This document shows positions 1-64,000 of a stretch of DNA of 64,000 nucleotides, piece after piece. The DNA comes from Candidatus Babelota bacterium (lineage in GTDB: Bacteria > Babelota > Babeliae > Babelales > Babelaceae). A program made the position numbers and the translations under genes. The notes beneath the pieces were generated by a model. The model was not told where the DNA came from and searched no databases. It was given only the letters and a program-made list of their open reading frames with translations. How positions within the stretch are numbered: the first letter of the stretch is position 1; every line of letters begins with the position of its first letter. Location: assembly GCA_003165355.1 (NCBI GenBank), contig PLTG01000021.1:334-64333 (forward strand), in the 5' to 3' direction.

Positions 1-341
1 TCTTTCTCCTTCAGTGATTCGCAGAGCTTTGCATTTTCGGCATCATACTTTATTTTCAATTCCTCGCATGCTTGCTTATATTCCTGAAGCGCCTTTGTTT
101 TTCCCAAAAGCAGAGCTCGTTTATCGGTCTCGTTTTCCGCTAATTTACTTTCAAGGCCTTGCTTTTTTTGACCATGCTCTTTTAAGAGTTTGCCAATTGC
201 TTGGTTTCTTGCAGTCGTACTTGCTTGTTGAATTAATCCTATGTTTCTTTCTATGGAGTATGGGTCATCGTTGACATTGATTGCATTCAGGCTCGTGATT
301 AAAAAAAAAGTTGAGGTGGCGATAATTAATTTTTCCATCAT
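1..341 (-). CDS. secreted coiled-coil protein, 3' end cut by window edge
   Basis: Reverse-strand ATG at 341 opens an unbroken frame to position 1. It is absent from the ORF track because it has no in-window stop. The product starts MMEKLIIATSTFFLITSLNA (leader-like) and continues K/E/L/Q-rich. The listed + ORF 14..274 is its antisense shadow. Confidence 0.55.
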   Translation of the reverse strand, partial: MMEKLIIATSTFFLITSLNAINVNDDPYSIERNIGLIQQASTTARNQAIGKLLKEHGQKKQGLESKLAENETDKRALLLGKTKALQEYKQACEELKIKYDAENAKLCESLKEK

Positions 342-363
342 ATCTTTCATAGCTTTTTGTACA

Positions 364-597
364 TTAAAAACCAAATATTTCCGCAAATAGCGCTTTATGT
401 TCCAAATAATCGAGCACTTTTTTATTTGATGAAGCGTTTATTTTTGAAGGTTCTTCTTTTTTTGAGATAACTTTCTCTCTGTCGAGCAAACCGGTTTTAG
501 TTAGGATACCTAAGGTTTTTTGTGGCGAAGGCTCACTCGCTGATAGTGATAGAGATAAAAAGATAGGCGTTATGGTGATAATTATTTTTTTCATCAT
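364..597 (-). CDS. small secreted hypothetical protein
   Basis: 77-aa ORF with the Sec-type leader MMKKIIITITPIFLSLSLSASEP. No recognisable domain. Confidence 0.5.
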   Translation of the reverse strand: MMKKIIITITPIFLSLSLSASEPSPQKTLGILTKTGLLDREKVISKKEEPSKINASSNKKVLDYLEHKALFAEIFGF

Positions 598-624
598 ACT
601 TTCTTTGTAATTTTATGTGGATAC

Positions 625-650
625 CAAAAGAGGCGCTGGATGCGCCTCTT
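625..650 (-). terminator. rho-independent terminator after the 674..1324 gene
   Basis: Inverted repeat aagaggcgc / gcgcctctt (628-636 and 642-650). On the minus strand it is followed by a T-run (aaaag on +). Confidence 0.55.
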
Positions 651-673
651 CAATTATAAAACAAAATAAATTA

Positions 674-1324
674 TTAGTAACCAAAAAGGCCCCAGAAGCC
701 GCCTACTGATTTTACTATTTTTTGCGTAGCTTCAATTTTAGGAATTGCAAATTCGGCTCTTTCTTCTTTTTTATTGGTAAGTTTAGCGCCTAATTCTTTG
801 CTGGCTGATTCGGTTGATTGAAATTGTTTTTCAGCTTGCTGTAATTTTGCGATCGCATCATTCTTTTCAAGCTCTGCATGAAGTAATAAGTCTGCAAGAG
901 TATTTAACTCTTTTTGTTTGATTGCTTTTTGCTCTAAAATCTCTTCAACAGTTTTTTTCTTTTCAGCAACAGGTTGTTGGCGTAATTCCATAGCGCCTTT
1001 GTCTGTCGCAAGCTTTTCTTCTAATGTCACTTCTTCTGAAGAAAGAGTTTTAATTTCTTCATCTAAGCTTATTATCGATTGTTTTGCTGCTAGTGCTTGT
1101 TGGAATAATTTTTCTTGAATAGCTGCATCAAACGCCGCAAGGTTATCTTGATCTATGGTTATTTTTGCTTGCTGAATTTGATTCAGAACCAGCGCATATA
1201 GTTCTTTTTCTGATAAGTTTTCTTTTTTAGTTGCTTCGGCGTAGGTAAGTTCTGGGGTTGTTACCAATCCTGATTTGGCGTGAAGTGCTGCGCATGTGAG
1301 AAGAGCAAGAGATAGGTATTTCAT
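674..1324 (-). CDS. secreted coiled-coil protein
   Basis: The track ORF 674..1474 overlaps hflX. The internal ATG at 1324 gives MKYLSLALLTCAALHAKSG (signal peptide) and removes the overlap. The remainder is E/K/Q/L/A-rich heptad-like sequence. Confidence 0.65.
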   Translation of the reverse strand: MKYLSLALLTCAALHAKSGLVTTPELTYAEATKKENLSEKELYALVLNQIQQAKITIDQDNLAAFDAAIQEKLFQQALAAKQSIISLDEEIKTLSSEEVTLEEKLATDKGAMELRQQPVAEKKKTVEEILEQKAIKQKELNTLADLLLHAELEKNDAIAKLQQAEKQFQSTESASKELGAKLTNKKEERAEFAIPKIEATQKIVKSVGGFWGLFGY

Positions 1325-1448
1325 ATAAATACTCCTTACATAGATAGTATGATTTCCTAGAGATAGAAATTTCTTTTCTATCCCATGAACTGTACTACAT
1401 AGAATATTTAAATTCAAGGATTTTCTTATTGGTGGGTTTATAAACTCA

Positions 1449-2564
1449 CTATTTAAGATTTCTTTTCCACTCAAGTAAGAACGTTTTTAACGGCTCAATG
1501 CCCTCAGCGGTGTTCGCTTGAATCATGATATGGGGCTGGTAATTTCTAAATAAGAAATCGGACATCTCTTTATTCGGCAATTTGTCTATCTTATTAAAAA
1601 CATAGACCATCTCCTTATCGCTCGCGCCTAATTCCTCAAGAACATCATGCACAACCGTGATATGCTCTTCCCAATTTGAATCAGATGCATCAACCACTTG
1701 AATAAGTAAATGTGCATGCTTTAATTCTGAAAGGGTAGACTTAAACGCTTCAATAAGTTTATGGGGAAGTTGTTGGATAAAGCCGACCGTGTCAGACAAG
1801 AGCCCGATCTTCTGTTTTTCTATAAAAAGTTCGCGGGTGGTCGTATCAAGTGTGGCAAACAGTTTATCTTCAGCAAGCACCGAGCTTTTAGTAAGTTGGT
1901 TAAGTATAGTAGACTTGCCCGCATTAGTGTATCCAATAAGACACATAAGCGGCAGTTCGCTTCCAAGCCGCTGTTTACGTTGCGTCTCGCGGACCGTTTG
2001 AAGTTTAGCTAAATCGCGGCGCAGTTTGAGCATGAGATGTTCAAGATGTTGGACCTCTTTCTCTTTCTGGGTCTCTCCAGGGCCACGGGTGCCAATACGG
2101 CCGCCTTGTTGCGACATATACAGACCCTTGCCACTCAAGCGCGACTTTTGATGCTGCAGCATGGCAAGAGCAACTTGTGTTTTGCCTTCTGCCGATTGTG
2201 CACCTTTTTCAAAAATTTCTAAAATTAAGTCGGTACGGTCAAAGACACGGCAACTTAAAAGACGGCTGAGGTTACGCTCTTGTTGAGGCGACAGCGCGTC
2301 AGAAAATATGACCTCTTGGATATCCTCTTTTTTAACCAAAGCGATAACATCTTCAAGTTTTCCCAGCGTGAGAAAGGTTGCAGAATCTATAGAGCGGAGC
2401 CTGATGGCAACAAAATGCTCAGCTGATACGCCATTAGATTCGGCAAGACTTTTGAACTCTTGGTAATATGATTCAATGTCTTTAATAGGGTTAAAGGGCG
2501 AGTGAACGCCGATCAATAGGGTTTTTGGTTGTTCTATAGGAACAATTGATGTCGGTTTTGTCAT
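1449..2564 (-). CDS. hflX: GTPase HflX
   Basis: HflX-type N-terminal domain plus a G domain with GYTNAGKSTILNQLT (G1), DTVGFI (G3) and NKID (G4). Confidence 0.93.
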   Translation of the reverse strand: MTKPTSIVPIEQPKTLLIGVHSPFNPIKDIESYYQEFKSLAESNGVSAEHFVAIRLRSIDSATFLTLGKLEDVIALVKKEDIQEVIFSDALSPQQERNLSRLLSCRVFDRTDLILEIFEKGAQSAEGKTQVALAMLQHQKSRLSGKGLYMSQQGGRIGTRGPGETQKEKEVQHLEHLMLKLRRDLAKLQTVRETQRKQRLGSELPLMCLIGYTNAGKSTILNQLTKSSVLAEDKLFATLDTTTRELFIEKQKIGLLSDTVGFIQQLPHKLIEAFKSTLSELKHAHLLIQVVDASDSNWEEHITVVHDVLEELGASDKEMVYVFNKIDKLPNKEMSDFLFRNYQPHIMIQANTAEGIEPLKTFLLEWKRNLK

Positions 2565-2597
2565 TACCGCGTACTCATTTTCAGGTTATTATAATAA

Positions 2598-2606
2598 TGC
2601 TATATT
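2598..2606 (+). promoter_or_regulatory. candidate extended -10 element upstream of ffh
   Basis: TGcTATATT lies about 60 nt upstream of the ffh ATG. No convincing -35 element. Confidence 0.25.
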
Positions 2607-2664
2607 AGAAGAGTGTACCGTTCATATACTATTTCTACAAGTTTAATGCCGTTGAGGTTACCCT

Positions 2665-3987
2665 ATGTTTGGCTCTTTAACTGAAAAATTTTCTGAATTG
2701 TTCTCCCGTTTTACCACACCAAGCTCGGTTACGCCTAAGGCGGTGTCTGAAGCGATGGAGATGGTAAAAACTACTCTGCTTGAAGCAGATGTTCCTTATG
2801 ACGTTATAGAACATTTTATTCAGCAGGTTCAAATTGACCTAGCGGGCAAAAAAATAAGCGGATCTTTAAAACCAGCTGAGTTGGTAATGAAGGCAGTGCA
2901 TGACCGCATAGTAGAACTTTTAGGGGGTAAACAGAGCGCCAAGGGCTTTTCGTTCCAGATTCCGAGTGTTATTGTCATGGCCGGTCTTCAAGGCTCTGGA
3001 AAGACCACCACGCTTGCCAAATTGGCCTATATGATCCAAAAAGAGGCATCAAAGCGCAATAAAAAGCGTAAGATACTGGTCTGCTCGGTCGATTATTACC
3101 GTCCGGCAGCGCGTGAACAGCTTGAAATTTTGGCAAAAACGGTGGGCGTCGATTATTATGCCGCTCAATCAACCGACCCAGTGGCTGCAGCCGCTGAGGC
3201 GGTTCTCTACGCTCAGAAAAATCACTATGAGCATTGCTTTATCGATACGGCAGGCAGACTTCACGTTGATCAAGAGTTGCTGGGAGAATTGTCGGGAATT
3301 ATCAAACGAGTTAAACCTACCTATACTTTCTTAGTGCTTGATGGCATGATCGGCCAAGAGTCGCTGCGCGTTGCCCAGGCATTTGAAGCTATTATTAATG
3401 CAACCGGGGTTATTTTAAGTAAAATGGACGGCGATTCTCGCGGTGGCGCTGCCTTTGCCTGCTACTCTCTGGTTAAAAAGCCGGTTATCTTCATGGGTAC
3501 TGGTGAGAAGGTTGATGATTTAGAGTATTTTAATCCTGAGCGTATTGCAAACCGTATTATCGGGTTGGGGGATATGCACACTCTTATTGAAAAGGCAGAG
3601 GAGAAGATCAAGCTATCTGACCAGGAAGATTTGCAAAAAGCTTTTTTGAAGGGCAAACTTACATTACAGGACTTTGCTAAACAGCTTGATATGATGAGTT
3701 CCCTGGGGAGCCTGTCGTCACTTATGAAGTATATCCCAGGCATGTCCGGGATGAAGGTCGATTCGGCTCAACTTGAAAAGGGTGAGCGGGAGATGAAAAA
3801 ATTTAAGGCGATTATCGGTTCGATGACCCCAAAAGAGCGAACCGGACGAGCTATCATTACTGAATCTCGTCGAAAACGGGTAGCTCTAGGCTCGGGCACA
3901 ACGCCACAAGATGTGATATTATTGTTAGAAAGATTTGAACAAAGTCAGCAATTTGTTAAAATCTTAAAGAGAAGACCCAATTTTTAA
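2665..3987 (+). CDS. ffh: signal recognition particle protein Ffh
   Basis: SRP54-type GTPase motifs GLQGSGKTTTLAKLA, DTAGR and SKMDGD, plus a Met-rich C-terminal M domain. Confidence 0.97.
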   Translation: MFGSLTEKFSELFSRFTTPSSVTPKAVSEAMEMVKTTLLEADVPYDVIEHFIQQVQIDLAGKKISGSLKPAELVMKAVHDRIVELLGGKQSAKGFSFQIPSVIVMAGLQGSGKTTTLAKLAYMIQKEASKRNKKRKILVCSVDYYRPAAREQLEILAKTVGVDYYAAQSTDPVAAAAEAVLYAQKNHYEHCFIDTAGRLHVDQELLGELSGIIKRVKPTYTFLVLDGMIGQESLRVAQAFEAIINATGVILSKMDGDSRGGAAFACYSLVKKPVIFMGTGEKVDDLEYFNPERIANRIIGLGDMHTLIEKAEEKIKLSDQEDLQKAFLKGKLTLQDFAKQLDMMSSLGSLSSLMKYIPGMSGMKVDSAQLEKGEREMKKFKAIIGSMTPKERTGRAIITESRRKRVALGSGTTPQDVILLLERFEQSQQFVKILKRRPNF

Positions 3988-4034
3988 TGGGTGTATTGGT
4001 GCGTCGAACGCACTGCTTATATTGAAAGGTTTAC

Positions 4035-4310
4035 ATGGCAGTTAAAATTAGACTTTCCCGTATCGGGAAAAAGAATGCGCCGTTCTATCGTATAGTTGCG
4101 ATTGATGAGCGTAAAAAGCGTGATGGCGCTTCACTTGAGATCTTGGGTACCTATAATCCACGTTCAGGCGAATTTGTTCAGTTTCATGAAGAGCGTATCC
4201 AGCATTGGGTTGGCCTTGGTGCAATTGAAACAGATGCAGTAAAAAAATTACATAAAGCGTACAAAAAAAATCAATCTGTTCAGGCAACTGTTTCAGAAGC
4301 TGCTGCTTAA
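4035..4310 (+). CDS. rpsP: 30S ribosomal protein S16
   Basis: MAVKIRLSRIGKKNAPFYRIVAID matches the S16 N-terminal signature. Sits in the usual operon context with trmD and rplS. Confidence 0.97.
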   Translation: MAVKIRLSRIGKKNAPFYRIVAIDERKKRDGASLEILGTYNPRSGEFVQFHEERIQHWVGLGAIETDAVKKLHKAYKKNQSVQATVSEAAA

Positions 4311-4350
4311 AAGTAGTGAGTACAGACTCACCTTACCATAAAGATTATGT

Positions 4351-4587
4351 ATGATACGTTTATTTATTGAATCTATTGTAAAAGGTCTTGTCGATAACCC
4401 ATCTGCTGTAGCAGTGCAAGAGATGCCGGTTGAGAACAGCCCTTTGTATGTCATTCAAATAAAGGTTGCAGGAAGCGATATTGCTCGAGTCATTGGCTCA
4501 GAAGGCCGTGTCTTTAGGGCATTGCGTACGGCATCTAATCTTCTTGCTCCGGGCCATATTAAAGAAATTGTTGTTGACGTCGCTTAG
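4351..4587 (+). CDS. KH-domain RNA-binding protein (YlqC/UPF0109-like)
   Basis: 78-aa ORF between rpsP and trmD, the position of ylqC in many bacteria. Contains the KH-like GxxG region VIGSEGRVFRALR. Confidence 0.8.
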   Translation: MIRLFIESIVKGLVDNPSAVAVQEMPVENSPLYVIQIKVAGSDIARVIGSEGRVFRALRTASNLLAPGHIKEIVVDVA

Positions 4588-4612
4588 TCAACATCATGCG
4601 TGAACATTCATC

Positions 4613-5977
4613 ATGAATATCTCAGTCGTTACGCTTTTTCCCGCTCTGTATAAACCTTTTTTTTCAACAAGTTTAGTCGAGCGCGCACAAAAGGCAGGTA
4701 TTATAGACCCTCACGTCTATGACCTGTTTTCGTATGCTGCGCCAAAAGAGCGCGTTGATGGCCCTACTTTCGGCCATGGCGCAGGGATGGTTATAAAACC
4801 AGAGATTGTCGAGCGTGCGGTAACTGATCTTGAAACTAAGCATGGTTCTGCCTATAAGGTCTTTTTTTCGCCACGAGGCAAAAAATTGGATCAATTGTCA
4901 TTGCATCTTTTATACGAGCGTATGCGTCAGCAGCAGAAGGATCATCTTATGCTCCTTCCGGCTCGTTATGAGGGCATGGACGCCCGCATTGAAACGGAAT
5001 ATGCCGATGATATTATCTCAATTGGTGACTTTGTGTTAATGGGTGGCGACTTGCCGGCAATGGTTTTTCTTGAGGGGCTTTTACGTTTCGTTCCGGCTGT
5101 TGTGGGTAAATCTGAATCGGTTGAGCAGGATTCGTTCACCGGTCCTTTTGTTGATTATCCAGAATACACGGCACCTGTTGAATGGAAAGGGCATACCGTT
5201 CCTGAGATTCTCCGTTCTGGTAACCATAAGGCAATCGCCGATTGGCGCCTGCACGAAGTTGCTCGCGAGTCGGTGGTGCACCATTTTGATTGGGTTCGCT
5301 CATATCCGACGCACACCCCAAGCCAAGAGAAAGAGATTCAGCGCTGCTTACCCAACCATTACGTGGTGCTGATGCATAGCGAAGTACTGGTTATTGAAGA
5401 TAAGGTGACCAAAAAGACAGGGACCACCTCAGTAACCTCTTTGGATATACATGATATTGCCCGTTCTGCAACGACCTATGGATTAAAAAATTATTTTATC
5501 GTTACTCCTCTTTCGGATCAACAGGCGATTGTAAAGACGCTTTTGGGCTTCTGGCAGCAGGGTCCCGGCATTTCTTATAATAACCATCGCCATGAGGCGG
5601 TTAACCGTGTTATATTGGAAGCCACTCTCGATAATGTTATCGCGCAGATAACCGAGCGTGAAGGGAAACCGCCTCTTTTGATTGCTACTGGCGCTCAAAA
5701 AGATGGCCACCCGGGGACTATTACCTTTAATGACCAGGAAAAGGTTTGGGTGCACGACCGTCCGGTACTGATTATTCTCGGTACAGGGCAAGGGTTAAGC
5801 CCCGAGCTTATGGAGCGGTGCGATTATCGATTTGTGCCACTTGAAGGCTTTTCTGCGTTTAACCATCTATCGGTCCGTTCTGCTGCAGCGGTCATTTTTG
5901 ATCGTTGGTTAGGAAAGAGCCCGAGTAAAATCGATAAAAAAGATATAATTGAGAATGACAGCATGAAATTTTTTTAG
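4613..5977 (+). CDS. trmD: tRNA (guanine37-N1)-methyltransferase TrmD fused to a second SPOUT (Tm1570 / Methyltrn_RNA_4-like) domain
   Basis: Residues 1-245 align by eye with TrmD (LFP..., YEGMDARI, IGDFVLMGGDLPAMV, LRSGNHKAIADWR). Residues ~250-440 carry TSVTSLDIHDIARSATTYG, ILGTGQGL and FNHLSVRSAAAVIFDRWLG, typical of the Tm1570-type SPOUT family. It is a single uninterrupted 454-aa frame. Confidence 0.9.
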   Translation: MNISVVTLFPALYKPFFSTSLVERAQKAGIIDPHVYDLFSYAAPKERVDGPTFGHGAGMVIKPEIVERAVTDLETKHGSAYKVFFSPRGKKLDQLSLHLLYERMRQQQKDHLMLLPARYEGMDARIETEYADDIISIGDFVLMGGDLPAMVFLEGLLRFVPAVVGKSESVEQDSFTGPFVDYPEYTAPVEWKGHTVPEILRSGNHKAIADWRLHEVARESVVHHFDWVRSYPTHTPSQEKEIQRCLPNHYVVLMHSEVLVIEDKVTKKTGTTSVTSLDIHDIARSATTYGLKNYFIVTPLSDQQAIVKTLLGFWQQGPGISYNNHRHEAVNRVILEATLDNVIAQITEREGKPPLLIATGAQKDGHPGTITFNDQEKVWVHDRPVLIILGTGQGLSPELMERCDYRFVPLEGFSAFNHLSVRSAAAVIFDRWLGKSPSKIDKKDIIENDSMKFF

Positions 5978-6015
5978 TATAGTGATAAGAGTAAAAAGTC
6001 AAAGTAAGGATTATT

Positions 6016-6417
6016 ATGAAATCAGTAAAATATACCAGAGAAACCATTAAAGACCTCGGACAATACGATCGTGGTTTTCCAAAGTTTCAAGTTGGTGACT
6101 GCATCGAAGTTGCATTAAAAGTTAAAGAGGGCGATAAGACACGTCTTCAGATGTTTGAAGGTGACGTTATTGCGATGCACAAAAGTGGTGTTTCTTCTAC
6201 CTTTACTATTCGTCGTATCGGCGCTAATGGTATTGCTATCGAAAGAATTTTACCCTTTTATTCGCCAGCAATCGACTCTATTAAATACCTTCACCAAGGT
6301 GATGTACGTCGTTCAAAACTTTACTATATGAGAAGTCGTATTGGTAAAGCAGCTCGTGTTAAAGAAAAAGTTCTTACCAAAGAGCAAAAAAATGCTCAAA
6401 AAGCATCAGTTAAGTAA
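6016..6417 (+). CDS. rplS: 50S ribosomal protein L19
   Basis: The FQVGDCIEV...RLQMFEGDVIAMHKSG...FTIRRI pattern is typical of L19. Confidence 0.97.
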   Translation: MKSVKYTRETIKDLGQYDRGFPKFQVGDCIEVALKVKEGDKTRLQMFEGDVIAMHKSGVSSTFTIRRIGANGIAIERILPFYSPAIDSIKYLHQGDVRRSKLYYMRSRIGKAARVKEKVLTKEQKNAQKASVK

Positions 6418-6802
6418 TTGGCTCGCGCTTGGGTTCATTGTTGTTTTACCGGCCTGTTACAAGAAATTGAGTAAACAGCCTGTTTTGCATTATTATGACC
6501 AGCAACCAGCCTTAACAACAGAAGCGCATCTTGCAGATATTCCATTGCCTATCCAGGCATCTGTTCATATGCTCAGCGGATCGACTGCTACCACGACAGG
6601 GCTCACTTTTGTCAGCACTTTCTCGTTAGCAGATCTGGTCAAGTTCTATGAATTTGAGATGGAGAGGCTGGGGTGGAGACAGTTGCACCTTTTTAGTGTC
6701 ACTTCTGAAGTGTTACTGGTGTTCGAAAAGCCTGAAAAATTCTGCACCGTATCGGTCCGCCCGGATCATCGAGTGGTTATATTTTTCGGTTCTCGAGCAT
6801 AA
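6392..6802 (+). CDS. putative lipoprotein
   Basis: The track ORF 6341..6802 overlaps rplS. The internal ATG at 6392 gives MLKKHQLSNWLALGFIVVLPAC with a lipobox-like LPAC. No domain recognised. Confidence 0.6.
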   Translation: MLKKHQLSNWLALGFIVVLPACYKKLSKQPVLHYYDQQPALTTEAHLADIPLPIQASVHMLSGSTATTTGLTFVSTFSLADLVKFYEFEMERLGWRQLHLFSVTSEVLLVFEKPEKFCTVSVRPDHRVVIFFGSRA

Positions 6803-6809
6803 AGATATC

Positions 6810-6836
6810 AAAAGCCCCCAGAGATGGGGGCTTTTT
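6810..6836 (+). terminator. rho-independent terminator
   Basis: Hairpin gccccc-agagat-gggggc followed by ttttt. The 23-mer aaaagcccccagagatgggggct recurs exactly at 7540-7562. Confidence 0.7.
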
Positions 6837-6847
6837 CATTATTATAT

Positions 6848-7068
6848 GCGCCCTGCGGCCGTGTCCGCCATAGCTGCCGATTAGTTTAGCTAAAAGTTAA
6901 AACGAGAGCGACGGCTGGAGCCGCGCGCTAAGGGGCCTTGGCGATAAGTCCCCTTAACCTCCAGTCTACGTTTATCCATGCCTACCGGCTTGGCAAACTA
7001 CGACGGACAGGCCTGATCGATTACTGCCGTGCCCGCCATAGCTCGCAGAGCGACGGGGGGCGTGAAGC
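6848..7068. repeat. GC-rich intergenic island holding two copies of a dispersed repeat module
   Basis: Module CTGC..GTG(T/C)CCGCCATAGC ... GCGACGG occurs at 6848-6920 (with an AT-rich insert) and 7024-7068. A third copy lies at 47423-47475. The GC content is visibly far above the flanking sequence. Confidence 0.6.
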
Positions 7069-7268
7069 TGAAAACAGTGCGCCACAGCGCACCAAATCTA
7101 GATTTGTCGACATATCTTCGCTTCGCTCGATGAGTCTCGGCACGAGATTTTCCTCGACTTCTTATTTTATAGAAATAGCGTTCACCATATTTTTATTGCG
7201 AAATGCTAAACATATTCTTTATACTTATAATGTAAAGTAATGAAATAAAACCTAAAAGGATATGGATT

Positions 7269-7487
7269 ATGTTAAAAGTAATGAAGTATTTAACTCTTGT
7301 TTTGAGTGTAAGCTCAATAGGCTTAAGTTATGCAGCGGATTTGACAGACGCAGATTGCGAAGCCTTATCTAAAACGGCTGGCGGTGCTGCGGTATTTATG
7401 GTGCAAGGGGGAGCATGTACGGCTTCTGGCGATGGTTGGCACTTTTACAAGGGTGCTAGCACGACAGCAAACAAAAAAAGCTCTTAA
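7269..7487 (+). CDS. small secreted Cys-containing protein
   Basis: 72-aa ORF with leader MLKVMKYLTLVLSVSSIGLSYA. Followed by a terminator at 7540. Confidence 0.5.
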   Translation: MLKVMKYLTLVLSVSSIGLSYAADLTDADCEALSKTAGGAAVFMVQGGACTASGDGWHFYKGASTTANKKSS

Positions 7488-7539
7488 TGTTTGCGGGACT
7501 TTTTAAATATAAATGACCGTCTTGACTAATTTTGCAATA

Positions 7540-7572
7540 AAAAGCCCCCAGAGATGGGGGCTATCTTTTTTT
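7540..7572. terminator. bidirectional rho-independent terminator (second copy of the 6810 hairpin)
   Basis: Sequence aaaaagccccc-agagat-gggggctatcttttttt sits between convergent genes, with an A-run upstream and a T-run downstream. Confidence 0.65.
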
Positions 7573-7588
7573 AATCTAAATTTATAAT

Positions 7589-8152
7589 TTAGACGGTCTG
7601 GGCGAATTTCGCTAAAGCATCAGATCCTGACCCAGGATATCTGCTGCTGACCAACGCAGCTGTGATTAATGAACCATCAGTATCATGCATAAGGGCATCA
7701 AAAACGAATGGGCTGATATCGCAGGGAATCGTATCATTTAATACGTAGGTCTTGATAATAATCAATGCGGCAGTACGATTTTGGGCCACAAAAGGTAATA
7801 ATTGGTTGTAAAGTCTCATAAGGTCATAATTGTCGCTGGCATCATTAAGTTCTACGCAGAGATATTGTATGTCCTTAACAAACGTTTTAACGATCTCAAT
7901 ATTTGAGGTGTTAAGCGTGTAGTTTTGCCATTGCTGCATTATTGTCGTAATGTCTTCAGCCGATAAGGAGGCTGCAAGTTCTTGGTAAGTAACCGTTTCG
8001 GCGTCATAATCGATATTCATGCGGCCAGAGCTTGCGATATCGACAAGAGTTTCTGCGACTATCTTTTTCCCGAGCCCAACAGCTTTTTCGGTGGTATATT
8101 CGGCATTCAAACCGAGCGCTGTAAGCGCAATAAGAGCTATAATCTTGTTCAT
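7589..8152 (-). CDS. secreted hypothetical protein
   Basis: The internal ATG at 8152 gives the leader MNKIIALIALTALGLNAEY. The track ORF extends to 8182. Confidence 0.6.
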   Translation of the reverse strand: MNKIIALIALTALGLNAEYTTEKAVGLGKKIVAETLVDIASSGRMNIDYDAETVTYQELAASLSAEDITTIMQQWQNYTLNTSNIEIVKTFVKDIQYLCVELNDASDNYDLMRLYNQLLPFVAQNRTAALIIIKTYVLNDTIPCDISPFVFDALMHDTDGSLITAALVSSRYPGSGSDALAKFAQTV

Positions 8153-8303
8153 AAAAAAACCCCTGTATGTTAAATTATCCAATTATAATATATTAAGCAT
8201 AGCAGATCCGCTGTGAATGTAAAGTTTATGGTGAGGTTTTTTGGCAAAAGCAACGCCCAGATAGAGATCCGGGCGTTATCAAAAATAGTATGCCTATTAA
8301 TTC

Positions 8304-8720
8304 TTACTTAACAGCAGCAGAGCTTTTTGGTTCAGCAGCCACTGTCTTAGTGTGGTGACGGCAGGTTTTTTCTTCTAAGCGTTTATTTTCTTCTTTAAGT
8401 TTTCTATTTTCACGTTTAAGTGCCGCGACTTCGTCAGAAAGTTCGTCTATTTCCTGTACGAGCGCCTTATTTTCTTTGCGCAATTTACGTAATGCCGCAG
8501 AATCATCATAATCATCGCGTGGCGCAGGCGCTGCCTGCTGTACCGGCACTTGGACTACTTCTGTACGTGTTGAGCGTGGTTGAGTAAGTGCGTTGCCCAA
8601 CATGCTCCCTGCGAAACTGCCACCGAAGCTAGCTCCGAAATTTGAGCCATTGCCAGCGTATAGAACTGTTGCGCTTAAGGCTATTGTAACAAGAGTTACT
8701 CTGTAAAATATATTTTTCAT
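8304..8720 (-). CDS. secreted protein with Gly/Ser-rich region and canonical leucine zipper
   Basis: Leader MKNIFYRVTLVTIALSATVLYA. Leu occupies residues 80, 87, 94, 101, 108 and 115 (six exact heptads). Asn occupies the a positions (84, 105, 112). Confidence 0.65.
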   Translation of the reverse strand: MKNIFYRVTLVTIALSATVLYAGNGSNFGASFGGSFAGSMLGNALTQPRSTRTEVVQVPVQQAAPAPRDDYDDSAALRKLRKENKALVQEIDELSDEVAALKRENRKLKEENKRLEEKTCRHHTKTVAAEPKSSAAVK

Positions 8721-8858
8721 ATGTTTCCCCTTTTTAAATACATACTGTCCCTATCGATAAGTATGCCATAAAGGGTTTAACTATTTCAAGAATGGGGCTT
8801 TAGTTATCGCTTTTGTGAGACAGAGACGATAGTGAAATGCACGCTCTGTCAATTCTAA

Positions 8859-8888
8859 TTGAAAAATATTTGGCGCGTGTGGTATACT
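8859..8888 (+). promoter_or_regulatory. candidate sigma70-type promoter of the zinc-finger gene
   Basis: TTGAAA (8859-8864), an 18-nt spacer containing TG, then TATACT (8883-8888). Lies about 47 nt upstream of the ATG at 8935. Confidence 0.4.
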
Positions 8889-8934
8889 AGAAAATAGGGA
8901 AGTAATATATCGATTCATTAAAGGGATAATACCT

Positions 8935-9264
8935 ATGAAAAAAATAATTTCTATAATCTCGTTATTGTGCATGACACATATGCTGGCGATGCAGCAAGAG
9001 AAGATGGACTATCTTTTACAGGTGGCGGCGGAAGAAAGAGCAAAAATAGAGAGCCCGGCGTTTGTTTACAAGTCAACGTCAGTTTATAAGTGCGATTATC
9101 CTGGATGCAATAAGTCTTATTCTTTGGAAGGTTCACTTGAAGAGCATAGGTTAACGCACCGACCGAAAAATACACCATGTGATGTCTGTGGGAAACTTTT
9201 TATACATGGAGATTCAGTGCGCCAACATAAAAGATTGATGCACGCAGATATCGTAAAAAAATAA
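8935..9264 (+). CDS. secreted protein with two eukaryote-type C2H2 zinc fingers
   Basis: Leader MKKIISIISLLCMTHMLA. Finger 1 is C-x4-C-x12-H-x3-H (CDYPGCNKSYSLEGSLEEHRLTH), followed by linker RPKNTP. Finger 2 is C-x2-C-x12-H-x4-H (CDVCGKLFIHGDSVRQHKRLMH). Confidence 0.8.
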   Translation: MKKIISIISLLCMTHMLAMQQEKMDYLLQVAAEERAKIESPAFVYKSTSVYKCDYPGCNKSYSLEGSLEEHRLTHRPKNTPCDVCGKLFIHGDSVRQHKRLMHADIVKK

Positions 9265-9291
9265 GCGATTCGTTTAAAAAGGAGCTTCCTG

Positions 9292-10041
9292 TTACAAAAG
9301 AACAATGGTCTCTTGAGGAATGCCTTCAGGCCGTTCATCGATATTATTGTTTTCTAAATTTATTAAGCGTAAAGCATATAGGTTGCTTAATGGGGTAAAG
9401 CTTTCCATGGCACCATCTAAACTATTACCACTCAAATCTAATTCAGTTAAATTGGTAAAAGTACTAAATTCGGGAGGGATAGAATAAATATCGCCATATC
9501 CCAGGGTTAATTTCTTTATCTCTTTTGATACTACACCCCAATCAAAATTATGCCCTAGGGTATTGCGAGTGGCATTCAATTCTTTCAAATGAATAAATCT
9601 TTTTAATATTTTTTCCCATTTTGCGGAAAAGCGACATCCCTCCAAGGACAATCGTTCCAATTTTTCAGATATTTTATCCCAGTTAGGATCATTAGCTTTC
9701 AATTTATTATGCGAAAGACTTAAATCAGTTAAATTAACTAAAGCACCCAATATTGCAGGTAGCTGCTTTAGGCCGTTCGCTCCGATATTGAGCTTCTTTA
9801 TGTTAGTGCATTTGCTGAGTAAATCCCAGTTGAGTTGCGTAAGATCAACATTATTGAAAAGATTCAATTCCCGCAGTTCAGGACCGGCATGTTTTTTTAA
9901 TTCGTCATTAATAAACTGAATATCCTGTCCTTGCGCTTCGCGGGGACTTTTGCTTAAATCAAGAATGTTCTCTCCCGCCTGTACAAGTATGATGCTAAAA
10001 GTTGTTACATTCAGAGCAGCTTTGTAAAGTATGTTTTTCAT
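9292..10041 (-). CDS. secreted leucine-rich repeat (LRR) protein
   Basis: Leader MKNILYKAALNVTTFSIILVQA. Repeated LxxLxLxxNxL units such as LRELNLFNN, IKKLNIGANGLKQLP, LTDLSLSHNKL and LTELDLSGNSL. Paralogous to the LRR part of 57382..58413. Confidence 0.85.
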   Translation of the reverse strand: MKNILYKAALNVTTFSIILVQAGENILDLSKSPREAQGQDIQFINDELKKHAGPELRELNLFNNVDLTQLNWDLLSKCTNIKKLNIGANGLKQLPAILGALVNLTDLSLSHNKLKANDPNWDKISEKLERLSLEGCRFSAKWEKILKRFIHLKELNATRNTLGHNFDWGVVSKEIKKLTLGYGDIYSIPPEFSTFTNLTELDLSGNSLDGAMESFTPLSNLYALRLINLENNNIDERPEGIPQETIVLL

Positions 10042-10056
10042 GTTATCTCAAGAGTT

Positions 10057-11463
10057 TTAATTATCGCTTTTTTCTATCTCTAAGTAATTTGCCAACTTAT
10101 TGATTTTGCCTGCGCCTTGCAGAAGCAACAGGTCGCCATCAGCAAGTTTGCCGCTCAGATCCTGTTTAATATGAGTAAACGTATCATCAAGGGGGCAATA
10201 GGAGATAGAAAGATGGGGGTTTTTAGCCTTAAGCTCCGCGACAAAACGTTCGCTGGTGATATCTTGAATCGGCGCTTCGCTCGCAGGATAGATATCGGTG
10301 ATAATCAAATGGTCAATAGTATCTTGTGAAAAAAGATTTATAAAGTCGTTCCAGAGACCGGCGGTGCGGCTATACCGATGCGGCTGGAAAGCGACAATAA
10401 GTTTTTTATCGGTACGCTTGCGAGCAACCAAAAGAGTTTGGGCAATTTCAGTCGGGTGATGGCCGTAGTCATCAAAAACTAATGCGCCATTATGTGTGCC
10501 TTTAAGGGTGAATCGACGATCAATGCCCTTGAAACGTGCCAGAGCGGTAATAATCGTGTGAAAAGGGATATCCAGTTCAAGGCACACGGTGATTCCTGCA
10601 AGAGCATTTAAAAGATTATGCCTGCCGGGCATAGTTAAGTATAAAGCACCCAATGGTTGAGAAGCGCCTTTTTTCCAAACCGTGCAGGTCGAAAAGGTTT
10701 TTTGTAAATTTATATCCTGCGCATATATATCAGATGTCGATTTGTAGCCATACCGGAGCGTCTTGGTATTAGTGAGGGGAAGAATCTCATCTATGTGCAC
10801 GTTGTCGTCACACAGTATAGCTTTCCCATAAAAGGGTATATTTTCTAAGAATTTTTTAAAGGTGTTTTTAACATCTTTTATGTCGCTATAGACATCCACA
10901 TGCTCCAAGTTAATATTGGTTACTACTGCAATGGTAGGGTAAAGTCGCAAGAGTGATTTGTCGCTCTCATCAGCCTCGGCTACCAAAAAATCGCCTTTGC
11001 CAAAGCGTGCGTTAGTGGAAATGTTTTTTAAATGTCCCCCAATAATGACCGTCGGATCGGTCTGAGCTTCGATAAGGATATGGGAGATCATAGAGGTGGT
11101 AGTAGTCTTGCCGTGTGAGCCGGAGATAGCGATGCTGTACTTTGTCCGCATGAGCTCTGCAAGCATAAGCGCGCGTGATATAGTAGGGATGCCCCGTTGT
11201 TGCGCGGCCAGAATTTCAGGGTTATTTTTTTGAATGGCAGAGGAGTAGACCAAAATATCTATTGAGGCGTCGTGACAGCCGGCACTGTTATTACCCTGAT
11301 AGATAGAGCATCCCAGAAGACTCAAGTCATGAACACTTTTTTGCTCCAAGTCGTTGTCACAACCTGAAATGTGGTACCCCTGCCCCTTGAGGATAGTGGC
11401 GATGCCACTCATGCCGATGCCGCCGATGCCGATAAAATGGATATGATTTTTTTTCTTGTACAT
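10057..11463 (-). CDS. murC: UDP-N-acetylmuramate--L-alanine ligase
   Basis: IHFIGIGGIGMSGIA N-terminus, Mur ligase P-loop GSHGKTTTTSM, and typical length (468 aa). Confidence 0.95.
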   Translation of the reverse strand: MYKKKNHIHFIGIGGIGMSGIATILKGQGYHISGCDNDLEQKSVHDLSLLGCSIYQGNNSAGCHDASIDILVYSSAIQKNNPEILAAQQRGIPTISRALMLAELMRTKYSIAISGSHGKTTTTSMISHILIEAQTDPTVIIGGHLKNISTNARFGKGDFLVAEADESDKSLLRLYPTIAVVTNINLEHVDVYSDIKDVKNTFKKFLENIPFYGKAILCDDNVHIDEILPLTNTKTLRYGYKSTSDIYAQDINLQKTFSTCTVWKKGASQPLGALYLTMPGRHNLLNALAGITVCLELDIPFHTIITALARFKGIDRRFTLKGTHNGALVFDDYGHHPTEIAQTLLVARKRTDKKLIVAFQPHRYSRTAGLWNDFINLFSQDTIDHLIITDIYPASEAPIQDITSERFVAELKAKNPHLSISYCPLDDTFTHIKQDLSGKLADGDLLLLQGAGKINKLANYLEIEKSDN

Positions 11464-11539
11464 AATGTTAAAGGGAGCTCAAGCCATAAAGAGAGTAGAA
11501 AATCTACTATCAAGATGGCTTGATGCTTTTGGTATGCGA

Positions 11540-11968
11540 TTAAAGAAGTTCGCGCAACTTAAGCAATTTTTTCTGTAATTGAACAATTTGCATCGTGATA
11601 TCTTCAGGTAGATCGACAGATTGCTGTTTTTTGCGACGGCCGTCTACCGGTTTTTCCGTTACCTGTTCTTGGTCCATGGTGGTAATGCTTGATGCGATAA
11701 TATGCGCTTCATTAAGAAGTTTTTGAGCATTATTTTTATGTTCCTTAAGATATTTTTTAGCGCCTGATATGGTAAAGCCTTTGGTATACAAAAGGTCTTT
11801 GATCAGTTCAAACTTGCGAAGATCTTTATCATCATAAAAGCGCTGGCCGCCTTCAGATCTAAAGCCTTTAATATTGAACTCTTTTTCCCAGAAACGGATG
11901 ACAAAGCGCTCAATTTCAAGTTTTGTGGCAAGCTCGCCGATGCGAAACTTTTGCTTAGAAATTTTCAT
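11540..11968 (-). CDS. MerR-family transcriptional regulator
   Basis: N-terminal MerR-type HTH (FRIGELATKLEIERFVIRFWEKEF ... RSEGGQRFYDDKDL) followed by a coiled-coil tail. Confidence 0.85.
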   Translation of the reverse strand: MKISKQKFRIGELATKLEIERFVIRFWEKEFNIKGFRSEGGQRFYDDKDLRKFELIKDLLYTKGFTISGAKKYLKEHKNNAQKLLNEAHIIASSITTMDQEQVTEKPVDGRRKKQQSVDLPEDITMQIVQLQKKLLKLRELL

Positions 11969-12089
11969 AAAATGCTCCTTTTTAACATGTTTTTTTATGC
12001 GCTTCCTGCGCGTTACGTGCTAGCAGAATGTAGTTCTTCATGGTATCATATTTATAAATAACGTATATCATTTTAACCGGTAAAGCCTT

Positions 12090-13622
12090 ATGGATACAAA
12101 ACAATTTTTTACTTCAGTTTCCTTTGCCATAGTTACTACTATGTTAATCAATTATTTTATTATTGATCGGTTCTTTAATAAAGATACTCAAGAGATTAAA
12201 TCTGGACAAGCTTTTCATGTAACTCCTTTAGAGCAGATGAATAAGCCTCTTGCAACAGAAGTTAATTTTATAGATGAAGATACCGCATTTTTCTCAAAAA
12301 ATGAACCAGAACTTACCAAAATAGTCACTCCTTTAGCCGATATTGTTTTTTCTTCCCGTGGCGCTACCATCAGCAATTTAACATGCAAAAGGGTCAGTGG
12401 CCACGTTGAGACACCCCTTGAAATTATTTCATCAGGAGCGACCGGAGCTTCACATTCGTTCTTAGTGGCGTTTGATGATACCACTCCCCTTAATTACTCT
12501 TTAATAGATAAAAGCTATCAGGAAGGTATACACACTCTCACTTACGAATCGCAGAGTGCCCTCGGGATGATAACTAAGACATTTAAGCTGTATGATGACA
12601 ATTACAAAATCGATCTTCTGGTAACCATTGATCCACGTACCACGCTTAACCCACGCATGCTGTTTACAGCGCCTAAACTTGCAGGGCTCGGTAAAGATTA
12701 CGATACGGCCCTTGTTAATAGCCAAAAAAATAGTATTCAACGGTTAAAAATGAACGATCTTGTCGATAAGGCATTTGCTATGCCCACACTCTGTGGCGGC
12801 GCGGACCGTTACTTTATTAACGCATTTATTAAAAGCGCACCCACTTTTGCGCAGCGCTGTTATTTTGTAACAAAAGATGATCTTCTCGAGTGCATCGTAG
12901 AGGGTCCTGAGGTATCTACAAAAAGTTCATGGGAGTTGTCCTGGTATTGCGGGCCCAAAGAGTTTGAATCGTTGCAGGCGAGCGATCCTCGCTTGACCGA
13001 GCTACTCGATTACGGATGGTTTGCACCGCTTGCACGCCCGTTGCTCTTCTTGCTTAAATATTTATATAATTTTGTGCACAATTTCGGTCTTGCTATTATC
13101 ATTCTTACCATTCTTTTAAATTTGGCGTTGCTTCCCTTCACCGCGCGAGGTGACAAGATTTTGCAAAAAACGACCGATTTTAGCAAAAAAATGCAGTACC
13201 TTGAGCAGAAATATAAGCATGACAAAGAGCGTCTTGCTCAAGAAAAATCCGAGCTTATTCAGAAACATGGTGCCTTTGACGCACTCGGCTGTGTTTCGTT
13301 TCTGTTGCAAACAATTTTCTTTATTGGGCTCAATAAAGTGCTCAGCGCATCAGTTGAATTGTACCATGCCCCATTTTTTGGGTGGATCACCGATTTATCG
13401 GTAAAAGACCCCTATTATTTACTACCTCTTTGTGTGTTTTTAGGTATCGTGATACCTACCCTGAATACTTCCGGAGATATTCGCCAGAAGGCGACCACGT
13501 TTGCTATGGGGCTGTTTATATGTGGTATTGTGGCGCAACTTTCAGCCGGTTTGGCGCTTTTCATTGTAACTAATGTTCTCACCCGCGTTGTTGTTACGCG
13601 TGTGAAAAAAATGCTCAAATAA
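12090..13622 (+). CDS. yidC: membrane protein insertase YidC
   Basis: N-terminal TM segment, large periplasmic domain and a C-terminal 5-TM 60-kDa insertase core (WFAPLARPLLFLLKYL, ILTILLNLALLPFT). Confidence 0.9.
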   Translation: MDTKQFFTSVSFAIVTTMLINYFIIDRFFNKDTQEIKSGQAFHVTPLEQMNKPLATEVNFIDEDTAFFSKNEPELTKIVTPLADIVFSSRGATISNLTCKRVSGHVETPLEIISSGATGASHSFLVAFDDTTPLNYSLIDKSYQEGIHTLTYESQSALGMITKTFKLYDDNYKIDLLVTIDPRTTLNPRMLFTAPKLAGLGKDYDTALVNSQKNSIQRLKMNDLVDKAFAMPTLCGGADRYFINAFIKSAPTFAQRCYFVTKDDLLECIVEGPEVSTKSSWELSWYCGPKEFESLQASDPRLTELLDYGWFAPLARPLLFLLKYLYNFVHNFGLAIIILTILLNLALLPFTARGDKILQKTTDFSKKMQYLEQKYKHDKERLAQEKSELIQKHGAFDALGCVSFLLQTIFFIGLNKVLSASVELYHAPFFGWITDLSVKDPYYLLPLCVFLGIVIPTLNTSGDIRQKATTFAMGLFICGIVAQLSAGLALFIVTNVLTRVVVTRVKKMLK

Positions 13623-13624
13623 TT

Positions 13625-14236
13625 ATGAATGATCAGTTACCTACCCTTACCAAATTATTAAAACAATTGCAGCAGGTGCCCTATCTCGCTTCAAAGAATT
13701 TGTACCGGGTTGCTCACCATTTTTTGCAAATGGATGGACAGCGTTTGGCTCAATTTTGTGCGATCATGCAAGAGGCGCATGCAGGGCTTAAAAAGTGCGA
13801 CGTCTGTTGCGCGTGGCAGGAACGTCAGGGCGCATGCAGCTTCTGTTCGTCCACCAAGCGGGACACGTCACTCATTTGTGTAGTTGAGACCTGGTACGAT
13901 CTCTATGCCATTGAAAAAACGGGTGGCTTTCAAGGAGTATACCATGTATTGGGGGGCGCAATTTCCCCACTAGACGGTATCTCACCAGAGGATCTTTCGG
14001 TGAGCCAGCTTGTTGCGCGTTTATCCAACGGGTGCACAGAACTTATCTTCGCGTTAAATCAGACGCCAGAAGGTGAGGCAACCTCTTCATATATTGCCCG
14101 GAAAATTAATCAGGGTCATCCTGAGCGAACTTTTAAAATTACCTGTTTATCACGCGGTGTGCCGGTCGGTTCTTCATTGGAATCCGTTGACCGTGTTACC
14201 GTATTTAAAGCTTTAGCAGAAAGGCGTCTTTTTTGA
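13625..14236 (+). CDS. recR: recombination protein RecR
   Basis: Cys4 zinc finger (CDVCCAW...CSFC) and a Toprim region (ICVVETWYDLYAIEKTG, YHVLGG). Confidence 0.95.
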   Translation: MNDQLPTLTKLLKQLQQVPYLASKNLYRVAHHFLQMDGQRLAQFCAIMQEAHAGLKKCDVCCAWQERQGACSFCSSTKRDTSLICVVETWYDLYAIEKTGGFQGVYHVLGGAISPLDGISPEDLSVSQLVARLSNGCTELIFALNQTPEGEATSSYIARKINQGHPERTFKITCLSRGVPVGSSLESVDRVTVFKALAERRLF

Positions 14237-15546
14237 AACAGTCTTACGCATTTTACGATCGTCGACGTAAAGAACTTATTGATACTCTAAAAAAACAGAA
14301 CCCAACCATTAAAAATGGCGCGGTCATGCTCCTTGCAGGGTTTGAAGATGGCAAGCACACGTTTAGGCAAGAGTCATCCTTTTACTATTATACCGGGTTA
14401 ACTGAGCCGGGCTTGGTCTTGATTATCGAGCTGTCCGGGAAGTCCCGTCTTTTTATTCCTGCCTATGCTACTCCACGTTCAGATTGGTTAGTGGAAGAAG
14501 TTGTCGCTACGAAAGAGTGCGCACAGAATCTATCCCTGAGTGAAGTGAGCTATCTGGGTAAACCGCAGCAGGGCTACGAGCCGAGCCTTTTAGTCGGAGC
14601 AGAGCAGTACCAAGATTTTATTGCATACCTTAAGAATTTGATAGATGCTGGTGGCTCTCTGTTTACGTACACTGCCGTCAAAAAAAACGTGGTCTATCCG
14701 ATGTTTTTGATGCAGATGCGTACATTTTTACCCACGCTTATGGAGCATCTACGCGATATCAGCTTGCCTATCGCTGCCCAGCGTTCACGCAAAAACAAAT
14801 TTGAAATCGAGCTGATGTACAAAGCCGTTGAGTTGACCATGGTCGCTCAAGAGGCTGCTGCTCGCGTTATTCAGCCGGGCATCAAAGAATCGATTATTAA
14901 AGCGGGCATTGAATATATCTTTGCCGAATCAGAAGGTTCGCCTGCATTTCCATCTATTGTTGCAACGGGTAAAAATAGCACCATACTCCATTACCATAAC
15001 GGCAATGCTGCGATTAAGCCGAATGATCTTGTAGTGGTCGATATCGGTGCTGAATATGAATACTATTGCGCAGATATCACGCGTACCTACCCAGCATCTG
15101 GAACGTTTACTAAGCGCCAACGCGAAGTGTATGAGGCGGTGCTTGCTACGCATGAATATATTGCTACTCTTGCAAAACCGGGCATGTTCTTGCGCAATGC
15201 AGAAAAACCTGAGCTTTCGCTGCACCATTTAGCCGTAGCGCACTTGGAGAAAAAGGGTTTTGCCAAATACTTTAAGCATGGCATTGGCCATTACTTGGGC
15301 CTTGATGTGCATGATGTGGGTGATTACGCTCAACCTCTTGAAGAGGGTAATGTTATTACCATTGAGCCGGGCATTTACATTCCGGAAGAGAACATCGGTA
15401 TTCGCATTGAAGATGATTATTGGATTGTCAGTGATGGTGCTGAGTGCTTGAGCGCTGAGCTGCCTCGTGATGCTGAGTCTGTTCAAGAGATGGCGCGAGC
15501 GTCGATTGATGATGAAGATGAGGATGACGAAGAAGATTACGATTAA
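14233..15546 (+). CDS. pepP: Xaa-Pro aminopeptidase (M24B)
   Basis: M24B metal-ligand blocks DIGAEYEYYCADITRT, HGIGHYLGLDVHD, TIEPGIY and IRIEDD. Has an acidic tail DDEDEDDEEDYD. Confidence 0.9.
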   Translation: MKQSYAFYDRRRKELIDTLKKQNPTIKNGAVMLLAGFEDGKHTFRQESSFYYYTGLTEPGLVLIIELSGKSRLFIPAYATPRSDWLVEEVVATKECAQNLSLSEVSYLGKPQQGYEPSLLVGAEQYQDFIAYLKNLIDAGGSLFTYTAVKKNVVYPMFLMQMRTFLPTLMEHLRDISLPIAAQRSRKNKFEIELMYKAVELTMVAQEAAARVIQPGIKESIIKAGIEYIFAESEGSPAFPSIVATGKNSTILHYHNGNAAIKPNDLVVVDIGAEYEYYCADITRTYPASGTFTKRQREVYEAVLATHEYIATLAKPGMFLRNAEKPELSLHHLAVAHLEKKGFAKYFKHGIGHYLGLDVHDVGDYAQPLEEGNVITIEPGIYIPEENIGIRIEDDYWIVSDGAECLSAELPRDAESVQEMARASIDDEDEDDEEDYD

Positions 15547-15552
15547 TATAAA

Positions 15553-15580
15553 AAAAGGGGACTGAAAAAGTCCCTTTTCT
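15553..15580. terminator. bidirectional terminator after pepP
   Basis: Sequence aaaaaaa-ggggact-gaaaa-agtccc-ttttct lies between convergent genes. Confidence 0.6.
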
Positions 15581-15599
15581 CAAATGCTAGTTACAAGCA

Positions 15600-16331
15600 C
15601 TATCTTTTTAAAACTTTATCTATCAACTTTGATAAGTTTTTTTTCTTTTTTTCCTGAGGTATGTCTTTGCCGACGATTATTTCGGGGGCAATATTGGCAT
15701 GAACATGGCCCTCGAGTAAATGTTGTATATCGTTAGAAAGTGCTTGGATACGTGCACTTTCTTTATCTTGCAGAGACATTTTTTTATTCCGTATACATTC
15801 TTGCTGGCATGCAAAAAACTTTTTTACGGTAGTGGCTGATAGGCTTGCATTATCAGGATTTTCCATGAGCACACTTTCCGCTTGCTTAAAGGTCTCTTCT
15901 GTGAAAGGAGTTAGTGATTCTTTATCTTGAACTGTATTGCCATGATAGCCTCTGCGATAACTAACTTTATGTGCACGTTCAGCAACCCCATACCTATCAT
16001 ATTTGATAACATCAAGAAGATACCCTACCAATTCCGGCTTTATGGCGTGGCATATTTGTGCAAGCGTGGTTGAGTCTTTTAGGTAATAATCTTGTTTATC
16101 ATGCCAATCCCCATGAAAAGGATATTCTGCTGCGAAAGCCCCAGATAAAAAAGTATCGAGATTTTTTTGTTCTTGAGAGTGCATGTTTTCAGGAATTTCG
16201 CTCAAGGATTTTCGTATACCATCAAGATCAAATTCCTTTTTCTTTTCTGAGAGTGCATACGTCGACTCTGAGGCATAGCTTATTTTTGGCGTCAGAAGCA
16301 TAAGAATCATTAATGTTTTGAAATAGTCCAT
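15600..16331 (-). CDS. secreted hypothetical protein (paralog of 17168..17683)
   Basis: Leader MDYFKTLMILMLLTPKISYA. The segment KKEFDLDGIRKSLSEIPEN...QEQKNLDTFLS aligns with KKKYDIEKIRKELGSIPDE...QKQNDLYDLLS in 17168..17683. Confidence 0.65.
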   Translation of the reverse strand: MDYFKTLMILMLLTPKISYASESTYALSEKKKEFDLDGIRKSLSEIPENMHSQEQKNLDTFLSGAFAAEYPFHGDWHDKQDYYLKDSTTLAQICHAIKPELVGYLLDVIKYDRYGVAERAHKVSYRRGYHGNTVQDKESLTPFTEETFKQAESVLMENPDNASLSATTVKKFFACQQECIRNKKMSLQDKESARIQALSNDIQHLLEGHVHANIAPEIIVGKDIPQEKKKKNLSKLIDKVLKR

Positions 16332-16459
16332 ACATCAGTCCTTCGGGTAATGGTTTTGTGGTGATTTCCGCAGATGAGTTTAGATATAATCAGTTATCTA
16401 TGTCAATTATGGCTACAATTTACTTTTATTTTTAAGGGAATTTGTCTCATAATATAGCT

Positions 16460-16591
16460 CATCTAGAGAAAAAGGGCTTTGCTCAATTCGTTAAGCACGG
16501 TACTGAATGCTTGAGTGCTGAGTCTGTTCAAGAGATGGCGCGAGCGTCGATTGATGATGAAGATGAGGATGACGAAGAAGATTACGATTAA
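16460..16591 (+). pseudogene. decayed duplicate of the pepP 3' end
   Basis: 16517-16594 is identical base for base to 15472-15549 (78 nt, offset 1045), including the stop codon. 16460-16516 matches pepP 15241-15282 and 15436-15471 with substitutions and internal deletions. No start codon and no N-terminal domain. Confidence 0.8.
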
Positions 16592-16595
16592 TATC

Positions 16596-16630
16596 AAAAA
16601 GGGGGGGACTGAAAAAGTCCCCCTTCTTTT
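16596..16630. terminator. second copy of the pepP terminator hairpin
   Basis: Sequence aaaaa-gggggggact-gaaaa-agtccccc-ttctttt. This is the same hairpin as 15553-15580 with a longer G/C stem. Confidence 0.5.
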
Positions 16631-16718
16631 GATTTATTTTTTAAAAAGTCTAATGTTCTCTTCGCTCAAAATCCACCTTATGGAATAAATTCAATTTCAG
16701 AAGAGCTCTATGATATCT

Positions 16719-17045
16719 CTATAATTTACTCGTACTTCTGAGAGCTTTAATCACCTGCGCAAGATCATAAGAAAGTTCGCGTATGGCATTTTTCCATGTT
16801 GGCACTACGATGTGGCGATCAAAAAAGTCTTGAATGGTGTCCTTAACAACTGCATCGACATCAAGCGTTGATTTCTCTTTTTCAGCAATTCGTTCAACAA
16901 TTGTTGTATGAAGGGCAAATACTTCAAATCCCTGCGCTGTGAGATACTGCTTTAAAATTTCGGCCTTAGGGAAGGTAGTCGTCGCCGCGCAGGTGGCACT
17001 TATAGAGATTAAAAATACTTTTAAGATACTGTTATTTTTCATCAC
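16719..17045 (-). CDS. small secreted hypothetical protein
   Basis: 108-aa ORF with leader MMKNNSILKVFLISISATCAA. Confidence 0.55.
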   Translation of the reverse strand: MMKNNSILKVFLISISATCAATTTFPKAEILKQYLTAQGFEVFALHTTIVERIAEKEKSTLDVDAVVKDTIQDFFDRHIVVPTWKNAIRELSYDLAQVIKALRSTSKL

Positions 17046-17167
17046 GCCTCACTTTGATTTTTTCATGTGCATTGAGTATAGGCCGTGCGGTGGTTATTTG
17101 TCCAATAAAAAGGGACAGTTTTTTACGCTGTCCCTCATGAAGAAATAGTTTATAGTCTTTAAAAAGA

Positions 17168-17683
17168 TTACTTCGTTGTACCTTTAAGTAATTCGTCTAC
17201 TCGTTTTTGAACCTTTTCGCTTTTTATAGTTGTTTGCGCGTTTAAGACATCTCTAAAAAAAGCGCATGATTCGCAATTGGTTTTTTTGTTTAAGATCCCA
17301 ATCGCATCTTTATGGCGCTTCATGAGTCGATCATTAGTGGGCCAGCTTTCTTTTCGAATGACCCCATCACTGTCTTTTTCTAGCGTTTCAATGAGATATG
17401 TCATAAAATCAAGATCAATGGTGTGACAACCCAGGGCGAGGTAAACTTCGTTTGCTAAGGTAAGAGTTTCACCGAGCCAGCCCTTATAAAGATTTAATCC
17501 ATGGGAAAGAAGGTCATATAAATCATTTTGCTTTTGTGTGCGTTGCTCATCGGGGATAGAGCCTAGTTCTTTTCTAATTTTTTCTATATCGTATTTCTTT
17601 TTAATCGGTTGTTCAGCTGGCAATGCAAAAAGTGGGCTTGATGCTAAAAGAGTTATAACTGATAGTTTTTGTAGTAAGTTCAT
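17168..17683 (-). CDS. secreted hypothetical protein (paralog of 15600..16331)
   Basis: Leader MNLLQKLSVITLLASSPLFA. Shares conserved blocks with 15600..16331, including CH(A/T)I...YL(L/I). Confidence 0.65.
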   Translation of the reverse strand: MNLLQKLSVITLLASSPLFALPAEQPIKKKYDIEKIRKELGSIPDEQRTQKQNDLYDLLSHGLNLYKGWLGETLTLANEVYLALGCHTIDLDFMTYLIETLEKDSDGVIRKESWPTNDRLMKRHKDAIGILNKKTNCESCAFFRDVLNAQTTIKSEKVQKRVDELLKGTTK

Positions 17684-17780
17684 AAAATGCTCTCTTGTTC
17701 TTTAAGAGTTTGTATATATTTCTCTGAACAAGTGTACGGCGATTATCAATTTTGTCGATTATTGAGAACAAAAACTAGAA

Positions 17781-18221
17781 CTATTTTTTAGGCCGGGAAA
17801 AATACCAGTAGCTGCCTTTTGCGATAATGACGGGCTTTTTCAAGGTCTTGATATAAAATTGCGGGTCATATTCTTGCACCGCTTTTTCAAAGGTCGGCAG
17901 CACTTGAAAGGCACTTATTTTCCCCATGTTCCGTTGGCGTAAATTTTGCAACGTGAGCCCAAGCTTTTTAACTGGTTCTTTTTTTGAGGTGATCAGCGTT
18001 GAAAGATATGTATCGCACCATTCATTAAATGACAAGCTTGGGATAGCGCCTTTTTGCAAGAGCGATTTTATCTCATCAATAACTGCCGCTTCTTTAGATT
18101 GCTTTAAAGCAGCATTGTTTGCTGGTGCTTTGTTTGCAAGAGGTTTCATTCTGCAAGCAAGTTGTTGGCTAAAAGACAGGGGAAAAATAACCATGAGAGA
18201 TAGCGATACTATTTTATTCAT
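17781..18221 (-). CDS. secreted hypothetical protein (paralog of 18218..18604)
   Basis: ATG at 18221 gives the leader MNKIVSLSLMVIFPLSFS. This start overlaps the upstream stop as ATGA. Blocks TFEKAVQEYDPQF and IIAKGSYWY align with TFTKAVKVHNPDF and IVAAGTQWW in the neighbour. Confidence 0.65.
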   Translation of the reverse strand: MNKIVSLSLMVIFPLSFSQQLACRMKPLANKAPANNAALKQSKEAAVIDEIKSLLQKGAIPSLSFNEWCDTYLSTLITSKKEPVKKLGLTLQNLRQRNMGKISAFQVLPTFEKAVQEYDPQFYIKTLKKPVIIAKGSYWYFSRPKK

Positions 18222-18604
18222 GAGCGTCTCCACCATTGCGTGCCCGCAGCCACAATTTTTATGCCCTCGAGCAAGCCTAATGAGAAATCTGGGTTGTGCA
18301 CTTTAACTGCTTTGGTAAACGTTGAAAGAGCTTTGCGTCCTTCAATCTCACTATATTGCCCTTTATGAAGGGAATCGAGCAATTTCGCCAATTCAAGTAT
18401 ATCTTGGCTTTCTGATTTTCCTAAAACCTCAGCTTGCTCTGCAATCCACTTGTGAAGTGGTGCATCAGGAACTTGTGCATTTTTAAGAAGTTGCTCTATT
18501 TCAGCTATCTTTTGTTTTTCTTGTTCAATGGATGTAATTTCGAGCGTATTTGCATGAAGAACATTAAGAAACAGTAATGATAAAAAAGTAATTTTTTGGG
18601 TCAT
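18218..18604 (-). CDS. secreted hypothetical protein (paralog of 17781..18221)
   Basis: Leader MTQKITFLSLLFLNVLHA. Alignable along its full length with the downstream neighbour. Confidence 0.65.
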   Translation of the reverse strand: MTQKITFLSLLFLNVLHANTLEITSIEQEKQKIAEIEQLLKNAQVPDAPLHKWIAEQAEVLGKSESQDILELAKLLDSLHKGQYSEIEGRKALSTFTKAVKVHNPDFSLGLLEGIKIVAAGTQWWRRS

Positions 18605-18622
18605 GAGGTCTACTCCAACAAA

Positions 18623-18710
18623 GTAGCCGTTAACCCTTCGACGCGCTCAGGATGAACGGCCGCTCGCCCTGAGTGAAGCGCAGCGAAATCGAATGGGTAC
18701 GACGGCAAAA
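18623..18710. repeat. GC-rich dispersed repeat, short copy
   Basis: The core gtgaagcgcagcgaaatcgaatgggtacgacggcaaaa (18673-18710) matches 47467-47504 at 36 of 38 positions. The left end tagccgtt...cttcg resembles 47391-47400. Confidence 0.65.
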
Positions 18711-18772
18711 GATAATTTAAAACTCTATTATCTTTATTGAGCGTACCCGAAAATAAATTCCGAAGGCAATAC

Positions 18773-20368
18773 TTACTTGCCAAAGTAGTTTCTTATAAGC
18801 AATAAACTGAGCGTCACGCCAAAACCTGTCCCGATGCATAAGGCCAGAGTAATTCCATAAGAAAGCGTTAGCGGCAAGCAAATCAGGAGTGAAAAGCCTG
18901 CTAACGCCCCGATCAGAGCCGAGGACGCATAGCTTATTTGTGTCCGTACGTGATCCAGGTGATAGCAGCCAGCAGAGAATGAGGTCATGATCATAGCGTC
19001 AGTAATAGGAGAAAAATGGCTCCCCGCAACCGCCCCGGAAAAGAGAGCCCCCAGCACCGGGTATAAATTATTCAAAAAGGTAGGCGATCCGAGTGCAATT
19101 TTATAATAGAGAGGGATGGTTATCGGGAGCATTAACGCGATAGTACCCCAGACCGAACCGGTAGAGGCTGAGATAACAAGACAGGCGATAAATATTAAAA
19201 GAGGTAGATAGGCAACAGAAAGCTCAGTAGGGAGTAACGAGGCCAAATAAGCCCCTGTCTGCAGATCGTTTTTGAGCAACGTGCTCAAGGTCCACGCTAG
19301 TAGAAGAACCAATAACGAATTTTTCATAAGCATAAAGCCATCAAAAAATGCTTGAGCAATATAACGATAGTGCTGAGCGTTATTACGCAAAAACAGGAGC
19401 ACGGTAACAGATACTGCTATCATGCTGGCCACAAAAAGAGCCCAGAAAGGGTCCGCTTGCTGCAATGTTTGCATAAAATATGCAGATCCGCCAAATATAA
19501 CGCTATCACCAGAGTAGGCCACCGCACCTAAAAAGCTCAAAATAAATGTGGCGATGGGCACTATGAAGTCCAATAGGGTCCCCTTAAATTGTTCATCGGC
19601 CGTGGTTGTATAGAGAGCTGGCTTGCCGCCATACAGATTGCCCGTGTTTTGAGCCTCTTGCTCAAAGGTCCTCATGGTCCCGAACGAAAGATTGCAGGAG
19701 ACGATTATCCAAGCGGAAAAGACTATAAGTAATGGATATAAAATGAAGGGGATACATGAGATGTAGACAAAAAGGGAATCTTGTTGGACAAGAGCATCAT
19801 GGTTGCTTTGACTAATGCCTGAGGCTCGCATTTGGGCCAATATAAAGGCTACCCAGCTACTTGCAGGGACAAGTATGCATAAAGGGCCGCTCATAGAATC
19901 GAGCAAGAATGCCAGTTTAGCGCGGGCGATCTTGAAATGGTCCGTTACTGGCCGCATAATCGCACCGACGGTGAGGTTGTTCACGTAGTCATCGATAAAA
20001 AGGGTGCTTGAAAGCACAAGGGATGTCTGCTGGGCCGCACGCTTGGTTTTAATAAAAGTGAGCAAAAATTTGGTATAGGCCCTGATACCCCCTGAATGGT
20101 TCATAAGCTGAATGAGTACCCCTAAAAAAAGTAAAAAGCTAAAGGTGTAGACATGGTCGAGGGGTCCTTTCGTTACTAAACTGCCCAGATGGGTCTCTTC
20201 AGCAACCCGCTGGATGGCCAGAGTAAGGGCAGAAAGTGGGCTGAAATCTGTAGCTATCAGGCAGGCCATTAATATGCCACTGGTAAGGGATATAAGGACA
20301 TTGCGGGTAGCGATGGTTAAAATAATAACAATAAGTGGCGGTAATGTTGCCAGCCATGGATAAAGCAT
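18773..20368 (-). CDS. NhaC-family Na+/H+ antiporter-like transporter
   Basis: 531-aa polytopic membrane protein. GSHFSPITDAMIMTSFSAGCYHLDHVRTQ resembles the NhaC C-terminal signature (GDHCSPISDTTIxSS...HVxTQ). Confidence 0.7.
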   Translation of the reverse strand: MLYPWLATLPPLIVIILTIATRNVLISLTSGILMACLIATDFSPLSALTLAIQRVAEETHLGSLVTKGPLDHVYTFSFLLFLGVLIQLMNHSGGIRAYTKFLLTFIKTKRAAQQTSLVLSSTLFIDDYVNNLTVGAIMRPVTDHFKIARAKLAFLLDSMSGPLCILVPASSWVAFILAQMRASGISQSNHDALVQQDSLFVYISCIPFILYPLLIVFSAWIIVSCNLSFGTMRTFEQEAQNTGNLYGGKPALYTTTADEQFKGTLLDFIVPIATFILSFLGAVAYSGDSVIFGGSAYFMQTLQQADPFWALFVASMIAVSVTVLLFLRNNAQHYRYIAQAFFDGFMLMKNSLLVLLLAWTLSTLLKNDLQTGAYLASLLPTELSVAYLPLLIFIACLVISASTGSVWGTIALMLPITIPLYYKIALGSPTFLNNLYPVLGALFSGAVAGSHFSPITDAMIMTSFSAGCYHLDHVRTQISYASSALIGALAGFSLLICLPLTLSYGITLALCIGTGFGVTLSLLLIRNYFGK

Positions 20369-20525
20369 AAAAAGCCTTTTAAAAGTTGACCAATAAGTAC
20401 TTTTTTATTACAGTGAATAGTACCCCTGTAAGTTTTTAAGCAGTATAACAAAAAAGTGCGTTAAGCGCACCAATATACGCAAAATGCATACAATATGCGC
20501 TCTGCGTCTTCTAAGGTACTTTAAT

Positions 20526-20963
20526 ATGGATATGAATAAATCATTTTTCTTACGTAGCGAAAAACATACCCCAGAATGGCGTGTTATTGATGCTCAAGGA
20601 CAAGTTGTTGGTCGTCTTGCGACTCAGATCGCTGATATTTTGCGCGGCAAAAACACCGCTCAATACACCCCGCATGCTGATGGCGGCGATTATGTAGTGG
20701 TAATTAACGCAAGTAAAGTTGTCTTTACAGGTAATAAATTACAAGATAAAAAATATGAGTGGTACACCGGTTACATGGGTGGTCTTAAATCTCTTACCGC
20801 TCAAGAGATGATGAAACGTAATCCAGAAGACGTTTTAATTAAGGCAGTTAAAGGTATGCTTCCTAAAAATAAACTTGCTGATGCGATTATCAAAAAATTA
20901 AAAGTATACGCTGGTTCTGAACATCCGCACCAAGCACAAGTTACTAAAGCTGTAGCTGAGTAA
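20526..20963 (+). CDS. rplM: 50S ribosomal protein L13
   Basis: The WRVIDAQGQVVGRLATQIADILRGK pattern is typical of L13. The start is placed at MDMNKS (20526), with 20532 an alternative. The track ORF starts at 20484. Confidence 0.95.
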   Translation: MDMNKSFFLRSEKHTPEWRVIDAQGQVVGRLATQIADILRGKNTAQYTPHADGGDYVVVINASKVVFTGNKLQDKKYEWYTGYMGGLKSLTAQEMMKRNPEDVLIKAVKGMLPKNKLADAIIKKLKVYAGSEHPHQAQVTKAVAE

Positions 20964-20984
20964 TTGTTACTTTAAAGATTATTA

Positions 20985-21014
20985 AAAAGGCCCGGAAATT
21001 TTCCGGGCCTTTTT
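20985..21014 (+). terminator. rho-independent terminator after rplM
   Basis: Hairpin ggcccggaa-attt-ttccgggcc followed by ttttt. Confidence 0.75.
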
Positions 21015-21175
21015 AATAAAAAAATAATTTAATAATAAAAGCGTCCTACGCCTCTGTATAGTTCTCTTTTTTAAGTATAACTCATACGGCTTTTAAAAGG
21101 TAATAATTTAATTTGTCCCTAAAATATTGAAATGTGGCGAGTTCGGAGGTTATACTTAAAGTAAGTAGTTAATTT

Positions 21176-22078
21176 TTGATATTGGCAAAAGGGGAAGTGG
21201 TGTCTTGCAGAGTATTTTTAACATTTCTGATCTTATTTTCAGGTTCGCGCCTGCAAGGTGCGTTAGACCCTAAGGATAGTGCATTGGATTCTTTTGATGT
21301 TAAAGTGGTCGGTGATCCAGCAGGTAATAAGACATTTGGCACTCTCATAAAAGAATCTGTTGATCAAAAAAAGGATTTCTTCATAGTAGCTGTAAAAGCT
21401 GATGGCTCCCCGAAGTATGATTATTTTTATCTACCGAACTTTCTCGAGCATTATTTAACGAAAGATAATCAAAATTCCCGCGATGCAGTTGAAGACTTTG
21501 TCTTGATGCGAAACCCAGAATTCAAAGTATATGTCTATAGCCCCGGAAAAGGGGCTGCAGAATATGACAAGAAGAACTTTACGTTACGCGATACTTATAA
21601 ATCAGTCTACGATTTTATTGTCGGTTCAGAGAAGCTGGGGAAAGAGATAGAGCTCGATGAGCAATTCTTAAACCACTTAAAGCAAGAGATTTTTTCATTT
21701 AATCGGACCCCATTTAGTGATGCTGAAACGACTATTGATGGCATAAAGCTGAATCTTGCTCTCTATTATATAGCGCTTCTCTATTTCCCGGCGTATATTA
21801 ATAGTAAAAATTATTCTGAAAGTACTAAAAAACTGTTAAAAGATGAGGCTGATAAGCTTATTCAGGAGCTTAAAAAGAGTACCTCTAAAAAGACACTGGC
21901 AGCTACTGCAACACTCACCACCGCTATGCAGGAGCTTGAAGGAAAGACGGCAGCACCAGAAGCCAAACCGGAAGTTAAGCCTGAAGTAAAAAAAGATGAT
22001 ACAAAAAAGAGCGATACAAAGAGTGATGAAAAAAGTAAAGATACTCCCAAACAGACAGAGACCCATGAAAATAAATAG
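21176..22078 (+). CDS. secreted hypothetical protein with Lys/Glu/Thr-rich tail
   Basis: Leader-like CRVFLTFLILFSGSRLQGA. The start is uncertain: TTG at 21176, or GTG at 21197/21200 behind aaggggaa. C-terminal low-complexity tail PEAKPEVKPEVKKDDTKKSDTKSDEKSKD. Confidence 0.6.
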   Translation: MILAKGEVVSCRVFLTFLILFSGSRLQGALDPKDSALDSFDVKVVGDPAGNKTFGTLIKESVDQKKDFFIVAVKADGSPKYDYFYLPNFLEHYLTKDNQNSRDAVEDFVLMRNPEFKVYVYSPGKGAAEYDKKNFTLRDTYKSVYDFIVGSEKLGKEIELDEQFLNHLKQEIFSFNRTPFSDAETTIDGIKLNLALYYIALLYFPAYINSKNYSESTKKLLKDEADKLIQELKKSTSKKTLAATATLTTAMQELEGKTAAPEAKPEVKPEVKKDDTKKSDTKSDEKSKDTPKQTETHENK

Positions 22079-23114
22079 ATTTTTTTATGTAGGGATGATT
22101 ATTTTATCCCAAAACTTAATAGTCTCGGCTGACGAGATCGATTTTAACTCAATTAATACCTATAAAGGCCAAGAGATAACTGCCGAAAATATCCTTGAAC
22201 TGGCGCCCAAGCCGCCACTGGCCCTTGAAAATAAGGTCCAAAAATTTCTCAGAGAAAGGCCCCGCGTAGCGCATATTCTTTCAGGAGCTGATTATTACAA
22301 GACTATTGGATCTTCCGATAAAGCTCCGTACAGTTTAGATCTCTCACAAAATTCACCCGATACACCTATTATTGCTGGTTACTTTGGTCCCATAAAAAAT
22401 GCCTTGCACGCGGCCGGTATACACAATTGGCGAGGTCAGAATTTTGTTATACCGCTTGATGATACTATCATTAAAGCGAGCGGTTTTTCTAATCGGCGTG
22501 AAAATATCAATGCCTATCTGCGCCAAACCGATCCAACTCAAAGCTATGGAAAGTCCATTACTCCCGCACAGTTAGAGAAGTTTAAAAACGAGGTCGGCCA
22601 GACTACGTATCAAACAATCAGCCGTATTGCCTATTGGCTGCGAATAAAAGAGATAAAGGCGGCGTTAAACCTTGATCGAATCTGCGTGCCCGACAAATAT
22701 TTAATACGTATCCCTGGAAGACCTGCTGAGGTGAATGACACCAATTATGTGGTAGGTGAAGCTGCCTTAAGAGGCGCAAAGCCCTTCGATCAGACTGATC
22801 TGGTTGAAGACCCGGAAGTGATCCTGCAATTGATGCAGGTGATTGGGTATGCGAATTTATGGGATATCAATTCGAATAATATTCTTGCATTGAACGGCCA
22901 GGCCTGTATTGTCGATACTGAACAGCCCAATGTCGCCGTTCCTACTAACTTTTTCCTTAAAGACTTAAAGGGTCAAAAGGGTATTGGGCGTCATGGATGG
23001 TGTGAATTGGGAAATAATATTATACAGCCTTATGGGGAACAACATCCTGAATGCGATTTAACTCAAGTTAAAACCTTGAAAAAATTAATGGAAGAAAGTA
23101 TTCAACAGGCTTAA
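22065..23114 (+). CDS. secreted protein with protein-kinase-like catalytic-loop motifs
   Basis: ATG at 22065 gives the leader MKINRFFYVGMIILSQNLIVSA and overlaps the upstream stop by 14 nt. LWDINSNNILAL...CIVDTEQ resembles the kinase-fold catalytic loop (D-x4-N) plus the metal-binding Asp. Confidence 0.65.
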   Translation: MKINRFFYVGMIILSQNLIVSADEIDFNSINTYKGQEITAENILELAPKPPLALENKVQKFLRERPRVAHILSGADYYKTIGSSDKAPYSLDLSQNSPDTPIIAGYFGPIKNALHAAGIHNWRGQNFVIPLDDTIIKASGFSNRRENINAYLRQTDPTQSYGKSITPAQLEKFKNEVGQTTYQTISRIAYWLRIKEIKAALNLDRICVPDKYLIRIPGRPAEVNDTNYVVGEAALRGAKPFDQTDLVEDPEVILQLMQVIGYANLWDINSNNILALNGQACIVDTEQPNVAVPTNFFLKDLKGQKGIGRHGWCELGNNIIQPYGEQHPECDLTQVKTLKKLMEESIQQA

Positions 23115-23117
23115 TAG

Positions 23118-23150
23118 AAAAAAGGGGGGACTTTTTGAGCCCCCCCTTTT
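23118..23150. terminator. bidirectional terminator
   Basis: Sequence aaaaaa-gggggg-actttttgag-ccccccc-ttttttt lies between convergent genes. Confidence 0.5.
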
Positions 23151-23169
23151 TTTCTAAAAAATAGAGAAA

Positions 23170-23442
23170 TTAATTACAACCTCTATGCAGTTGTGCAATA
23201 ATAGCAACTTTATATTGAGGACAGGCTGCAAGCACTTCATCTACTTTACCATAGAGAAGTGACATTTTTGCATCATATTTTTCTTCTGTTTCTGCACTAT
23301 AGACTTTCTGGTAGTTTTTTTGAGCTCTAATTGCAGCGTCAGCAAATTGTGTAAGTTCTGCAAGCATTTCTTCGCAATTGATCGCGCAGATAGGTAAAGC
23401 CAATAGCGCTGTGAGTACTGTTACTATAAGTTTATAATTCAT
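23170..23442 (-). CDS. small secreted hypothetical protein
   Basis: 90-aa ORF with leader MNYKLIVTVLTALLALPICA. Confidence 0.55.
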   Translation of the reverse strand: MNYKLIVTVLTALLALPICAINCEEMLAELTQFADAAIRAQKNYQKVYSAETEEKYDAKMSLLYGKVDEVLAACPQYKVAIIAQLHRGCN

Positions 23443-23517
23443 AATGATACCTTTTATTTTTAAATTACTCGTACAATATTCATAAGTTTATCATATTTGA
23501 ATTATTTGTAAGCCTGG

Positions 23518-24666
23518 TTAAAGACCAAGATAGGGCTTGGCGATAGCTAAAATGTCTTGGATGGTTATCCAGCAGATCAGGATAATTAACAGAATCCAGG
23601 TGGCGTAGGCGATGCCATTTCGGATAGATTCATGAAGCGGTCTGCCAATAATTGCCTCGATGGTATAAAAAAGTGCCTGTCCACCATCAAAGACCGGAAG
23701 TGGTATCAGGTTCATAACGGCTAAATTCACACTGATAAAGGCTAAAAAGAGTAGAAAGATAACAAACCCTTTTTCAGCCCCTTTAACCATTTGCGTAATA
23801 ACCATAACGGGCCCGCCAATGCCTTTAACTGTTTTTTCTCTAAAAAGCTTGGTAAGTGCGTCTATCGTTGAGTATATCCAAAAATTAACTTGTTTTATCC
23901 CCATGGCAACCGCATGTATAAAACTTGGCGCTTTTACGGGAGCAAATTCAAATGATACCCCTAGGCCCTTGTCATTAAGAGTGACGGGCACATCGCGAGA
24001 AACAGATTCTGCATTTTCAGTGCGCGCAATGCGTAAAACCACCTCTTTACCGCGTTGCTGAGAGAGTGTCTGCATAAGATTTTGCATGAAAATTGGCTCT
24101 GAAAATACATTGCCACTGTATGTATATTCCACATCAGAACGTATATCAAATTTAATGCCCTCTATCTTATCGCCAGCGATGAGACCTGCTTGAGCAGCTG
24201 GAGAGTCCTCAGATACCTTCTGGATGGTCGAAGATGCACTGTGAGGGAATAAAAGGGGTGTCTCTGGAGCTCCTATTGCCATAACCAGGATAACTGCTGC
24301 ATAGGCAAATATCAGGTTAAAAAGTATGCCGCCAGCGATAATGAGCATTTTTTGATAATAGGGTTTAACGGCAAATGAATCAGGCGCGAGGCTTTTGCTC
24401 TCTTTTTGTTCACCCTGACCAGGCTCTTCTGATCCGGCGATTTCAACATATCCTCCAAAAGGGATGGCTGAAAGGGTAAAGACGGTGTCGCCTATCTTCT
24501 TTTTAAGCAGCTGTGGCCCGAACCCGATAGAAAAAGAGGGTGTCTTTACTCCAAAGAGCTTACAGAAGAGAAAATGGCCCAACTCATGAAAACCGACCAA
24601 AAAGCCAAAGCCTAAGCCGCCGGCAATGAAAAAGGGAAGTGAGGTAATAAGTGCAGAAAGTTGCAT
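23518..24666 (-). CDS. rseP: RIP metalloprotease RseP (site-2 protease, M50)
   Basis: HELGHFLF (HExxH) in the first TM segment, a PDZ-like middle region, and a C-terminal NLIPLPVFDGG motif. Confidence 0.92.
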   Translation of the reverse strand: MQLSALITSLPFFIAGGLGFGFLVGFHELGHFLFCKLFGVKTPSFSIGFGPQLLKKKIGDTVFTLSAIPFGGYVEIAGSEEPGQGEQKESKSLAPDSFAVKPYYQKMLIIAGGILFNLIFAYAAVILVMAIGAPETPLLFPHSASSTIQKVSEDSPAAQAGLIAGDKIEGIKFDIRSDVEYTYSGNVFSEPIFMQNLMQTLSQQRGKEVVLRIARTENAESVSRDVPVTLNDKGLGVSFEFAPVKAPSFIHAVAMGIKQVNFWIYSTIDALTKLFREKTVKGIGGPVMVITQMVKGAEKGFVIFLLFLAFISVNLAVMNLIPLPVFDGGQALFYTIEAIIGRPLHESIRNGIAYATWILLIILICWITIQDILAIAKPYLGL

Positions 24667-24768
24667 AGATACTCCTGATTGAGATAATTAATAAAAAAAT
24701 TATTTACTTAGCCTATCATAAAAAAAACGTATTTACATGAAATAGAGAGAGTTCTTAAAATTGACCAC

Positions 24769-24796
24769 TTGAAAAAATTAGCAAAAAAGTTACAAT
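24769..24796 (+). promoter_or_regulatory. candidate sigma70 promoter of the str operon
   Basis: TTGAAA (24769-24774), 16-nt spacer, TACAAT (24791-24796). Lies about 75 nt upstream of rpsL. Confidence 0.35.
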
Positions 24797-24871
24797 TAAA
24801 GGAAGTGTCTACCTTTTTTATAGTAGAAAAATTATTAATTACACCATTAAAACGTATGGATATATAGAACT

Positions 24872-25255
24872 ATGCCTACAATTAATCAGCTTGTTCGCCA
24901 AGGGCGTGTTAAACCGCGCTATAAATCAAAAAGCCCTGCGCTCGAAGGATGTCCTCAAGCGCGTGGTGTTTGTACTCGTGTGTTTACTCAAACACCGAAA
25001 AAACCAAACTCTGCATTACGTAAAGTTGCTCGTGTTAAGTTATCAACTGGCATGGAAGTAACCGCTTACATCGGCGGGGAAGGGCACAATCTTCAAGAAC
25101 ACTCCGTAGTCTTAGTGCGCGGTGGTAGGGTAAAAGATTTGCCTGGTGTTAAATATCATATCGTACGTGGTGCTCTTGACTGTGCTGGTGTTGATAAACG
25201 TCGTCAAGGTCGTTCATTGTATGGTGCTAAACGTCCAAAAGCTAAAGCTAAATAA
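24872..25255 (+). CDS. rpsL: 30S ribosomal protein S12
   Basis: MPTINQLVR...[15 protein letters not shown]. Confidence 0.98.
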
Positions 25256-25264
25256 GGTATAAAT

Positions 25265-25747
25265 ATGGCACGTCGTAAATCCGTAAATTTTATAAGAGAA
25301 ATTGAACCAGACGTTCGTTATGGTTCTCAAGATGTTCAAAAGCTCATTAATATTGTAATGTGGCGTGGTAAGAAGAATGCCGCTCGTACTATTGTCTACG
25401 ATGCATTAGATATTCTTACTAAAAAAAGTTCAGGCGATCAAAATAAAGCACTTACTATGTTTGCTCGCGCGCTTGAACAGATTACTCCTGTTATTGAAGT
25501 CCGCCCTCGCCGTGTAGGTGGTAGCGTTTATCAGATCCCTACAGAAGTAACTGCTCATCGTGGTAGATCACTTGCCTATCGTTGGTTGATCTCCGCTGCA
25601 GCAAGCCGTGGTGATAAAACTATGGGTGAGCGTTTAGCTCATGAACTGGTTGAGGCATATGAAGGTCGTGGTAACGCCATGAAGAAAAAGCTTGATGTGC
25701 ACAAAATGGCAGAAGCAAACCGCGCATTTTCACACTTCTCTTGGTAA
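25265..25747 (+). CDS. rpsG: 30S ribosomal protein S7
   Basis: The VEVRPRRVGGSVYQIP block is typical of S7. Confidence 0.98.
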   Translation: MARRKSVNFIREIEPDVRYGSQDVQKLINIVMWRGKKNAARTIVYDALDILTKKSSGDQNKALTMFARALEQITPVIEVRPRRVGGSVYQIPTEVTAHRGRSLAYRWLISAAASRGDKTMGERLAHELVEAYEGRGNAMKKKLDVHKMAEANRAFSHFSW

Positions 25748-25765
25748 CGAAAGGGAAGTACCTTT

Positions 25766-27835
25766 ATGAGTATCCCATTAGATAAATTTAGAAATATAGG
25801 CGTTGCGGCGCACATTGATGCCGGAAAGACTACGTTCACTGAGCGTGTTCTTTTCTATACCGGTGTTTCCCATAAGATTGGTGAAGTTCACGAAGGTGAA
25901 ACGACTACCGATTGGATGGAGCAGGAAAAAGAGCGTGGTATTACTATTACTGCTGCTGCTATCTCTGCTTACTGGAAGAATTATCAAATTAACGTTATCG
26001 ATACTCCTGGTCACGTAGATTTTACTATTGAAGTTGGTAGATCGTTGCGTGTTCTTGATGGCGTGGTAGCGGTATTCTGTGGCGTTGGTGGCGTTCAGCC
26101 TCAATCTGAAACAGTATGGCGCCAAGCAAACCGTTATAAGGTTCCACGCATTATCTTTGTTAATAAATTAGATCGTATTGGCGGGGATTATTTCCGCGTC
26201 ATTAGCGATATTAATACTAAGTTACAAGCTAACGCTATCGCGATGCAGATTCCTGTCGGTGTATCTGAAGAACTTTCAGGTATTATCGATGTTCTTTCTA
26301 GGAAATATGTAACCTTTAGTGGCGAAATGGGTTCAACTGTTGAGTATTTAGAAGTTCCTGAAGAATACAAAAAACAGGTTGAAGAACAATTTGCAAAAAT
26401 TGTAGAAAAAGCAGCAGAAGTTGATGACGCACTTGCAGAAAAATTCCTTAACGAAGAGCCTATTACGGTTGCAGAAGTAAAAGCTGCATTGCGTAAGGGC
26501 ACTATTGATCGTAAAGTAGTTCCTGCTTTCTGCGGTACAGCCTTCAAAAATAAAGGTGTTCAGCTTGCGCTTGATGCGGTTATTGATTACTTGCCTGCGC
26601 CTTCTGATATCCCTCCTGTTTCTGGCATTGTTCCACGTACTGAAAAAACCGAAGAGCGTATAGCTTCTCCGGATGCGCCGTTTAGCGGTCTTGCATTTAA
26701 GATTATGACAGATCCATTTGTCGGAGTTTTAAGCTTTGTTCGTGTCTATTCAGGAACGCTTAAATCTGGTTCATATATTTATAATGCGACCAAAGGCGTT
26801 AAAGAGCGTGTAAGCCGTTTAGTTCGTATGTCGGCAAATAAACGTGAAGAAATTGCTGAATTGCGTGCTGGTGATATCGGTGCAGTAGTTGGATTAAAAG
26901 AAGCGACTACAGGTGATACATTGTGTGATGAAAACCATCCAATATTACTTGAAAAAATCGATATTCCAAATCCAGTTATTTCTGCTTCCGTTGAACCAAA
27001 ACAGAAAACAGATTACGAAAAAATGGGCCTTGGGTTGCGTAAACTTATGCAAGAAGATCCATCGTTCCAGTTTTCTTTTGATAAAGAGACTTCACAAACC
27101 GTTATTCGCGGTATGGGTGAGCTCCACTTAGAAATTATTGTTGATCGTTTAAAACGTGAACATAAGGTCGAAGTTACCCAAGGTAAACTACAAGTTGCGT
27201 TTAAAGAGACTATCCAAAAGCCTATTGAGGTTGAAGGTAAGTACATTAAACAATCTGGTGGTAAGGGGCAATATGGTCACGTATGGATTCAGTTTGAACC
27301 ACTTGAACGTGGTAAAGGCTATGAATTCGTTAACGATGTTGTTGGTGGAACAATTCCTCGTGAATTTATTCCAGGGGTTGAAAAAGGCCTTGAGAACGCT
27401 AAAAACTCTGGCGTCTTAGGTGGTTTCCCTGTAGTAGATTTTAAAGCAATCCTTAAAGATGGTTCTTACCATGACGTCGACTCTTCTGCGCTCGCGTTTG
27501 AGGTTGCTGCCTCTTTAGCATTTAAAGAGGGTATGAAAAAGGCTGATCCATGCCTACTTGAGCCTATTATGAAGGTTGAAGTAGAAACCCCAGAAGATTA
27601 TATGGGCGATGTGATGGGTGATTTAAACTCACGCCGCGGCCGTATATTGGGCATGGAAAGCAGAGCAGGGTCTCAGGTTATTATGTCAGAAGTTCCATTA
27701 GCAGAGATGTTTGGTTATGCAACGCAATTGCGTTCTATGTCCAAAGGTCGAGCAAGTTACTCAATGGAATTTGAATGTTACCGTGAGGTCCCTAAATCGG
27801 CTCAAGAACAAATTTTGAGTGCGAATAAAGCATAA
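25766..27835 (+). CDS. fusA: elongation factor G
   Basis: [17 protein letters not shown] and NKLD motifs, 689 aa. Confidence 0.98.
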
Positions 27836-27884
27836 GTGGTTATAGAGTAAGTGTATCTAATTATAAAACTTGTCAGGAGTTACT

Positions 27885-29075
27885 ATGGCAAAGAGCGTAT
27901 TTACGCGTACAAAGCCTCACTTGAACGTCGGTACGATTGGTCACGTTGATCATGGCAAAACGACATTGACTGCTGCTATTGCAACAACATTAGCGGCAAA
28001 AGGTTTTGCTGAAGCGAAACGTTTTGATGAAATCGATAAGGCACCAGAAGAAAAAGCACGTGGTATTACTATTGCTATTTCACACATTGAGTATGAAACA
28101 GCAAATCGTCACTACGCTCACATCGACTGTCCAGGACACGCTGACTATGTTAAAAACATGATTACCGGTGCTGCACAGATGGATGGCGCTGTTTTGGTGG
28201 TATCTGCAGCAGATGGTGCTATGCCTCAAACTCGTGAACATATTCTTCTTGCAAAAAACGTTGGTGTTCCGTCACTCGTTGTTTTCTTAAACAAAGTCGA
28301 CATGGTTGATGATTCAGACATGGTTGATATGGTTGAAGAAGAGATTCGTGATCTTCTTAATAAATATGATTTCCCTGGTGACAAAACTCCTATTATCCGT
28401 GGTTCTGCATTAAAAGCACTACAAGGTGATAAAGGTGATCTTGGTACACAATCAATCGATCGTTTAATGGACGCGTTGGATAACTATATTCCAGCTCCTT
28501 TACGTGAAATTGATAAGCCGTTCTTAATGGCTGTTGAAGGGGTATTCTCAATTGCAGGTCGTGGTACCGTTGCTACTGGCCGTATTGAACGTGGTCGTAT
28601 TAAAGTGGGCGAAGAGATCGAAATTATTGGTCTTGGTACTCATGTTAAGACGATTGTTACGGGTATTGAAATGTTCCGTAAAACATTGGAACATGGCGAA
28701 GCTGGTGATAACGTTGGAATCTTGCTTCGTGGTACGAAAAAAGAAGAGATTGAACGTGGTATGGTTCTTGCAAAAACAGGTTCCGTTAAGCCGCACAAGA
28801 AGTTCAAATGCCAAGTATACGTTCTTTCTAAAGATGAAGGCGGACGTCACTCTCCATTCTTTAATGGTTACCGTCCACAATTCTATTTTAGAACAACAGA
28901 CGTTACTGGTGTTGTAACACTTCCTGAAGGTCGTGAAATGGTTATGCCGGGTGATGACGTTAACTTGACTGTTGAACTTATTACGCCAATTGCAATGGAA
29001 AAAGATGGACGCTTTGCAATTCGTGAAGGTGGCAGAACGGTTGGTTCCGGTGTTGTTACTGAGATTTTAAATTAA
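27885..29075 (+). CDS. tuf: elongation factor Tu
   Basis: ATG at 27885 lies behind aggag. [35 protein letters not shown] and NKVD motifs. The track ORF starts at TTG 27870. Confidence 0.98.
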
Positions 29076-29093
29076 TCGAATGGATAATGATTG

Positions 29094-29399
29094 ATGAAAA
29101 AGCAAAAAATTCGCTTAACATTAAAATCTTACGATCATCATTTGCTTGATAAAGCAGTTAGACAAATTGTTTTAACAGTTAAACGGACAGGCTCTCTTGT
29201 AGTAGGGCCCGTTCCGCTTCCTAATAAATGGAGATGCTTTACCGTGTTGCGTTCACCGCATATCGATAAAAAGTCCCGCGAACAATTTGAAATAACAACG
29301 CATCGTAGAATTTTGGATATTGTTTCCCCATCAGATCAAACGATGGATGCTCTTATGAAATTGAGCATTTCATCAGGTGTTGATGTTGAAATTAAATAA
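29094..29399 (+). CDS. rpsJ: 30S ribosomal protein S10
   Basis: [14 protein letters not shown], then [25 protein letters not shown]. Confidence 0.97.
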
Positions 29400-29401
29400 G
29401 T

Positions 29402-30049
29402 ATGAAAGGTCATGTAATGATCAATGGTTTCTGGGGTAGAAAAATTGGAATGACCCAGGTTTTTTCCGATGATCATAAAGTGGTGCCAGTAACTGTTATC
29501 GATCTTGCTCGTTGGTTAGTGACTCAGGTCAAAACCGCACAAAAAGATGGGTACAGCTCTGTGCAGCTTGGATGCGTGAAAAAGCGATATGAATCGAGTG
29601 AGTTCTCATCAGAATGGATGCAAGAACCACATAAATATTTTAGCGTGCGCAAAGAAGTACGTTTAGCTGAGGATCTGTCACAAGATCTTCAAGTAGGAAG
29701 CGCTTTCAGTATCGACGAATTTATCGCTAAAGGTGATAATGTTGATGTTGTCGGCATTTCTATTGGACGTGGCTTTCAAGGCGGCGTGAAACGTCACGGC
29801 TTTACCGGCGGTGTTGCCAGTCATGGTAGCAAGCTTGGTCGTAAAGGCGGCTCTCTCGGTTTTATGAGGAGTCAAGGTCGTGTTATGAAAAATAAACGGA
29901 TGCCAGGACATATGGGCGTTGACCGTTGCATGATTAAAAATTTAGAGATCGTGCAAATTGAACCACAAGCGCGCATTGTGCTTGTCAAAGGTTCAGTCCC
30001 AGGAAAATCAGGTTCACTCGTTTATCTTACAAAGCGTGGGGATAATTAA
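29402..30049 (+). CDS. rplC: 50S ribosomal protein L3
   Basis: [10 protein letters not shown] and [14 protein letters not shown]. The start could alternatively be ATG 29417. Confidence 0.96.
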
Positions 30050-30672
30050 TGACGCAGATGATTAAAACAGTACTTACATCGTCAGATTTAGAACTTTCTG
30101 CGCGCTCAGAAGCGATAACGAACAATAAAGCACTCGGGCAATATATTCGTGCATTGATGCAAAATTGGCGTCAAGGTACAGTAGGTTGCAAAGATCGATC
30201 AGAAGTTGCCTTTTCCAATAAAAAACCTTGGAAGCAAAAAGGAACTGGTCGTGCTCGTGCTGGAAGTCCCCGTTCTCCACTTTGGCGTAAAGGTGGCGTC
30301 ACTTTTGGGCCGCAAGAACGTGTAAGAACTCTTAAAGTGTCAAAAAGCCAAAAAAGAGAAGTTTTTCTAAACTTACTTTGGTCTAAACTTGATGCTCAAA
30401 ATGTAGTTTCGTTGAATTGGTCAGTAGACGATAGACCAAAAACAGCTTTAGCATTTACCGCTTTAAAAGATGCGGGACTTGCAGATAAAAAAGTGGTGTT
30501 TTTTGTTTCAACGTATGATTTTATAACACAAGCATCCTTTGCTAATATTCCTAATGTTTCAATGATCTTTTTTGATCAGCCAAATGCGTTTACTTTAGCG
30601 CATGGAGACAGCTGGATGTTCTTAGCAAAAGATAGCGATTTATTTAAAGAAATGGTCGGCTTATGGAGTTAA
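30049..30672 (+). CDS. rplD: 50S ribosomal protein L4
   Basis: [31 protein letters not shown]. Confidence 0.96.
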
Positions 30673-30995
30673 GTATATATAACATCATTAAGGGCCCGCG
30701 CATATCTAATAAAGTGTACCGTCTTAACCAACAATTTAATCAGTTGGTTCTTGAGGTACATCCACAGGCTAATAAGCCTTTGATAGCGCAAGCACTTAGA
30801 GAATTGTTTAACGTTACGGCTGATAAGATTCGTATTGTTGTGTCTAAAGGGAAATTTAAACGTTCCGGACGCCATGTTTATCAAGGCAAGACACGAAAAA
30901 AAGCGTATGTAACTCTTAAAGAAGGCCAATCAATTGATATTATGAATTGGACGTCTCATGATGCCGGTTCTGAATCAGCAAAGGGCGGTGAATAA
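30663..30995 (+). CDS. rplW: 50S ribosomal protein L23
   Basis: Positioned between L4 and L2. Contains an L23-like segment, [18 protein letters not shown]. Confidence 0.93.
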
Positions 30996-31813
30996 TGGCT
31001 ATTATTACGCGTAAACCGAGAAATGCTTCATTGCGTTTCCAAACCTATTTAGATTCAAGCGACATCACTACATCAACTCCTGAAAAGTCGTTGGTTGTAG
31101 GATTACGTAAACATGGTGGACGTAACGCTTATGGCAGAATTACCGTAAGACATCGTGGTGGTGGTGCATTACAAAAATATCGTATGATCGACTTCAAAAG
31201 AGCGCAGTACGATGTTCCTGGAAAAGTAACTACAATTGAATATGATCCAAGTCGCAACGTTCGCATCGGTCTTGTTGTCTATGCCAACGGTTCAAAAGCT
31301 TACATGTTGCTACCGCAAGATATCACCGTCGGTTCTTCAGTAATATCAGGAAAAAACGTTGAAGCGAAAGTAGGCAATTGCTTGCCATTACGTTCAATCC
31401 CTGTCGGTTTTATGGTTCATAACATTGAAATTACACCAGGGTCTGGCGGAAAACTTTCTCGCAGTGCGGGGACTTCATGTCAACTTATGGCTAAAGCAGA
31501 TGATTATGCAACGTTAAAAATGCCTTCTGGTGAGATTCGCATGATTCACTTAGATTGCTGGGCAACCATTGGTGTTCTGGGCAATGCTGAGCATAAGAAT
31601 ATCTCTATCGGTAAAGCAGGTAGAAACCGTCGCAAAGGGATTCGTCCAACAGTTCGTGGTATGGCTATGAACCCGGTAGATCACCCTCATGGTGGTGGTG
31701 AAGGCCGTTCTAAGTCTGGCTCACATCCAGTAAGCCCAACGGGCAAAGGCGCTAAAGGTACTCGTACCAGAACGCGCAAAAACCCGCTTATTTTGAAACG
31801 TAGAAGACCATAA
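30995..31813 (+). CDS. rplB: 50S ribosomal protein L2
   Basis: GRNAYGRITVRHRGGG and MNPVDHPHGGGEG. Confidence 0.98.
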   Translation: MAIITRKPRNASLRFQTYLDSSDITTSTPEKSLVVGLRKHGGRNAYGRITVRHRGGGALQKYRMIDFKRAQYDVPGKVTTIEYDPSRNVRIGLVVYANGSKAYMLLPQDITVGSSVISGKNVEAKVGNCLPLRSIPVGFMVHNIEITPGSGGKLSRSAGTSCQLMAKADDYATLKMPSGEIRMIHLDCWATIGVLGNAEHKNISIGKAGRNRRKGIRPTVRGMAMNPVDHPHGGGEGRSKSGSHPVSPTGKGAKGTRTRTRKNPLILKRRRP

Positions 31814-31836
31814 TAGGATTTAAAAGGTAAATTGTT

Positions 31837-32124
31837 ATGACAAGATCCTCAAGAAAAGGTCCTTTCGTTGCAAGCAGCTTGCTTGAAAAAGTTGAGCGTA
31901 TGCAACAGGGCGGCAAGAGAGAGGCGATAAAAACCTGGTCTCGCGCAAGCGTGGTACTCCCTAATTTTGTAGGGATTACCTTTGCAGTACATGATGGAAA
32001 GAAACATGTTGCAGTGTATGTTACAGAAAATATGGTTGGCCACAAATTAGGTGAATTTGTGCCTACCAGAACGTTCAGATTACATAGTGGTCAGCGTAAA
32101 GCTGCGGTTGCTGAAAAGAAGTAA
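31837..32124 (+). CDS. rpsS: 30S ribosomal protein S19
   Basis: SRKGPFV and [12 protein letters not shown]. Confidence 0.98.
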
Positions 32125-32165
32125 TTTATATACACTGATAAGTACAACATAATAAGGTATAAATA

Positions 32166-32504
32166 ATGGAATTTACAGCAAAAGCACGTTATCTTTCCTA
32201 TTCGCCGTATAAATTGCGGCCATTAGTTGATGTGGTACGTGGCAAAAATGCTCGCTATGCTATTAACTGGTTGCGTACTTACCGCTCACAACGCTCAGAA
32301 GTTGTGAAGAAAGTGCTCGATTCAGTGCTTGCAAATGCAAAGAATCTAAAGAATATTGAACCGGAAAATCTCTTTATTAAAGAGATTTGTGTGGATCAGG
32401 GACCGATACATCGCTATTTTAAACCTGGCGCTCAAGGTCGTGCAAATCCTCAGCGTAAGCGGTTATGTCATATGAAGATTGTTTTAGAATCTAAAGAGGC
32501 TTAG
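32166..32504 (+). CDS. rplV: 50S ribosomal protein L22
   Basis: SPYKLRPLVDVVRGK, plus operon position. Confidence 0.96.
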   Translation: MEFTAKARYLSYSPYKLRPLVDVVRGKNARYAINWLRTYRSQRSEVVKKVLDSVLANAKNLKNIEPENLFIKEICVDQGPIHRYFKPGAQGRANPQRKRLCHMKIVLESKEA

Positions 32505-32505
32505 T

Positions 32506-33147
32506 GTGGGACAAAAGGTTAACCCAATAGGGTTTAGAATTGGTGTGTATCGCGACTGGGATTCCCGTTGGTTTCCACGCAATGGTAGCGATTCATATTC
32601 AAAATTCTTTTTTGAAGATTTAGCTGTTCGTAAATATTTGGAAAAAACACTTCCTGATGCTGATATTTCTCGTAGCGAGATTGAGAAGACAGGAAGCAGT
32701 TTTAAAGTTATCATTCATGCAGCTCGTCCTGGTGTAGTTATCGGGAAAAAAGGGCAAGAAATTGATAATTTGCGCCGAGGTTTAGCAAATCTTTTAAAAC
32801 GTGACAATATTGAAGTATCTGTTCAAGAAATTAAAAGCCCTGAACTAGATGCGCATGTTGTAGCTAAAAAGATCGCTCAAGATCTTGAAAAGCGTGCAAG
32901 CTTCAAGAAAGTTATGAAAAAAGCGGCAACTTCAGCGTTACGTAGTGGCGCTAAAGGTGTTAAAATTCGTGTAGCAGGACGTCTTGGTGGTGCAGAAATT
33001 GCACGTGATGAATGGATCCGTATAGGGTCGACACCATTACATACGTTGCGCGCAGATATCGATTACGGAACAGCTCAAGCCTTGACTACCTATGGTATTA
33101 TTGGTGTTAAAGTTTGGATCTGTAAAGGTGAATACCCCGTAGTATAA
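32506..33147 (+). CDS. rpsC: 30S ribosomal protein S3
   Basis: GTG start. GQKVNPIGFRIGV, a KH region, and RLGGAEIAR. Confidence 0.97.
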   Translation: MGQKVNPIGFRIGVYRDWDSRWFPRNGSDSYSKFFFEDLAVRKYLEKTLPDADISRSEIEKTGSSFKVIIHAARPGVVIGKKGQEIDNLRRGLANLLKRDNIEVSVQEIKSPELDAHVVAKKIAQDLEKRASFKKVMKKAATSALRSGAKGVKIRVAGRLGGAEIARDEWIRIGSTPLHTLRADIDYGTAQALTTYGIIGVKVWICKGEYPVV

Positions 33148-33164
33148 ACGACAAGGATATCAAT

Positions 33165-33635
33165 ATGTTAATGCCGAAAAAAATAAAATATAGAAAAGTT
33201 CAGAGAGGAACCCGTAAGGGCAGATCCAAAGGGGCTCGTGATGTTATGTTTGGTGACTATGGGCTGCAAGCTCTTGAACCGGTATGGCTTACTGCGGCTC
33301 AAATTGAAGCGATGCGTGTGACTATTTCACGTAGGCTCAAAAAAGTTGGAAAGATGTTCTTGCGTGTTTTCCCTGACAAACCTGTTTCTAAAAAACCTGC
33401 TGAAACTCGTATGGGTAAAGGTAAGGGGAACGTTGAATTTTGGGTAAGTGTAGTTAAGCGTGATCGTGTTGTTTGTGAAATTTCTGGGCTTCCTGAATTA
33501 GAGGCTAAAGCGGTTCTTAAGCAGGCACAATACAAGCTTCCTATGAAGACTAAAATTGTAAAACGTGAAGCAGCTCCTGTGCAAAAAATAGCGGTAAACA
33601 CTGAAGCGAGTGATGTGAGCAATGAAAAACAATAA
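33165..33635 (+). CDS. rplP: 50S ribosomal protein L16
   Basis: MLMPKKIKYRK and RMGKGKGNVEFW. About 20 extra C-terminal residues overlap the rpmC start. Confidence 0.97.
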   Translation: MLMPKKIKYRKVQRGTRKGRSKGARDVMFGDYGLQALEPVWLTAAQIEAMRVTISRRLKKVGKMFLRVFPDKPVSKKPAETRMGKGKGNVEFWVSVVKRDRVVCEISGLPELEAKAVLKQAQYKLPMKTKIVKREAAPVQKIAVNTEASDVSNEKQ

Positions 33636-33831
33636 AGCGTTATCGCAAGAGATGAAAAATATGAGCATTGAGCAATTGCGTGTTGCTGTAGATGAGGTGC
33701 GTCGTGAGTTGTTTCAGCTTCGTCTTAAATCTACTACCGGGCATGTAAAATCTTTTGCGTCTGATCAAAGAAGATTGAAAAGCTCAATCGCTCGTGGATT
33801 AACGTATTTACATCAGAAAATTCAAGCGTAA
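33622..33831 (+). CDS. rpmC: 50S ribosomal protein L29
   Basis: LRVAVDEVRRELFQLRLK, plus operon position. Confidence 0.93.
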   Translation: MKNNKALSQEMKNMSIEQLRVAVDEVRRELFQLRLKSTTGHVKSFASDQRRLKSSIARGLTYLHQKIQA

Positions 33832-33835
33832 GATT

Positions 33836-34090
33836 ATGGCAGAAAATAAAAAAAATAAATCGACATTGCGTGGCAAAGTTGTGTCAACTAAAATGGATAA
33901 AACCATTGTCGTTGAAGTTGAAAGAACTTTCATGCATCCGCGCCTTGCAAAAGTAATGCGTACGATTAAAAAGTATAAAGTTCACGATGAAGAAAAGCGT
34001 GCTGCATTGGGTGATCAAGTTGACATCCATGAAGGGCGTCCTGTTTCTAAAACTAAGTATATGTACTTAGTTGATGTTGTGAGCAAGTAA
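33836..34090 (+). CDS. rpsQ: 30S ribosomal protein S17
   Basis: [20 protein letters not shown] and KYKVHDE. Confidence 0.96.
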
Positions 34091-34100
34091 GGAAATTGTT

Positions 34101-34490
34101 ATGTCTACTATTCAAAAAGAAACTTATTTAAAGGTTGCTGACAATTCCGGCGCAAAAGAGATGCTTGTGTTTCACCTTGTAGGGAGCACTGGCAAAAAAG
34201 ATGCTGTCCTTGGTGATATTGTTATCTGCGCAGTTAAAGAAGCGATTCCTGGCGGACAAGTTAAAAAAAGTGACAAAGTGACTGCGGTGATTGTTCGCAC
34301 AAAAAAAGAGTATCGTCGTGCAGATGGTAGTTATATCTCATTTGGTGAAAATGCTGGAGTAATTATTAAATCTGTTGATGATGCAACACCGGTTGGTTCT
34401 CGTATCTTTGGTCCTATAGCTCGTGAATTACGTTTTAAAGGCAAAGAGAAGTTCGCTAAAATATTGTCATTAGCACCAGAAGTTGTATAA
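34101..34490 (+). CDS. rplN: 50S ribosomal protein L14
   Basis: [16 protein letters not shown]. Confidence 0.97.
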
Positions 34491-34498
34491 GGATAAGC

Positions 34499-34810
34499 AT
34501 GTTTCGTATTAAGAAAAACGACACTGTGATGGTGACAACGGGTAAAGACAAAGGTAAAACAGGTCAGGTTATTGAGCTTGATCTTAAGCATGACCGCGTT
34601 AAAGTTCGTGGGATTGCCATTGTCGTACGTCACGTTAAAGCTAAGCGTGAGGGCGAAGTCTCTTCAATTAAAAAAGAAGAGGGGTATGTACACATTTCTA
34701 ATGTGATGCCTATCGTTCCCTCAACAGGAAAACCTACACGTGTTAAAATTAAACAATTAGAAAATGGACAAAAAGAGCGTATTTCAACAGGTACGAACGA
34801 AGTCTTATAA
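34499..34810 (+). CDS. rplX: 50S ribosomal protein L24
   Basis: IKKNDTVMVTTGKDKGKTGQV (KOW motif). Confidence 0.96.
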   Translation: MFRIKKNDTVMVTTGKDKGKTGQVIELDLKHDRVKVRGIAIVVRHVKAKREGEVSSIKKEEGYVHISNVMPIVPSTGKPTRVKIKQLENGQKERISTGTNEVL

Positions 34811-34820
34811 CGGGTAGATT

Positions 34821-35384
34821 ATGGAATCAAAGAACACAAGTTCAGTAATACGATTAAAGCAAGAATACGAAAAGAACATTCGTCCTGCGCTACAAAAAGA
34901 GCTTGGTCTTAAAAATATTATGGAAGTTCCACGTATTAATAAGATCGTAGTGAATATTGGAGTAAAAGAGGCTGTTACTGACAGCAAAGAGCTGCAAAAA
35001 GTTAAAAAGAAACTTGCAGTGATTGCTAAACAGGCGCCTATTGAAACAGAATGTAAAAAATCGATCGCTGGCTTTAAAATTCGTGAAGGCATGAAAATCG
35101 GTGCATGTGTGACATTGCGCAATAAAAAAATGTATGAGTTCCTTGATGAACTTATAAATATAGCGCTGCCACGTGTACGTGATTTCCAAGGTGTAACTAA
35201 AAAGCTTGATGGTCGTGGAAATTACAACCTCGGCGTTAAAGAGTGGATTATTTTCCCTGAAGCAGAAGACAATGGCATGGAAAAACCCCATGGCATGAAT
35301 ATTACTATTCACACTTCTGCACATACTGACGAGCATGGATTTGCGCTATTAAAGCAATTTGGCATGCCGTTTAAAAAGAAATAG
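34821..35384 (+). CDS. rplE: 50S ribosomal protein L5
   Basis: VPRINKIVVNIGV and RGNYNLGVKE. Confidence 0.97.
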   Translation: MESKNTSSVIRLKQEYEKNIRPALQKELGLKNIMEVPRINKIVVNIGVKEAVTDSKELQKVKKKLAVIAKQAPIETECKKSIAGFKIREGMKIGACVTLRNKKMYEFLDELINIALPRVRDFQGVTKKLDGRGNYNLGVKEWIIFPEAEDNGMEKPHGMNITIHTSAHTDEHGFALLKQFGMPFKKK

Positions 35385-35424
35385 TGAGTTTCGACTCACC
35401 AATAGTGAGTTTTTAACTCACCAA
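35382..35424 (+). repeat. tandem duplicated hairpin in the rplE-rpsN spacer
   Basis: Two adjacent units, tagtgagtttcgactcaccaa (35382-35402) and tagtgagtttttaactcaccaa (35403-35424). Each forms a gtgagt/actcac stem. Confidence 0.6.
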
Positions 35425-35441
35425 TAAGGTAACGAAAAGAT

Positions 35442-35747
35442 ATGGCAAGAAAAGCATTAGTTGTAAATAACAACAAAAAGAAAGAACTTGTTGCTCGTTA
35501 CGCAGAACAGCGTAAAAAGTTAGTAGCAGTAGTTCAAAATCCAAAAACATCGCTTGATGAAAAAATGAAAGCGCAAAAGAAATTGGCAAGATTGCCACGT
35601 TCCTCAAGCGCAACACGTATTAGAAACCGTTGTGAGCTTTCAGGAAGACCTCGTGGTTATATTGGATTTTTCAAGCTTTCACGTTTATGTTTTAGAGAAT
35701 TTGCATCAAATGGCATGTTGCCTGGTGTGAAAAAAGCAAGTTGGTAA
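35442..35747 (+). CDS. rpsN: 30S ribosomal protein S14 (long, non-zinc form)
   Basis: [13 protein letters not shown]...[14 protein letters not shown]. 101 aa with no CxxC pairs. Confidence 0.96.
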
Positions 35748-35794
35748 TTCCGTTAGGGAATCCAACAGTTGGTAAACTGTTATAAGGATAGTCG

Positions 35795-36187
35795 ATGTCT
35801 ATTGATACAATTGGTAATTTTTTAACCATTATTCGTAATGGCATCATGGCTTCATTGCCTGATGTTAAGGCGCCCTATTCGAATCTCAAGTACCAAATAG
35901 CCTCAATCTTAAAAGACGAGGGTTATATTTGGGACTTCGGAATCGAAGGCGAAGGTGCTCATAAAAGTCTTAAGGTTGTGCTTAAATATGTTGATGGTGA
36001 GTCAGCAATACACGAAATTACTCGGGTAAGCAAGCCTGGAAGACGCGTTTATAAAGGCGTTTCCTCATTAGAGCCAGTTATTGGTGGGCTTGGGATTGCC
36101 ATTATAACGACTCCGCGTGGCGTTATAACTAACAAAAAAGCTCGTCAGCTTGCTGTTGGTGGTGAAGTAATTTGTACGGTTTGGTAA
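35795..36187 (+). CDS. rpsH: 30S ribosomal protein S8
   Basis: DTIGNFLTIIRNG and GGEVICTVW. Confidence 0.97.
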   Translation: MSIDTIGNFLTIIRNGIMASLPDVKAPYSNLKYQIASILKDEGYIWDFGIEGEGAHKSLKVVLKYVDGESAIHEITRVSKPGRRVYKGVSSLEPVIGGLGIAIITTPRGVITNKKARQLAVGGEVICTVW

Positions 36188-36196
36188 GGGTGGGTT

Positions 36197-36736
36197 ATGT
36201 CAAAAATTGGTAGAAAGCCTATTGATATATCAGGTGTTACCGTTGAAGTTAACGGTAATGATATCTCATTCAAGGGTAAAAAAATGGCAGGTCAATATAC
36301 CTTGCCAGATCTTTTAAAAGCTGAGATTGTTGATGGTCACCTTGTGATTACTTCTACACGTAAAACTGCAGAAACAAATCGCATTTGGGGATTAAACCGA
36401 GCATTACTTGCAAATAAAATCATCGGAGCAAATACAGGATTTGAGAAACAGATCCGTATCGTTGGTCTTGGTTATAAGGCTGTTGTGCAAGGTTCTAAGT
36501 TGCAATTTTCTTTAGGATTCAGCCATAAGATCGATTTTGATCTTCCGGCAGAAGTTACGGTTGAAACTGACAAAGTAGGTCAATTGTTGACATGCCGTTC
36601 TTCAAATAAAGAAGCATTAGGCTTGGTCTGTAGTGAAATCCGTGCATTGAGACCGCCAGAACCTTATAAAGGTACTGGTATTCAATATGTGGGTGAAGTT
36701 ATTAGACGTAAAGCTGGTAAAGCTAAATCGGCATAA
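36197..36736 (+). CDS. rplF: 50S ribosomal protein L6
   Basis: SKIGRKPI and GVGYK-like GLGYKA. Confidence 0.96.
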   Translation: MSKIGRKPIDISGVTVEVNGNDISFKGKKMAGQYTLPDLLKAEIVDGHLVITSTRKTAETNRIWGLNRALLANKIIGANTGFEKQIRIVGLGYKAVVQGSKLQFSLGFSHKIDFDLPAEVTVETDKVGQLLTCRSSNKEALGLVCSEIRALRPPEPYKGTGIQYVGEVIRRKAGKAKSA

Positions 36737-36765
36737 AACATTTAGATATATTTTGGAGTTATAAC

Positions 36766-37116
36766 GTGTCCATTTTAAGAAAAATAAAAAATCGAGTTCG
36801 ACGCCGTACATTACGCGTCCGCGCTGGATTATCATCTTCTTCTCCCCGTGTTTCGGTGTTTAGAAGTCTTAATCATATATATGCGCAAGTGATTGATGAT
36901 GCTCAACACAAAACAATAGTCAGCGCATCATCACTTGAAGTCGCAAAAGTTAAAGGCAGCAAAAAAGATGTTGCTCATGCTGTTGGCCTTGAGTTAGCAA
37001 AGAAGGCTTTAAGCAATGGGGTAGCAGAAGTTACCTTTGATCGTGGGCCTTTTCTGTATCATGGTCGAGTTAAATCACTAGCCGAAGGTCTTCGTGCTGG
37101 CGGTCTTAAAGTATAA
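36766..37116 (+). CDS. rplR: 50S ribosomal protein L18
   Basis: GTG start. PRVSVFRSLNHIYAQVIDD and FDRGPFLYHGRVKSLAEGLR. Confidence 0.96.
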   Translation: MSILRKIKNRVRRRTLRVRAGLSSSSPRVSVFRSLNHIYAQVIDDAQHKTIVSASSLEVAKVKGSKKDVAHAVGLELAKKALSNGVAEVTFDRGPFLYHGRVKSLAEGLRAGGLKV

Positions 37117-37643
37117 TGAGTAAGGATCAATACATGTCAGAAATTCAATTTGTCGATACTGTTGTCAGTGTTCGACGTGTTACAAAAGTAACTAAAGGTG
37201 GAAAAAGGTTTTCTTTTTCAGCATTTGTTGTTTCAGGAAATCAGCAAGGTGCAGTAGGTTGTGGCCAAGGTAAAGGTCGCGAAGTTTCAGCGGCTATATC
37301 TAAAGCTACAGCGCTTGCACGCAAGAACTTAATCGGCATTTCAGTTCGTGAAAACACATTGCCTTATGATGTTCAAGGACATCACGGCGCGACTAATGTT
37401 CTCTTGCGTTCTGCTTACAAAGGTACCGGTCTTATTGCTGGTAAATCTGTTCGTGCAGTTATGTTGGCATTAGGGATTAAAGACGTTCTTGCAAAAACGC
37501 TTGGACCTTCCCGCTCACCACAAAATGTGGTTAAAGCGACCTTAAATGCTCTTGCTAAATGCCGCAGTGCAGCTCATCTTGCAAAACTTCGTGGCAAATC
37601 AGTAAAAGAGATCACTAAAGGGGAAATAGCTCATGTTGCATAA
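37116..37643 (+). CDS. rpsE: 30S ribosomal protein S5
   Basis: RVTKVTKGGKRFSFSAFVVSGN and GTGLIAG. Confidence 0.97.
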   Translation: MSKDQYMSEIQFVDTVVSVRRVTKVTKGGKRFSFSAFVVSGNQQGAVGCGQGKGREVSAAISKATALARKNLIGISVRENTLPYDVQGHHGATNVLLRSAYKGTGLIAGKSVRAVMLALGIKDVLAKTLGPSRSPQNVVKATLNALAKCRSAAHLAKLRGKSVKEITKGEIAHVA

Positions 37644-38076
37644 TTTGCCTTCAGCAGGAAAAAATAGAAAACGTATCGGCCGTGGTGGAAGCCGCGGTGG
37701 AACATCTGGTCGTGGTAATAAAGGCCAAAAAGGACGTTCTGGCGCTAACTTAGGGATTTTGTTTGAAGGCGGTCAAATGCCATTAACTCGCCGTATTCCT
37801 AAGCGTGGATTCAACAATACTCGATTCCAGGAAGAGATCGAAATTGTTCAATTAGCCGATATACATGAAATATTTGAAAACGATGCAGTGGTTACCAGAG
37901 AATCTTTAATTGAAGCGGGTCTCATTAGAGGTCGTAAAGGTTCTTTAGTTAAAGTTTTATCATCAGGAACTGTTGATAAAAAGTTAACTTTGCATACCGA
38001 TTTTATTAGTAAATCAGCGCAAGGACAGATTGCACAGGCCGGTGGGTCAGTGCATATAAATCGTGCAGATAAATAA
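37633..38076 (+). CDS. rplO: 50S ribosomal protein L15
   Basis: GRGGSRGGTSGRGNKGQKGRSG. It overlaps the rpsE 3' end, leaving no room for rpmD. Confidence 0.96.
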   Translation: MLHNLPSAGKNRKRIGRGGSRGGTSGRGNKGQKGRSGANLGILFEGGQMPLTRRIPKRGFNNTRFQEEIEIVQLADIHEIFENDAVVTRESLIEAGLIRGRKGSLVKVLSSGTVDKKLTLHTDFISKSAQGQIAQAGGSVHINRADK

Positions 38077-38090
38077 GGAGAAGTAATACT

Positions 38091-39410
38091 GTGGTACTGT
38101 TTAATAATTTTTGGAACATTTTTAAAATTCCTGAGTTAAGTCGTAAATTGTTTTTTACATTGACGGTTCTCATCATTTATCGAATTGGTGTTTTTATACC
38201 AGTTTCTGGGATCAATATTGATTTGCTTGCAGAAACTATGAAATCATCATTCGTAGGTGGTTTTTTAAGTTATCTCAATACTTTCTCAGGAGGTGCATTA
38301 CAACAATGTGCGCTTTTTGCATTAGGTATTAGTCCTTACATCGTGGCCTCATTGGTCATGCAGTTTGCTTCCATGGCGATACCGCAATTGGAAGTGCTCT
38401 CCAAAGAGGGCGAGTACGGACGACGAATTATTAATCAGTATACGCGTTACTTAACTCTTATTCTGGCCATTGGTTATAGTTCAGGTTTGCTTACCTATCT
38501 CACAACATATGGCTTGGTTTTGACGCCGGGTATTCCTTTTAAACTGTTTTTCGTACTCTGTATTACAACTGGTGCCATGCTTGTTATGTGGCTTGGCGAA
38601 CAGATTTCGCTTTTTGGCTTGGGCAATGGCAGTTCGATGCTTATCTTTGCAGGGATTGTTTCTGCTTTTCCTATGGATCTCTATCGAACTGTTAGCCAAG
38701 TGCTTGAAGGAAACATGACTCTCATGGCAGCCCTGGGTATTCTCGCCTTCTTTATCGCGGTTGCTGCGGCAATTGTCTATTTAGAAAAGGGCGAGAGAAA
38801 GATACCGGTACATTATGCGCGACGTGTAGTCGGGCAACGTGTATATGGTGGGCAAAGTACCTATATTCCTTTTAAAATCAATAACGTCGGTGTTATGCCA
38901 GCTATCTTTGCGTCAACCATCTTAAGTATCCCTCAATTTATTTTTGGGCTTATTGGTAGTCGTTTGGGATGGGATGCGTTCACTTCATTAGCTACAGATC
39001 TTTCTCGTGGCGGGTTGATGTATAATATTTTGACCTTCTTATTAATTATTGTGTTTACGTTCGTGTATACTTCGATTATCTTCGATCCAAACGAACTTTC
39101 TCAAAATCTTAAGAAGAATGGTGGATTTATTCCTGGTATTCGTCCTGGTAAACAGACTGCTGATGAACTCGATAAGATTTTGACACGTTTAGGTCTTGTC
39201 GGGGCCATTTATCTGGCATGCTTAGCTCTTTTACCAAATATGCTTCCATTGGTGGTAGATATGCCTTTCATATTGGGTGGCACGTCACTTCTAATCGTTG
39301 TTGGTGTTGGTCTTGAGTTGAGTTCACAGTTAGAGGCATACCTACTGGAAAGTAATTATGCAGGATTTTTAACATCAGGCACTCGTATGAGATCTAGGGC
39401 AGCTCGGTGA
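38091..39410 (+). CDS. secY: preprotein translocase subunit SecY
   Basis: GTG start. 10-TM protein with FALGISPYIVASLVMQ and LGEQISLFGLGNGSSMLIFAGI. Confidence 0.97.
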   Translation: MVLFNNFWNIFKIPELSRKLFFTLTVLIIYRIGVFIPVSGINIDLLAETMKSSFVGGFLSYLNTFSGGALQQCALFALGISPYIVASLVMQFASMAIPQLEVLSKEGEYGRRIINQYTRYLTLILAIGYSSGLLTYLTTYGLVLTPGIPFKLFFVLCITTGAMLVMWLGEQISLFGLGNGSSMLIFAGIVSAFPMDLYRTVSQVLEGNMTLMAALGILAFFIAVAAAIVYLEKGERKIPVHYARRVVGQRVYGGQSTYIPFKINNVGVMPAIFASTILSIPQFIFGLIGSRLGWDAFTSLATDLSRGGLMYNILTFLLIIVFTFVYTSIIFDPNELSQNLKKNGGFIPGIRPGKQTADELDKILTRLGLVGAIYLACLALLPNMLPLVVDMPFILGGTSLLIVVGVGLELSSQLEAYLLESNYAGFLTSGTRMRSRAAR

Positions 39411-40090
39411 AATCTCTTAAAGATATTTACATTTTTATTGGACCCCCAGGTTCCGGAAAAGGTTCGCTTTCTCACTTATGTAAGAAAAGCTTTGGATGGG
39501 CTCATTTATCTACGGGCAATTTGTGTAGACAGCATATTGCTCGTATGACCGATATCGGTTTACAGATCGATCAAGCAATCAAATCGGGTAAGTTAATCAG
39601 CGATGATCTTATGATCGATATGGTTAATCAGTGGATCAAAGAGGTTGCTCTATCTTCGCAAGGGATCATTCTTGATGGATTTCCTCGTACCGTATCGCAA
39701 GCCAAAGCTTTAGACGATCTGTTCTCCCAAAAAGAATTTGTGGATGCATCAGTAACGATAGTCTCCATGAATATTAATGATGAACAGGTTATAAATCGTC
39801 TAAAAACGCGTCTGGTTTGTCAAAATGAAGCTTGCCAAGCTGTTTACTCTTTCTTGCCTTCACAGGTTAGTAAAGGACTTACTTGCCAAGAATGCAAAGA
39901 TGTACTGATACAGCGGGTTGATGATAATAGCGATGTTGTCTATGAGCGATTGAAGACCTATCATCATTATGCAGACGATCTTTTAGTCTATTACCGAAAT
40001 TCGGTATGCAAAGTAATTGATCTGAATGTTGAATTACCGCTCGATTATGTATTTAAAACATTTGTCGAGTCTACAGGAAAATCGACATGA
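39407..40090 (+). CDS. adk: adenylate kinase (Cys4 lid)
   Basis: P-loop GPPGSGKGS, DGFPRT, and lid CQNEAC...CQEC. Confidence 0.95.
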   Translation: MKSLKDIYIFIGPPGSGKGSLSHLCKKSFGWAHLSTGNLCRQHIARMTDIGLQIDQAIKSGKLISDDLMIDMVNQWIKEVALSSQGIILDGFPRTVSQAKALDDLFSQKEFVDASVTIVSMNINDEQVINRLKTRLVCQNEACQAVYSFLPSQVSKGLTCQECKDVLIQRVDDNSDVVYERLKTYHHYADDLLVYYRNSVCKVIDLNVELPLDYVFKTFVESTGKST

Positions 40091-40842
40091 TTATACGTAA
40101 AAATAATCATGCCCTCTCTATAATGAGAGAAGCGGGAAAAAGGCTTGCGCACGTTTTTGAAGAGATTCCTGCACTATTAAAGGCTAGAATCACCACCAGG
40201 GACCTTGATAGCTTTCTTGAACGCGCATTGAAAGAGGCTGGGTTACATTCAGAATGTAAAGGTTATGGCGTCCCTGCCTTTCCCGCAGTAAGTTGCATTT
40301 CGGTAAATGATGTAATCGTACATGGGATACCGAGTTCGCTGAGCTTAAACGAAGGCGATTTGGTGACGGTGGATATCTGTGCCTCTTACAATGGTTATTG
40401 TGCAGATATGGCCCGGTCCTACTTTGTTGGGAAACCAGTATCAGAAAAGGCCCTTGAGCTTGTGAGAGTTGCTTATGAGTCTCTAGATGCCGGTATTGAT
40501 ATGGCTAGAGCAGGAAAGCATATATCTGATATATCGTTTGCGGTTCAGAGTGTCGTTGAAAAGCATGGATTTGGAGTAATCCGAGATTTTGCAGGACATG
40601 GTATTGGCAAGAAGATGCATGAGGATCCTGAGATTCTTAATTATGGAAAACCAGGCAAAGGTCCCTTGATAGAAGCGGGAATGGCATTTGCCATAGAGCC
40701 TATGATCACTCAAGGTGACTACACAGTGAGAATGGATGCTGATAAATGGACTGCAAGGACAGCAGATGGCTCATTGGCAGCGCATGTTGAGGATACGGTT
40801 ATCGTGACTGACCATGGTCCTGAAATTACTACTAGATTATAA
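40087..40842 (+). CDS. map: type I methionine aminopeptidase
   Basis: M24A ligand blocks [30 protein letters not shown] and HVEDTV. Confidence 0.95.
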
Positions 40843-40853
40843 GAGTTAAATTC

Positions 40854-41087
40854 ATGATGAAAAAAAAGCAAAAAGATGATATTATAGTTATAGATGGCAT
40901 AGTTCGCGATACATTGCCTAACGATACCTTCAGAGTTGAAGTAGAAGGTGGTCATATGGTTATAGGCCATGCATCGGGACGTATGCGTATGAATGGTATC
41001 CGAATGCTCCCTGGAGATAGGGTATCAATGGAATTATCCCCCTATGATCTTACTCGGGGTAGAATTGTTTTAAGATATAAGGCATAA
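40854..41087 (+). CDS. infA: translation initiation factor IF-1
   Basis: S1-like fold: [35 protein letters not shown]...[22 protein letters not shown]. Confidence 0.96.
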
Positions 41088-41122
41088 TAAGTAATTATTG
41101 CAGATTTATATAAGGGTTTTCT

Positions 41123-41239
41123 ATGAAAGTTCGAACATCAGTAAGCGCAATTTGTCGTGATTGCAGAACCATTCGCCGTGATGGAGTGGTTCGTGTTATT
41201 TGTAAAAAAAATCCTCGACACAAACAACGTCAAGGTTAG
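41123..41239 (+). CDS. rpmJ: 50S ribosomal protein L36
   Basis: 38-aa ORF below the track cutoff: [38 protein letters not shown]. Sits in the canonical position between infA and rpsM. Confidence 0.93.
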
Positions 41240-41248
41240 AAGGACATT

Positions 41249-41638
41249 ATGGCTAGAATAGAAGGTGTGAATTTACCACGCGAGAAGAGAATTGAGTATG
41301 GGCTTACCTACTTATTCGGTGTTGGTTTAAAACGTTCACGTGACATTTTAAATAAATTACATATTAACTTTGATACACGCGTTAAAGATTTAACGGATCA
41401 AGATGTAGCAGCGCTTCAAAAAGAAGTTACGAGCAACTATATGGTCGAAGGTGACTTACGCAAAGAGATCAAAGCGGATATTAAACGACTCCAAGATATT
41501 GGTTCATATCGTGGAACGCGTCACAAAAGATCTCTTCCGGTACGTGGTCAAAGAACTAAAACTAATGCCCGTACACGTAAAGGTCCTCGTAAAGCAGGTT
41601 CAATTGTTGCACTTAAACGTAAAGTTACGAAAAAATAA
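41249..41638 (+). CDS. rpsM: 30S ribosomal protein S13
   Basis: [14 protein letters not shown] and [25 protein letters not shown]. Confidence 0.97.
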
Positions 41639-41654
41639 GTAACATAGGTATCAC

Positions 41655-42038
41655 ATGAGTTATAAGAAAAAAGCTAAAAAAAACAAACGAGTGGTTGATT
41701 CTGCAGTTGTGCATGTAAAATCTTCATTTAATAATACCCTTGTTACTGTTACTACAGTAGAAGGCGATGTATTGTTGCGCTCCAGCTCTGGAAAATTGGG
41801 TTACAAAGGTGCTCGTAAAGGTACGCCTTTTGTCGCTTCCCAGATTGGATCAACACTTGCTAAAGAGATGAGTGGTCTTGGCATTAGACAGCTTGAAGTG
41901 AATCTTCAAGGGCCGGGGTCAGGAAGAGATTCAGTTGTTCGCGCTCTGCAATCTTCAGGGTTTAATATTTCGGTATTACGCGATGTTACTCCACTTCCAC
42001 ACAACGGATGTCGTCGTCCTAAAAAACGACGTGTATAG
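41655..42038 (+). CDS. rpsK: 30S ribosomal protein S11
   Basis: VVHVKSSFNNTLVTVT and VTPLPHNGCRRPKKRR. Confidence 0.97.
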   Translation: MSYKKKAKKNKRVVDSAVVHVKSSFNNTLVTVTTVEGDVLLRSSSGKLGYKGARKGTPFVASQIGSTLAKEMSGLGIRQLEVNLQGPGSGRDSVVRALQSSGFNISVLRDVTPLPHNGCRRPKKRRV

Positions 42039-42071
42039 TTATTGTATAGAAATGAAAGTTTAAGCGTTTAT

Positions 42072-42638
42072 ATGGAAAAAAGATCACCACAAGCTAAATC
42101 AGACAGAGGACAAAAAACCTCTTCTGATACTGTTGTCAAAAAAGGTAAAAAAACTACCGAATATGGCAAGCAGCTTGAAGAAAAACAAAAAGTTAAAGAA
42201 ATGTATGGCATGCGTGAGCGTCAATTTAGAAAGTTCTACGCAATTGCCGCTTCTAGTAAAGAGGCTCCAGGACAATTGTTATTGAGCTTACTTGAAAGAC
42301 GTCTTGATAACGTAGTATACCGTTTGAAATTTGCGGCAACTCGTGCTCAAGCTCGTCAGATTGTTGTTCATGGACACATTTATGTAAATGGTAAAAAAGT
42401 TTACTCTCCATCATATTTTATTCAAATTAATGATGTGGTTTCCCTTTCTCCTGCCATTGAAAAACATCCTGTTTTCATGGAGACTGTTGTCGATAAGCGC
42501 CTCAATGCAGGGGTTAAAGTGCCAGATTGGTTAGAGCTTGATAAAAAAGCGCGCACAGGAAACGTATTACGTATGCCTGTTCGTACAGATATTCAGGTTC
42601 CAATTGAAGAGTATCTCATTGTTGAGTTGTACTCCTAA
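42072..42638 (+). CDS. rpsD: 30S ribosomal protein S4 (short, divergent N-terminus)
   Basis: YGKQLEEKQKVKEMYGMRERQFRKFY, LERRLDNVVYRL (S4 domain) and LIVELYS. The start is ambiguous (ATG 42072 or TTG 42042). The usual MARYxGP...RR N-terminal segment is not present. Confidence 0.93.
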   Translation: MEKRSPQAKSDRGQKTSSDTVVKKGKKTTEYGKQLEEKQKVKEMYGMRERQFRKFYAIAASSKEAPGQLLLSLLERRLDNVVYRLKFAATRAQARQIVVHGHIYVNGKKVYSPSYFIQINDVVSLSPAIEKHPVFMETVVDKRLNAGVKVPDWLELDKKARTGNVLRMPVRTDIQVPIEEYLIVELYS

Positions 42639-42671
42639 GTAATAGGTTAGTAAAGATATAGAGGGGTATAC

Positions 42672-43712
42672 ATGCAAAAAAGAGAATATCAATCACTTAC
42701 TATTCCGCAACTCGTGTGGAATAAACAGACGTTGTCAGCAACGTTTGGTGAGCTTGTAGTAGAGCCATTGGAGCCAGGTTTTGGCACAACCATGGGTAAT
42801 GCTATAAGACGTACCTTGCTTGGTGCTGTTGAAGGATCAGCCGTTACGTCAGTTATTATTAAGGGCGTAAACAATGAATTCTCATCAGTTTCTGGCGTCG
42901 TTGAAGATGTCGTTCAGATTGTTTTAAACTGCAAAGAAATTGTTATAAAAAATAAAACAGGTGAACCGGGAACGATGAGATTAAGCGTTTCAGGTGAGGC
43001 TGTTGCTCGTGTTGCTGACATTCAAGCAGATGATCATTTAGAACTTGTTAATAAAGATCATATTATTGCTCATGTTGCACAGGGCGGTCTATTAGACATA
43101 ACGTTTTTTGTTGAATCAGGACGAGGATATCAAGCGGCTCAGTGGCCAGCGGGTAAAGCGCTTCAAGAAGACAATAGAATCTATATTGACGCGATGTTTT
43201 CACCAGTTCGCAAAGTAAGTTACGATGTTGAAAAAACGCGTGTAGGCACCTCAATCGATTACGATAAGCTCCTATTACAAATTTCTACTGATGGCACAGA
43301 ATCTCCATTAGAAGTTGTTCGTTACGCGGTTTCTGTAGTTCGTTCACAGCTTGAGCATTTTTTAACAGCGCCTGAAATTCCTTTCAATGAAATTTCTCGC
43401 CCTGCGGTAGAAGGCAAGCCTGAATTGAAAGCTGAAACGCATGATGTTCGCTACAAAGGTGTTCCAGTAGATCTTCTGTTGAAACCAATCAATGCACTTG
43501 AGTTTTCTGTTCGTGCACATAACTGTCTCATTAATGCGGGAATTAAACGCATTATTGACTTAGTTAACTTAACAGAAGATGATGTTTTAAAAATTAAGAA
43601 TTTCGGCCGCAAATCTTATGACGAAGTCAAAGAGGGTATGAAATCATTTGGTCTTTCTTTTGGCATGAACGTCAAAGAGGCTGAATTAAGAAAATTGATC
43701 GATAAGGAATAG
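42672..43712 (+). CDS. rpoA: DNA-directed RNA polymerase alpha subunit
   Basis: N-terminal-domain motif GNAIRRTLL, C-terminal-domain motifs LEFSVRAHNCL and IKNFGRKSYDEV, plus operon position. Confidence 0.97.
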   Translation: MQKREYQSLTIPQLVWNKQTLSATFGELVVEPLEPGFGTTMGNAIRRTLLGAVEGSAVTSVIIKGVNNEFSSVSGVVEDVVQIVLNCKEIVIKNKTGEPGTMRLSVSGEAVARVADIQADDHLELVNKDHIIAHVAQGGLLDITFFVESGRGYQAAQWPAGKALQEDNRIYIDAMFSPVRKVSYDVEKTRVGTSIDYDKLLLQISTDGTESPLEVVRYAVSVVRSQLEHFLTAPEIPFNEISRPAVEGKPELKAETHDVRYKGVPVDLLLKPINALEFSVRAHNCLINAGIKRIIDLVNLTEDDVLKIKNFGRKSYDEVKEGMKSFGLSFGMNVKEAELRKLIDKE

Positions 43713-43714
43713 CC

Positions 43715-44074
43715 ATGAATCATCAAAATGGTAGAAAGAAATTAAATTTAAATCCCGATCATAAACGTTCTTTGCTCCGCAACCAGGCTATTATATTGAT
43801 CGAAAAAGGTCATTTAGTTTCGACCGTTGCCCGTGTTAAAGAAGTAAGACGTTTTGCTGAAAAATTGGTTACTCTTGCTCGCAATGGTAATGATTTTAAT
43901 GCTCGTCGTCGCGCTAAATCGTTGTTGCCTTACAAAGAAGATGCTTTAACAAAGCTTTTCTCTGATATTGCACCACGCTTTAAGCAACGTCCAGGTGGAT
44001 ATACTCGTATTATTCCACTTGCACGTCGTATCAGCGATACAGCTGCAGTTGCTCGCCTTGAATGGGTAGAGTAG
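43715..44074 (+). CDS. rplQ: 50S ribosomal protein L17
   Basis: RKLNLNPDHKRSLLRNQA and GGYTRIIPL. Confidence 0.96.
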   Translation: MNHQNGRKKLNLNPDHKRSLLRNQAIILIEKGHLVSTVARVKEVRRFAEKLVTLARNGNDFNARRRAKSLLPYKEDALTKLFSDIAPRFKQRPGGYTRIIPLARRISDTAAVARLEWVE

Positions 44075-44077
44075 TTC

Positions 44078-44305
44078 TTGGATAACTCTGCAGCTATTAA
44101 AGACCTGCTCGAGCTTGAGATTCGACCATTAATCCGACAAGATGGTGGTGATATTGAGTTTGTAGGCTTTGATAACGGTGTAGTTACCATAAAGTTTTCA
44201 GGGGCATGTGTATCATGCCCCTATTCTATTTTTACCCTTAAGATGGGTATCTTAGACCGCCTGGTCGATAAATTTCCTGACATCAAAGATGTAGTGTCAG
44301 AATAG
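44078..44305 (+). CDS. NifU-like (Nfu-type) Fe-S cluster domain protein
   Basis: TTG start. IRPLIRQDGGDIEFVGFDNGVVTIKFSGACVSCPYS matches the NifU C-terminal domain with CxxC. Confidence 0.85.
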   Translation: MDNSAAIKDLLELEIRPLIRQDGGDIEFVGFDNGVVTIKFSGACVSCPYSIFTLKMGILDRLVDKFPDIKDVVSE

Positions 44306-44306
44306 C

Positions 44307-44570
44307 TTATGCAGGCTGTATGTTTTTTATATCGATTGATACGCCAAATTCAGTTGTAGGTACTAACTTCGTTGCTAAAGCTAGTGGCCTTACCACTACT
44401 TCAGTTGTATTTGCCTTGATTTCTTCAAGGGTAGTATATTCTTTATTAGGGCGAAGACCTAGAGTAACTGCATTATTAGTTTCATTCGCAATGTTTACGG
44501 CTATATCTTTCGCTGCCTGAGCACTTGTTGAAACCAATAAAATTAAACCTAAAAATATCATTTTTTTCAT
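44307..44570 (-). CDS. small secreted hypothetical protein
   Basis: 87-aa ORF with leader MKKMIFLGLILLVSTSAQA. Confidence 0.55.
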   Translation of the reverse strand: MKKMIFLGLILLVSTSAQAAKDIAVNIANETNNAVTLGLRPNKEYTTLEEIKANTTEVVVRPLALATKLVPTTEFGVSIDIKNIQPA

Positions 44571-44789
44571 GATATATCCTTTTTTTATAGTTTGTTTATT
44601 TTAAAACTCGAAGATGCACATCGCACCTTCTTAATTCTGATAGTATCAAGCGCCCCCCCTCGAGTCAATAGATAATTCATACTAGGATTTTTACAATTTG
44701 CCCTTTTGCACATAAAAAGGGCATCTTGGACCAACTGGTCAGCTTGCCGGCATAGTTTGCCAATATTACTTCGTTACTTGCGTAGCTAT

Positions 44790-44884
44790 ACAAAGTACAG
44801 GTCAAAGCTTCAGCGTAGGGGAAAGGATGGATAGGCGAAGCCTGGGATAAATTTCCCGTCATCAAAGATGTTGTCGCCCTCTAA
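44790..44884 (+). pseudogene. decayed duplicate of the nfu 3' end
   Basis: 44846-44884 (gataaatttcccgtcatcaaagatgttgtc...taa, DKFPVIKDVV) mirrors nfu 44267-44305 (gataaatttcctgacatcaaagatgtagtg...tag, DKFPDIKDVV). Weaker similarity extends about 50 nt upstream. An in-frame TAG lies at 44816. Confidence 0.55.
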
Positions 44885-44976
44885 AGAATTCTTCTTTTTT
44901 TATATTTTTATTACAAAATGAAATAATTATCAATTACACTGGTAAGTAAGAAACATAAAGTTTTTGAAGGCAGTGT

Positions 44977-45603
44977 ATGAAAAAAGTATATCTTTTACCC
45001 TTTATATTCTTCGTTTTTAAAGTTTTTTCTATAAAAACCTCGAAAACTGTGATCTCAATGCCTCAAAAGACATTCTTGATGGGCGTTTCTAAAGACCCAC
45101 GGGTTAAGGCGTTCTTGGATCTTCTGGCCCATGGTGAAGGGACCTCTTACCACCCTGAGGTAAAAATGTTGCCTGATCAGTACCGCATAAGTTTCTGTAA
45201 CGATGGCAAGATCGCCTCATTTAAAGATCACCCTCGCAAAAAATGTTGCAATCGGGTTGGAGATCGCATTATTTGCGCTACTGCAGCCGGAAGGTATATG
45301 TTTTTGCAAAGAACCTGGGACTGGGTAAGGGAGAAGTTAGCGTTGAACGATTTTAGCCCTACCAACCAAGATTTAGCTGCTATTTATCTTCTGATGGAAT
45401 CCGGGGCGTTGGATGAGATTTTAAAAAATAACATAAAGGGAGCTATTGCCAAGGCAAGTAGGTTCTGGGCGCCTATGCCCGGGTCTTCATATAACCAGCC
45501 ACAAACCAAATTATCAGAGCTTTTAGGGATATATCAAAAAAGACTTACATTTTACCAGTCATTTGATGGCGTGTATAAAGATAAGAAGGGGGGAAATAGA
45601 TGA
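44977..45603 (+). CDS. lambda R-type lytic transglycosylase (GH104 lysozyme-like), membrane-anchored or secreted
   Basis: AFLDLLAHGEGTSY, DHPRKK, AAGRYMFLQRTWDW, LNDFSPTNQD and FWAPMPGSSYNQ align by eye with phage lambda endolysin R (AFLDMLAWSEGTDN, DHPRKL, GAGRYQLLSRWWDA, LKDFSPKSQD, IWASLPGAGYGQ). Hydrophobic N-terminus. Confidence 0.85.
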   Translation: MKKVYLLPFIFFVFKVFSIKTSKTVISMPQKTFLMGVSKDPRVKAFLDLLAHGEGTSYHPEVKMLPDQYRISFCNDGKIASFKDHPRKKCCNRVGDRIICATAAGRYMFLQRTWDWVREKLALNDFSPTNQDLAAIYLLMESGALDEILKNNIKGAIAKASRFWAPMPGSSYNQPQTKLSELLGIYQKRLTFYQSFDGVYKDKKGGNR

Positions 45604-46697
45604 TAAAAAAATTCACTGTTATGTTTTTAGCGATGTGCGCGATGATCTGCGTTCTATTTGCAGGGGTGTATCTCTATAAAAACATACGATCAATTTATAT
45701 GAGTGCCATCCCAGTCCAAGAGTGCAAGGATAAAGAGACATTCGATTTGAAAAAACAGTCTAAAGTTAAGAAATATCATAATAATGGCAAAATCGAGCAT
45801 ATTATCTTTTCTGTTCCCGAAGAACGCGGATCTCAAAAAAATATCCTGCGAAAAGGTATTTTAGTTACTCGTGCCCATGCGCGGGCCACCATCGTTATAT
45901 GCCATGGGTTTATGTGTAACAAAAATGATGTTAGCTTTCTGCGGAGCATATTTTACGATTATAATGTCATGGTCTTCGATTTCCGTGCGCATGGTGAAAA
46001 TAGTGAAAATCAATGCAGCTCTTTTGGCTTTAATGAAGTGCTCGATCTGGAAGGTGCCGTTGCCTTTATAAAAAGCAAGCCTGGGCTGGCAGCACTACCG
46101 TTAATAGGCTACGGCTTTTCAATGGGTGCCGTCACGGCTATTCTTGCGCAAGCACAGCATCCAGACATGTTCTCGGCCCTCGTTCTCGATTGCCCGTTCG
46201 ATTCCACTGAAATGGTAATTCATCGCCTTATAGAGCGGCTCACATTCACCGTGGGCGGCTATACCTACGGGCTTCCCGGGCGCAATCTTTTGAAAAAATA
46301 TGCGTATAACCACTCAGTTCAAGCGATGATCAAATATGCGCTCAGAGCAGTTGCCCATATCGGAACGCATGATATACAGTTATGCATTATTCCATCTGAT
46401 ACCGTTAATGAGATAAAAAAAGTTACCGTACCCTGCTTTTTTATCACCTGTAAAAATGATGATAAAGCGCCGGTTGATGCCGCGCGTGCTATCTATGCTA
46501 ACAAGCCTGGGTACAAACGGCTGTGGCTCACCAACGGGCGGTTACACTTTGATTCATTCTTTTACAATCCTGAAAAATATACTCATAAAGTGCGTTCATT
46601 TATCAAAAAATTTCTTGACGGTGAACTGAAAAATAAAACGGAATCAAAGATTGTTGAAGATATTGACGATCCATTCGTTCATAAGGAGGTTTCATGA
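45600..46697 (+). CDS. alpha/beta-fold hydrolase with N-terminal TM anchor
   Basis: Nucleophile elbow GYGFSMGA, an HG oxyanion-type motif (ICHGFM), and a late D...H pattern. The start overlaps the upstream stop (ATGA). Confidence 0.75.
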   Translation: MIKKFTVMFLAMCAMICVLFAGVYLYKNIRSIYMSAIPVQECKDKETFDLKKQSKVKKYHNNGKIEHIIFSVPEERGSQKNILRKGILVTRAHARATIVICHGFMCNKNDVSFLRSIFYDYNVMVFDFRAHGENSENQCSSFGFNEVLDLEGAVAFIKSKPGLAALPLIGYGFSMGAVTAILAQAQHPDMFSALVLDCPFDSTEMVIHRLIERLTFTVGGYTYGLPGRNLLKKYAYNHSVQAMIKYALRAVAHIGTHDIQLCIIPSDTVNEIKKVTVPCFFITCKNDDKAPVDAARAIYANKPGYKRLWLTNGRLHFDSFFYNPEKYTHKVRSFIKKFLDGELKNKTESKIVEDIDDPFVHKEVS

Positions 46698-47359
46698 AAT
46701 ATCTTGTACATATACTACTCATCGTTTTAGTAAGCGTGTTAGTTATCACGTATGGCGCTTTGCATGCAGAGACTATAAAGACAGAAGGCCGCTTTCTTGA
46801 TACCGCATCAGATTACCCTATAACCGTCGCCTACGTGTATGACGGCTGCCACCACCAGTCATCTGAATATTGCAGTAGTCGCAAGCCATCATATCATCAG
46901 AATAAAAGAACATTATGGAATGTAAGTAGAGACAGTGAGCTATGTGCAGCGAATGTGCATTTTATGGCTATCGATACCTCACGTAATCGCATAAAGAATG
47001 TTAAGCAGTTTTTATCAATAACGGGGTCAGATTCTTTTATAGTTTTTCTTAATGGCTATATAGCAAATTATGACTATCTATCCGGCACACCAACCGAACA
47101 GCAATTGATAGCCTATATTAAACGCGCAGCGGGAAATGCTCTTACTACAGACGAACGTCTTGAACGGCAGCCTGGTCAGTGCGCACAGAAATGCCATCGC
47201 TATGCTCCGTGTGATACAACCCAGTCATGGCGTGGTAACCCCTCTTGGCAGGTTCAAGGATATTACGGGGTGATGGGTGGCGAGCCGCCGCATAGTTATG
47301 GATACGCACAGGCGGGAGCATATAGCTATGGGATGGGCTTTAGGCGATTACCAAATTAA
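46694..47359 (+). CDS. membrane-anchored hypothetical protein with Tyr/Gly-rich tail
   Basis: N-terminal TM segment LVHILLIVLVSVLVITYGAL. The start overlaps the upstream stop (ATGA). C-terminal GYYGVMGGEPPHSYGYAQAGAYSYGMGF. Confidence 0.6.
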   Translation: MKYLVHILLIVLVSVLVITYGALHAETIKTEGRFLDTASDYPITVAYVYDGCHHQSSEYCSSRKPSYHQNKRTLWNVSRDSELCAANVHFMAIDTSRNRIKNVKQFLSITGSDSFIVFLNGYIANYDYLSGTPTEQQLIAYIKRAAGNALTTDERLERQPGQCAQKCHRYAPCDTTQSWRGNPSWQVQGYYGVMGGEPPHSYGYAQAGAYSYGMGFRRLPN

Positions 47360-47390
47360 CAATAGATATTCTTAGGATGAATAGCCGCTT

Positions 47391-47505
47391 CAGTCTTCGC
47401 TCTTTTGAGCTACGCCCGACAGGCGCCCTGCTGTGTCCGCCATAGCACACTGTGCGACGGCTGGAAGTGAAGCGTAGCGAAATCGAACGGGTACGACGGC
47501 AAAAC
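47391..47505. repeat. GC-rich dispersed repeat, long copy
   Basis: Contains gcgccctgctgtgtccgccatagc...gcgacggctgga (as in 6848-6920 and 7024-7068) fused to the 38-nt core shared with 18673-18710. Lies directly upstream of the five-paralog array. Confidence 0.65.
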
Positions 47506-47546
47506 AAAGTTGCGAAAGAGCTCTAATAAATAAAAAGAGAAATTGT

Positions 47547-49424
47547 ATGAAAAAAATTATTTTACTTATCTTGCTTATATCTGGGCAAATATCTGCTTTG
47601 CAAGTCGGGCTTAACCAAAAACGAAATTTAGCCACGCCAAGGGAGCGATTGCAAGCAAAGCGTGCCAATCTGGATTTAAAAAAAACGAGCGAATTTCCCT
47701 ATGCTCCAAGGGGGTTACTTATATTTTTAAATGATCTTGAAAAAGAGTGTACTGCAGAGGCGGTGGGGCAGGCATTCACTTACGCTCTTCTTCAACAGCC
47801 GGGGCCTATCATAGTGTCAGCAAATTTGGTACGCAGTGTGTTTGCAAGCGATCGAAAAATGGATTTGGTCGGTGCCATTTCTCGATTCGAGGGAGAAAAA
47901 GTTTCTTTTGATGATACTAATCCCTGTACAGTACTTGTTTCTTCTGACTTTGACATACAAAAATGGATTATAAAAGAAATAAGCAGTGATCTTTATCTGC
48001 TTTTACCGCATAGTTATCTTGAAAGATTAAACATAAGCTCTGCGCAAGTGAATTATTGGGAAAAACCTGAAGTTAATCAAATCGAATTGATCTTGGGATT
48101 TAAAGTGAATCATATGCGCACGATTCAAGTGGACGATATGATCGAAAAACCTCTCACACGCAAACATGAAAACGCTGCCTATTTTGTAGATGCTTTATAT
48201 AAAGGGGATCTTTTTTGTACCCGTGCGGATTATCAAAAAAGTTTGATAGCGCAACCTCTTTGGACATGGTTTATGGTGGGGCACGGATATACGGGAGAAA
48301 CGATTGTTGATATACCTATAAATGATTTTAAAAAGCTTCTTGATTTTGCATCAACTCGAATAACTATGCGCTTGCTTGCCTATTTGACCTGTTATGGCGC
48401 GGGTATAAATACGGAACTTTTATATAATGATGAAAAAACTGGCATACAGAAAACATATCCTTTTGCGATCGTAACGCAGGCGATAACTGATTCTCAAACT
48501 TGGGGGTATATACATAAAGAAGCGTCTTCATCGCGTGAAGTAATGGAGGAATATACAGAACGGCCCTATGATTTTGATACTTTTATAAAATTGTCAGAAA
48601 AAAGAGATATCGATTATGAAGAAATCCTAGGATGTTTATTTAATATAATTCCGAAGAAAAATTTTCCAGGTAATATCGCACAAATTAAATTACCGGGAAT
48701 AGAATGGTTTTCGACGGTCGCAGGCAAGCAAGATGTGGTAAGTATAGGTTCTGTCATGTCTCGCACAAGAACAGCGCCATTGAATATTCAGAGATTTTTT
48801 ACTAAAAAGTCAGCAAAAGCAAATCCTGCAAGAGTAGATCCTAAAGCGCTGCTTTTAGAAACAACATATATACCATTTGAAATCATCATTAATGGCTCTA
48901 GCTTGGAATATATTATATCCATGGTCCCTATGCCTGGTATGGCGAGTATTTATATCGCTGCTTTAAAATCTTCAGTACATGATATTAATAAAATATTGGA
49001 TTTAATCCAACGTATTAATGGTTACGATACTAAGTGGCTCAACAAAAGATTTTATATATCGCGTATTACCGCTTTAAATGATAAGGATCAATTGACCGAA
49101 TATAGAGATGTCGTAGTATTTCCTAATGGTTACACCTATTTTAAGCAGGGATCGAACATTTACTATAAACGTATGGTAGATGAAAAAGCGATAGACGAAA
49201 ATTCTGAGGAGGGGCGTGAAGTAGTGAGTTGTTTACGTGATCATTATAGTGAAGAAACTTTTGATGCAATAAAAAGCGAAGCATATAACTATTCAAAAAA
49301 GTTGGATGTAGGAACTACGGAACAAACTGAAGGACTTTCACCAGAAAATATCAGTAAGCTTGAGGAATTATTTAAAAAACGTAGTGCTGCGGCTGCCGTT
49401 GGGAAGTTGGCTGCTTCTGAATGA
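47547..49424 (+). CDS. secreted protein, array paralog 1 (candidate caspase-like His/Cys protein)
   Basis: Leader MKKIILLILLISGQISA. WFMVGHG (His codon 48282) and LLAYLTCYGAG (Cys codon 48390). Shares most conserved family blocks with copies 2-4. Confidence 0.85.
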   Translation: MKKIILLILLISGQISALQVGLNQKRNLATPRERLQAKRANLDLKKTSEFPYAPRGLLIFLNDLEKECTAEAVGQAFTYALLQQPGPIIVSANLVRSVFASDRKMDLVGAISRFEGEKVSFDDTNPCTVLVSSDFDIQKWIIKEISSDLYLLLPHSYLERLNISSAQVNYWEKPEVNQIELILGFKVNHMRTIQVDDMIEKPLTRKHENAAYFVDALYKGDLFCTRADYQKSLIAQPLWTWFMVGHGYTGETIVDIPINDFKKLLDFASTRITMRLLAYLTCYGAGINTELLYNDEKTGIQKTYPFAIVTQAITDSQTWGYIHKEASSSREVMEEYTERPYDFDTFIKLSEKRDIDYEEILGCLFNIIPKKNFPGNIAQIKLPGIEWFSTVAGKQDVVSIGSVMSRTRTAPLNIQRFFTKKSAKANPARVDPKALLLETTYIPFEIIINGSSLEYIISMVPMPGMASIYIAALKSSVHDINKILDLIQRINGYDTKWLNKRFYISRITALNDKDQLTEYRDVVVFPNGYTYFKQGSNIYYKRMVDEKAIDENSEEGREVVSCLRDHYSEETFDAIKSEAYNYSKKLDVGTTEQTEGLSPENISKLEELFKKRSAAAAVGKLAASE

Positions 49425-49454
49425 AGATTGAAATTTTTTGAAGGGGGAAATCGT

Positions 49455-51239
49455 ATGAAAAAAATTATTTTACTTATCTTGCTTCTATCTGGGCAGGTAT
49501 GTGCCCTTCAGCCGGGGCTTGCGTCTGCGCGAAAATTTGCTACACCAATGGAACAATTGCAGGCAAAATCTCGAAGTACTGCTCAGCCAATTCAAACTGA
49601 AGAGATTGATGTTCCGGAATATGCGCCGCGGGCCGTGCTTATTTTTCTGCATGAGCCCAATAATTTTTGTATTCTTGAATCGACTAGCTTAAATTTAACT
49701 GAAGCACTTATTCAAAAAGCTGGTCCAATCATAGTATCAACAAGTCTTTTGCGAAGTGTCTTGAGTTATCATTTGCCCCCATCGATGAATGAAATAGACA
49801 AAAACTATAACCCTTGTAGAAGGCTTTTGACACAATTTGACAGTAATGAATGGGTTATTAAAGAGGCGACAGAAGATCTTTATCTCCTCATTCCCCATAC
49901 GTATCTTAAAATGGTTAATATTGAAGTTGCTGAGCTTCATCAAGAAAATGCAAATTCTTTAACAGCGGTTGAGTTGAAGCTGGGGCTTAAGGTTAATCAT
50001 ATGCGCTCGTTGCCGATCGAAAAGATAAATACCGCAAGTCTTTTGCCGCTCGAGAATAATTATTTTGTGCGTGCATTACAAGAGGGAAAATTATTTTGTG
50101 AGCGGAATAATTATCAAAATAGCGAAGTTCCACAACCATTATGGACATGGTACTTGTCGGGTCATGGAATATTTAAAAATATTATCGCAGGAATTCTATT
50201 GGAGGACTTTAAGAAGGTACTTGCATTCGTTTCAACTAAAATTAACATGCGGTTGCTTATGTATCAGACATGCTATGGCGCTGGAGCAAATACCGAACTT
50301 ATTTACCATGATGAAGAAACAACCTTGCAAAAGACATACCCCTTTATTATTGCCACGCAGGCGATTTCTGATGCACCTACTACACATACTTTTTTTATCC
50401 CAGCTTTGGGTGATAAAATTGCGCGCCCTGATAATTTTCGTGCTTTTGTAGCATTGGTGCTTGAGCAGGACCTTGATTATGAGAGGGCAATCGCCAGTTT
50501 GTTTCATATAAACCCAGACCTCTATTACGCGGGTAATATTGCTCAAATTAAATTGCCGGGAACTGAGTGGTTTTCAGTTATGGCAGGTAAAAATGATGTG
50601 GTGACTATAGGAAAAATCATGGCACGGACGAGAAAAGAGCCATTAGATATACAAAAATTTTTTAGGACAAAAGATCCGAAAGCGATACTTTTAGAATCGA
50701 CTTATATTCCTTTTGAATTGATTATTAACGCGCCGCATATGGAATACATTATTTCTGTTGCTCCGGGTAACATGTCGACATATTTGCGGGGAATCCGTTC
50801 TGAGAAACATGATATAAACCAGATACTTAAATGGTTTCAGGGTATCAGCCTGACTGACGATGAGCTTTTTTATAAAACAATATACATAGAGCATATTGTT
50901 GTACAGGATAAAAAGGGTCAATCAACAGAATATACGGATATTGTAATTATGCCATCTGGAGGCGTCTATTTCAAACATGGTTCAGATATCTTTTTCAAGG
51001 AGCTGGATAAATTTGCCGTAAATAGTGCGCAGGTGCCTAACGATATGTGGGCTAGGGTATATGGGCCATCTTTCATTAAAGATATAAAGGAACGGAGTCT
51101 GAAATATGCACAAAGATCTAATGCGCGTGCCACTGAAAAGACTGAAGGATTATCACCAGAAAACATGAGCAAGCTTGAAGATGCAATCAAACAAAAAGCT
51201 GTAGCGGTTGGTAAATTAAAAAATGAGGGGACGATATGA
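49455..51239 (+). CDS. secreted protein, array paralog 2
   Basis: ATG at 49455 lies behind aagggggaa. WYLSGHG (His 50163) and LLMYQTCYGAG (Cys 50271). The track ORF starts at 49428. Confidence 0.85.
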   Translation: MKKIILLILLLSGQVCALQPGLASARKFATPMEQLQAKSRSTAQPIQTEEIDVPEYAPRAVLIFLHEPNNFCILESTSLNLTEALIQKAGPIIVSTSLLRSVLSYHLPPSMNEIDKNYNPCRRLLTQFDSNEWVIKEATEDLYLLIPHTYLKMVNIEVAELHQENANSLTAVELKLGLKVNHMRSLPIEKINTASLLPLENNYFVRALQEGKLFCERNNYQNSEVPQPLWTWYLSGHGIFKNIIAGILLEDFKKVLAFVSTKINMRLLMYQTCYGAGANTELIYHDEETTLQKTYPFIIATQAISDAPTTHTFFIPALGDKIARPDNFRAFVALVLEQDLDYERAIASLFHINPDLYYAGNIAQIKLPGTEWFSVMAGKNDVVTIGKIMARTRKEPLDIQKFFRTKDPKAILLESTYIPFELIINAPHMEYIISVAPGNMSTYLRGIRSEKHDINQILKWFQGISLTDDELFYKTIYIEHIVVQDKKGQSTEYTDIVIMPSGGVYFKHGSDIFFKELDKFAVNSAQVPNDMWARVYGPSFIKDIKERSLKYAQRSNARATEKTEGLSPENMSKLEDAIKQKAVAVGKLKNEGTI

Positions 51240-52954
51240 AGAAGATTTTGTTACTTGCTTTGCTCATAAGCGGACACCTTTATGCTCTGCAGCCGGGGCT
51301 TGCGTCTGCGCGAAAATTAGCGACGCCAGTGGAGCAATTGCAGACGAAACACCAAAATACTGCTACGGGTACCTTGTATCCTCCGGAGGTGGAGTCGGAC
51401 TTTTCTGCTGTTGAATATGCTCCACGTGGATTACTTATTTTTTTGAATCATCAGCTGAGCAAATCTTGCATTACTGAGGCAATTAGCTTGAATTTAACCG
51501 AGGCGCTCGTTCAAAAGGCCGGACCCATCATCGCATCAAAAAATCTGGTGCACAGTGTCTTAGCCAAGTATCTGCCACCCGCTCAAAAAGGGAATTATTC
51601 TTGGTCCGAAATTGATTTAAATAACGAAAATAATCCGTGTACGAGACTTATTTTGAAATTTAACAGTGATGAATGGGTAATCAAAGAAATAACGCAAGAT
51701 CTTTATCTTCTTATTCCGCAAGCATACCTTTTGTGGGTAACTATCGACCCTGCTGAACTGAGCCTTGATAATGCGGCGTCATTAACGACAACGGAGCTCA
51801 AGCTCGGCCTTAAGGTCAACCATATGCGCACTGTATCGATCGAACAGGTGAATAAGGGGCGCTTCGAGGCCTTAGGCGACGGGTTTATAAAGGCACTGCG
51901 GGAGAATATGCTCTTTTGCGAGCGTAGGAACTATCAAGGGAGCGAAGTGCCTCAACCCCTTTGGACGCTCTATTTTTCCGGGCATGGTGAATTTGAAGAA
52001 ACTATGGCTGGAATGAGTCTTGATGATTTTAAGAAGATGCTTATCTTCGCTTCAGATAAAATCAATGTAAGATTACTTATGTATCAATCCTGCTATGGCG
52101 CGGGGCTTAATGCTGAGCTTATTTATTACGACCAGGCGGCAGCCACCAATAAGACGTATCCCTTTGCCATCGCTACCCAAGCCATTACTGATGCACCTAC
52201 CATTCAAAGTCACGTTGTGTTTGGTAAAAAAGTGCCGCGGCCGGATGACTACCAAGGCTTTATGGCATTGGTGCATGAGCAAGATCTGGATTATAAAAAA
52301 GCGATCGCGTTAGTGTTTCATACGGAGCCAGACATAAGCTATAGGGGCAATATTGCACAAATTAAATTGCCGGGTACAGGATGGTTTTCTGTGGTCGCTG
52401 ATAAAAATCATATTGTGACTATTGGCAACGTCTTGGCTCGTACAAGAAAAAATCCTTTAAATGTTCAAAAATATTTTAAGGCAACGGCATTGAAAGCGCT
52501 TCTTCTTGCCGCGCCCTACATTTTATTTGATCTGATTATCGATGTGCAGTTGGATTTTATCATCTCACTTGTCCCAGGAAGTGGTGCCACGTATCTGCAA
52601 GGGATTCGTTCCGATAAATATCCTATAGATACGATATTGGGTTGGTTTCAGCGCATTCCACTTACTGATAGCAGCCTGTCGCTGGACAAGATGTTTTATA
52701 TAGAGCATATTGTTGCCCCGAATCAAGAGAGGAAATTAACTGAATATACCGATGTTTTCATTGCATCTTCGGGGGGCGCCTATTTTAAGCATGATTCAAA
52801 TATTTTTTTCAAAAATGATCAGCATGTAAGCGCGAAACGTATGACTGAGCCATTTACAGGAGGGGTATTTGGTCCGGCCTATTGGGATGGCTCTCTGGTT
52901 AAAGGCCTAAAGAAGCGAAAGAACAAATATGCAGAGCAAAAATTGCTCAATTAA
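51236..52954 (+). CDS. secreted protein, array paralog 3 (lacks the C-terminal tail)
   Basis: ATGA overlap with copy 2. LYFSGHG (His 51983) and LLMYQSCYGAG (Cys 52091). Ends before the EKTEGLSPEN tail. Confidence 0.85.
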   Translation: MKKILLLALLISGHLYALQPGLASARKLATPVEQLQTKHQNTATGTLYPPEVESDFSAVEYAPRGLLIFLNHQLSKSCITEAISLNLTEALVQKAGPIIASKNLVHSVLAKYLPPAQKGNYSWSEIDLNNENNPCTRLILKFNSDEWVIKEITQDLYLLIPQAYLLWVTIDPAELSLDNAASLTTTELKLGLKVNHMRTVSIEQVNKGRFEALGDGFIKALRENMLFCERRNYQGSEVPQPLWTLYFSGHGEFEETMAGMSLDDFKKMLIFASDKINVRLLMYQSCYGAGLNAELIYYDQAAATNKTYPFAIATQAITDAPTIQSHVVFGKKVPRPDDYQGFMALVHEQDLDYKKAIALVFHTEPDISYRGNIAQIKLPGTGWFSVVADKNHIVTIGNVLARTRKNPLNVQKYFKATALKALLLAAPYILFDLIIDVQLDFIISLVPGSGATYLQGIRSDKYPIDTILGWFQRIPLTDSSLSLDKMFYIEHIVAPNQERKLTEYTDVFIASSGGAYFKHDSNIFFKNDQHVSAKRMTEPFTGGVFGPAYWDGSLVKGLKKRKNKYAEQKLLN

Positions 52955-52970
52955 AAAAACGGGGGAAGTC

Positions 52971-54830
52971 ATGAAGAAGATTTTATTAATTATTGTGCTC
53001 GTATCTGGGCAGATGCGTGCTGCACAGGTCGGGCTTTCGCAGCAGCGTATAACAACGCCTATGGAGCAGTTGCAAGAGCAATACCGCAATGCACCGGTTA
53101 AAGCGAGTGCATATACATTAGAGCAAGAGGCTGGCCAGCCAGATATTGAGTATGCGCCACGCGGATTACTTATATTTTTGGATGAGCCTCGGGAGTATTG
53201 CCTCAAAAAAGAAGCAGTCAGCCTTGATTTGACAGAAGCAATTATTCAAAAAGCAGGGCCAATAATAGTATCGGCTAATATATTGCGAAGTGTTTTGAAA
53301 GATTACTTACCACCGTCAGAAAGAACAATGTATGGGAAAACAGTTTCTTACGTTAAATCTTTCTTTTCAAAAGAGAGTAAATCAGAAAAAGCTTTCAACT
53401 CTTGTGAGATACTTATATCCAAAAACTTTGATAGTAGTGAGTGGATTATAAAAGAGGTATCAAAAGAGCTTTATTGCATGTTGCCCTATACATATCTTGA
53501 CATGGTTAAAGTTGCTCTTGCTGATGTGCAAAAAGAAAATGCGTCCTCTATAACCCCGACTGAATTAACATTAGGACTTAAAGTAAATCATATGCGTAAT
53601 GTAGATATACGAGAAATAAGCACTGCTCAGATTATACCATCAGATAGGTCTTATTTTGTTCGAGCATTGACAGGTGGCAATTTATTCTGCGAGCGTGCAG
53701 CTTATCAAGAAAGTTATATATCGCGGCCTTTATGGACGTGGTACATGATGGGTCATGGATTTGTTAGTCAATACATAGTCGGGATGCCCATTGAAGACTT
53801 TAAAAAAGTGCTTACATTTATCACTGATCATTTAACTATGCGATTACTCGTGTATCAAACATGTTATGGTGCTGGGTTAAATACCGAGCTTGTATATAAT
53901 GATGAAAAAACCAATATGCAAAGAGCATATCCATTTACTATTGTTACACAAGCGATCACTGATGCTAGTGTCGCTCAATTAGTTCTCAGTTATGGTGTCA
54001 AAAGAGAGCGACCACGAGACTTTAGCACTTTTACCAAATATGGTCATGATAACGATATTGATTATGAAAAAGTAATAAAGACAGTGTTTCATATAGCTCC
54101 TGATCCATTTTATAAAGGTAATATCGCACAAATCAAATTGCCTGGAATAGAATGGTTTTCCGTTGTTGCCGGAAAAAATGATGTGGTCGGTATAGGAACT
54201 ATTATGGCTAAAACACGCAGTAAGCCATTAGATATTCATAAATGGTTTAAAGCGGAAAATCCCAGAGCATTGCTTTTAGAAACCACTTATATACCCTTTG
54301 AGATCATTATTAATGTGCCTCATTTAGAATACATAATATCAGTAGTGGCTGGGGAGACTAATACTTATATAGAAGCGATAACTTCTTCAGTGTATGACAT
54401 CAATCAAATTCTTAATACATTCCAGCGTATAGAACTATCTGCGGGTATTGAATTGATGAAAAAAATATACATTTCCCGTATTACTGCATTAAATGATCAG
54501 GGACAACCGACAGAATATAAAGATATCATTATCGCGCCGAATAATAATGTTTATTATACGCAAGGTGCTGATATTTTTTTCAAAAGGCCTGATCAAAAAG
54601 CGGTAAGTACTGCGCAAGAAAGCGATTTATTCCTTAAAATTTATAATAAGCAAGTATTTGATTTCATAAAGAGTCAAGCCCAACGATATGCGAAGAAATC
54701 GAGCAGACGAGCAACTGAAAAAACTGAAGGACTTTCGCCAGAAAGTATCAGTAAACTTGAGAATGTATTAAAAACGCGCGATATATCAAAAGCTACAGCA
54801 GTTGGTGCACTAGCAAAGGCAGGGAAATAA
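52971..54830 (+). CDS. secreted protein, array paralog 4
   Basis: ATG at 52971 lies behind gggggaag. WYMMGHG (His 53754) and LLVYQTCYGAG (Cys 53862). The track ORF starts at 52929. Confidence 0.85.
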   Translation: MKKILLIIVLVSGQMRAAQVGLSQQRITTPMEQLQEQYRNAPVKASAYTLEQEAGQPDIEYAPRGLLIFLDEPREYCLKKEAVSLDLTEAIIQKAGPIIVSANILRSVLKDYLPPSERTMYGKTVSYVKSFFSKESKSEKAFNSCEILISKNFDSSEWIIKEVSKELYCMLPYTYLDMVKVALADVQKENASSITPTELTLGLKVNHMRNVDIREISTAQIIPSDRSYFVRALTGGNLFCERAAYQESYISRPLWTWYMMGHGFVSQYIVGMPIEDFKKVLTFITDHLTMRLLVYQTCYGAGLNTELVYNDEKTNMQRAYPFTIVTQAITDASVAQLVLSYGVKRERPRDFSTFTKYGHDNDIDYEKVIKTVFHIAPDPFYKGNIAQIKLPGIEWFSVVAGKNDVVGIGTIMAKTRSKPLDIHKWFKAENPRALLLETTYIPFEIIINVPHLEYIISVVAGETNTYIEAITSSVYDINQILNTFQRIELSAGIELMKKIYISRITALNDQGQPTEYKDIIIAPNNNVYYTQGADIFFKRPDQKAVSTAQESDLFLKIYNKQVFDFIKSQAQRYAKKSSRRATEKTEGLSPESISKLENVLKTRDISKATAVGALAKAGK

Positions 54831-54860
54831 ATTATAAATTGTGGGAAAGGTGGGACATAT

Positions 54861-56690
54861 ATGAAAAAAATAATCTTGATAATTTTATTAGCAGTTACGC
54901 AAATGCATGCTGCACAAGTTGGTCTTTCGAAACAGCGTATAGTAAGTCCGATGCAGCAATTACAAGAGAAATATCTAATTGAAAAAAATCAAAAGGCTCT
55001 ATTCATTATTCTTAATGAAAACTTGGAAGCGTATCCAAAAGAGAGCATGCAGTCACGTCTTGAATGTTTCTTAAGAACGCAGAATTTCCCTATTATTACT
55101 AAAAAAAATCTTTTAATACGCGTAGTTGATAGTAACCCGGATATTTTTAAAAAAAATAAATGGTTCATTAAAAAATGTGATAACTATGTTCTCCTGGTTC
55201 CATTTGAACAGATTGAGGCCGACGAGTCAATCGATTTAATACCTGGCTTGCCTTCTCATGAACTTACTGATTTAGAAAAAAAATTGGGGCTAAAAATCAA
55301 TCACCTCGAAACGCTTGATCATCAAATTTTTGTATCAAATGAAACAAACAGTTCTAAAATTGTCTCCCGTGTTGTTGATACTATAACAGGCTCTATTAAA
55401 GGCGATATTCTTTTTTCTAAGATAAGAGGACATCATCCCAGATTCAACGATGTTTTATCCAAAATATTTGTCGTCCATACTGATATATACCCAAAAGGAT
55501 CGCATAAAGAAATTCATAAAGAGGAAGCCGAATGGGTGATCATGGCAGCGGGCCATGGTGGAGGAATAGGCATAGACCGGACCTCATTTTGGTCGGTTAT
55601 AGCTGATTTTTCATTGACAGAATTTAAGAAAATGATGGATTTTTTTAAGAGATCGCTCTCTATAAAAGTTGTTTTTATCCAGTCTTGTAGTATCGGCAAA
55701 AATATCGCACAAGATGTATTTACTTCTGAAAATTTAGATAATACGATACAGCAAGCGTATCCTTTTGATATTATTTTTTCGGCTATGGGAGATGAATACA
55801 CATATTTTGAGAAGCATGCATGTGAAAAGGGCGCATATAGTGAATTTATTAAAAAAATAAATGCTACGTCAAACCCAGATTATTATACAATTTTAAATAA
55901 AACTATCGTACAATCACATAGTGAAAATCCAGTGCCCCAAATTCGTTATAAAAATACCGAATACTTTTTACCTGTTTATGCGCTTTCTTCAAAGATTCAG
56001 GACGCCCTCATTATCAGTAATGTTATGGCTGCTACGCGTAAAGAACCGTTAATAATAAAACGCACTATTAAAAATGTAGTACTCTATTCTCCAGTGATCT
56101 CCTTTCCTATTAAATTAGCGAAAGAATTTTTTGGAAACTGGTACTATAAGTTTAAACCATCAGTGGACTTTGTATCTTCTTTTTTTGAAAATAAAGTTAT
56201 TCGCTTTTTTTCTTTGGAAATTGAATATCCGACACAACTTTCCTATAAATGGAAGCAACTGGATTCTGGAAAATTGGGTATATTCTGCGATTTATTGGTT
56301 ATTAATGATTGGGCATCAGTTCCATACCCGGGCGTCGCTGAGCAACAGTTAAGAGAGATTTTTCCCGGTGCAAAAAATGTAGCTGTTGATCCAACTCGCG
56401 CAAATTATTTATTGGGAAAAGTAACATTGTATAATGTAGCTTTCACTAAAGAAGCTGTTACTGGGATGGTAAGGTCACCAGATAATCGTGAATATATTGT
56501 GATATATAAAGATGGCAGTATTATGCAATTAAGCCCTGCGGACAGCACAAAGAAAAAACAGGATTATATTGTTGCCTTTGAAAAAAGATTTGGGAAAATT
56601 CCACAGATGCCAGAAAGCATGAGTAAACTTGATGAATTATTTGAAAAACGTGTAGCGGCGGCGGCTGTTGGGAAGCTGGCAAGCTCTTAA
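54861..56690 (+). CDS. secreted protein, array paralog 5 (divergent)
   Basis: Same leader and AAQVGLSKQRIVSPMQQLQ start. VIMAAGHG (His 55554) and VVFIQSCSIG (Cys 55686). Same AAAAVGKLASS C-terminus as copy 1. The rest is much more divergent. Confidence 0.8.
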   Translation: MKKIILIILLAVTQMHAAQVGLSKQRIVSPMQQLQEKYLIEKNQKALFIILNENLEAYPKESMQSRLECFLRTQNFPIITKKNLLIRVVDSNPDIFKKNKWFIKKCDNYVLLVPFEQIEADESIDLIPGLPSHELTDLEKKLGLKINHLETLDHQIFVSNETNSSKIVSRVVDTITGSIKGDILFSKIRGHHPRFNDVLSKIFVVHTDIYPKGSHKEIHKEEAEWVIMAAGHGGGIGIDRTSFWSVIADFSLTEFKKMMDFFKRSLSIKVVFIQSCSIGKNIAQDVFTSENLDNTIQQAYPFDIIFSAMGDEYTYFEKHACEKGAYSEFIKKINATSNPDYYTILNKTIVQSHSENPVPQIRYKNTEYFLPVYALSSKIQDALIISNVMAATRKEPLIIKRTIKNVVLYSPVISFPIKLAKEFFGNWYYKFKPSVDFVSSFFENKVIRFFSLEIEYPTQLSYKWKQLDSGKLGIFCDLLVINDWASVPYPGVAEQQLREIFPGAKNVAVDPTRANYLLGKVTLYNVAFTKEAVTGMVRSPDNREYIVIYKDGSIMQLSPADSTKKKQDYIVAFEKRFGKIPQMPESMSKLDELFEKRVAAAAVGKLASS

Positions 56691-56797
56691 CAGGAGTCTA
56701 ATTTTTAGAGATTTTCAGGGCCGATTTTAAAGTAGTTAACTGAGAGATTACGAAATTTTTTGCTACCTGTACATATTTGATGCCGAAAGTATTAGGT

Positions 56798-57370
56798 TTA
56801 AGCGCTGTGGATCTGTTTTGCAAAAAGATACAGATTATCATCGTCATCTTCATTTTCATAAGTAGCCATCTTTCCACCGATATAGGTAAAGCCAAGCTTA
56901 TTATAAAATCCTCTTGCAGAGGGCAAGCTTTCAAGAGACATCGAATTATACCCTAAAAGATGGGCAATAGCTGTATTATCAAAAACTTCGATACAAGCAC
57001 GTCCGATGCCCTTATTTCGATAGTCTGCATGGACATCTATGCTATTTATAAAAAAGGCTGTATCTTTTTTGGTACGTAAAAAACTTGCTTTAAAATCAAG
57101 ATAATTATTTTCAGTTTTTAACTTGATGATAAATCCCTTTTTTTTGGGATTTTTAATTATAGTCCCCTGTAATGAGGCACCTGCTTGAGCGAGGGTAATT
57201 TTTTTTGATAATGGAAGTAATTGCAGTGCGAGGGCTGGCTCTAGTGCTTGCCATCTATCAGCAAAACGGATTTGTGCCTCTGAATCGCACGTGATGTTTA
57301 TCGGAAATTCTTGAGCATGCAGCGATATGCTTGCGAGTAATAAGAGCTTAATGATTTGCAGTTTTGCCAT
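56798..57370 (-). CDS. secreted GNAT-family N-acetyltransferase
   Basis: Leader MAKLQIIKLLLLASISLHA. Acetyl-CoA motif A VHADYRNKGIGRACIE, followed by ARGFYNKLGF. Confidence 0.8.
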   Translation of the reverse strand: MAKLQIIKLLLLASISLHAQEFPINITCDSEAQIRFADRWQALEPALALQLLPLSKKITLAQAGASLQGTIIKNPKKKGFIIKLKTENNYLDFKASFLRTKKDTAFFINSIDVHADYRNKGIGRACIEVFDNTAIAHLLGYNSMSLESLPSARGFYNKLGFTYIGGKMATYENEDDDDNLYLFAKQIHSA

Positions 57371-57381
57371 ACTAAAATACC

Positions 57382-58413
57382 TTATTCTTCATCTTGCCAA
57401 GTTAGTAAAACTTTTACTTTGTCTGGTATTTCTGCTGGACGAGTAGTCATCTTTCTACCGCGCAGATCAACTAATTCTAAATCTGGCAATTGACTGAGAA
57501 TCGTCCAATCTGCTTTCATTTTGATAGCGCTATTTTGAACAAGATGCAACTTTCTCAGTTTTTTAAAATTGCGTAGCTCTTCTGGGAGTTTTCTCATATT
57601 GCAATCATTCAATCCTAAATCTTGAACCGATGTTGGAATATATTCCCAATGAACATCAGGAGATGAGAAATCATTATGAACGATCCAAAGATTTTTTAAA
57701 TTATTTAAAGAACGTAACCATTCTGGCAATTGTGTTAAGTCGCATCCCGGTAAAGATAGATCTTCTAATTTTTGAGAAATAGACTCTAGATGATACTGGT
57801 TGTGCAATGAGTTTCCTCTAAGATTTAACCGCTTCAAATGAGTTAAAGAGCTTATTTGCTGGGGTATCTGTGTGAGGCCGTATGCAGTTATTGATAATTT
57901 TTGCAGATTTGTGCATTTCTCTAGTAGGCTGAGATCTAATGGGTTTTGCTCATTGTCTTTTGAATAAAAATAATGAGAAGGCTCACAAATATCGATTTCA
58001 AGTAAATCCCCACTGGCACATTCTTTAAGTGCCTTGTTGAAATTTCGATATCTCCCCCATTGAGTCACAAAATGTCGACTATCAAGTTTTGTGAATGCGA
58101 TCTGCGTCAATATTTTTGTTGCCGTACTTACTTGCTTAAGCTTTAGTATGTCGCCATATAAATAATTTGCCATATGGGTAAAAATTTCCGGTGGTAGCTT
58201 CTCTAATAAACGGGGGTCCCCTTGAGATTCTTGATGCGATTGAGTTGTTGATACGAGTTGCGTATCTTCAGAGGCCACAGGCTGGGCTAATGGTTGTTGA
58301 ATAAGGCGGCTTAAGGTAAGCCCACAATGAATATTTGATAAAAAGCTTATACAGAAAATTATGAATATGTGATATAACTTCGTAAAAAGTTTAATGATTT
58401 GCAGTTTTGCCAT
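57382..58413 (-). CDS. F-box / leucine-rich-repeat protein (eukaryote-like)
   Basis: ATG at 58413 gives MAKLQIIKLF plus a hydrophobic leader. The F-box-like LEKLPPEIFTHMANYLYGDILKLKQVS spans about nt 58084-58212. This is followed by LxxLxL repeats (LQKLSITAYGLTQIP, LKRLNLRGNSL, LEDLSLPGCDLTQLP and others). Confidence 0.8.
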   Translation of the reverse strand: MAKLQIIKLFTKLYHIFIIFCISFLSNIHCGLTLSRLIQQPLAQPVASEDTQLVSTTQSHQESQGDPRLLEKLPPEIFTHMANYLYGDILKLKQVSTATKILTQIAFTKLDSRHFVTQWGRYRNFNKALKECASGDLLEIDICEPSHYFYSKDNEQNPLDLSLLEKCTNLQKLSITAYGLTQIPQQISSLTHLKRLNLRGNSLHNQYHLESISQKLEDLSLPGCDLTQLPEWLRSLNNLKNLWIVHNDFSSPDVHWEYIPTSVQDLGLNDCNMRKLPEELRNFKKLRKLHLVQNSAIKMKADWTILSQLPDLELVDLRGRKMTTRPAEIPDKVKVLLTWQDEE

Positions 58414-58414
58414 G

Positions 58415-59248
58415 TTAGAATCCCTGTAAGAAAGTGTTGCCATTTTTGATATTTTTTATGAAATGTATGCCAAAATGGTTAGGTATAAGTGATGCTGCAA
58501 GTTGGCCACCGAAAAAGAACCCTTGTTCGGGAGTTATTGCCATCATTTTCGCTAATGGAGATGTCTTTGCCTCTTTCTCTAAGCGCTCGAGCTGTCGCGC
58601 AAGACGTTCATCAGTCGTAAGATTTTCAGGTGTTGATGTAGCAGGTTTTTGCACTTCAGGATGCTTAAAATAGCGCTCTAAAAGCCAGGGGCCCATAAAT
58701 GATACTGCGGTAGAGCCGACAGCAAGCACACGGACAAGGAGCGTTCCACGCGCGCCGGCAAGAGCACCTGCTTTATTCAGTTTATAGGTACCGTAACGTG
58801 CCTTAAAGGCTTTTTTACTTGCTTCGTCTCTGGCCTTAGGGTCCTGATACGATTCTTCTATAGTAGCATGATCAAGGGTCGTTTGAACTGCCTTTTTTGC
58901 ATGAGCTTCAGCAGCGCCCTTTACGGTATCTGAGACGTTGAGCAAGCCTGAGTTTACTGCAGTTATGAGAGTTAAGGCAAGGGGGAATGCAGCAAATGCT
59001 GCCCCAGATGCTGTTAAAACTGCTGTTTGGCCTTGGGTCATCTGGGGGAGTTCCCACAAATGGGTACGTAGACCAATGCCTTGATTGAGTGCAGCTTGGG
59101 CTATAAAACCTGTAGTAAAATGTGCAGCATAACGAGTAAGTGAGCTTTTATCAAGCTGAAAAGCTGCAGAGTCTTCTTTTTGAGCCATGAGAGGGCTTAA
59201 TGCAAAAGAAAGCAAAAATATCTTTTTATTCAAAAAGTTCATTATCAT
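58415..59248 (-). CDS. secreted or membrane hypothetical protein
   Basis: ATG at 59248 (or 59242) gives the leader MIMNFLNKKIFLLSFALSPLMA and avoids overlap with pepA. Two long hydrophobic segments. The stop lies 1 nt from the F-box gene start. Confidence 0.6.
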   Translation of the reverse strand: MIMNFLNKKIFLLSFALSPLMAQKEDSAAFQLDKSSLTRYAAHFTTGFIAQAALNQGIGLRTHLWELPQMTQGQTAVLTASGAAFAAFPLALTLITAVNSGLLNVSDTVKGAAEAHAKKAVQTTLDHATIEESYQDPKARDEASKKAFKARYGTYKLNKAGALAGARGTLLVRVLAVGSTAVSFMGPWLLERYFKHPEVQKPATSTPENLTTDERLARQLERLEKEAKTSPLAKMMAITPEQGFFFGGQLAASLIPNHFGIHFIKNIKNGNTFLQGF

Positions 59249-59360
59249 GATTATTCCCTGGTTATTTTTATTATTAAATATAAATATATCATAACTGAAA
59301 ATAATGTCAATCTGGGGGGAATGGGTGTGTAGTCTGACGAATGAAGTCTTTTTCTTCTTC

Positions 59361-59369
59361 TGGTATACT
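59361..59369 (+). promoter_or_regulatory. candidate extended -10 element upstream of pepA
   Basis: TGGTATACT, the same 9-mer as at 8880-8888, lies about 39 nt upstream of the pepA ATG. Confidence 0.3.
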
Positions 59370-59407
59370 ACTGATGTGATAATTTTTATTATTAAGAAAG
59401 AGCCATT

Positions 59408-60922
59408 ATGATTACTTTTAAACTTGCTGATCAGCATATACTGAATCAAGAGGCTGATTTATATGTGGGGTTTTGCCCTCAAAATGCCATCCCAGAAAAC
59501 ATTATAAGAGATTTTACCTCGCTCTATGCCCCGCTTAATGATCTTATTAAAAAAAGAAATTTTGCAGGTGCTGCAGGAAGCCAATTGGTTATCTCCGCCG
59601 CGCGTAATAACAAAGCGGTAACGCTTATGCTTGTCGGTCTCGGGTCTGAAAAAAAGTCTCAGGCAGACAGGTTAGAAAATGCGCGTCGAGCAATGGGTTT
59701 AGTGGTAAGAACAGTAGAGCATACCAAATCAACGCATGCCGCCGTTCTTTTACCCGATCACCACTGGTTTGCAATCAATGAATTTGAATTGACTAAAGAG
59801 CTTGTTGCAACGGCGATGATGGCAGGTTACCATTTTGACCAATTTATTACCGATGCAGCTGCAAAACTAACACAAAATTGTGAAATTACTCTCTGCGCTC
59901 CGGCGATTTTACATAATCAAATTTCAGTTGGTGTAGAATTTGGTCAACGTATTGGCCATGCGGTCAACCAAGCGCGCCAATGGTGCGATTTGCCCGCCGA
60001 TATTTTAACGCCAACTATTTTAGCTGAGCATGCTGCACGCATTGCAAAAGTGCATGATTTGAAGGCTACTATTTTTGATGAAGCGACCGTCAAAAAAATG
60101 GGCATGGGTGGCCTTGCAGGAGTTTCAGCAGGTTCTGCACAAGAGTGTAGATTTGTAGCTATTGAATATAAGAGTGGTCACCAAGATGCCCCTACTCTTG
60201 TATTAACGGGTAAGGGTGTCACCTTCGATTCAGGCGGCATTAGTATTAAGCCCGCAAATCGTATGGACGAGATGAAAGATGATATGGCTGGCGCAGCTGC
60301 GGTGATCTCTACGATGGAGGCCATTGCGCATCTTAAACCGCGCGTGAATGTTATCGGTATTACGCCAATTGCTGAAAACATGCCGAGCGGCACTGCGATC
60401 AAGCCGGGCGATATTATTACTTTTTATAACGGCATGACTGCGGAAGTTAAAAACACTGACGCAGAAGGGCGCTTAATTTTAGCTGACGCGTTATCCTATG
60501 CCGTTAAACATTATAAGCCTGATGCGATTATTAATGTGGCAACTTTGACTGGTTCATGTGCCGCTGCGCTCGGGCCATTCTTTGCGGGTATGATGAGTAA
60601 CCATGACGATCTGGTTGAAAAATTAACCAAAGCATCAAAACGCTCCGGCGACAGGCTCTGGAGATTGCCGTTTCATGATGATTACAAAAAGGCGGTTCGC
60701 TCAAGTGTGGCAGACATCTGTAACATTGGTAATGAAACATATAAAGCTGGGGCTATTACGGCTGGGTTCTTCTTGCAAAATTTTGTCGGTGATACGCCAT
60801 GGGTACATTTGGATATTGCGGGCACCTCGTTTAATGTTCCTGATATGAGCTACTATCGCCCGGGAGCTACTGGTTTTGGCGTTCGATTATTTATAGACTT
60901 TTTGATGCATTTTGAAGAATAA
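59408..60922 (+). CDS. pepA: leucyl aminopeptidase (M17)
   Basis: VGKGVTFDSGGISIKP-like LTGKGVTFDSGGISIKP, and NTDAEGRLILADAL. Confidence 0.96.
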   Translation: MITFKLADQHILNQEADLYVGFCPQNAIPENIIRDFTSLYAPLNDLIKKRNFAGAAGSQLVISAARNNKAVTLMLVGLGSEKKSQADRLENARRAMGLVVRTVEHTKSTHAAVLLPDHHWFAINEFELTKELVATAMMAGYHFDQFITDAAAKLTQNCEITLCAPAILHNQISVGVEFGQRIGHAVNQARQWCDLPADILTPTILAEHAARIAKVHDLKATIFDEATVKKMGMGGLAGVSAGSAQECRFVAIEYKSGHQDAPTLVLTGKGVTFDSGGISIKPANRMDEMKDDMAGAAAVISTMEAIAHLKPRVNVIGITPIAENMPSGTAIKPGDIITFYNGMTAEVKNTDAEGRLILADALSYAVKHYKPDAIINVATLTGSCAAALGPFFAGMMSNHDDLVEKLTKASKRSGDRLWRLPFHDDYKKAVRSSVADICNIGNETYKAGAITAGFFLQNFVGDTPWVHLDIAGTSFNVPDMSYYRPGATGFGVRLFIDFLMHFEE

Positions 60923-60950
60923 TAACTATCACACTACTTTTTGGAGATTT

Positions 60951-61256
60951 ATGAAAAAGCTAGCTTTATCCGTGACGCTTGCGATCACCGCAATAACCCT
61001 TCATGCATGTGGCGACCATCCCGAGCATGAACACGCATCCGCTCCTGTGGATATAAAGGAAGCTGACGCAGAGTGTAGAGAAATCCTTGAGTTTATTTTA
61101 GCTCAAGAAAATAACCTCAAAGCTGATGATCTTTTTAAGCGGCGAGATACTATACTTGCCCGAGGGACTTTAACTGATAAATGTAAAATTGTTCTATCGT
61201 TACTTGAATTACACATTTCCGAGCATATCAAAAGAAAAGACACAGGCTTAATGTAA
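60951..61256 (+). CDS. putative lipoprotein
   Basis: ATG at 60951 lies behind ggaga. MKKLALSVTLAITAITLHACG carries a lipobox. The track ORF starts at 60912, inside pepA. Confidence 0.6.
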   Translation: MKKLALSVTLAITAITLHACGDHPEHEHASAPVDIKEADAECREILEFILAQENNLKADDLFKRRDTILARGTLTDKCKIVLSLLELHISEHIKRKDTGLM

Positions 61257-61261
61257 TTATA

Positions 61262-61292
61262 ATAAGGGGCGAGAGAATCGCCCCTTATTCTT
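61262..61292 (+). terminator. rho-independent terminator
   Basis: Hairpin aaggggcg-agagaa-tcgcccctt followed by a T-rich run. Confidence 0.7.
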
Positions 61293-61358
61293 TATTGTGG
61301 TTTTAGATCTATTTCATTTACCATAAATATAAGTTTGTATGTTAATTGGGGGTAAAGC

Positions 61359-62384
61359 ATGAAAAAGATAGTTATAGGATTGTTACTATACGTACAGCAT
61401 GGATACGGTATTGAGCCGATCGGCTTAACAAACCTGGGTAATACCTGCTACATCAATTCGACTTTGCAATGTTTAGGTGCTATTCCAGAGTTAAGAAACT
61501 ATATCTTTAAATTTAGCTCGCACGATCCATTAACAGAAGAATTTAAAAGAATGCTCAAAAGCCCTATTGCTGGCCCGAAAGCGTTTGTAGAATGCGTCTC
61601 TGAAACCGGGATAATGGGTAAATTAGCAATTAATGCGCAACAGGACGCCGCCGAATTTTATGAAAAATTGATAAATAAATTACAACCGCAAGAAACAATA
61701 CACAATTTATTTCGCATCAATACAAAAATGGACACAATTTCTGCAAGCCGTGAATTTAAGCGTGAGCCCGTAATACAAGAAAGCACTATATTAAGAATCG
61801 GGTCACAATTTGTAACCAAGCAAAAGGGGATGTCGATTGAGGCTCTTATTAAAAATTATTTTTTGATTCCCCAAGAAGATACCATTCAAGTAGAAAGAGA
61901 TGGCGTCAATAAAGAATTTGATATTAAAGAAAAAAATAGTGGCCTGCATCTTTCCCCAATTCTGGTTGTTGCTGTGCCGCGTTTTGATATGGAGGGCAAT
62001 AAAATAAAAACGCCTCTATGGTCCAACATGAAGCCTCTTATTCTTACCGATGCTAAAAAAAATAAACATACCTATAACCTTTTAGGGTGCGTTTTACATG
62101 CAGGCGAAACGGTAGATAGTGGCCACTATACTGCAGTAGCACGATATGATAATGAATGGTTTTATTGTGATGATACGCAAGTGAGCCTTCAAGCGGAAAG
62201 CCAAGTGGGAGCGCGTTTAAGTAATCAAGATAATTTCGATTCTTACCTCTACTTTTTTAGAAAAGATTTCCCCCTCACATTGCAGCAAGTAGCCGACGAA
62301 GAAAAGAAATCACACTATCGGGGAGATCGGATCGTTCAAAAACAATTACCATTTCAACGTGGTCTGGCTGATGTTATTGAATGA
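61359..62384 (+). CDS. USP/UBP-type ubiquitin-specific cysteine protease (C19-like) with signal peptide
   Basis: Cys box GLTNLGNTCYINSTLQCL (Cys codon 61446), a QQDAAEF motif, and His box GHYTAVARYDNEWFYCDDTQV. Leader MKKIVIGLLLYVQHGYG. Confidence 0.85.
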   Translation: MKKIVIGLLLYVQHGYGIEPIGLTNLGNTCYINSTLQCLGAIPELRNYIFKFSSHDPLTEEFKRMLKSPIAGPKAFVECVSETGIMGKLAINAQQDAAEFYEKLINKLQPQETIHNLFRINTKMDTISASREFKREPVIQESTILRIGSQFVTKQKGMSIEALIKNYFLIPQEDTIQVERDGVNKEFDIKEKNSGLHLSPILVVAVPRFDMEGNKIKTPLWSNMKPLILTDAKKNKHTYNLLGCVLHAGETVDSGHYTAVARYDNEWFYCDDTQVSLQAESQVGARLSNQDNFDSYLYFFRKDFPLTLQQVADEEKKSHYRGDRIVQKQLPFQRGLADVIE

Positions 62385-63472
62385 TGAGCATTTTTTACGC
62401 AATTAATAATAATTCCGATCATGCAAAGATGCGACAAGAGTGATGATGCCCCGTAGCTGATAAAAGGCAGCCCTATCCCTTTGGTAGGCAGCAATGCACA
62501 AGCAACGCCGATATTGATAGTCGTTTGCAGGGTGATAAGAATAATAATCCCTGCTATGCACAAGAAGGGGAAAAGGTCCTGCATCGACGCAGCGAGTTTC
62601 AGCCCTACAAAACAAAAGAGTGCATAGATTACTATCAGCGCGCAGACGCCTACAAAGCCAGTCTCTTCAGCGATAATAGCAAAAATAAAATCAGTATGAT
62701 GCATAGGCAAATAAAAGAACTTCTGTTTTGACCCTGCTATGCCCAAGCCCGTCCAGCCCCCTGAACCGATTGCGATAAGTGATTGGATAATCTGAAACCC
62801 TGCGCCTTGCGGATCTTTCCATGGATTTTGATAAATTAAAATGCGGTGAAAGCGGTAAGGTTTAAGAAATACCAGGAGCCCTAAGATAGGCAGCACGGGG
62901 ATTGCCGTGAATGCAAGATAGCGTAGTGGCACTTGTGCAAGAAAAAAAAGAATCGCAGCGGTCAAACTGAGCGTGACCATCTGCCCAAAATCTGGTTGCA
63001 GCAACAAAATACCTGCTGTGATGCCGATGACACAGAGCAATTGTGTATAGTGCACAAGCGAATGCAAGGTGAACTGTTTTTTATCGAGAAAGTAGGCGCA
63101 ATATACAATAAAAAAAAGTTTTAATAATTCACTGGGTTGAAAAGAAAATCCCATGAGAGACAGCCATCTGTGCGAACCATGTATTGAAACACCTATATGG
63201 GGCACAAGCGTTGCCGCGGTTGCCAGGAGTGCGCACAAGAAAAAAAATGGCGCCGCTTTTTTGAGAAATGGTAATGGTATAACACTAAAAAAGATGCATC
63301 CAACTATTCCCAGGACGAGTCCTAAAAACTGTTTTTTAACATAAAATAGAGCATCATTATACCGCTCTAATGCATATGCTGAGCTTGATGAATAGATAAA
63401 GATAAAACCGATAGTGGTTAAGAGAGTTACCAAAAATAAAAATATATAAAGATTCGTTAAGTTCTTTTTCAT
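62354..63472 (-). CDS. SEDS-family peptidoglycan polymerase (FtsW/RodA)
   Basis: 10-TM protein with GSGGWTGLGIAGSKQKFFYLPMHHTDFIFAIIAEETGFVG. The 3' end overlaps the convergent USP gene by 31 nt. Confidence 0.9.
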   Translation of the reverse strand: MKKNLTNLYIFLFLVTLLTTIGFIFIYSSSSAYALERYNDALFYVKKQFLGLVLGIVGCIFFSVIPLPFLKKAAPFFFLCALLATAATLVPHIGVSIHGSHRWLSLMGFSFQPSELLKLFFIVYCAYFLDKKQFTLHSLVHYTQLLCVIGITAGILLLQPDFGQMVTLSLTAAILFFLAQVPLRYLAFTAIPVLPILGLLVFLKPYRFHRILIYQNPWKDPQGAGFQIIQSLIAIGSGGWTGLGIAGSKQKFFYLPMHHTDFIFAIIAEETGFVGVCALIVIYALFCFVGLKLAASMQDLFPFLCIAGIIILITLQTTINIGVACALLPTKGIGLPFISYGASSLLSHLCMIGIIINCVKNAHHSITSARPR

Positions 63473-63682
63473 AAGAGAAATTTTATAGAGTTTATGTGAT
63501 AAAAGTCAATACTGTTATTTATGTGTGAAGCAAAACCGCAACTTATTCATAAACTCACTTATGAGCGAATAGAAAAAGAGATAGCGCGGATAAAAGCTCT
63601 TGGCGCTTAACTGTAATCATTGATAAAAATGCACTATTCCTGTTACCCTGAGGTAGATCTTAAAAAAAGAGAAGGGACAGAT

Positions 63683-64000
63683 ATGAAGAATATATGGTTG
63701 ATGGTATGCGTGGGCTTGGGATTAGCGCACGGACTTTATAGCTATGATGTTAATAAAGTAGTGGCGATAGCAGAAAATTACTGCCGAACCATCCCATTAA
63801 AGAATCTTGAGGACCTACTTGAAACTTTATCTTATCCCAGTACCACATTGTATTACAAACTTAACGCCAATCTAGGCCCCCTTCAGGGTATGAGGTGGGG
63901 TCCAAAGAGTGTCTTTAAGACGCATTTTAGTGAGTGTATTCAGGTTCATAGAGCGAATGATCTTGATAAATTAACCATAAACCCATCAGAGCTGAGTGCG
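63683..64000 (+). CDS. secreted hypothetical protein, 3' end cut by window edge
   Basis: ATG at 63683 lies behind agaagggaca. Leader MKNIWLMVCVGLGLAHGLYS. The frame stays open to the window end. Confidence 0.5.
   Translation, partial: MKNIWLMVCVGLGLAHGLYSYDVNKVVAIAENYCRTIPLKNLEDLLETLSYPSTTLYYKLNANLGPLQGMRWGPKSVFKTHFSECIQVHRANDLDKLTINPSELSA

Follow-up and report, generated by a model that had tools for sequence, protein, structure and literature searches.

A small two-finger C2H2 protein with a probable export leader from a Babelota bacterium as a candidate host-directed effector

The question raised by this locus is whether a bacterium really carries a zinc-finger protein of eukaryotic type, and whether such a protein would leave the cell and act on a host. 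The window, that is, the whole stretch of 64,000 nucleotides that was analysed, belongs to a 65-kb contig of a genome of 1.295 Mb (order Babeliales of the phylum Babelota, also called Dependentiae; 40% GC, 92% complete). An earlier sequence-only reading of this DNA described a 109-amino acid open reading frame (ORF) as a secreted mini-protein with two classical C2H2 fingers and a plausible nucleomodulin-type effector. The ORF does occupy positions 8935-9264 of the forward strand, as that reading gave; the gene is concluded here to be real and intact, and its two-finger product is probably exported. The gene and the signals before it are made up as follows:

8859..8888, forward strand: promoter-like site, TTGAAA, an 18-nt spacer and TATACT with TG before it, agreeing with the consensus at 10 of 12 positions
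8920..8926, forward strand: Shine-Dalgarno-like AAAGGGA, 8 nt before ATG 8935
8935..9264, forward strand: coding sequence for leader and two fingers, including the stop codon; full length 12.5 kDa
8935..8991, forward strand: leader, residues 1-19, with n-region MKK and h-region IISIISLLCMTHMLA, then M, as seen from hydropathy
8992..9084, forward strand: spacer, residues 20-50, with a predicted helix to residue 39 and then a low-confidence loop
9085..9159, forward strand: finger 1, residues 51-75, YKCDYPGCNKSYSLEGSLEEHRLTH, with C-x4-C and H-x3-H
9160..9177, forward strand: linker RPKNTP, R76-P81, the six residues between H75 and C82
9178..9243, forward strand: finger 2, residues 82-103, CDVCGKLFIHGDSVRQHKRLMH, with C-x2-C and H-x4-H
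9244..9264, forward strand: short C-terminal tail ADIVKK and stop codon

First of all, the domain of this protein is a member of the classical C2H2 family by spacing, profile score and predicted fold. Finger 1 reads C53-DYPG-C58-NKSYSLEGSLEE-H71-RLT-H75, i.e., C-x4-C-x12-H-x3-H, and finger 2 reads C82-DV-C85-GKLFIHGDSVRQ-H98-KRLM-H103, i.e., C-x2-C-x12-H-x4-H; the family spacing C-x2-4-C-x12-H-x3-5-H is found twice, in tandem. All eight zinc ligands are present, and C53, C58, H71, H75, C82, C85 and H98 are invariant in an alignment of 41 sequences. The hydrophobic core consists of Y51, Y62 and L68 in finger 1 and of F89 and V95 in finger 2, where T80 replaces the first aromatic residue. In the Pfam scan that the earlier reading had recommended, zf-C2H2 (PF00096) scored 31.2 bits over two stretches (gathering cut-off 25.2, E 2.4e-7), the best of which covers residues 51-75, zf-C2H2_6 (PF13912) scored 30.2 bits (cut-off 25), and PF13894 matched residues 81-103. 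Among the PDB sequences searched with phmmer, the best matches were the designed six-finger protein Aart (E 4e-13) and YY1 (E 1.2e-12), and in an exhaustive HMMER search of 1.84 billion representative proteins, 14,274 matched the finger region at E<=1e-3.

The AlphaFold2 model, for which 41 aligned sequences were used as input, has a mean pLDDT of 89.6 and contains two beta-beta-alpha fingers with pLDDT 94-96 over much of their length: strands 51-52 and 61-62 with helix 65-75 in finger 1, and strands 80-81 and 88-89 with helix 92-108 in finger 2. When this model was submitted to Foldseek, the fingers of WT1, KLF4, ZBTB, Zif268 and TFIIIA came out on top with probability 1.00. When all six frames of the 1.3-Mb genome were searched with a regular expression, 14 frames matched a finger. 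Seven of these matches are single, lie outside finger genes and were taken as chance; the other seven frames fall in finger genes, and six of these seven contain at least two fingers. Since tandem matches are confined to finger genes, and since the profile, PDB and fold matches point the same way, the fingers are real and of the classical eukaryotic type, just as the sequence-only reading had it from their spacing. A Ros/MucR identity was considered and rejected, as it had been there: PF05443 gave no match at E<=1 in the Pfam scan, and two tandem classical fingers are present instead. A phylogeny of the fingers would not resolve a eukaryotic donor, because the C2H2 domain offers few residues and most of these are structural.

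At positions -1, 2, 3 and 6 of the recognition helix, finger 2 carries H91, D93, S94 and Q97 and appears compatible with base contacts. The corresponding residues of finger 1 are L64, G66, S67 and E70, and E65 and E69 also lie on its helix; judged by these residues, finger 1 would be atypical for base reading and unfavourable for DNA contacts, and it looks more like a protein- or RNA-contacting finger. Two C2H2 fingers alone usually have a weak affinity for DNA. The linker between the fingers had been likened to TGEKP. Its sequence, RPKNTP, was given correctly, but it is one residue shorter than TGEKPY/F-x and has no aromatic residue; that is to say, the seven-residue Krueppel linker H-TGEKP-Y/F-x-C is replaced by the six residues of H-RPKNTP-C.

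As for the beginning of the protein, the public gene calls differ, one starting at M13 and giving 97 aa (P0001), the other giving the full 109 aa (P0151). The second hexamer of the promoter-like site ends 46 nt upstream of ATG 8935; this site is a consensus match only, and sites of its kind are no more numerous in the region than in shuffled controls. The sequence upstream of the internal ATG 8971 (M13) was also read, and it has no Shine-Dalgarno-like motif and no comparable promoter-like site. The start at ATG 8935 is therefore favoured, because both kinds of signal stand before it and neither stands before M13, and because a public call of 109 aa exists.

Starting from ATG 8935, the leader-like N-terminus that had been recognised earlier is indeed present by composition: MKK is followed by a 15-residue hydrophobic core, I4-A18, with a best 10-residue Kyte-Doolittle mean of 2.84. 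The putative cleavage site lies between MLA and MQQE (or between LAM and QQE), with Ala at -1 and Met at -3, and is not a textbook A-x-A. From this composition and from comparison with paralogs and relatives, the leader is a probable Sec signal peptide. A lipoprotein was considered and rejected, as there is no lipobox [LVI][ASTVI][GAS]C and S-L-L-C12 has Leu at -1. A nearby gene, 6341-6802, has the typical lipobox L-P-A-C. Since about 41% of the crude ORFs of the genome look leader-bearing in a crude test, the leader alone says little. The predicted mature form has about 90 residues, a computed mass of about 10.4-10.5 kDa and a computed pI of 8.7. The spacer behind the leader, residues 20-50, is mildly acidic (pI 5.0, 4 K/R to 5 D/E) and has no homolog among the 1.84 billion representative proteins searched with HMMER, which makes the N-terminal half of the protein an orphan. 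Neither a window with 4 K/R in 5 residues nor a bipartite pattern was found in it, and the search for a nuclear localisation signal (NLS) that the earlier reading had recommended gave no NLS-like basic cluster in the protein.

The genome encodes parts of a route out of the cell, including signal peptidase I, two secretins and two T2SS-type ATPases. The ORF at 38091-39410, at the end of a ribosomal-protein cluster, is presumably secY, an assignment made by operon position only. Homologs of VirB4 and FlhA/SctV were sought in the genome and none was found; no core gene of type III or type IV secretion was detected in its contigs. To our knowledge, a secretin-based type II-like system and outer-membrane vesicles are the only routes known for the lineage, and type II secretion delivers its substrates to the outside of the bacterium. 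Published work describes type II secretion as the sole system detected in Babela massiliensis and counts two gspD copies among the core genes of the phylum; in Chromulinavorax, signal peptides were reported for 44% of proteins and for most ankyrin proteins, and secretion of these into the host is presumed (PMC4378268, PMC4776705, PMC6561590).

The surroundings of the gene were compared with three genomes of the same genus, in which MurC is 76-89% identical. The two direct neighbours are:

8304..8720, reverse strand: leucine-zipper/coiled-coil protein, 138 aa, leader-bearing, divergent to the zinc-finger gene (Pfam scan and synteny)
9292..10041, reverse strand: leucine-rich repeat (LRR) protein, 249 aa, leader-bearing, convergent to the zinc-finger gene (LRR_4 48.6 bits, LRR_8 47.6 bits)

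The order from trmD-rplS-lipoprotein to murC-merR-yidC is conserved in the three genomes (G001, G003 and G004), and the leucine-zipper gene sits between the lipoprotein gene and murC in all of them, with 49-59% identity. The zinc-finger gene, the LRR gene and two further genes for 72 aa and 197 aa are absent from their rplS-murC gap, which is filled there by other, unrelated small leader-bearing ORFs. Seen from these conserved flanks and this absence, the zinc-finger gene is, on sequence comparison, a species-specific addition in a hotspot of variable putative exported proteins. The island of leucine-zipper, zinc-finger and LRR genes proposed earlier has thus to be redrawn: both neighbours are real genes, but the leucine-zipper gene is conserved in the genus and stands outside the island, and the zinc-finger, LRR, 72-aa and 197-aa genes are species-specific additions inserted beside it.

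No ortholog of the gene was found in 40 relatives, including five genomes of the same genus; the best match has 36% identity, in the fingers only. Among the 1.84 billion representative proteins only its own cluster matched over the full length, and the other HMMER matches listed cover mainly the finger region at 29-46% identity. A word-based homolog search found only the protein itself, a protein scan of the genome contigs found no relative, and a scan of NCBIfam gave no match. The gene and its neighbourhood do recur in three further metagenome assemblies, in two of which the DNA of the gene is identical; in the third, which is 99.84% identical over 8.3 kb, the gene shows no differences and the protein is identical. 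Samples in which the gene is present include ENA ERZ27254231 and JGI 3300036876 and 3300014838. Because the assemblies are 99.84-100% identical locally and the gene is invariant, this comparison is uninformative on selection. Eukaryotic contamination was rejected, since rplS/trmD on one side and murC/yidC on the other flank the gene on its 65-kb contig, an arrangement repeated in the three other assemblies. A recent foreign origin was likewise rejected on base composition, the gene having 39% GC and the genome 40%.

The gene has company in its own genome, where about six further finger genes are spread over contigs C17, C30 (two) and C40 (three, one a fragment); four of them were tested by Pfam and were all above the cut-off, and two are known as finger frames from the six-frame scan. 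The full-length paralogs begin with a leader that has a K-rich start and a hydrophobic core and ends A/S, M/L, E/Q, followed by a spacer and 2-4 fingers joined by TGEKP, SGAKP or TGEQP. Their last two fingers share the layout of the present protein, namely a C-x4-C/H-x3-H finger, then an H-x4-H finger (with C-x2-C in the C17 and C40 paralogs), then a basic tail; the tail ADIVKK resembles PKKIIKK of the C17 and C40 paralogs. This common layout suggests descent within the family, not separate acquisition.

The same kind of protein is distributed patchily over the phylum. C2H2 fingers above the cut-off were found in 46 of 261 Babelota genomes and in 29 of 145 genera, and in some genomes tandem genes encode as many as 12 fingers that recur strictly every 28 residues; together with the paralogs in the source genome, this means that the rarity of such fingers in bacteria, as asserted by the sequence-only reading, does not extend to Babelota. 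In the fetched loci, 22 of 24 finger ORFs from Babelota have a leader, with the layout seen in the paralogs, compared with 9 of 78 in Endozoicomonadaceae, where the proteins begin directly with a finger. Of 31 leader-plus-finger proteins from Babelota, 17 have an NLS-like basic cluster immediately ahead of the first finger, compared with 18 of 505 other leader-bearing ORFs of the source genome in the same test; these counts include paralogs, which are not independent events, and the choice of start codons favours leaders, but the contrast is still large. Examples of the cluster are KKRKR, GKRKR, SRKRP...KRQKK (in a protein of MAG CAWKFG01) and AKRKFE...SKRTKISKPK. The class is defined by a leader, a spacer and at least two C2H2 fingers in a Babelota genome. 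The present protein has these features and, judged by its sequence, is a small and atypical representative, specific to its species, of the eukaryote-like zinc-finger effector candidates spread over the phylum.

Taken together, the preferred reading, to which we give a rough probability of 0.55, takes the protein for a zinc-finger effector candidate that an obligate protist parasite would export and direct at its host. We infer a course that comprises export, cleavage, host delivery, nuclear entry and the binding of a ligand. Translation would start from ATG 8935; the N-terminal leader would take the unfolded chain through SecYEG, and signal peptidase I would cut near A18/M19. The mature protein of about 10.4 kDa would then bind two zinc ions and fold as two beta-beta-alpha fingers behind a short helix, and would leave through a secretin-based type II-like system or by outer-membrane vesicles. 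In the host, the fingers would bind nucleic acid or protein, and the mature protein would be small enough to enter the nucleus by diffusion without an NLS. The setting fits an effector, since the lineage consists of obligate protist parasites whose accessory proteins are mostly leader-bearing (PMC6561590, PMC4378268), and since the locus around the gene is variable and codes for small proteins with leaders. Counted against the effector reading are the lack of an NLS-like cluster, the non-TGEKP linker, the L/G/S/E of finger 1 with E65/E69, and the end point of type II secretion outside the bacterium, from where the membrane of a host vacuole, if any, would still have to be crossed.

Of the rival explanations, the one that survives best, though improbable, is that the protein is exported by Sec but retained in the bacterium, either periplasmic or anchored in the inner membrane, where it would serve zinc handling or envelope contact and never reach a host. 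The AlphaFold2 model has residues 2-39 in one continuous, uninterrupted helix, followed by a loose loop at 40-50 (mean pLDDT 59 at 41-50); such a helix, which also counts against the effector reading, would fit an uncleaved signal anchor as well as a signal peptide, and the cut after M-L-A is not canonical. To this can be added that many of the roughly 41% of ORFs with such N-termini must be envelope proteins. However, the NLS-like clusters of the wider family make sense only inside a eukaryotic cell, and a species-specific gene in a hotspot of variable leader proteins fits host interaction better than envelope housekeeping. Moreover, we know of no periplasmic role of classical C2H2 fingers.

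Second in order, and also improbable, stands the explanation that a longer poly-zinc-finger paralog left this gene behind as a remnant, in decay or without function, which persists only because it is young. Decay does occur in the family: a C40 paralog has lost a zinc-binding Cys (VYPHC, compared with VCPHC in the C17 copy), and the same contig also carries a finger fragment of 43 aa. A count of just two fingers, a degenerate linker, an acidic finger 1 and the lack of both an NLS-like cluster and an ortholog would all suit a remnant. What speaks against it is the state of the gene itself, for the ORF is intact, with F/Y and L/V in the core and its full set of zinc ligands, model confidence is high over both fingers, promoter-like and Shine-Dalgarno-like signals are present, the protein is identical in four independent assemblies, and the GC content matches that of the genome.

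The least probable explanation, a cytoplasmic protein from ATG 8971 that would act as a small bacterial nucleic-acid-binding regulator, has in its favour the public call from M13, five Met codons within C12-M24 and the existence of bacterial zinc-finger regulators such as Ros/MucR (PMC12491435), but it is opposed by AAAGGGA before M1 and no such motif before M13, by the hydrophobic N-terminus of every paralog in the genome and of 22 of 24 Babelota relatives, by the lack of Ros/MucR similarity, and by an absence from congeners that would be odd for a regulator of core genes.

Returning to the effector reading, the nucleomodulin idea of the earlier reading seems reasonable for the class and weaker for this protein than for its relatives, because the NLS-like cluster and the TGEKP linker are both missing and finger 1 is acidic. 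A wider reading would go further, and we regard it as unlikely: the leader-(NLS)-poly-C2H2 proteins of Babelota, present in about one fifth of the genomes, would be unrecognised nucleomodulins, delivered by Sec and type II secretion and binding DNA in a sequence-programmable manner, and the present 10-kDa, NLS-less, two-finger protein would be their minimal member, diffusing into the nucleus and competing with a host YY1-like factor for a site or a partner. If true, this would be a bacterial counterpart of TAL effectors made from borrowed eukaryotic fingers. The matter deserves attention in that Dependentiae are widespread, almost uncultured protist parasites, in whose published effector inventories ankyrin, LRR, F-box and WD40 proteins appear but no zinc fingers. 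Export-tagged classical-finger proteins, many of them with nuclear-import-like motifs, suggest a direct interference with host gene regulation. The present gene offers a minimal, easily synthesised test case for zinc binding, export and localisation. Considered alone, it is a modest example of the class and rather an atypical one.

Among known systems, Ros/MucR are also bacterial proteins with a Cys2His2 zinc site, and they bind DNA. They have a single, differently spaced finger in a larger globular domain and are cytoplasmic, with no leader. Zinc-finger enrichment has been described by domain counts in Kistimonas (Endozoicomonadaceae), where it was interpreted via the Ros/MucR literature (PMC12491435). 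In the literature searched, no classical C2H2 bacterial nucleomodulin was found; the 2021 nucleomodulin review nowhere uses the term 'C2H2', and the portion of it covered here gives no example with a classical zinc finger (PMC7819608), and the term 'zinc finger' is absent from the three Dependentiae genome papers examined.

The eukaryote-like repeat proteins of Dependentiae (ankyrin, LRR, F-box, WD40), of which the adjacent LRR gene is an example, come from the same lineage and likewise join a leader to an interaction domain of eukaryotic type. Their presumed way out is Sec followed by type II secretion, and it is in accessory regions that they are expanded (PMC4378268, PMC4776705, PMC6561590). 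The present module differs from theirs in being a nucleic-acid-binding type of domain. Closer are the poly-C2H2 proteins of Babelota, i.e., the tandem genes of MAG CAWKFG01 (G007) and the paralogs on C17, C30 and C40, which have the leader-spacer-finger architecture and the end of the leader in common with it and, in the own-genome paralogs, also C-x4-C followed by H-x4-H in the last two fingers. All of them, the present gene included, lie in accessory, fast-changing loci. The relatives have 3-12 fingers, HTGEKP linkers, long acidic spacers and often an NLS-like cluster, which the present protein lacks, and identity to it is at most 36%, in the fingers only, without orthology.

With the eukaryotic C2H2 proteins (YY1 fingers 1-2, WT1, KLF4, Zif268), the protein shares the ligand spacing, the hydrophobic core, the predicted fold and the tandem layout. 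Fingers 1-2 of YY1 (1ubd) align with it without gaps, and their linker GPRVHV has six residues and is non-TGEKP, like RPKNTP. Unlike these proteins, it is bacterial, stands behind a Sec-type leader, has two fingers only and carries no partner domain such as KRAB or BTB; the identity is only about 30-45%, mostly at structural residues, and the recognition positions of finger 1 are acidic or neutral. The closest functional analogy is offered by MoHTR1 and MoHTR2, whose size and layout are nearly the same. It has been reported that MoHTR2 of Magnaporthe oryzae, with 110 aa, a signal peptide and a C2H2 finger, enters the nuclei of rice (PMC12488382). Unlike the bacterial protein, MoHTR1 and MoHTR2 are fungal proteins of the secretory pathway that act in plants, and the likeness is one of design, not of ancestry.

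Throughout the genus, the interval from the lipoprotein gene, which lies downstream of rplS, to murC is a hotspot in which the set of small leader-bearing ORFs differs from species to species, and the leucine-zipper gene (8304-8720, minus strand) is the sole conserved gene. Its extent at the loci compared within the genus is as follows:

Hotspot interval from the lipoprotein gene to murC
6800-10056, the window
2770-4145, locus L030
2580-3130, locus L031
8760-12645, locus L032

When the window is aligned with L110, a locus of JGI assembly 3300036876, 13 mismatches are found over 8,294 aligned bases, and 10 of them are packed into the 64 bp at 8433-8496, within the part of the leucine-zipper gene that codes for the heptads. 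Outside these 64 bp the locus is nearly unchanged between the two, and the clustered mismatches suggest a hypervariable patch or a tract of recombination.

Elsewhere in the genome that the window belongs to, on contigs C17 and C40, a 153-aa leader-plus-three-finger gene is present in two near-identical copies, and C40 also carries a finger fragment of 43 aa, in the frame of which the start codon is absent:

Finger paralogs in the same genome
C17:2214-2672, 153-aa gene, copy 1
C40:10951-11409, 153-aa gene, copy 2
C40:12221-12349, 43-aa finger fragment

The two copies differ at the first zinc-binding position of finger 1, which is Cys in the C17 copy (KYVCPHC) but Tyr in the C40 copy (KYVYPHC). 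The lost Cys and the fragment are signs of turnover in the finger family.

Among the leader-plus-finger proteins of Babelota, 17 of 31 have an NLS-like basic cluster directly upstream of the first finger, compared with 3.6% of the other leader-bearing ORFs of the window's own genome. Classical sequences of this kind include KKRKR, GKRKR, SRKRP...KRQKK and AKRKFE...SKRTKISKPK. Such clusters precede finger 1 at these loci:

Babelota loci with NLS-like clusters
L009, L014, L019, L033, L034, L078, L092, L097

Finger sequences were also matched outside Babelota:

Finger loci in other taxa
L042, L046, L054, L059, L064 and others, Endozoicomonadaceae MAG CBDDPF01
L045, L048, L074, L085, L096, Pseudomonas spp.
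L036-L039, finger arrays, Dehalococcoidia MAG CAXXBX01

Endozoicomonadaceae have many tandem finger genes of 184-266 aa without a leader, the proteins of which open straight at a finger (MPEYTC..., MGEHTC...). Several Pseudomonas genomes encode proteins of 913-958 aa that contain 5-6 fingers, and further hits came from Cardinium, Candidatus Endonucleobacter and one Heimdallarchaeota MAG. The Dehalococcoidia arrays, also leaderless, show near-identical repeats and many short frames beginning mid-array (MRTHTGERPYEC...), and may stem from eukaryotic contamination or a disrupted repeat region rather than represent bacterial genes.

For the zinc-finger gene of the window, public gene calls differ in the start (8935-8971), giving 109 aa from M1 or 97 aa from M13, and the latter loses the leader; therefore, automated annotation can hide the predicted export signal of the leader-plus-finger class. 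By a crude hydropathy test on ORFs of at least 90 aa, a leader-like N-terminus with no further membrane segment occurs in 512 of the 1,247 ORFs of this genome (about 41%), and Chromulinavorax destructans has a similar published figure of 44% (PMC6561590).

Follow-up and report, generated by a model that had tools for sequence, protein, structure and literature searches.

A secreted-protein gene between direct repeats of the pepP 3′ end is present or precisely absent in natural populations of a Babelota bacterium

Two alleles at the pepP locus

We analyzed a 64,000-nt stretch of DNA from a Babelota bacterium (contig PLTG01000021.1; hereafter the window) and found that a 1,045-bp unit at the end of the peptidase gene pepP is a natural presence/absence polymorphism. 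Some natural populations carry the unit, at 15550–16594 (equivalently 15471–16515), and others lack precisely this segment; both forms exist in nature. It contains a terminator (terminator 1), the gene p243 and its promoter region, a decayed piece of pepP, and one copy of a perfect direct repeat.

At least six independent assemblies (ENA ERZ27247314, ERZ27247313, and ERZ27254231; JGI 3300036876, 3300014491, and 3300021083) contain the two-copy form with the elements in the same order, the contigs differing from the window by 0 to 4 SNPs. Three of these assemblies are MEGAHIT contigs built with k = 141, which exceeds the 79-nt length of the repeat. The sequence-only reading had proposed to look for an empty site, and the search returned five contigs that equal the window minus 15550–16594, with exactly 1,045 bp gone and 0 to 4 SNPs elsewhere; these contigs are short (1.2–1.7 kb) and probably represent only two or three samples. 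They are L073 (ERZ27254124, k141_66596), L075 (ERZ27254122, k141_137527), L072 and L074 (WOOD18-1 scaffolds), and L065 (JGI 3300037063); the samples with the empty form include BioSamples SAMN07124970 and SAMN07124971. In all five contigs, one repeat copy connects pepP with terminator 2 and the gene p108; they reach 460–600 nt into true pepP in one direction and as far as 1.5 kb in the other. Given the empty site, the segment behaves as a discrete repeat-bounded unit. The reciprocal junction, in which sequence from the 16515 side continues through the repeat into 15550, was found in none of the contigs examined.

That a collapsed or mis-joined repeat created the two-copy or the empty form during assembly is extremely unlikely. 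The genome is a MAG of 86 contigs; the edge of a repeat, or a point no more than 8 nt from one, is where two JGI contigs terminate (L059 begins at 15471, L043 stops at 16508); Logan contigs, with k = 31, are interrupted within the repeat; and the shortness of the empty contigs would also fit such an error. Against it, both copies are spanned in the six or more assemblies, which come from different pipelines and include contigs with k = 141, and the sequence to the left of copy 2 is pepP derived and correctly ordered and framed, something that no assembler would invent. The empty form is likewise found in two k = 141 contigs, two scaffolds of another pipeline, and one JGI contig, and an exact-protein look-up of p243 gave no contig from the samples yielding an empty contig. 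The repeat, for which an artefactual origin had been considered when it was first noticed, is thus real.

The flanks of the empty contigs carry the haplotype of the window, while the unit-bearing contigs vary at 15438, 15575, 16669, 17138, 17973, and 18580; the empty form therefore nests within the diversity of the unit-bearing form. With a handful of SNPs and recombination ignored, this weakly suggests that the recent event was a loss of the unit, not an insertion.

Between the repeats lies one minus-strand gene for a putatively secreted protein, as originally described: p243 (15600–16331) encodes 243 aa with an N-terminal export leader and belongs to a fast-evolving, genus-restricted family. 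It matched no Pfam family, a search of 5.8 billion proteins recovered only p243 itself, and its AF2 model, of moderate confidence (pLDDT 73.8), had no fold match in the PDB at E ≤ 0.001. A promoter-like site on the minus strand (TTGACA-18-TAAACT, 16377–16406, 10 of 12 positions in a consensus scan) lies within the unit upstream of p243; its role as the p243 promoter is only suggestive, such sites being no commoner in the region than in shuffled sequences. The gene p108 (16719–17045, minus strand), encoding a small protein with an export leader, abuts terminator 2 and is the convergent neighbor of pepP in the empty form. We ruled out that p108 is a decayed second p243, as tblastn and hhalign against the family profile matched the leader alone. 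The paralog that had been noted further on, p171 (17168–17683, minus strand), is a distant one (blastp, 28% identity over 120 aa, E = 5e-10).

The homologs of p243 are p171 and three tandem genes adjoining pepP in the closest sister species, where pepP is followed by minus-strand genes of 178, 196, 167, 138, 151, and 134 aa and then by an antiporter gene. The best matches of p243 and p171 there are the 178-aa and the 167-aa gene, respectively, the latter in matching position. Judged from these sequence comparisons, the locus is an old, fast-evolving array of genes for small, predicted secreted proteins between pepP and the Na+/H+ antiporter gene, and p243 is not foreign to it since the sister species has a homolog in the same position. 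The genes within 5 kb encode a mur ligase, MerR, YidC, RecR, PepP, small secreted proteins, the antiporter, and L13. No recombinase, transposase, integrase, or IntI was found in the unit or within 5 kb among the ORFs and Pfam matches of window positions 10–21 kb. The genome does encode recombination machinery, with genes for RecA (413 bits), MutS (264 bits), and RecR, the last within the window. The original proposal that the locus bears the footprint of a gene-cassette insertion or duplication is supported by the discrete repeat-bounded unit, with two provisos: the gene is not foreign to the locus, and nothing points to a dedicated cassette or integrase mechanism.

The repeats and the decayed pepP fragment

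The intact pepP gene (14233–15546, plus strand) encodes an Xaa-Pro aminopeptidase of 437 aa (Pfam Peptidase_M24, E = 8e-56, and AMP_N), with orthologs in four genus relatives at 77–86% amino acid identity and in the same yidC-recR-pepP order. A repeat search and direct reading of the sequence placed copy 1 of the direct repeat at 15471–15549 and copy 2 at 16516–16594, both on the plus strand, with 79 nt, no mismatches, and an offset of 1,045. The repeat is one base longer than the 78 bp first reported; its perfect identity and its origin from the pepP 3′ end plus 3 nt were correct, the coding part being the last 76 nt of pepP (stop codon at 15544–15546) instead of 75 nt. It occurs only twice in the whole genome.

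Copy 2 forms the last part of a truncated pepP end that is repeated in direct orientation, 16453–16594 matching pepP 15234–15549 minus 174 nt. The decayed, internally deleted piece that had been noticed before copy 2 is real, with its coordinates shifted to 16453–16515 (plus strand) against pepP 15234–15470, from 16460–16516 against 15241–15471. Its two deletions relative to pepP, 156 nt flanked by ATGG repeats and 18 nt flanked by GCTGAG repeats, are both in frame, and an open frame of 49 aa with a TTG start (16442–16591, plus strand) runs through the fragment in the pepP frame. This open frame, a JGI gene call in three contigs, is probably without function.

Each repeat copy is followed by a bidirectional terminator hairpin, with an A-run, a stem-loop, and a T-run in terminator 1 (15554–15578), which serves pepP and p243. 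Its predicted folding energies are –13.8 kcal/mol on the plus and –13.2 kcal/mol on the minus strand (z about –3.6), with a terminator-like match on the minus strand. Terminator 2 (16593–16633), which serves the pepP fragment and p108, has a longer stem (–24.7 and –21.5 kcal/mol, z –5.4 and –4.8) and is terminator-like on both strands. The two hairpins had been described as the same sequence, but they agree at only 26 of 31 positions (84%) and differ in the lengths of their G and C runs. A SNP in terminator 1 (15575 T>C, in L042 and L044) brings it nearer to terminator 2, which a stem-improving mutation explains equally well. A search for inverted repeats at the ends of the 1,045-bp unit found none, and an Rfam search of 15000–17300 gave only sub-threshold noise.

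From left to right, the fragment differs from pepP at 13 of 53 positions, 2 of 20, 0 of 79 in the perfect tract, and 5 of 31 plus indels in the hairpin. The flanks of the tract are thus about 19% diverged (20 of 104 positions), and the chance of 79 consecutive matches at this divergence is about 1e-7. The block of identity is sharply bounded on both sides by diverged homologous sequence. The earlier suggestion that the perfect identity reflects either a recent event or conversion agrees with this pattern, a perfect island beside diverged flanks fitting conversion. The sampled strains are all at least 99.9% identical, and copies 1 and 2 carry this 79-nt sequence in each of them. A count over 46 nt (6 vs. 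11 differences) had made the fragment appear closer to the pepP of the sister species than to its own and suggested a foreign donor, but with all genus members included this signal disappears, the fragment matching each of them at 39–42 of 53 positions. The four genus relatives whose locus was compared showed no further pepP end downstream of the gene, and no relic of the pepP fragment was found in the array of the sister species; on this comparison, the duplicate appears lineage specific.

Probable origin and loss of the unit

The history that we consider probable combines an old partial duplicate of the pepP end, re-homogenization of its tail by conversion, and a pop-out deletion mediated by the repeats. 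Long ago, the 3′ end of pepP would have been partly duplicated together with its terminator, the duplicate lying within the secreted-protein array and copy 2 being its tail. Most of this duplicate would have decayed, with about 19% substitutions and two slippage deletions, while the last 79 nt would recently have become identical again to the live pepP by RecA-type gene conversion or unequal exchange. The perfect 79-nt direct repeats, 1,045 bp apart, are well suited to homologous recombination, and a crossover between them would then pop out exactly one unit, after which pepP would run via one repeat into terminator 2 and p108. The unit could return or multiply through the reverse reaction or through unequal sister exchange. 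We infer homologous recombination as the mechanism because the junction is precise and exactly one repeat is kept, and the conversion and the old age of the duplicate are suggested by the sequence pattern. If p243 had simply been duplicated in tandem with the pepP end, a second copy of the following gene would be expected after the second terminator; a second terminator is there, but the next gene, p108, bears no relation to p243, and a simple tandem duplication thus requires a later loss or replacement. As a counterpoint to the conversion step, exchange between copies that are about 19% diverged would be rare in a genome encoding MutS.

Similar relics were found elsewhere in this 1.3-Mb Babeliaceae genome, in line with a general process. 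A batch BLAST analysis identified 24 orphan 3′-end fragments downstream of their parent gene, and at a threshold of 32 bits, 57 genes had downstream matches in direct orientation vs. none in inverted orientation. The suggested search for further gene-end duplications flanking secreted-protein genes yielded about seven other loci with a relic beside a convergent gene, usually one with an export leader. These sister loci include S9 peptidase/sec158, nfu/sec87, a DHFR-like gene, murD, and a umuC-like gene. At one of them (C1), the 3′ end of the neighboring gene is duplicated together with that of the parent gene. The relic of nfu is shared with two sister species and hence old; the idea that a GC-rich insert in it is a high-copy mobile element was ruled out by there being one partial second match in the genome. 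For nfu and for the S9 peptidase gene, which is absent from the genus relatives, only unit-bearing contigs are on record and no empty sites were found. A separate observation, and a counterpoint to the history preferred above, comes from several sister loci where gene and relic are homologous only as far as the stop codon, a better fit to stacked alternative haplotypes than to random duplication breakpoints.

A broader reading is that the duplicated gene 3′ ends serve as built-in homology arms, by which genes for secreted proteins, candidates for host interaction, are stacked, lost, regained, and amplified by general recombination only and with no recombinase. The layout common to about seven loci, the frequent stop of homology at the stop codon, and the age of the nfu case speak for such a cassette system, which we regard as a tentative and, on balance, unlikely generalization. 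A possible, if doubtful, origin of the unit is additive integration, of the Campbell type or by one-sided homology. Under this model, a segment from a related lineage, consisting of the pepP end, terminator, p243, and promoter region, would have crossed over in the last 79 nt of pepP and displaced the resident terminator and p108 downstream; the empty form would be ancestral, the 19% flank divergence would be the distance between donor and recipient, and the perfect tract would mark the crossover or heteroduplex zone. The empty form exactly resembles such a pre-integration site, and the fragment, terminator 2, and the minus-strand p108 make a complete natural module of gene end, bidirectional terminator, and convergent gene. 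The homology of the pepP copy ends just past the terminator. In the relics of nfu, the S9 peptidase, the DHFR-like gene, murD, and C64, it reaches only to the stop codon, the expected limit of conserved sequence shared between haplotypes. Also in line with integration, the intact nfu end is derived (DVVSE-stop), the relic keeping the ancestral DVVAL-stop, and a p243 homolog adjoins pepP in the sister species. The incoming pepP fragment would, however, have needed to carry its two internal deletions already or to gain both within less than 0.1% divergence, and 79 identical bases between partners about 19% diverged demand an extra assumption. The 5′ part of the fragment, at 39–42 of 53 positions to every pepP of the genus, identifies no donor among the sampled pepP genes, the empty haplotypes nest inside the SNP diversity of the unit-bearing ones, and no route of DNA uptake is known for the group.

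A dedicated mobile gene cassette, integron-like and driven by an integrase or transposase, could target gene 3′ ends or terminator hairpins, with the repeats as attachment sites or a long target-site duplication. The discrete, single-gene unit of about 1 kb, its precise excision, the recurrence of the layout at about seven loci, and the hairpins bracketing both the pepP unit and a unit at 6807–7575 would suit this model. It is nevertheless very improbable: the unit and its 5-kb surroundings hold no recombinase or transposase, the repeat at each locus is the end of that locus's own neighboring gene and no site or attachment motif is shared, inverted terminal repeats are missing, duplications of 40–600 nt far exceed known target-site duplications, and p243 has a positional homolog in the sister species. 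We consider it equally improbable that selection maintains the 79 nt and the hairpin for a function of their own, for example as an RNA element or as antisense to the end of the pepP mRNA, transcribed by read-through from p108. In favor are the perfect conservation beside decayed flanks and two retained open frames, that of the pepP fragment, which holds its frame through the two deletions, and that of the S9-peptidase relic, with an in-frame ORF of 93 aa. Yet three in-frame deletions of three have a chance of only about 1 in 27, and slippage between in-phase codon repeats favors in-frame events anyway; no Rfam match rose above noise, a function would not demand identity to the pepP coding sequence, and the empty haplotype does without the copy altogether.

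Relation to known systems

Dependentiae (TM6) are parasites of protists that have been cultured barely or not at all. The pepP locus provides a clean natural example, with both alleles in hand, of a secreted-protein gene being present or absent at repeats derived from a housekeeping gene, and the same genome carries a graded series of similar relics. It offers a concrete model, open to testing, of how effectors turn over in reduced genomes without mobile-element machinery, and a strain-level population marker for peat and permafrost metagenomes. It also calls for caution in the annotation of MAGs, as the called "genes" of 49 and 93 aa are relics.

Some integrative elements leave a second copy of the 3′ end of the gene that they target, as seen for tRNA or tmRNA genes and for e14 and phage 21 in icd. 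The pepP unit resembles them in the intact upstream gene, the directly repeated 3′ end of that gene beyond the inserted DNA, and the single copy in the empty site; it differs in having no integrase, a size of only 1 kb with one gene, a repeat that at each locus is the end of the locus's own gene, and a positional homolog of its gene in the sister species. With integron gene cassettes, it shares a length of about 1 kb, a single gene, and hairpin-forming sequence at both ends, but it has no IntI, attI, or shared attC, its hairpins are ordinary bidirectional terminators, and its repeats are gene derived. Unlike insertion sequences and transposons, it has no terminal inverted repeats or transposase, and its duplication is at least 79 nt and not short.

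Orphan rhs-CT and cdiA-CT modules are displaced 3′ fragments of a main gene that recombine with it, in the case of Salmonella rhs through 522 bp at 95% identity (PMC3967940). The pepP locus similarly has a partial 3′ copy downstream, past an intervening gene, and a high-identity stretch supporting homologous recombination and rearrangement. In contrast to these modules, the tail of the pepP fragment is identical to the live gene and provides no alternative C-terminal domain, PepP is a housekeeping peptidase and not a polymorphic toxin, and the intervening gene is a convergent one for a secreted protein instead of an immunity gene; among the neighbors, which encode export-leader proteins of no known family, no cognate immunity gene of the Rhs/CDI type was found.

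RecA-dependent unequal exchange at direct repeats underlies the segregation of tandem duplications and copy-number mutations in bacteria (reviewed in PMC13732712). The pepP locus is like these deletions and duplications in its same-orientation repeats, a loss product with one repeat, no need for a dedicated enzyme, and the coexistence of both states in populations. It is unlike them in that the repeat is not an IS or rRNA sequence but the apparently re-homogenized tail of a decayed housekeeping-gene fragment, and in that the alleles come from wild populations of an uncultured intracellular parasite and not from selection experiments. The probable mechanism itself is textbook, ordinary repeat-mediated recombination, of which the pepP locus is a well-documented case.

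A repeat-bounded, polymorphic unit at the end of pepP

The last 76 nt of pepP (14233..15546; Peptidase_M24, E = 8e-56) and the 3 nt beyond them (15471-15549) recur base for base at 16516-16594, and these 79 nt occur only twice in the genome (1.30 Mb in 86 contigs, 92% complete, 40% G+C). The sequence-only reading had recognized the perfect identity but, missing one base, gave the length as 78 bp. It also described the same hairpin after both copies; a hairpin does follow each, with an A-run ahead and a T-run behind, but the two (T1 and T2) are only related, with 5/31 mismatches and changes in run length. Each folds well on both strands with terminator-like scores, and both are predicted to be bidirectional terminators. 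Left of the second copy, 16453-16515 corresponds to pepP 15234-15470 minus two deletions, one of 156 nt bounded by two ATGG-type repeats and one of 18 nt bounded by two GCTGAG repeats, bearing out the decayed, internally deleted pepP copy that had been read there. Both deletions are in frame, so that a 49-aa frame (16442..16591) survives and is annotated by the JGI gene callers.

We gathered contigs from public assemblies by exact-protein look-ups with pepP, p243 (15600..16331, minus strand; the gene between the repeats), its distant paralogue p171 (17168..17683, minus strand) and p108 (16719..17045, minus strand; the gene after T2). Two copies in the order of the window were found in three ENA contigs (ERZ27247314, 20 kb; ERZ27247313; ERZ27254231, 79 kb) and three JGI contigs (3300036876, 32 kb; 3300014491; 3300021083), with 0-4 SNPs relative to the window, and the suspicion of an assembly artefact was not borne out. 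The ENA contigs carry names of the form k141_..., implying a final MEGAHIT k of 141, longer than the repeat. Moreover, pepP-derived sequence continues left of the second copy in the correct order and frame, as no assembler would be expected to produce.

The look-ups with p108 and p171 also returned the empty site sought at pepP: five contigs in which true pepP is followed by a single repeat copy, T2 and p108, equal to the window with precisely 1,045 bp (15550-16594) removed. Contig k141_66596 of ENA ERZ27254124 covers 14949-15549 then 16595-17643 with 1 SNP, and a WOOD18-1_SAMN07124971 scaffold covers almost the same span with 4 SNPs; the other three, without SNPs, are k141_137527 of ERZ27254122 (15010-15549 then 16595-17244), a WOOD18-1_SAMN07124970 scaffold (14960-15549 then 16595-17244) and a contig of JGI 3300037063 (15379-15549 then 16595-18102). 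The first two have the start coordinate 14949 and a SNP in common, and the k141_137527 and SAMN07124970 contigs the end coordinate 17244, which suggests that each pair is one sample passed through two assembly pipelines; the evidence for the empty form would thus come from two or three samples in five assemblies. As the exact-protein look-up returned no p243 from these samples either, we take the presence/absence polymorphism to be, very probably, real. The absent segment makes up a complete module: T1, the p243 gene with its promoter-like region, one repeat and the decayed stretch of pepP. Apart from a SNP at 16714 private to the first pair, the empty contigs have flanks of exactly the window haplotype, and cassette-bearing contigs vary among themselves (15438, 15575, 16669, 17138, 17973, 18580 and 20260). 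The empty form thus appears to nest within the cassette-bearing diversity, which favours a recent deletion, on a comparison of few sites that ignores recombination. The change at 15575 (T>C), present in two cassette-bearing strains, lengthens the T1 stem and brings it closer to T2; a short conversion from T2 would explain it, as would a compensatory change.

The gene array between pepP and the antiporter gene

The p243 protein has a Sec-type leader. It matched no Pfam family and, among 5.8 billion proteins, no relative except itself; its AF2 model, of moderate confidence (pLDDT 73.8), had no fold match in the PDB. Every genus member has, from pepP to a Na+/H+ antiporter gene, a hypervariable series of small export-leader genes. 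In the sister species, the nearest species (pepP 86% identical), the series consists entirely of minus-strand genes, for 178, 196, 167, 138, 151 and 134 aa. The best matches there are the 178-aa gene adjoining pepP for p243 (E = 4e-13) and the 167-aa gene for p171 (E = 3e-12), so the paralogy of p243 and p171 is older than the species split, and p243 is not foreign to the locus. The gene p108 is unrelated to the p243 family.

When relatives were compared, as proposed in the sequence-only reading, none of the four genus relatives examined at the locus showed a second pepP end downstream of the gene, and the array of the sister species contained no pepP-end relic, indicating that the duplicate arose in the lineage of the window. 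The pepP frame of one genus relative (G004, C5:86921-88187; a MAG 66% complete) is in five pieces, three with in-frame TAA or TGA stops, reflecting either a pseudogene or a poor-quality assembly.

Duplicated gene ends elsewhere in the genome

A search for other 3'-end duplications had likewise been suggested; for 1,379 crude genes, we searched the contig carrying each gene with its final 150 nt (at least 32 bits, at most 3.5 kb). Direct-orientation matches were found downstream of 57 genes and upstream of 56, and inverted ones downstream of 0 and upstream of 4. Orphan fragments, not full paralogues, made up 24 of the downstream matches, and several have the layout seen at pepP: a gene, one or two convergent genes, in most cases with an export leader, and an orphaned duplicate of the end of the first gene. 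Such loci involve nfu (44267-44305 and 44846-44884, with an 87-aa gene between), an S9 peptidase (C11; a 158-aa gene between), a DHFR-like gene (C83; two paralogous secreted genes between), murD and, separately, a second gene (both on C24), and a umuC-like gene (C1). Identities from 100% down to 60% suggest a continuing process of birth and decay. The group, Dependentiae/TM6, comprises obligate parasites of protists (PMC4776705, PMC6561590); there is a modest chance that the recurring layout points to a more general way in which this lineage turns over its effectors.

At the S9 locus (C11:18579-21566; L077, L079, L080), the peptidase gene and then the convergent export-leader gene are followed by a 93-aa frame, which is the last 600 nt of the peptidase gene with an in-frame 222-nt deletion (identity 99.5% and 95.6%; 5-nt microhomology at the junction). 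Gene callers annotate this relic as a Peptidase_S9 protein. The arrangement was confirmed in two further assemblies, and none of the five genus relatives has the peptidase gene.

The nfu relic (44700-44884) consists of a GILDxLV copy at ~44712-44740 and a DKFPVIKDVVAL-stop tail at 44846-44884, separated by an insert of ~105 nt with 49% G+C. It is old: it ends in the ancestral C-terminus DVVAL-stop, whereas live nfu ends in DVVSE-stop; ~11 nt are kept at the matching place in the sister species; and in the complete genome of another genus member (G001; L051, reverse strand) the nfu stop codon is immediately followed by the same split relic, including a homologous insert, with no secreted gene between. 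Conservation of a non-coding piece across such distance is unexpected, and the piece may be functional.

Other repeats were also observed near leader-bearing genes. A 242-nt perfect direct repeat 1.9 kb apart (C3:4490-4731 and 6363-6604), shared by a transposase-like ORF of 189 aa, at its 3' end, and a truncated copy of 103 aa, flanks a 363-aa export-leader gene. An apparently non-coding 197-nt direct repeat, 87% identical (C16:19378-19574 and 20187-20379), flanks a convergent SpeD-like (S-adenosylmethionine decarboxylase) gene with a leader, followed by masked N runs (~20750-20870). Near-identical blocks (95-98%) at C79:15894-16044/16613-16764 and C33:2105-2294/2776-2965 each precede two co-oriented secreted-protein paralogues with almost unrelated bodies; the C79 block comprises the upstream gene's 3' end and the intergenic region, and that of C33 has, in addition, 17 codons from the start of the next gene. 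The abrupt change from near-identical to diverged sequence points to recombination or conversion limited to the 5' flank. In the window, two copies of a terminator-like hairpin, AAAAGCCCCCAGAGATGGGGGCT, lie 730 nt apart (6807-6845 and 7537-7575) around a GC-rich island and a 72-aa export-leader gene; here the hairpin alone is duplicated, with no gene-end sequence.

Age and origin of the pepP duplicate

Mismatches between the fragment and live pepP number 13/53, then 2/20, and fall to 0/79 in the repeat; with the hairpin region, divergence outside the perfect tract is 20/104 (19%), at which 79 consecutive matches have p ~1e-7. Of the recent event or conversion originally offered for the perfect tract, this contrast favours the latter or unequal exchange: on the simplest reading, the live copy recently replaced the tail of an old duplicate, or vice versa. 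RecA, MutS and RecR are encoded in the genome. Once formed, a 79-nt perfect repeat would greatly raise the likelihood of pop-out deletion, which would explain the polymorphism visible now.

For the duplicate itself, we consider it probable that the pepP end, terminator and neighbouring gene underwent intrachromosomal segmental duplication, followed by loss or replacement, conversion and deletion. The duplication process is directly visible on C1, where one duplication takes in the last 46 nt of the umuC-like gene together with the 3' part of the convergent gene next to it (84% over 177 nt). Less likely, a different version of the locus would have been added by Campbell-type or one-sided homologous integration, so that the gene end, terminator and p108 already resident were displaced downstream; such a route has been proposed for orphan rhs fragments (PMC3967940). 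Additive integration would account for the fragment, T2 and p108 forming a complete natural module and for homology ending at the stop codon in several sister loci, but at pepP it would have to accommodate the two fragment deletions and requires 79 identical bases between partners ~19% diverged, and a donor-like allele was not found. A dedicated cassette mechanism is highly improbable, since neither the unit nor its surroundings yielded a recombinase or transposase, the repeat search showed no terminal inverted repeats at the unit, and the loci have no site in common.

Returning to segmental duplication with conversion and deletion, we conclude that the mechanism is probably ordinary homologous recombination on the re-homogenised relic of a gene-end duplication. 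The footprint read at the end of this housekeeping gene is real: a secreted-protein gene lies in a unit that is bounded by repeats and polymorphic in nature. The pepP unit is a well-documented new example of a kind of event already known.

Follow-up and report, generated by a model that had tools for sequence, protein, structure and literature searches.

Five tandem genes in the window (the whole 64,000-nucleotide stretch of DNA analysed), which comes from a Dependentiae (TM6) intracellular parasite, probably encode Sec-exported cysteine peptidases of an unannotated family, with a predicted clan-CD-like catalytic domain that is structurally nearest to families C13 and C11. As the first-pass annotation had proposed, five paralogous genes lie on the same strand at 47547-56690; ORF, alignment and codon checks bear out this layout and the spacers claimed for it, and the sequence blocks said to be shared by the proteins were found in the alignment. 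The genes and the leader of the first copy are:

47547..49424, + strand: copy 1, 625 aa; Sec leader, clan-CD-like core with His246 and Cys282, C-terminal β domain and conserved C-terminal tail; family HMM 635 bits (ORF, alignment, codon check)
47547..47597, + strand: Sec-type signal peptide of copy 1, MKKIILLILLISGQISA, followed by the putative cleavage site and then LQ (sequence)
49455..51239, + strand: copy 2, 594 aa from the ATG at 49455; His237, Cys273 (ORF, alignment, codon check)
51236..52954, + strand: copy 3, 572 aa; His250, Cys286; conserved C-terminal tail absent (ORF, alignment, tail HMM, codon check)
52971..54830, + strand: copy 4, 619 aa from the ATG at 52971; His262, Cys298; the modelled reference copy (ORF, alignment, independent contigs, codon check)
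54861..56690, + strand: copy 5, 609 aa; highly divergent core with His232 and Cys276, spaced by 44 (ORF, alignment, codon check)

From copy 1 to copy 5 the genes are separated by 30 nt, a 4-nt ATGA overlap (copies 2/3), 16 nt and 30 nt. The mechanical ORF of copy 2 begins at a TTG (49428); the ATG start at 49455 is backed by a 594-aa gene call on independent contigs, and a GGGGGA Shine-Dalgarno sequence lies upstream. The same five gene calls were found on independent metagenome contigs. Purine-rich Shine-Dalgarno sequences precede the ATG in copies 2-5, with a weaker AAGAGA upstream of copy 1. Identity to copy 1 in the alignment is 48% for copy 2, 43% for copy 3, 50% for copy 4 and 28% for copy 5. 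Copies 1-4 are a lineage-specific tandem expansion, accompanied by a very divergent fifth copy. The latter scores 297 bits with the family HMM and sits on a long branch in the NJ tree, while retaining the organism-specific N- and C-terminal ends.

The Sec leader expected on each of the five proteins is present: all copies begin with MKKI(I/L)L, then have a hydrophobic run of ~10 residues and, where cleavage is likely, an Ala; the first 17 codons have their equivalent in every copy. Judged from sequence, the conserved Ala at -1 would place the cleavage site of copy 1. A similar N-terminal leader occurs in at least 113 of 169 homologues. A Sec leader alone guarantees no more than periplasmic export, and secretion beyond the periplasm would be a further, putative step.

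Conservation is concentrated on a single His/Cys pair. Each of the ten codon positions assigned to this pair in the first-pass annotation falls in frame on a His or Cys codon, and the spacing it gave was recovered exactly: 36 residues for each of copies 1-4, 44 for copy 5. Copy 5 carries an 8-residue insertion after the His. The putative catalytic codons are:

53754..53756, + strand: His codon of copy 4 (equivalents at 48282, 50163, 51983 and 55554); codon check, His in 176/176 members
53862..53864, + strand: Cys codon of copy 4 (equivalents at 48390, 50271, 52091 and 55686); codon check, Cys in 175/176 members

The GHG motif and the Cys are invariant across 51 aligned homologues. When 176 diverged members were aligned, the pair was again essentially invariant, with the first Gly and the His kept in all 176, the second Gly in 174 and the Cys in 175. 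The flanking Gly and Ser/Thr are kept both in the array copies and in their relatives, and the family motif around the Cys reads (S/T)-C-(Y/F)-(A/G)-(A/G). Two other residues behave differently. Asp71, near-invariant in the family, is absent from four of the five array copies, as is Glu74 from 4/5; their loss could mean altered or reduced activity.

AlphaFold models of copies 4 and 5 were built from one shared alignment and are thus not fully independent. The copy 4 model reached a pLDDT of 82.4 and a pTM of 0.82, and the copy 5 model (pLDDT 68.5) has the same core topology. In both, the His stands two residues past one β-strand and the Cys two past the next, with a helix in between. The predicted domains of copy 4 are:

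53151..53963, + strand: predicted catalytic α/β domain, residues 61-331 (DSSP of the model, Foldseek, conservation); β1 61-69, α1 82-93, β2 98-101, family-specific insertion 102-250, β3 252-260 then G261-H262-G263, α3 274-287, β4 290-296 then S297-C298, α4 303-309, β5 323-327, conserved D331
54126..54590, + strand: predicted β-rich C-terminal domain, residues ~386-540 (model, conserved columns)

The first reading had recognised nothing before the His, but β1-α1-β2 of the α/β domain lie there, at residues 61-101 in copy 4, ahead of the ~150-residue family-specific insertion. The β-rich C-terminal domain is conserved family-wide through the QIKLPG.EWFS, TR..PL and IPFE blocks; searched with Foldseek against the PDB and BFVD, it gave no separate fold match and no recognisable relative.

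Foldseek searches of the PDB with the two models, the check proposed for a caspase-hemoglobinase fold, returned mostly clan CD structures. With copy 4, clan CD accounted for the entire top 23 and for 39 of the best 50 matches, led by legumain (5lua_A, E 0.022, prob 0.91) and including PIGK, C11 iotapain, TcdA CPD and MALT1. With copy 5 it filled the entire top 35 and 47 of the best 50, with legumain (E 7.8e-3, prob 0.94) and PIGK (prob 0.93) as best matches, alongside caspases-3/6/7/8, C11 and SAVED-CHAT. Clan CD chains make up a very small share of the PDB (an estimate, uncounted). Among BFVD viral structures, the top 12 include a C11-like protease (rank 2), a metacaspase and a C14 protein. 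The clan CD matches score modestly, with TM values of 0.3-0.44, rmsd of 6-12 Å and E from about 8e-3 (at best 7.8e-3) to 0.05, and neither model has a match at E <= 1e-3. Their probabilities are 0.8-0.94, against 0.01-0.15 for other folds save 3zie. The 3zie match is a 77-residue local one to a SepF-like structure (prob 0.6). A few methyltransferase folds also appear among the copy 4 matches at low probability.

The label 'caspase-like' given at first sight needs qualification: the resemblance to clan CD stands by fold, but the nearest structural relatives are legumain and PIGK (C13) and C11, not caspases. C13 (legumain and the GPI-transamidase subunit PIGK/GPI8; PF01650) supplies the best Foldseek neighbours of both models (legumain prob 0.91-0.94, PIGK 0.93). 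It shares with the array family a β-strand followed by His-Gly, then ~12 residues, a 14-residue helix and a 7-residue strand leading to x-Cys, small residues and a short helix. The corresponding segments are ILIYMTGHGG...LLFIIDTCQGASM in PIGK and VFIYFTDHGS...MVFYIEACESGSM in legumain (both checked against the PDB), compared with WTWYMMGHGF...RLLVYQTCYGAGL in the array family. The two also differ. His-Cys spacing is 36 (44 in copy 5) versus 41-42 in C13, the array family has a ~150-residue insertion between β2 and β3, and its C-terminal domain is β-rich where legumain has the helical LSAM prodomain. The Cys is preceded by Ser/Thr, not by Glu-Ala as in legumain, and the hhalign alignment covers the His-Cys segment only. 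Legumain-type S1 pockets use Arg44, His45, Glu187 and Asp231 for Asn/Asp specificity; Arg44, His45 and Glu187 are not evident in the array family, which has an acidic D-D-x-E loop after β1 instead.

C11 (clostripain, PmC11 and the Bacteroides 'iotapain'; PF03415) consists of secreted bacterial enzymes in which a C-terminal domain packs against the catalytic one. Its Foldseek alignments are the longest (358-365 columns, TMt 0.33; 6nag_B for copy 4, 6n9j_A for copy 5), at probabilities below those of legumain. An acidic S1 residue confers Arg/Lys specificity on C11 enzymes and is paralleled by conserved Asp residues in the array family, whereas the conserved blocks W.IK, LGLKVNHM and QIKLPG.EWFS are specific to the array family. 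C14 (caspases, metacaspases, MALT1) shows the same dyad order and strand context. Its fold matches comprise caspases-3/6/7/8 and MALT1, with viral metacaspase and C14 proteins up to TMt 0.40, but the probabilities are weaker than for C13; the caspase QACxG pentapeptide is absent from the array family, and there is no sign of a p20/p10 dimer architecture.

Sequence searches placed the family nowhere. Searching Pfam, NCBIfam, PADLOC and the PDB by sequence yielded zero matches, and no profile assigned the family to an unrelated fold. Of the refuting conditions named in the first-pass annotation, the three that were checked (predicted fold, conservation of the pair, a profile match to an unrelated fold) all left the clan CD reading standing. 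With 51 members searched against Pfam at E <= 5, no curated clan CD family model was matched: PF01650 (C13) was missed by these members and by the five copies, and PF03415 (C11) and PF00656 (C14) by the 51 members. No anti-phage defence protease model was matched in PADLOC at E <= 1, and PDB profile searches gave no clan CD match. Comparison by hhalign with legumain, caspase-3 and a C13 mini-profile gave non-significant E values of 0.2, 0.26 and 0.02, the C13 template profile being shallow. In the best local alignments, the family His (H262 of copy 4) falls on His148 of legumain and on His121 of caspase-3, and the family Cys (C298) on Cys163 of caspase-3. A profile search collected 1,663 representative clusters, whose hosts are Babeliales/Dependentiae MAGs in every case with a lineage named. 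No description of the family was found in the literature searched. On the best reading, the sequence databases hold no name for this family, and it is a previously undescribed and unannotated peptidase family.

We infer the catalysis and specificity of the array proteins as follows. The N-terminal signal peptide would direct export from the cytoplasm. Two residues past β3 comes the invariant His, with Gly on either side, and two past β4 the invariant Cys; the pair would be neighbours at the C-terminal edge of a parallel β-sheet, a closeness suggested by the modelled β-strand/helix/β-strand unit. They would then act as a general-base/nucleophile dyad cleaving peptide bonds. The loop past β1 (consensus L-D-D-S-E) and the conserved Asp past β5 are likely S1-pocket elements, which in most members of the family would mean a preference for a basic P1 residue. 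This putative S1 loop is diversified among the copies, which suggests that the enzymes differ in specificity. Regulation or substrate/host targeting is the most likely task of the ~150-residue insertion, the β-rich C-terminal domain and the variable extensions; these extensions consist of ankyrin or LRR repeats in certain relatives and, in the array, of a conserved helical tail:

54687..54827, + strand: organism-specific C-terminal helical tail of copy 4 (..TEKTEGLSPExxSKLExxxKxR..AAVGKLA; tail HMM, low-pLDDT helices)
49287-49421, + strand: the same tail in copy 1
51108-51236, + strand: the same tail in copy 2
56550-56687, + strand: the same tail in copy 5

Three other explanations concern the fold and its chemistry. 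It is quite improbable that the likeness is superficial, with a generic Rossmann-like α/β domain whose His and Cys are structural or serve other chemistry (acyl-/thioester-transferase, metal binding). Fold-search E values all above 1e-3, TM below 0.5, the few methyltransferase folds and the non-significant sequence link to any clan CD family are consistent with such a domain. However, the clan CD majority among the best matches of both models is drawn from C13, C11, C14, C80 and CHAT, its probabilities far exceed those of other folds apart from the SepF-like 3zie, and the layout is that of clan CD: first a His and then a Cys, both directly past hydrophobic strands, with Gly following the His and a helix separating the two. 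It is highly improbable that the proteins are inactive scaffolds or adhesins descended from a peptidase family. The loss of Asp71 and Glu74 in most array copies and the extreme divergence of copy 5, with its insertion past the His, would fit pseudo-peptidases, but the His and Cys persist in 5/5 copies and in nearly all relatives together with the flanking Gly and Ser/Thr, and pseudo-enzymes usually lose such catalytic residues. The fold and dyad may also be as proposed in enzymes that are 'sortase-like' transpeptidases or ligases rather than hydrolases, cutting a C-terminal signal from substrate proteins and transferring the substrates to an acceptor. Transpeptidases arose repeatedly in clan CD, as in GPI8/PIGK, plant peptide asparaginyl ligases and the T9SS sortase PorU; PIGK (prob 0.93) and the plant ligases VyPAL2 and OaAEP1 are among the closest structural neighbours, and array copies carry a conserved, organism-specific C-terminal tail. 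Yet a ligase and a hydrolase look alike at this resolution, the tail HMM matches copies 1, 2, 4 and 5 only, no other ORF of the window shares this C-terminal signal, and no partner-subunit or acceptor-synthesis genes were seen near the array. We regard this as rather improbable.

The role of active peptidases is a separate matter, and the gene context suggests host proteins as substrates and host manipulation as the function. Some family members are fused to ankyrin or LRR repeats, and the array neighbours include F-box+LRR and UCH/USP genes. There is no defence-island context around the array, its neighbours being housekeeping and eukaryote-like effector-type genes. Active clan-CD-like peptidases might instead scavenge amino acids by breaking down protein from the host or the environment, or carry out periplasmic maturation of the bacterium's own envelope proteins, which we consider somewhat unlikely. 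The Sec leader is the only export signal evident, an M17 leucyl aminopeptidase and an S33-type α/β hydrolase are also among the neighbours, and secreted proteases were proposed to break down host structures for reuse in Chromulinavorax (PMC6561590). Against this, the ankyrin/LRR fusions in several members point to specific recognition of eukaryotic proteins, the F-box/LRR and USP genes are adjacent, and the variation among paralogs in the putative specificity loop is more in keeping with specific targets than with bulk digestion.

The reading preferred here, exported clan-CD-like cysteine peptidases, can be carried further only speculatively. The array family might be a Dependentiae-specific branch of clan CD, comprising no bulk proteases but a diversifying set of enzymes that enter protist hosts and either process proteins at specific sites or act as GPI8/PorU-like transpeptidases. 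The variable β1 loop and swappable C-terminal modules (ankyrin, LRR, helical tail) would determine the substrates, and the array would be a specificity series from a host-parasite arms race; as a whole this proposal is unlikely. The peptidases listed for Chromulinavorax destructans (M3, M15, M23, M41, M48, C11 and C65) are recognised by standard models (PMC6561590), unlike the array family, which is matched by none. In that cultured member of the Dependentiae, signal peptides were reported on 44% of CDS, and the effectors proposed there include secreted proteases and ankyrin proteins (PMC6561590). The array belongs to the same phylum as the Dependentiae whose secreted effector repertoires, like those of amoeba symbionts, feature ankyrin, LRR, F-box and USP proteins; Sec leaders are frequent, and eukaryote-type interaction domains are fused to members of the array family or encoded next to the array.

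ORF analysis of the window returned five plus-strand paralogs at exactly the positions assigned to them in the first-pass annotation:

47547–49424, + strand, copy 1, ORF of 625 aa
49455–51239, + strand, copy 2, ORF of 594 aa
51236–52954, + strand, copy 3, ORF of 572 aa
52971–54830, + strand, copy 4, ORF of 619 aa
54861–56690, + strand, copy 5, ORF of 609 aa

Gene calls on at least four independent metagenome contigs show an array identical in gene lengths. Its reported tight packing was borne out in the sequence, with successive spacings of 30 nt, a 4-nt ATGA overlap, 16 nt and 30 nt. Purine-rich Shine-Dalgarno sequences precede the ATG of copies 2–5, with a weaker one before copy 1. Because promoter and terminator scans across the array gave nothing above shuffled expectation, we infer from gene packing only that the five genes form an operon. 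Copy 1 is preceded by a 187-nt spacer (47360–47546) that is markedly GC-rich relative to the ~40% GC genome; a search of it for structured RNA gave folding z-scores of +0.9 and −0.5 and no Rfam match. Both the homology of the copies and their shared sequence blocks were seen in the alignment, in which copies 2, 3, 4 and 5 are 48, 43, 50 and 28% identical to copy 1. The copies are old duplicates: DNA identity between them is 0.4–0.7 and just half or so of identical residues use the same codon.

The array had been proposed to encode secreted caspase-like peptidases with a His/Cys dyad. All ten codons assigned to this dyad are in frame and encode His or Cys, separated by 36 residues in copies 1–4 and by 44 in copy 5, as claimed. 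Only 14 columns are invariant in a 51-sequence alignment of the family, and these include G261-H262-G263 and C298 (copy 4 numbering, used throughout). Conservation among homologues proved near-invariant: in the family HMM alignment (n = 176) the His and its preceding Gly were present in 176 sequences, the following Gly in 174 and the Cys in 175. The context is uniform, with a hydrophobic strand leading into G-H-G and, 35 residues on, a hydrophobic strand leading into (S/T)-C-(Y/F)-(A/G)-(A/G)-G-x-N.

Copy 4 was modelled by AlphaFold2 with the 51-sequence alignment (mean pLDDT 82.4, pTM 0.82, core blocks >90). The predicted elements, by residue and in order, were:

61–69, β1
82–93, α1
98–101, β2, then an insertion of ~150 residues
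252–260, β3, then GHG
274–287, α3
290–296, β4, then SC
303–309, α4
323–327, β5
~386–540, β-rich domain, then low-confidence C-terminal helices

In this model the two candidate catalytic residues each sit two residues beyond the C-terminal end of a strand, the two strands being linked by a β-α-β crossover. Residues just past two strands linked in this way are the clan CD arrangement, as in caspases and legumain, which would place His262 and Cys298 close in space. Copy 5, ~26% identical to the other copies, served as a replicate and gave a weaker model (pLDDT 68.5) of the same core topology.

Clan CD peptidases accounted for the top 23 and for 39 of the top 50 matches of copy 4 in a Foldseek search of the PDB. 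The best was legumain (5lua_A, E 0.022, probability 0.91), and others were PIGK, C11 iotapain, the TcdA cysteine protease domain, plant asparaginyl endopeptidases/ligases and MALT1; no match reached E ≤ 1e-3. Folds from outside clan CD in this list (methyltransferases, Argonaute) had probabilities of 0.01–0.15. For copy 5, 47 of the top 50 PDB matches were to clan CD, headed by legumain (E 7.8e-3, probability 0.94) and PIGK (probability 0.93), with caspases-3, -6, -7 and -8, C11 and SAVED-CHAT also present. Among the viral structures of BFVD, a library poor in such proteins, a C11-like protease, a metacaspase and a C14 protein fell within the top 12. TM-scores of the fold matches were low (0.3–0.44) and rmsd was high. 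The models point to a remote relationship to clan CD, consistent but weak by score, with the support lying in agreement across matches and not in any single strong score.

For comparison at the sequence level, human legumain and PIGK sequences were confirmed against the PDB (100% identity, except where some constructs have engineered point mutations; the inactive PIGK entry carries C206S). When the family profile was compared by hhalign with legumain, caspase-3 and a C13 mini-profile, the best local alignment was the His-Cys segment, pairing the family His with legumain His148 and caspase-3 His121, and the family Cys with caspase-3 Cys163. These alignments were not significant against the single human legumain and caspase-3 sequences (E 0.2 and 0.26) or against the C13 mini-profile (E and P both given as 0.02, over 15 columns), which was shallow because the legumain homologue search gave only vertebrate legumains of ≥84% identity, to which PIGK was added. 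The clan CD reading is supported by predicted fold matches and the conserved His and Cys, with C13 (legumain/GPI8) and C11, and not caspases, as the nearest relatives by fold.

The family goes unrecognised by curated models. Pfam and NCBIfam gave nothing relevant for the five copies, and Pfam applied to 51 aligned members at E ≤ 5 detected no clan CD domain; its sole matches were Ank and LRR, in a small number of members. The Pfam comparison proposed in the first-pass annotation thus revealed no unrelated non-enzymatic fold, and no clan CD match either. Sequence-profile searches of the PDB with 5- and 51-sequence profiles returned chance matches only (ribosomal L5, SSB, an amyloid-like protein). 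A defence-system origin found no support in PADLOC, which gave no match, nor did a viral origin in IMG/VR, which gave no relative. By the curated models the family lies outside C13, C14 and C11, and it is best treated as a family of its own with a predicted clan-CD-like fold.

A word-indexed search found ~50 unnamed relatives of copy 4, of which a few have ankyrin or LRR fusions. When 1.84 billion cluster representatives were searched exhaustively with a profile, the family grew to 1,663 proteins at E ≤ 1e-3 (a count of clusters at the 50% identity level), 587 of them at E ≤ 1e-30. Members in reference genomes come from MAGs labelled Candidatus Babeliales or Dependentiae, from unclassified ones and from three labelled Pseudomonadota. 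Some of these genomes hold several family loci, with tandem pairs at some; the five-copy array of the window is the largest seen. Two or more tandem family ORFs occur at the following loci of other Babeliales genomes:

L007, 6703–10805
L008, 7144–12214
L009, 2550–6532
L012, 1–3110
L017, 7689–11632

Local duplication is therefore recurrent and not unique to the window. Contigs L007, L020 and L022 are labelled 'uncultured Pseudomonadota', loci of named lineage being otherwise from Babeliales/Dependentiae MAGs; these labels may reflect mis-binning, mislabelling or a wider distribution of the family. In a neighbor-joining tree, copies 1–4 form one clade, with a sequence from another organism (P0004) next-closest by distance, and copy 5 is a long branch roughly equidistant from all members.

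Public sources name these proteins 'hypothetical protein', and full-text searches on Dependentiae/Babeliales with clan CD, legumain or cysteine protease turned up no account of it. The Dependentiae (TM6) are a widespread group that parasitises protists and lives obligately inside their cells; to our knowledge their effectors are almost entirely uncharacterised. Copies 1–5 belong to a large, unannotated family that is associated with the Dependentiae, has a distinctive architecture and probably consists of clan-CD-type cysteine peptidases. A very large family unnamed in curated resources thereby gains a testable hypothesis, that of a His/Cys clan-CD-type peptidase. If true, clan CD would be joined by a new family whose insertion and C-terminal domain are unusual, there would be an annotation for thousands of 'hypothetical proteins', and host or surface protein processing by Dependentiae could be studied with concrete candidates and defined active-site mutants.

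The putative S1 region varies within the array. Elsewhere in the family the loop after β1 reads L-D(96%)-D(75%)-S-E(90%) (D71, D72, E74). This loop (copy 4 residues 71–75, 53181–53195) is diversified among the five copies, position 71 being D/N/H/N/N and position 74 R/E/N/L/L in copies 1–5; Asp331 after β5 is kept in all five. Since the S1 pocket of clan CD enzymes is made of the loops after β1 and β5, this pattern suggests, by analogy, that most family members may favour a basic residue at P1 and that specificity may have diverged among the array copies.

The claimed Sec leader is present in all five copies, as MKKI(I/L)L, a hydrophobic run of ~10 residues and a conserved Ala before (A/L)Q, with no lipobox Cys in any of the five. 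Leaders of this kind occur in at least 113 of 169 relatives. Behind it, all five copies share a mature N-terminus (A/L-Q-V/P-G-L....T/S-P.E/Q-Q-L-Q) that is not conserved in the family at large; predicted to be helical, at low confidence, it may be a propeptide. A C-terminal helical tail of ~45 residues (..TEKTEGLSPExxSKLExxxKxR..AAVGKLA) is common to copies 1, 2, 4 and 5, whereas copy 3, all remaining family members and every further ORF searched lack it. These ends map as follows:

47547–47670, copy 1, leader and mature N-terminus (equivalent to the first ~40 codons of each copy)
49287–49421, copy 1, C-terminal tail
51108–51236, copy 2, C-terminal tail
54687–54827, copy 4, C-terminal tail
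56550–56687, copy 5, C-terminal tail

Copy 5 retains the tail almost unaltered together with the N-terminal 40 residues; its core, only ~26% identical, is no closer to copies 1–4 than to the other members. Recent gene conversion was discarded as an explanation for these ends, only about half of the identical residues sharing a codon. The conserved ends may be sorting, targeting or pro-peptide modules.

Upstream of the array lie the rpoA/L17 end of a ribosomal cluster, an S33-type α/β hydrolase and two unknown exported proteins; downstream are a GNAT with a leader, an F-box and LRR protein, an M17 aminopeptidase and a UCH/USP deubiquitinase. Neighbouring ORFs map as follows:

44977–45603, unannotated ORF with N-terminal hydrophobic leader, no Pfam match
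46694–47359, 221-aa ORF with N-terminal hydrophobic leader, sub-threshold Creatinase_N only, Gly/Tyr-rich C-terminus
56798–57370, − strand, GNAT acetyltransferase with N-terminal hydrophobic leader, convergent with copy 5
57382–58443, − strand, F-box (weak Pfam match) and LRR gene, eukaryote-like ubiquitin-system
58415–59449, − strand, unannotated ORF, no Pfam match
61359–62384, + strand, UCH/USP-type deubiquitinase (PF00443, E 1e-31), eukaryote-like ubiquitin-system

An exported acetyltransferase is unusual, and the leader-bearing GNAT could be another effector. In several long relatives the protein finishes with ankyrin repeats or contains LRRs. In Chromulinavorax destructans, a cultured member of the Dependentiae, signal peptides were reported for 44% of CDS; ankyrin proteins and secreted proteases were put forward as host-directed effectors, with outer-membrane vesicles as a possible further delivery route (PMC6561590). 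Given the leaders, the neighbouring genes, the ankyrin/LRR relatives and the Chromulinavorax precedent, an extracytoplasmic, probably host-directed role of copies 1–5 is plausible.

Follow-up and report, generated by a model that had tools for sequence, protein, structure and literature searches.

The question raised by this locus is whether a minus-strand gene of a Candidatus Babelota bacterium encodes an F-box/LRR protein of the kind that eukaryotic SCF ubiquitin ligases use as substrate receptors, and how such a protein might reach and act upon a host. Bacterial F-box effectors are textbook examples of molecular mimicry (Legionella AnkB, Ralstonia GALA, Agrobacterium VirF) and, as a member of the protist-infecting phylum Dependentiae (TM6), the organism lives as an intracellular parasite, so that hijacking of a host SCF complex is the natural reading. 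The gene lies in a stretch of 64,000 nucleotides, referred to throughout as the window, and the source genome that was searched with it amounts to 1.30 Mb in 86 contigs and is ~92% complete.

The full open frame in the ORF list runs from 57382 to 58443 on the minus strand and encodes 353 aa. Inspection of the DNA places an AGGGA 8 nt 5' of the ATG at 58413 and finds no comparable signal at the ATG at 58443, which would add 10 residues. The stop codon of the upstream ORF (TAA, 58415-58417) is 1 nt from the former ATG. Owing to the spacing of the AGGGA and the adjacent upstream stop, the ATG at 58413 is the likely start, in agreement with the coordinates of the initial annotation. The product has four parts: a putative Sec-type hydrophobic leader, a linker predicted to be disordered, an F-box-like segment of 43 residues and about eight LRRs (Table 1).

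Table 1. The F-box/LRR gene, the parts of its product, its neighbours and its paralogs (columns: feature; position in the window or on the contig named; strand; description and basis).
F-box/LRR gene	57382..58413	minus	343 aa plus stop; ORF list and RBS-like AGGGA
N-terminal hydrophobic leader	58324..58413	minus	Residues 1-30 (MAKLQIIKLFTKLYHIFIIFCISFLSNIHC)
Q/S/T-rich linker, predicted disordered	58210..58323	minus	Residues 31-68; pLDDT <50 in both AlphaFold2 models
Putative divergent F-box	58081..58209	minus	Residues 69-111 (LLEKLPPEIFTHMANYLYGDILKLKQVSTATKILTQIAFTKLD); family profiles, hhalign, AlphaFold2
Family-specific linker helix (predicted)	58006..58080	minus	Reads NFNKALKECASGDLLEI, against a family consensus of INxALxxYAGPQLxEL; paralog alignments and AlphaFold2
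LRR solenoid	57385..58005	minus	Residues 137-343; Pfam, phmmer against the PDB, Foldseek, repeat dissection
Upstream operon gene	58415..59248	minus	277-aa Ala/Gly-rich protein; leader, several hydrophobic helices
Downstream operon gene	56798..57370	minus	190-aa GNAT acetyltransferase with leader; Pfam Acetyltransf_7, _10, _1
pepA (housekeeping)	59408-60922		Between the operon and the USP gene
USP (C19) deubiquitinase	61359..62384	plus	Leader; PF00443 E=1e-31
F-box-less paralog	9292-10041	minus	249 aa; leader, INDELKKHAGPELRELNL linker, LRRs ending RPEGIP..IVLL
Paralog on contig C64	111131-111871		F-box/LRR
Paralog on contig C42	6860-8005		F-box/LRR
Paralog on contig C1	31553-32644		F-box/LRR
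Paralog on contig C60	2198-3166		F-box/LRR
Paralog on contig C24	4565-5509		F-box/LRR

An F-box had been proposed for this protein from the consensus, and a scan with the Pfam F-box models, which the initial annotation suggested as a check, gives a borderline result. Searches with the single sequence (Pfam, NCBIfam and phmmer against the PDB) return LRR matches only, plus one F-box_4 match below threshold (E=0.0023; 18.3 bits against a cut-off of 32; residues 79-134 of the 353-aa frame). PF00646 and PF12937 give no match to the protein at E<=1, and genome-wide scans with these two models match other genes instead.

The case for an F-box is carried by profiles of the family to which the protein belongs. 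When a profile was built from the N-terminal domains of six paralogs and run against the PDB (177,635 sequences), its best match was FBXL5, at the F-box of that protein (E=1e-4), and FBXW8 and FBXW7 were matched as well. A second profile was made without the C1 paralog, which passes the Pfam cut-off by itself (22.4 bits on PF00646), and combines four paralogs, five metagenomic relatives and the protein under study. All of its top seven PDB matches are F-box chains, i.e. FBXL5 (8e-5), FBXW7 (1.5e-3), FBXO31 (0.015), FBXW8 (0.038) and further FBXW7 constructs (0.037-0.039), with Legionella AnkB (5k35_A, E=0.25), FBXO4 and Cdc4 at lower ranks. Since F-box chains come first even when C1 is left out, the precedence of FBXL5 is independent of any one paralog, and the PDB alignments of both profiles are in register on LPxE...YL...D(I/L)...S. 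Run on a library of 1.84 billion representative proteins, the profile from six paralogs retrieves just 34 at E<=1e-3, eight of which (E<=1e-10) are the family itself; every one of the ten distant matches that were scanned carries a Pfam F-box and/or F-box-like domain above the gathering score, one of them a nematode F-box protein. The same profile matches the bona fide F-box-like protein encoded on contig C8 of the source genome, and the C42 paralog scores 20.7 bits on PF12937. Comparison of the family segment with nine Pfam-verified F-boxes by hhalign gives a probability of 97.8%, a test that is partly circular, a related profile having supplied seven of the nine templates; independent evidence comes from the PDB searches.

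A proline, a glutamate and a leucine are invariant in the family segment, the first two as part of the LPxE motif. Tryptophan is usual in helix 3 of F-boxes, and the position at which FBXL5 has it is taken by K, R or T in the family. At the level of family profiles, the segment is best described as a true but divergent F-box, homologous to those of eukaryotes. The F-box first proposed thus stands on the two profiles and on hhalign, but its single sequence stays below the Pfam thresholds.

Structure prediction is consistent with this description. Over the F-box segment AlphaFold2 predicts helices at residues 75-84, 86-94 and 97-106 followed by a beta-strand, with pLDDT 77-85, and in the model from a shallower alignment the pLDDT of the F-box is 54-70. 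The predicted fold is one of three helices in ~40 residues that opens with an LPxE loop. The second model, covering residues 56-343 (343-aa numbering) and derived from an 11-sequence family alignment, reaches pLDDT 84 and pTM 0.83 and has short strands at regular spacing. Foldseek searches with both whole-protein models retrieve mostly LRR proteins, LIC10831 being the top match, and the single structure aligned over its full length that is not purely LRR is Skp2 (1fs2_A), at ranks 23 and 17. In BFVD, F-box/LRR proteins of giant viruses rank among the top matches.

The C-terminal part of the protein consists of LRRs. Dissection of the repeats and the Pfam matches (LRR_4 E=4e-10, LRR_8 E=1.5e-6 and LRR_14) bear out the approximately eight LRR units initially counted. 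They follow the pattern LxxLxLxxNxLxxLPxxL, mostly in 23-24 residues: an irregular unit comes first, successive units measure 23, 23, 23, 24, 23, 26 and 21 residues, and a terminal strand with the conserved sequence RPAEIPxKVKVL comes last. In the PDB, phmmer matches LRRD1, the Leptospira proteins LIC12759, LIC11098 and LIC10831, and SHOC2 (E=1e-23 to 1e-13), the domain also resembles internalin A, and LRR_6 gives no match to the protein in the Pfam scan. This sequence evidence assigns the LRRs to the 'typical' class, like those of SHOC2 and the Leptospira LIC proteins, and not to the cysteine-containing (CC) class found in FBXL proteins, where the repeats are ~26 residues long. The FBXL architecture claimed at first is therefore right in one respect only: an F-box does precede the LRRs, but the repeats are 'typical' ones with their best matches in LRRD1, LIC and SHOC2, so that the likeness is confined to domain order.

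The protein is one of a family, whose members were recovered when it was used as the query against the ORFs of its own genome; a word-indexed homologue search finds relatives at the LRR level only. The family comprises six copies in the source genome, three in one congener and a few metagenomic singletons. All five other F-box/LRR paralogs share a common layout of leader, LPxEVF..YL...DI......S...R.L segment, INxALxxYAGPQLxEL linker, LRRs and RPAEI..I.V strand, and the F-box segment is kept in the six paralogs and in relatives of 25-38% overall identity. The number of repeats varies from 4 to 12 among the paralogs, which suggests that the family may have diversified for different targets. Because the paralog at 9292-10041 of the window has the linker and LRRs and no F-box, the F-box is a detachable unit which the LRRs do not require as a cap.

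Across 201 Dependentiae genomes the family profile matches the source genome and one of its three congeners, with weak matches only elsewhere, and, as far as these sequence searches reach, the family is confined to the source genus and a few metagenomic singletons. Pfam labels two of the relatives, both from contigs of ordinary bacterial character, as LRR only; routine annotation therefore misses their F-box. F-box-like domains in general were found in 48 of the 201 Dependentiae genomes, spread over 39 of 120 genera, and in none of 14 control genomes. A genome of the same taxonomic family and another genus (G172, ~1.4 Mb) has 32 PF12937 matches, many of which fall in a cluster at 947-972 kb, and represents a large F-box expansion. 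The source genome (G000) also holds a second F-box family, two adjacent leader-bearing F-box-like proteins on contig C8 (23563-24384 and 25236-25838; PF12937 33.8 bits, PF00646 20.7 bits), the C-terminal parts of which are unrelated to LRRs.

The bacterial hydrophobic leader seen from the outset is borne out, as residues 1-30 are strongly hydrophobic on the Kyte-Doolittle scale with a peak of 2.1 at residues 16-30, and would represent a Sec-type signal peptide, or perhaps a signal anchor that is not cleaved. Its paralogs all have classical leaders of the type MKK...(I/L)HA↓A. The hydrophobic stretch of the present leader is unusually long, with an internal Lys and IHC at its end, and could act as an uncleaved membrane anchor that retains the protein at the bacterial envelope. 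A lipoprotein reading was discarded, the sequence ...SNIHC↓G not matching the lipobox L-[AS]-[GA]-C. Leader cleavage and the route of export are, for this protein, presumed from sequence features.

As to the machinery available, a genome-wide scan finds two secretins and no match to the FHIPEP export gate of type III systems; nor is there a match in the genome to a Pfam model of the VirB4-type ATPase, a model that may miss DotO. The two secretin genes are on contig C77 (20152-20640 and 24729-25208), with 4.5 kb between them. All TM6 genomes were reported to carry two gspD copies as part of a type II system (Yeoh et al., PMC4776705), and the source genome, with its two secretins and no FHIPEP or VirB4-type match, agrees with this published core and has a gene content in keeping with the phylum. 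In Babela, signal peptides are found on eukaryote-like effectors, including ankyrin-repeat proteins and secreted C19 hydrolases (PMC4378268), and 44% of the CDS of Chromulinavorax have signal peptides (PMC6561590). Leaders on eukaryote-like proteins are the rule in the Dependentiae.

The gene had further been placed in a tight three-gene minus-strand operon, an arrangement confirmed by intergenic gaps of 1 nt and 11 nt, the GNAT gene starting 11 nt past the stop codon of the F-box gene. The most likely start of the first gene is at 59248 (MIMNFLNKK...), downstream of a promoter-like, near-consensus site (TTGACA-16-TATATT) at 59310-59283 on the minus strand. Its product has no Pfam or NCBIfam match and no paralog in the source genome. 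The first 23 nt of the F-box and GNAT genes are identical (ATGGCAAAACTGCAAATCATTAA, encoding MAKLQIIK; 58391-58413 and 57348-57370, minus strand), and this motif is absent elsewhere in the genome with up to 3 mismatches allowed; a shared and unique start of this kind suggests that the 5' end was duplicated or recombined locally. The three genes were considered as a conserved module and rejected as such: the upstream gene is without a paralog, and the F-box/LRR paralogs elsewhere stand singly among housekeeping genes. The GNAT has one marginal match only (E=0.002), an ORF on contig C11, which has no F-box/LRR paralog.

The nearby USP-type deubiquitinase is also genuine (PF00443) and lies 2.9 kb from the F-box gene, but the proposal that the two form a linked ubiquitin-manipulation toolkit does not survive comparison with the congeners. 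In two of these, G162 and G059, the counterparts of the three genes at 44977-47359 of the window directly adjoin pepA, and in a third, G175, other genes occupy this site. Positions ~47547-59248 of the window therefore represent a species-specific insertion of ~12 kb, absent at this site in G162 and G059, which contains five legumain-like paralogs and the three-gene operon and has the appearance of a variable island of effector genes at one fixed place in the chromosome. The USP gene is beyond pepA and outside the island, and G162 keeps a USP there (33% identity) without the F-box operon. Given this synteny, the USP and F-box genes are neighbours in a variable region and not a module inherited together, and a single inherited toolkit is rejected: the deubiquitinase is conserved independently past pepA and the F-box operon belongs to the insertion.

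Among known bacterial proteins, the closest architecture is that of the GALA/RipG proteins of Ralstonia solanacearum, which likewise place an F-box at the N-terminus, ahead of an LRR solenoid, occur as multi-copy paralogs and are proposed to be SCF receptor mimics. They are unlike the present family in having CC-LRRs, type III injection and no Sec leader, as against 'typical' LRRs, a Sec-type leader and no FHIPEP match, and a sequence relationship between the two is seen at the domain level only. GALA LRRs are 24-residue repeats of the CC-LRR subfamily (PMC2244805). The F-box/LRR proteins of giant viruses (Klosneuvirus, Barrevirus), which are also parasites of protists, resemble the family in predicted overall fold and domain order, and the Barrevirus F-box protein, ranked second in BFVD, aligns over 280/280 residues, albeit with an rmsd of 13.7 Å. 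However, these proteins are viral and cytoplasmic, have no leader, and match mainly through their LRRs and at this high rmsd.

Legionella pneumophila AnkB, LegU1 and LicA, which are Dot/Icm-translocated, offer a parallel as F-box effectors of an amoeba-infecting bacterium, and the AnkB F-box is itself among the profile matches. AnkB differs in that ankyrin repeats bind its target and delivery is by a type IVB system, whereas the present protein has LRRs and its genome no match to the VirB4-type Pfam model, which may miss DotO. The eukaryotic FBXL proteins (Skp2, FBXL5, FBXL3) share the order of F-box and LRR, and that of FBXL5 is the F-box best matched in the PDB; they are set apart by their CC-type repeats, since the family has typical LRRs, no helix-3 Trp, a bacterial leader and the INxALxxYAGPQLxEL linker. 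Finally, the F-box proteins already known from Dependentiae have in common with this family the phylum and lifestyle, and in both cases there is an association with exported C19 ubiquitin hydrolases and with eukaryote-like proteins that bear signal peptides. An F-box protein of Babela massiliensis was reported in 2015 (PMC4378268) and F-box and LRR domains are listed for TM6 genomes (PMC4776705), but in both papers the two are listed separately and no F-box/LRR fusion family is described.

The reading preferred here, and considered somewhat probable, is that of an exported effector that recruits a host SCF ligase. The Sec-type leader would carry the protein through the inner membrane, and the type II apparatus, with its two GspD secretins, or outer-membrane vesicles would release it toward the host cytoplasm. 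There the divergent F-box would bind host Skp1 and fill the substrate-receptor slot of an SCF (Skp1-Cul1-Rbx1) ligase, while the concave face of the ~eight-repeat solenoid would hold a host protein, which would then be ubiquitinated. Skp1 binding and ubiquitination of a target are proposed from the domain content.

The main rival to SCF recruitment is an exported or envelope-bound LRR binder, i.e. an adhesin or other surface or periplasmic protein, in which a non-functional F-box persists as a decayed relic serving as an N-terminal helical cap or spacer. This reading is judged unlikely, though not negligibly so. It agrees with the closeness of the LRRs to the bacterial surface or secreted proteins LIC10831, LIC12759, LIC11098 and internalin A, with the sub-threshold Pfam score and lost helix-3 Trp of the F-box, and with the existence of an F-box-less paralog. 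A relic, however, would not be expected to be among the better-conserved parts of the family, as the F-box is in the six paralogs and their distant relatives, and while surface proteins do carry Sec leaders, so do the USP deubiquitinases and ankyrin-repeat proteins of this phylum, such that the leader is no argument for the surface.

It is also conceivable, but improbable, that the protein is an inhibitor or decoy that sequesters host Skp1 from the endogenous F-box proteins, or shields the bacterium from ubiquitin tagging. The architecture is equally compatible with this, and exported USP deubiquitinases in the genome would fit a general blunting of host ubiquitination. Nevertheless, a conserved LRR solenoid that diversifies between 4 and 12 repeats is hard to explain by the F-box alone, and the known bacterial F-box effectors AnkB and GALA/RipG are substrate adaptors, as described for RipG6 (PMC13243912). 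That the F-box likeness arose by chance in an unrelated helical module is very improbable indeed, for although the single sequence falls under the Pfam cut-off and PF00646 and PF12937 are silent, two family profiles independently rank F-boxes first in the PDB and all ten distant matches tested have Pfam F-box matches above the gathering score.

Recruitment of a host SCF ligase by an exported protein would add to what is already known for the Dependentiae, namely F-box proteins, LRR proteins, exported USPs and signal-peptide effectors (PMC4378268, PMC4776705, PMC6561590). Three features are mildly new: an F-box/LRR fusion carries a Sec-type leader, its LRRs belong to the typical class, and its F-box diverges too far to be picked up by routine annotation. 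It is possible, although this is put forward only tentatively, that the family constitutes a set of Dependentiae-specific SCF-hijacking receptors, exported by Sec and type II instead of being injected, that combine a Trp-less F-box, the INxALxxYAGPQLxEL linker and typical LRRs and are invisible to F-box annotation. As the F-box of the family escapes single-sequence Pfam searches, counts of ubiquitin mimics in the phylum are probably too low, and if Skp1 is bound, the F-box repertoire of the Dependentiae has been undercounted.

To our knowledge, all characterised bacterial F-box effectors are injected by dedicated translocation machines. The Dependentiae appear limited to Sec and type II secretion, yet they encode many eukaryote-like proteins, the F-box/LRR family included. 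Binding of Skp1 would mean that functional E3 adaptors can be placed in the host cytosol even by a pathogen lacking type III, IV and VI systems, and, if shown together with delivery into the host, would provide a test of how, if at all, proteins exported by type II secretion act within a eukaryote.
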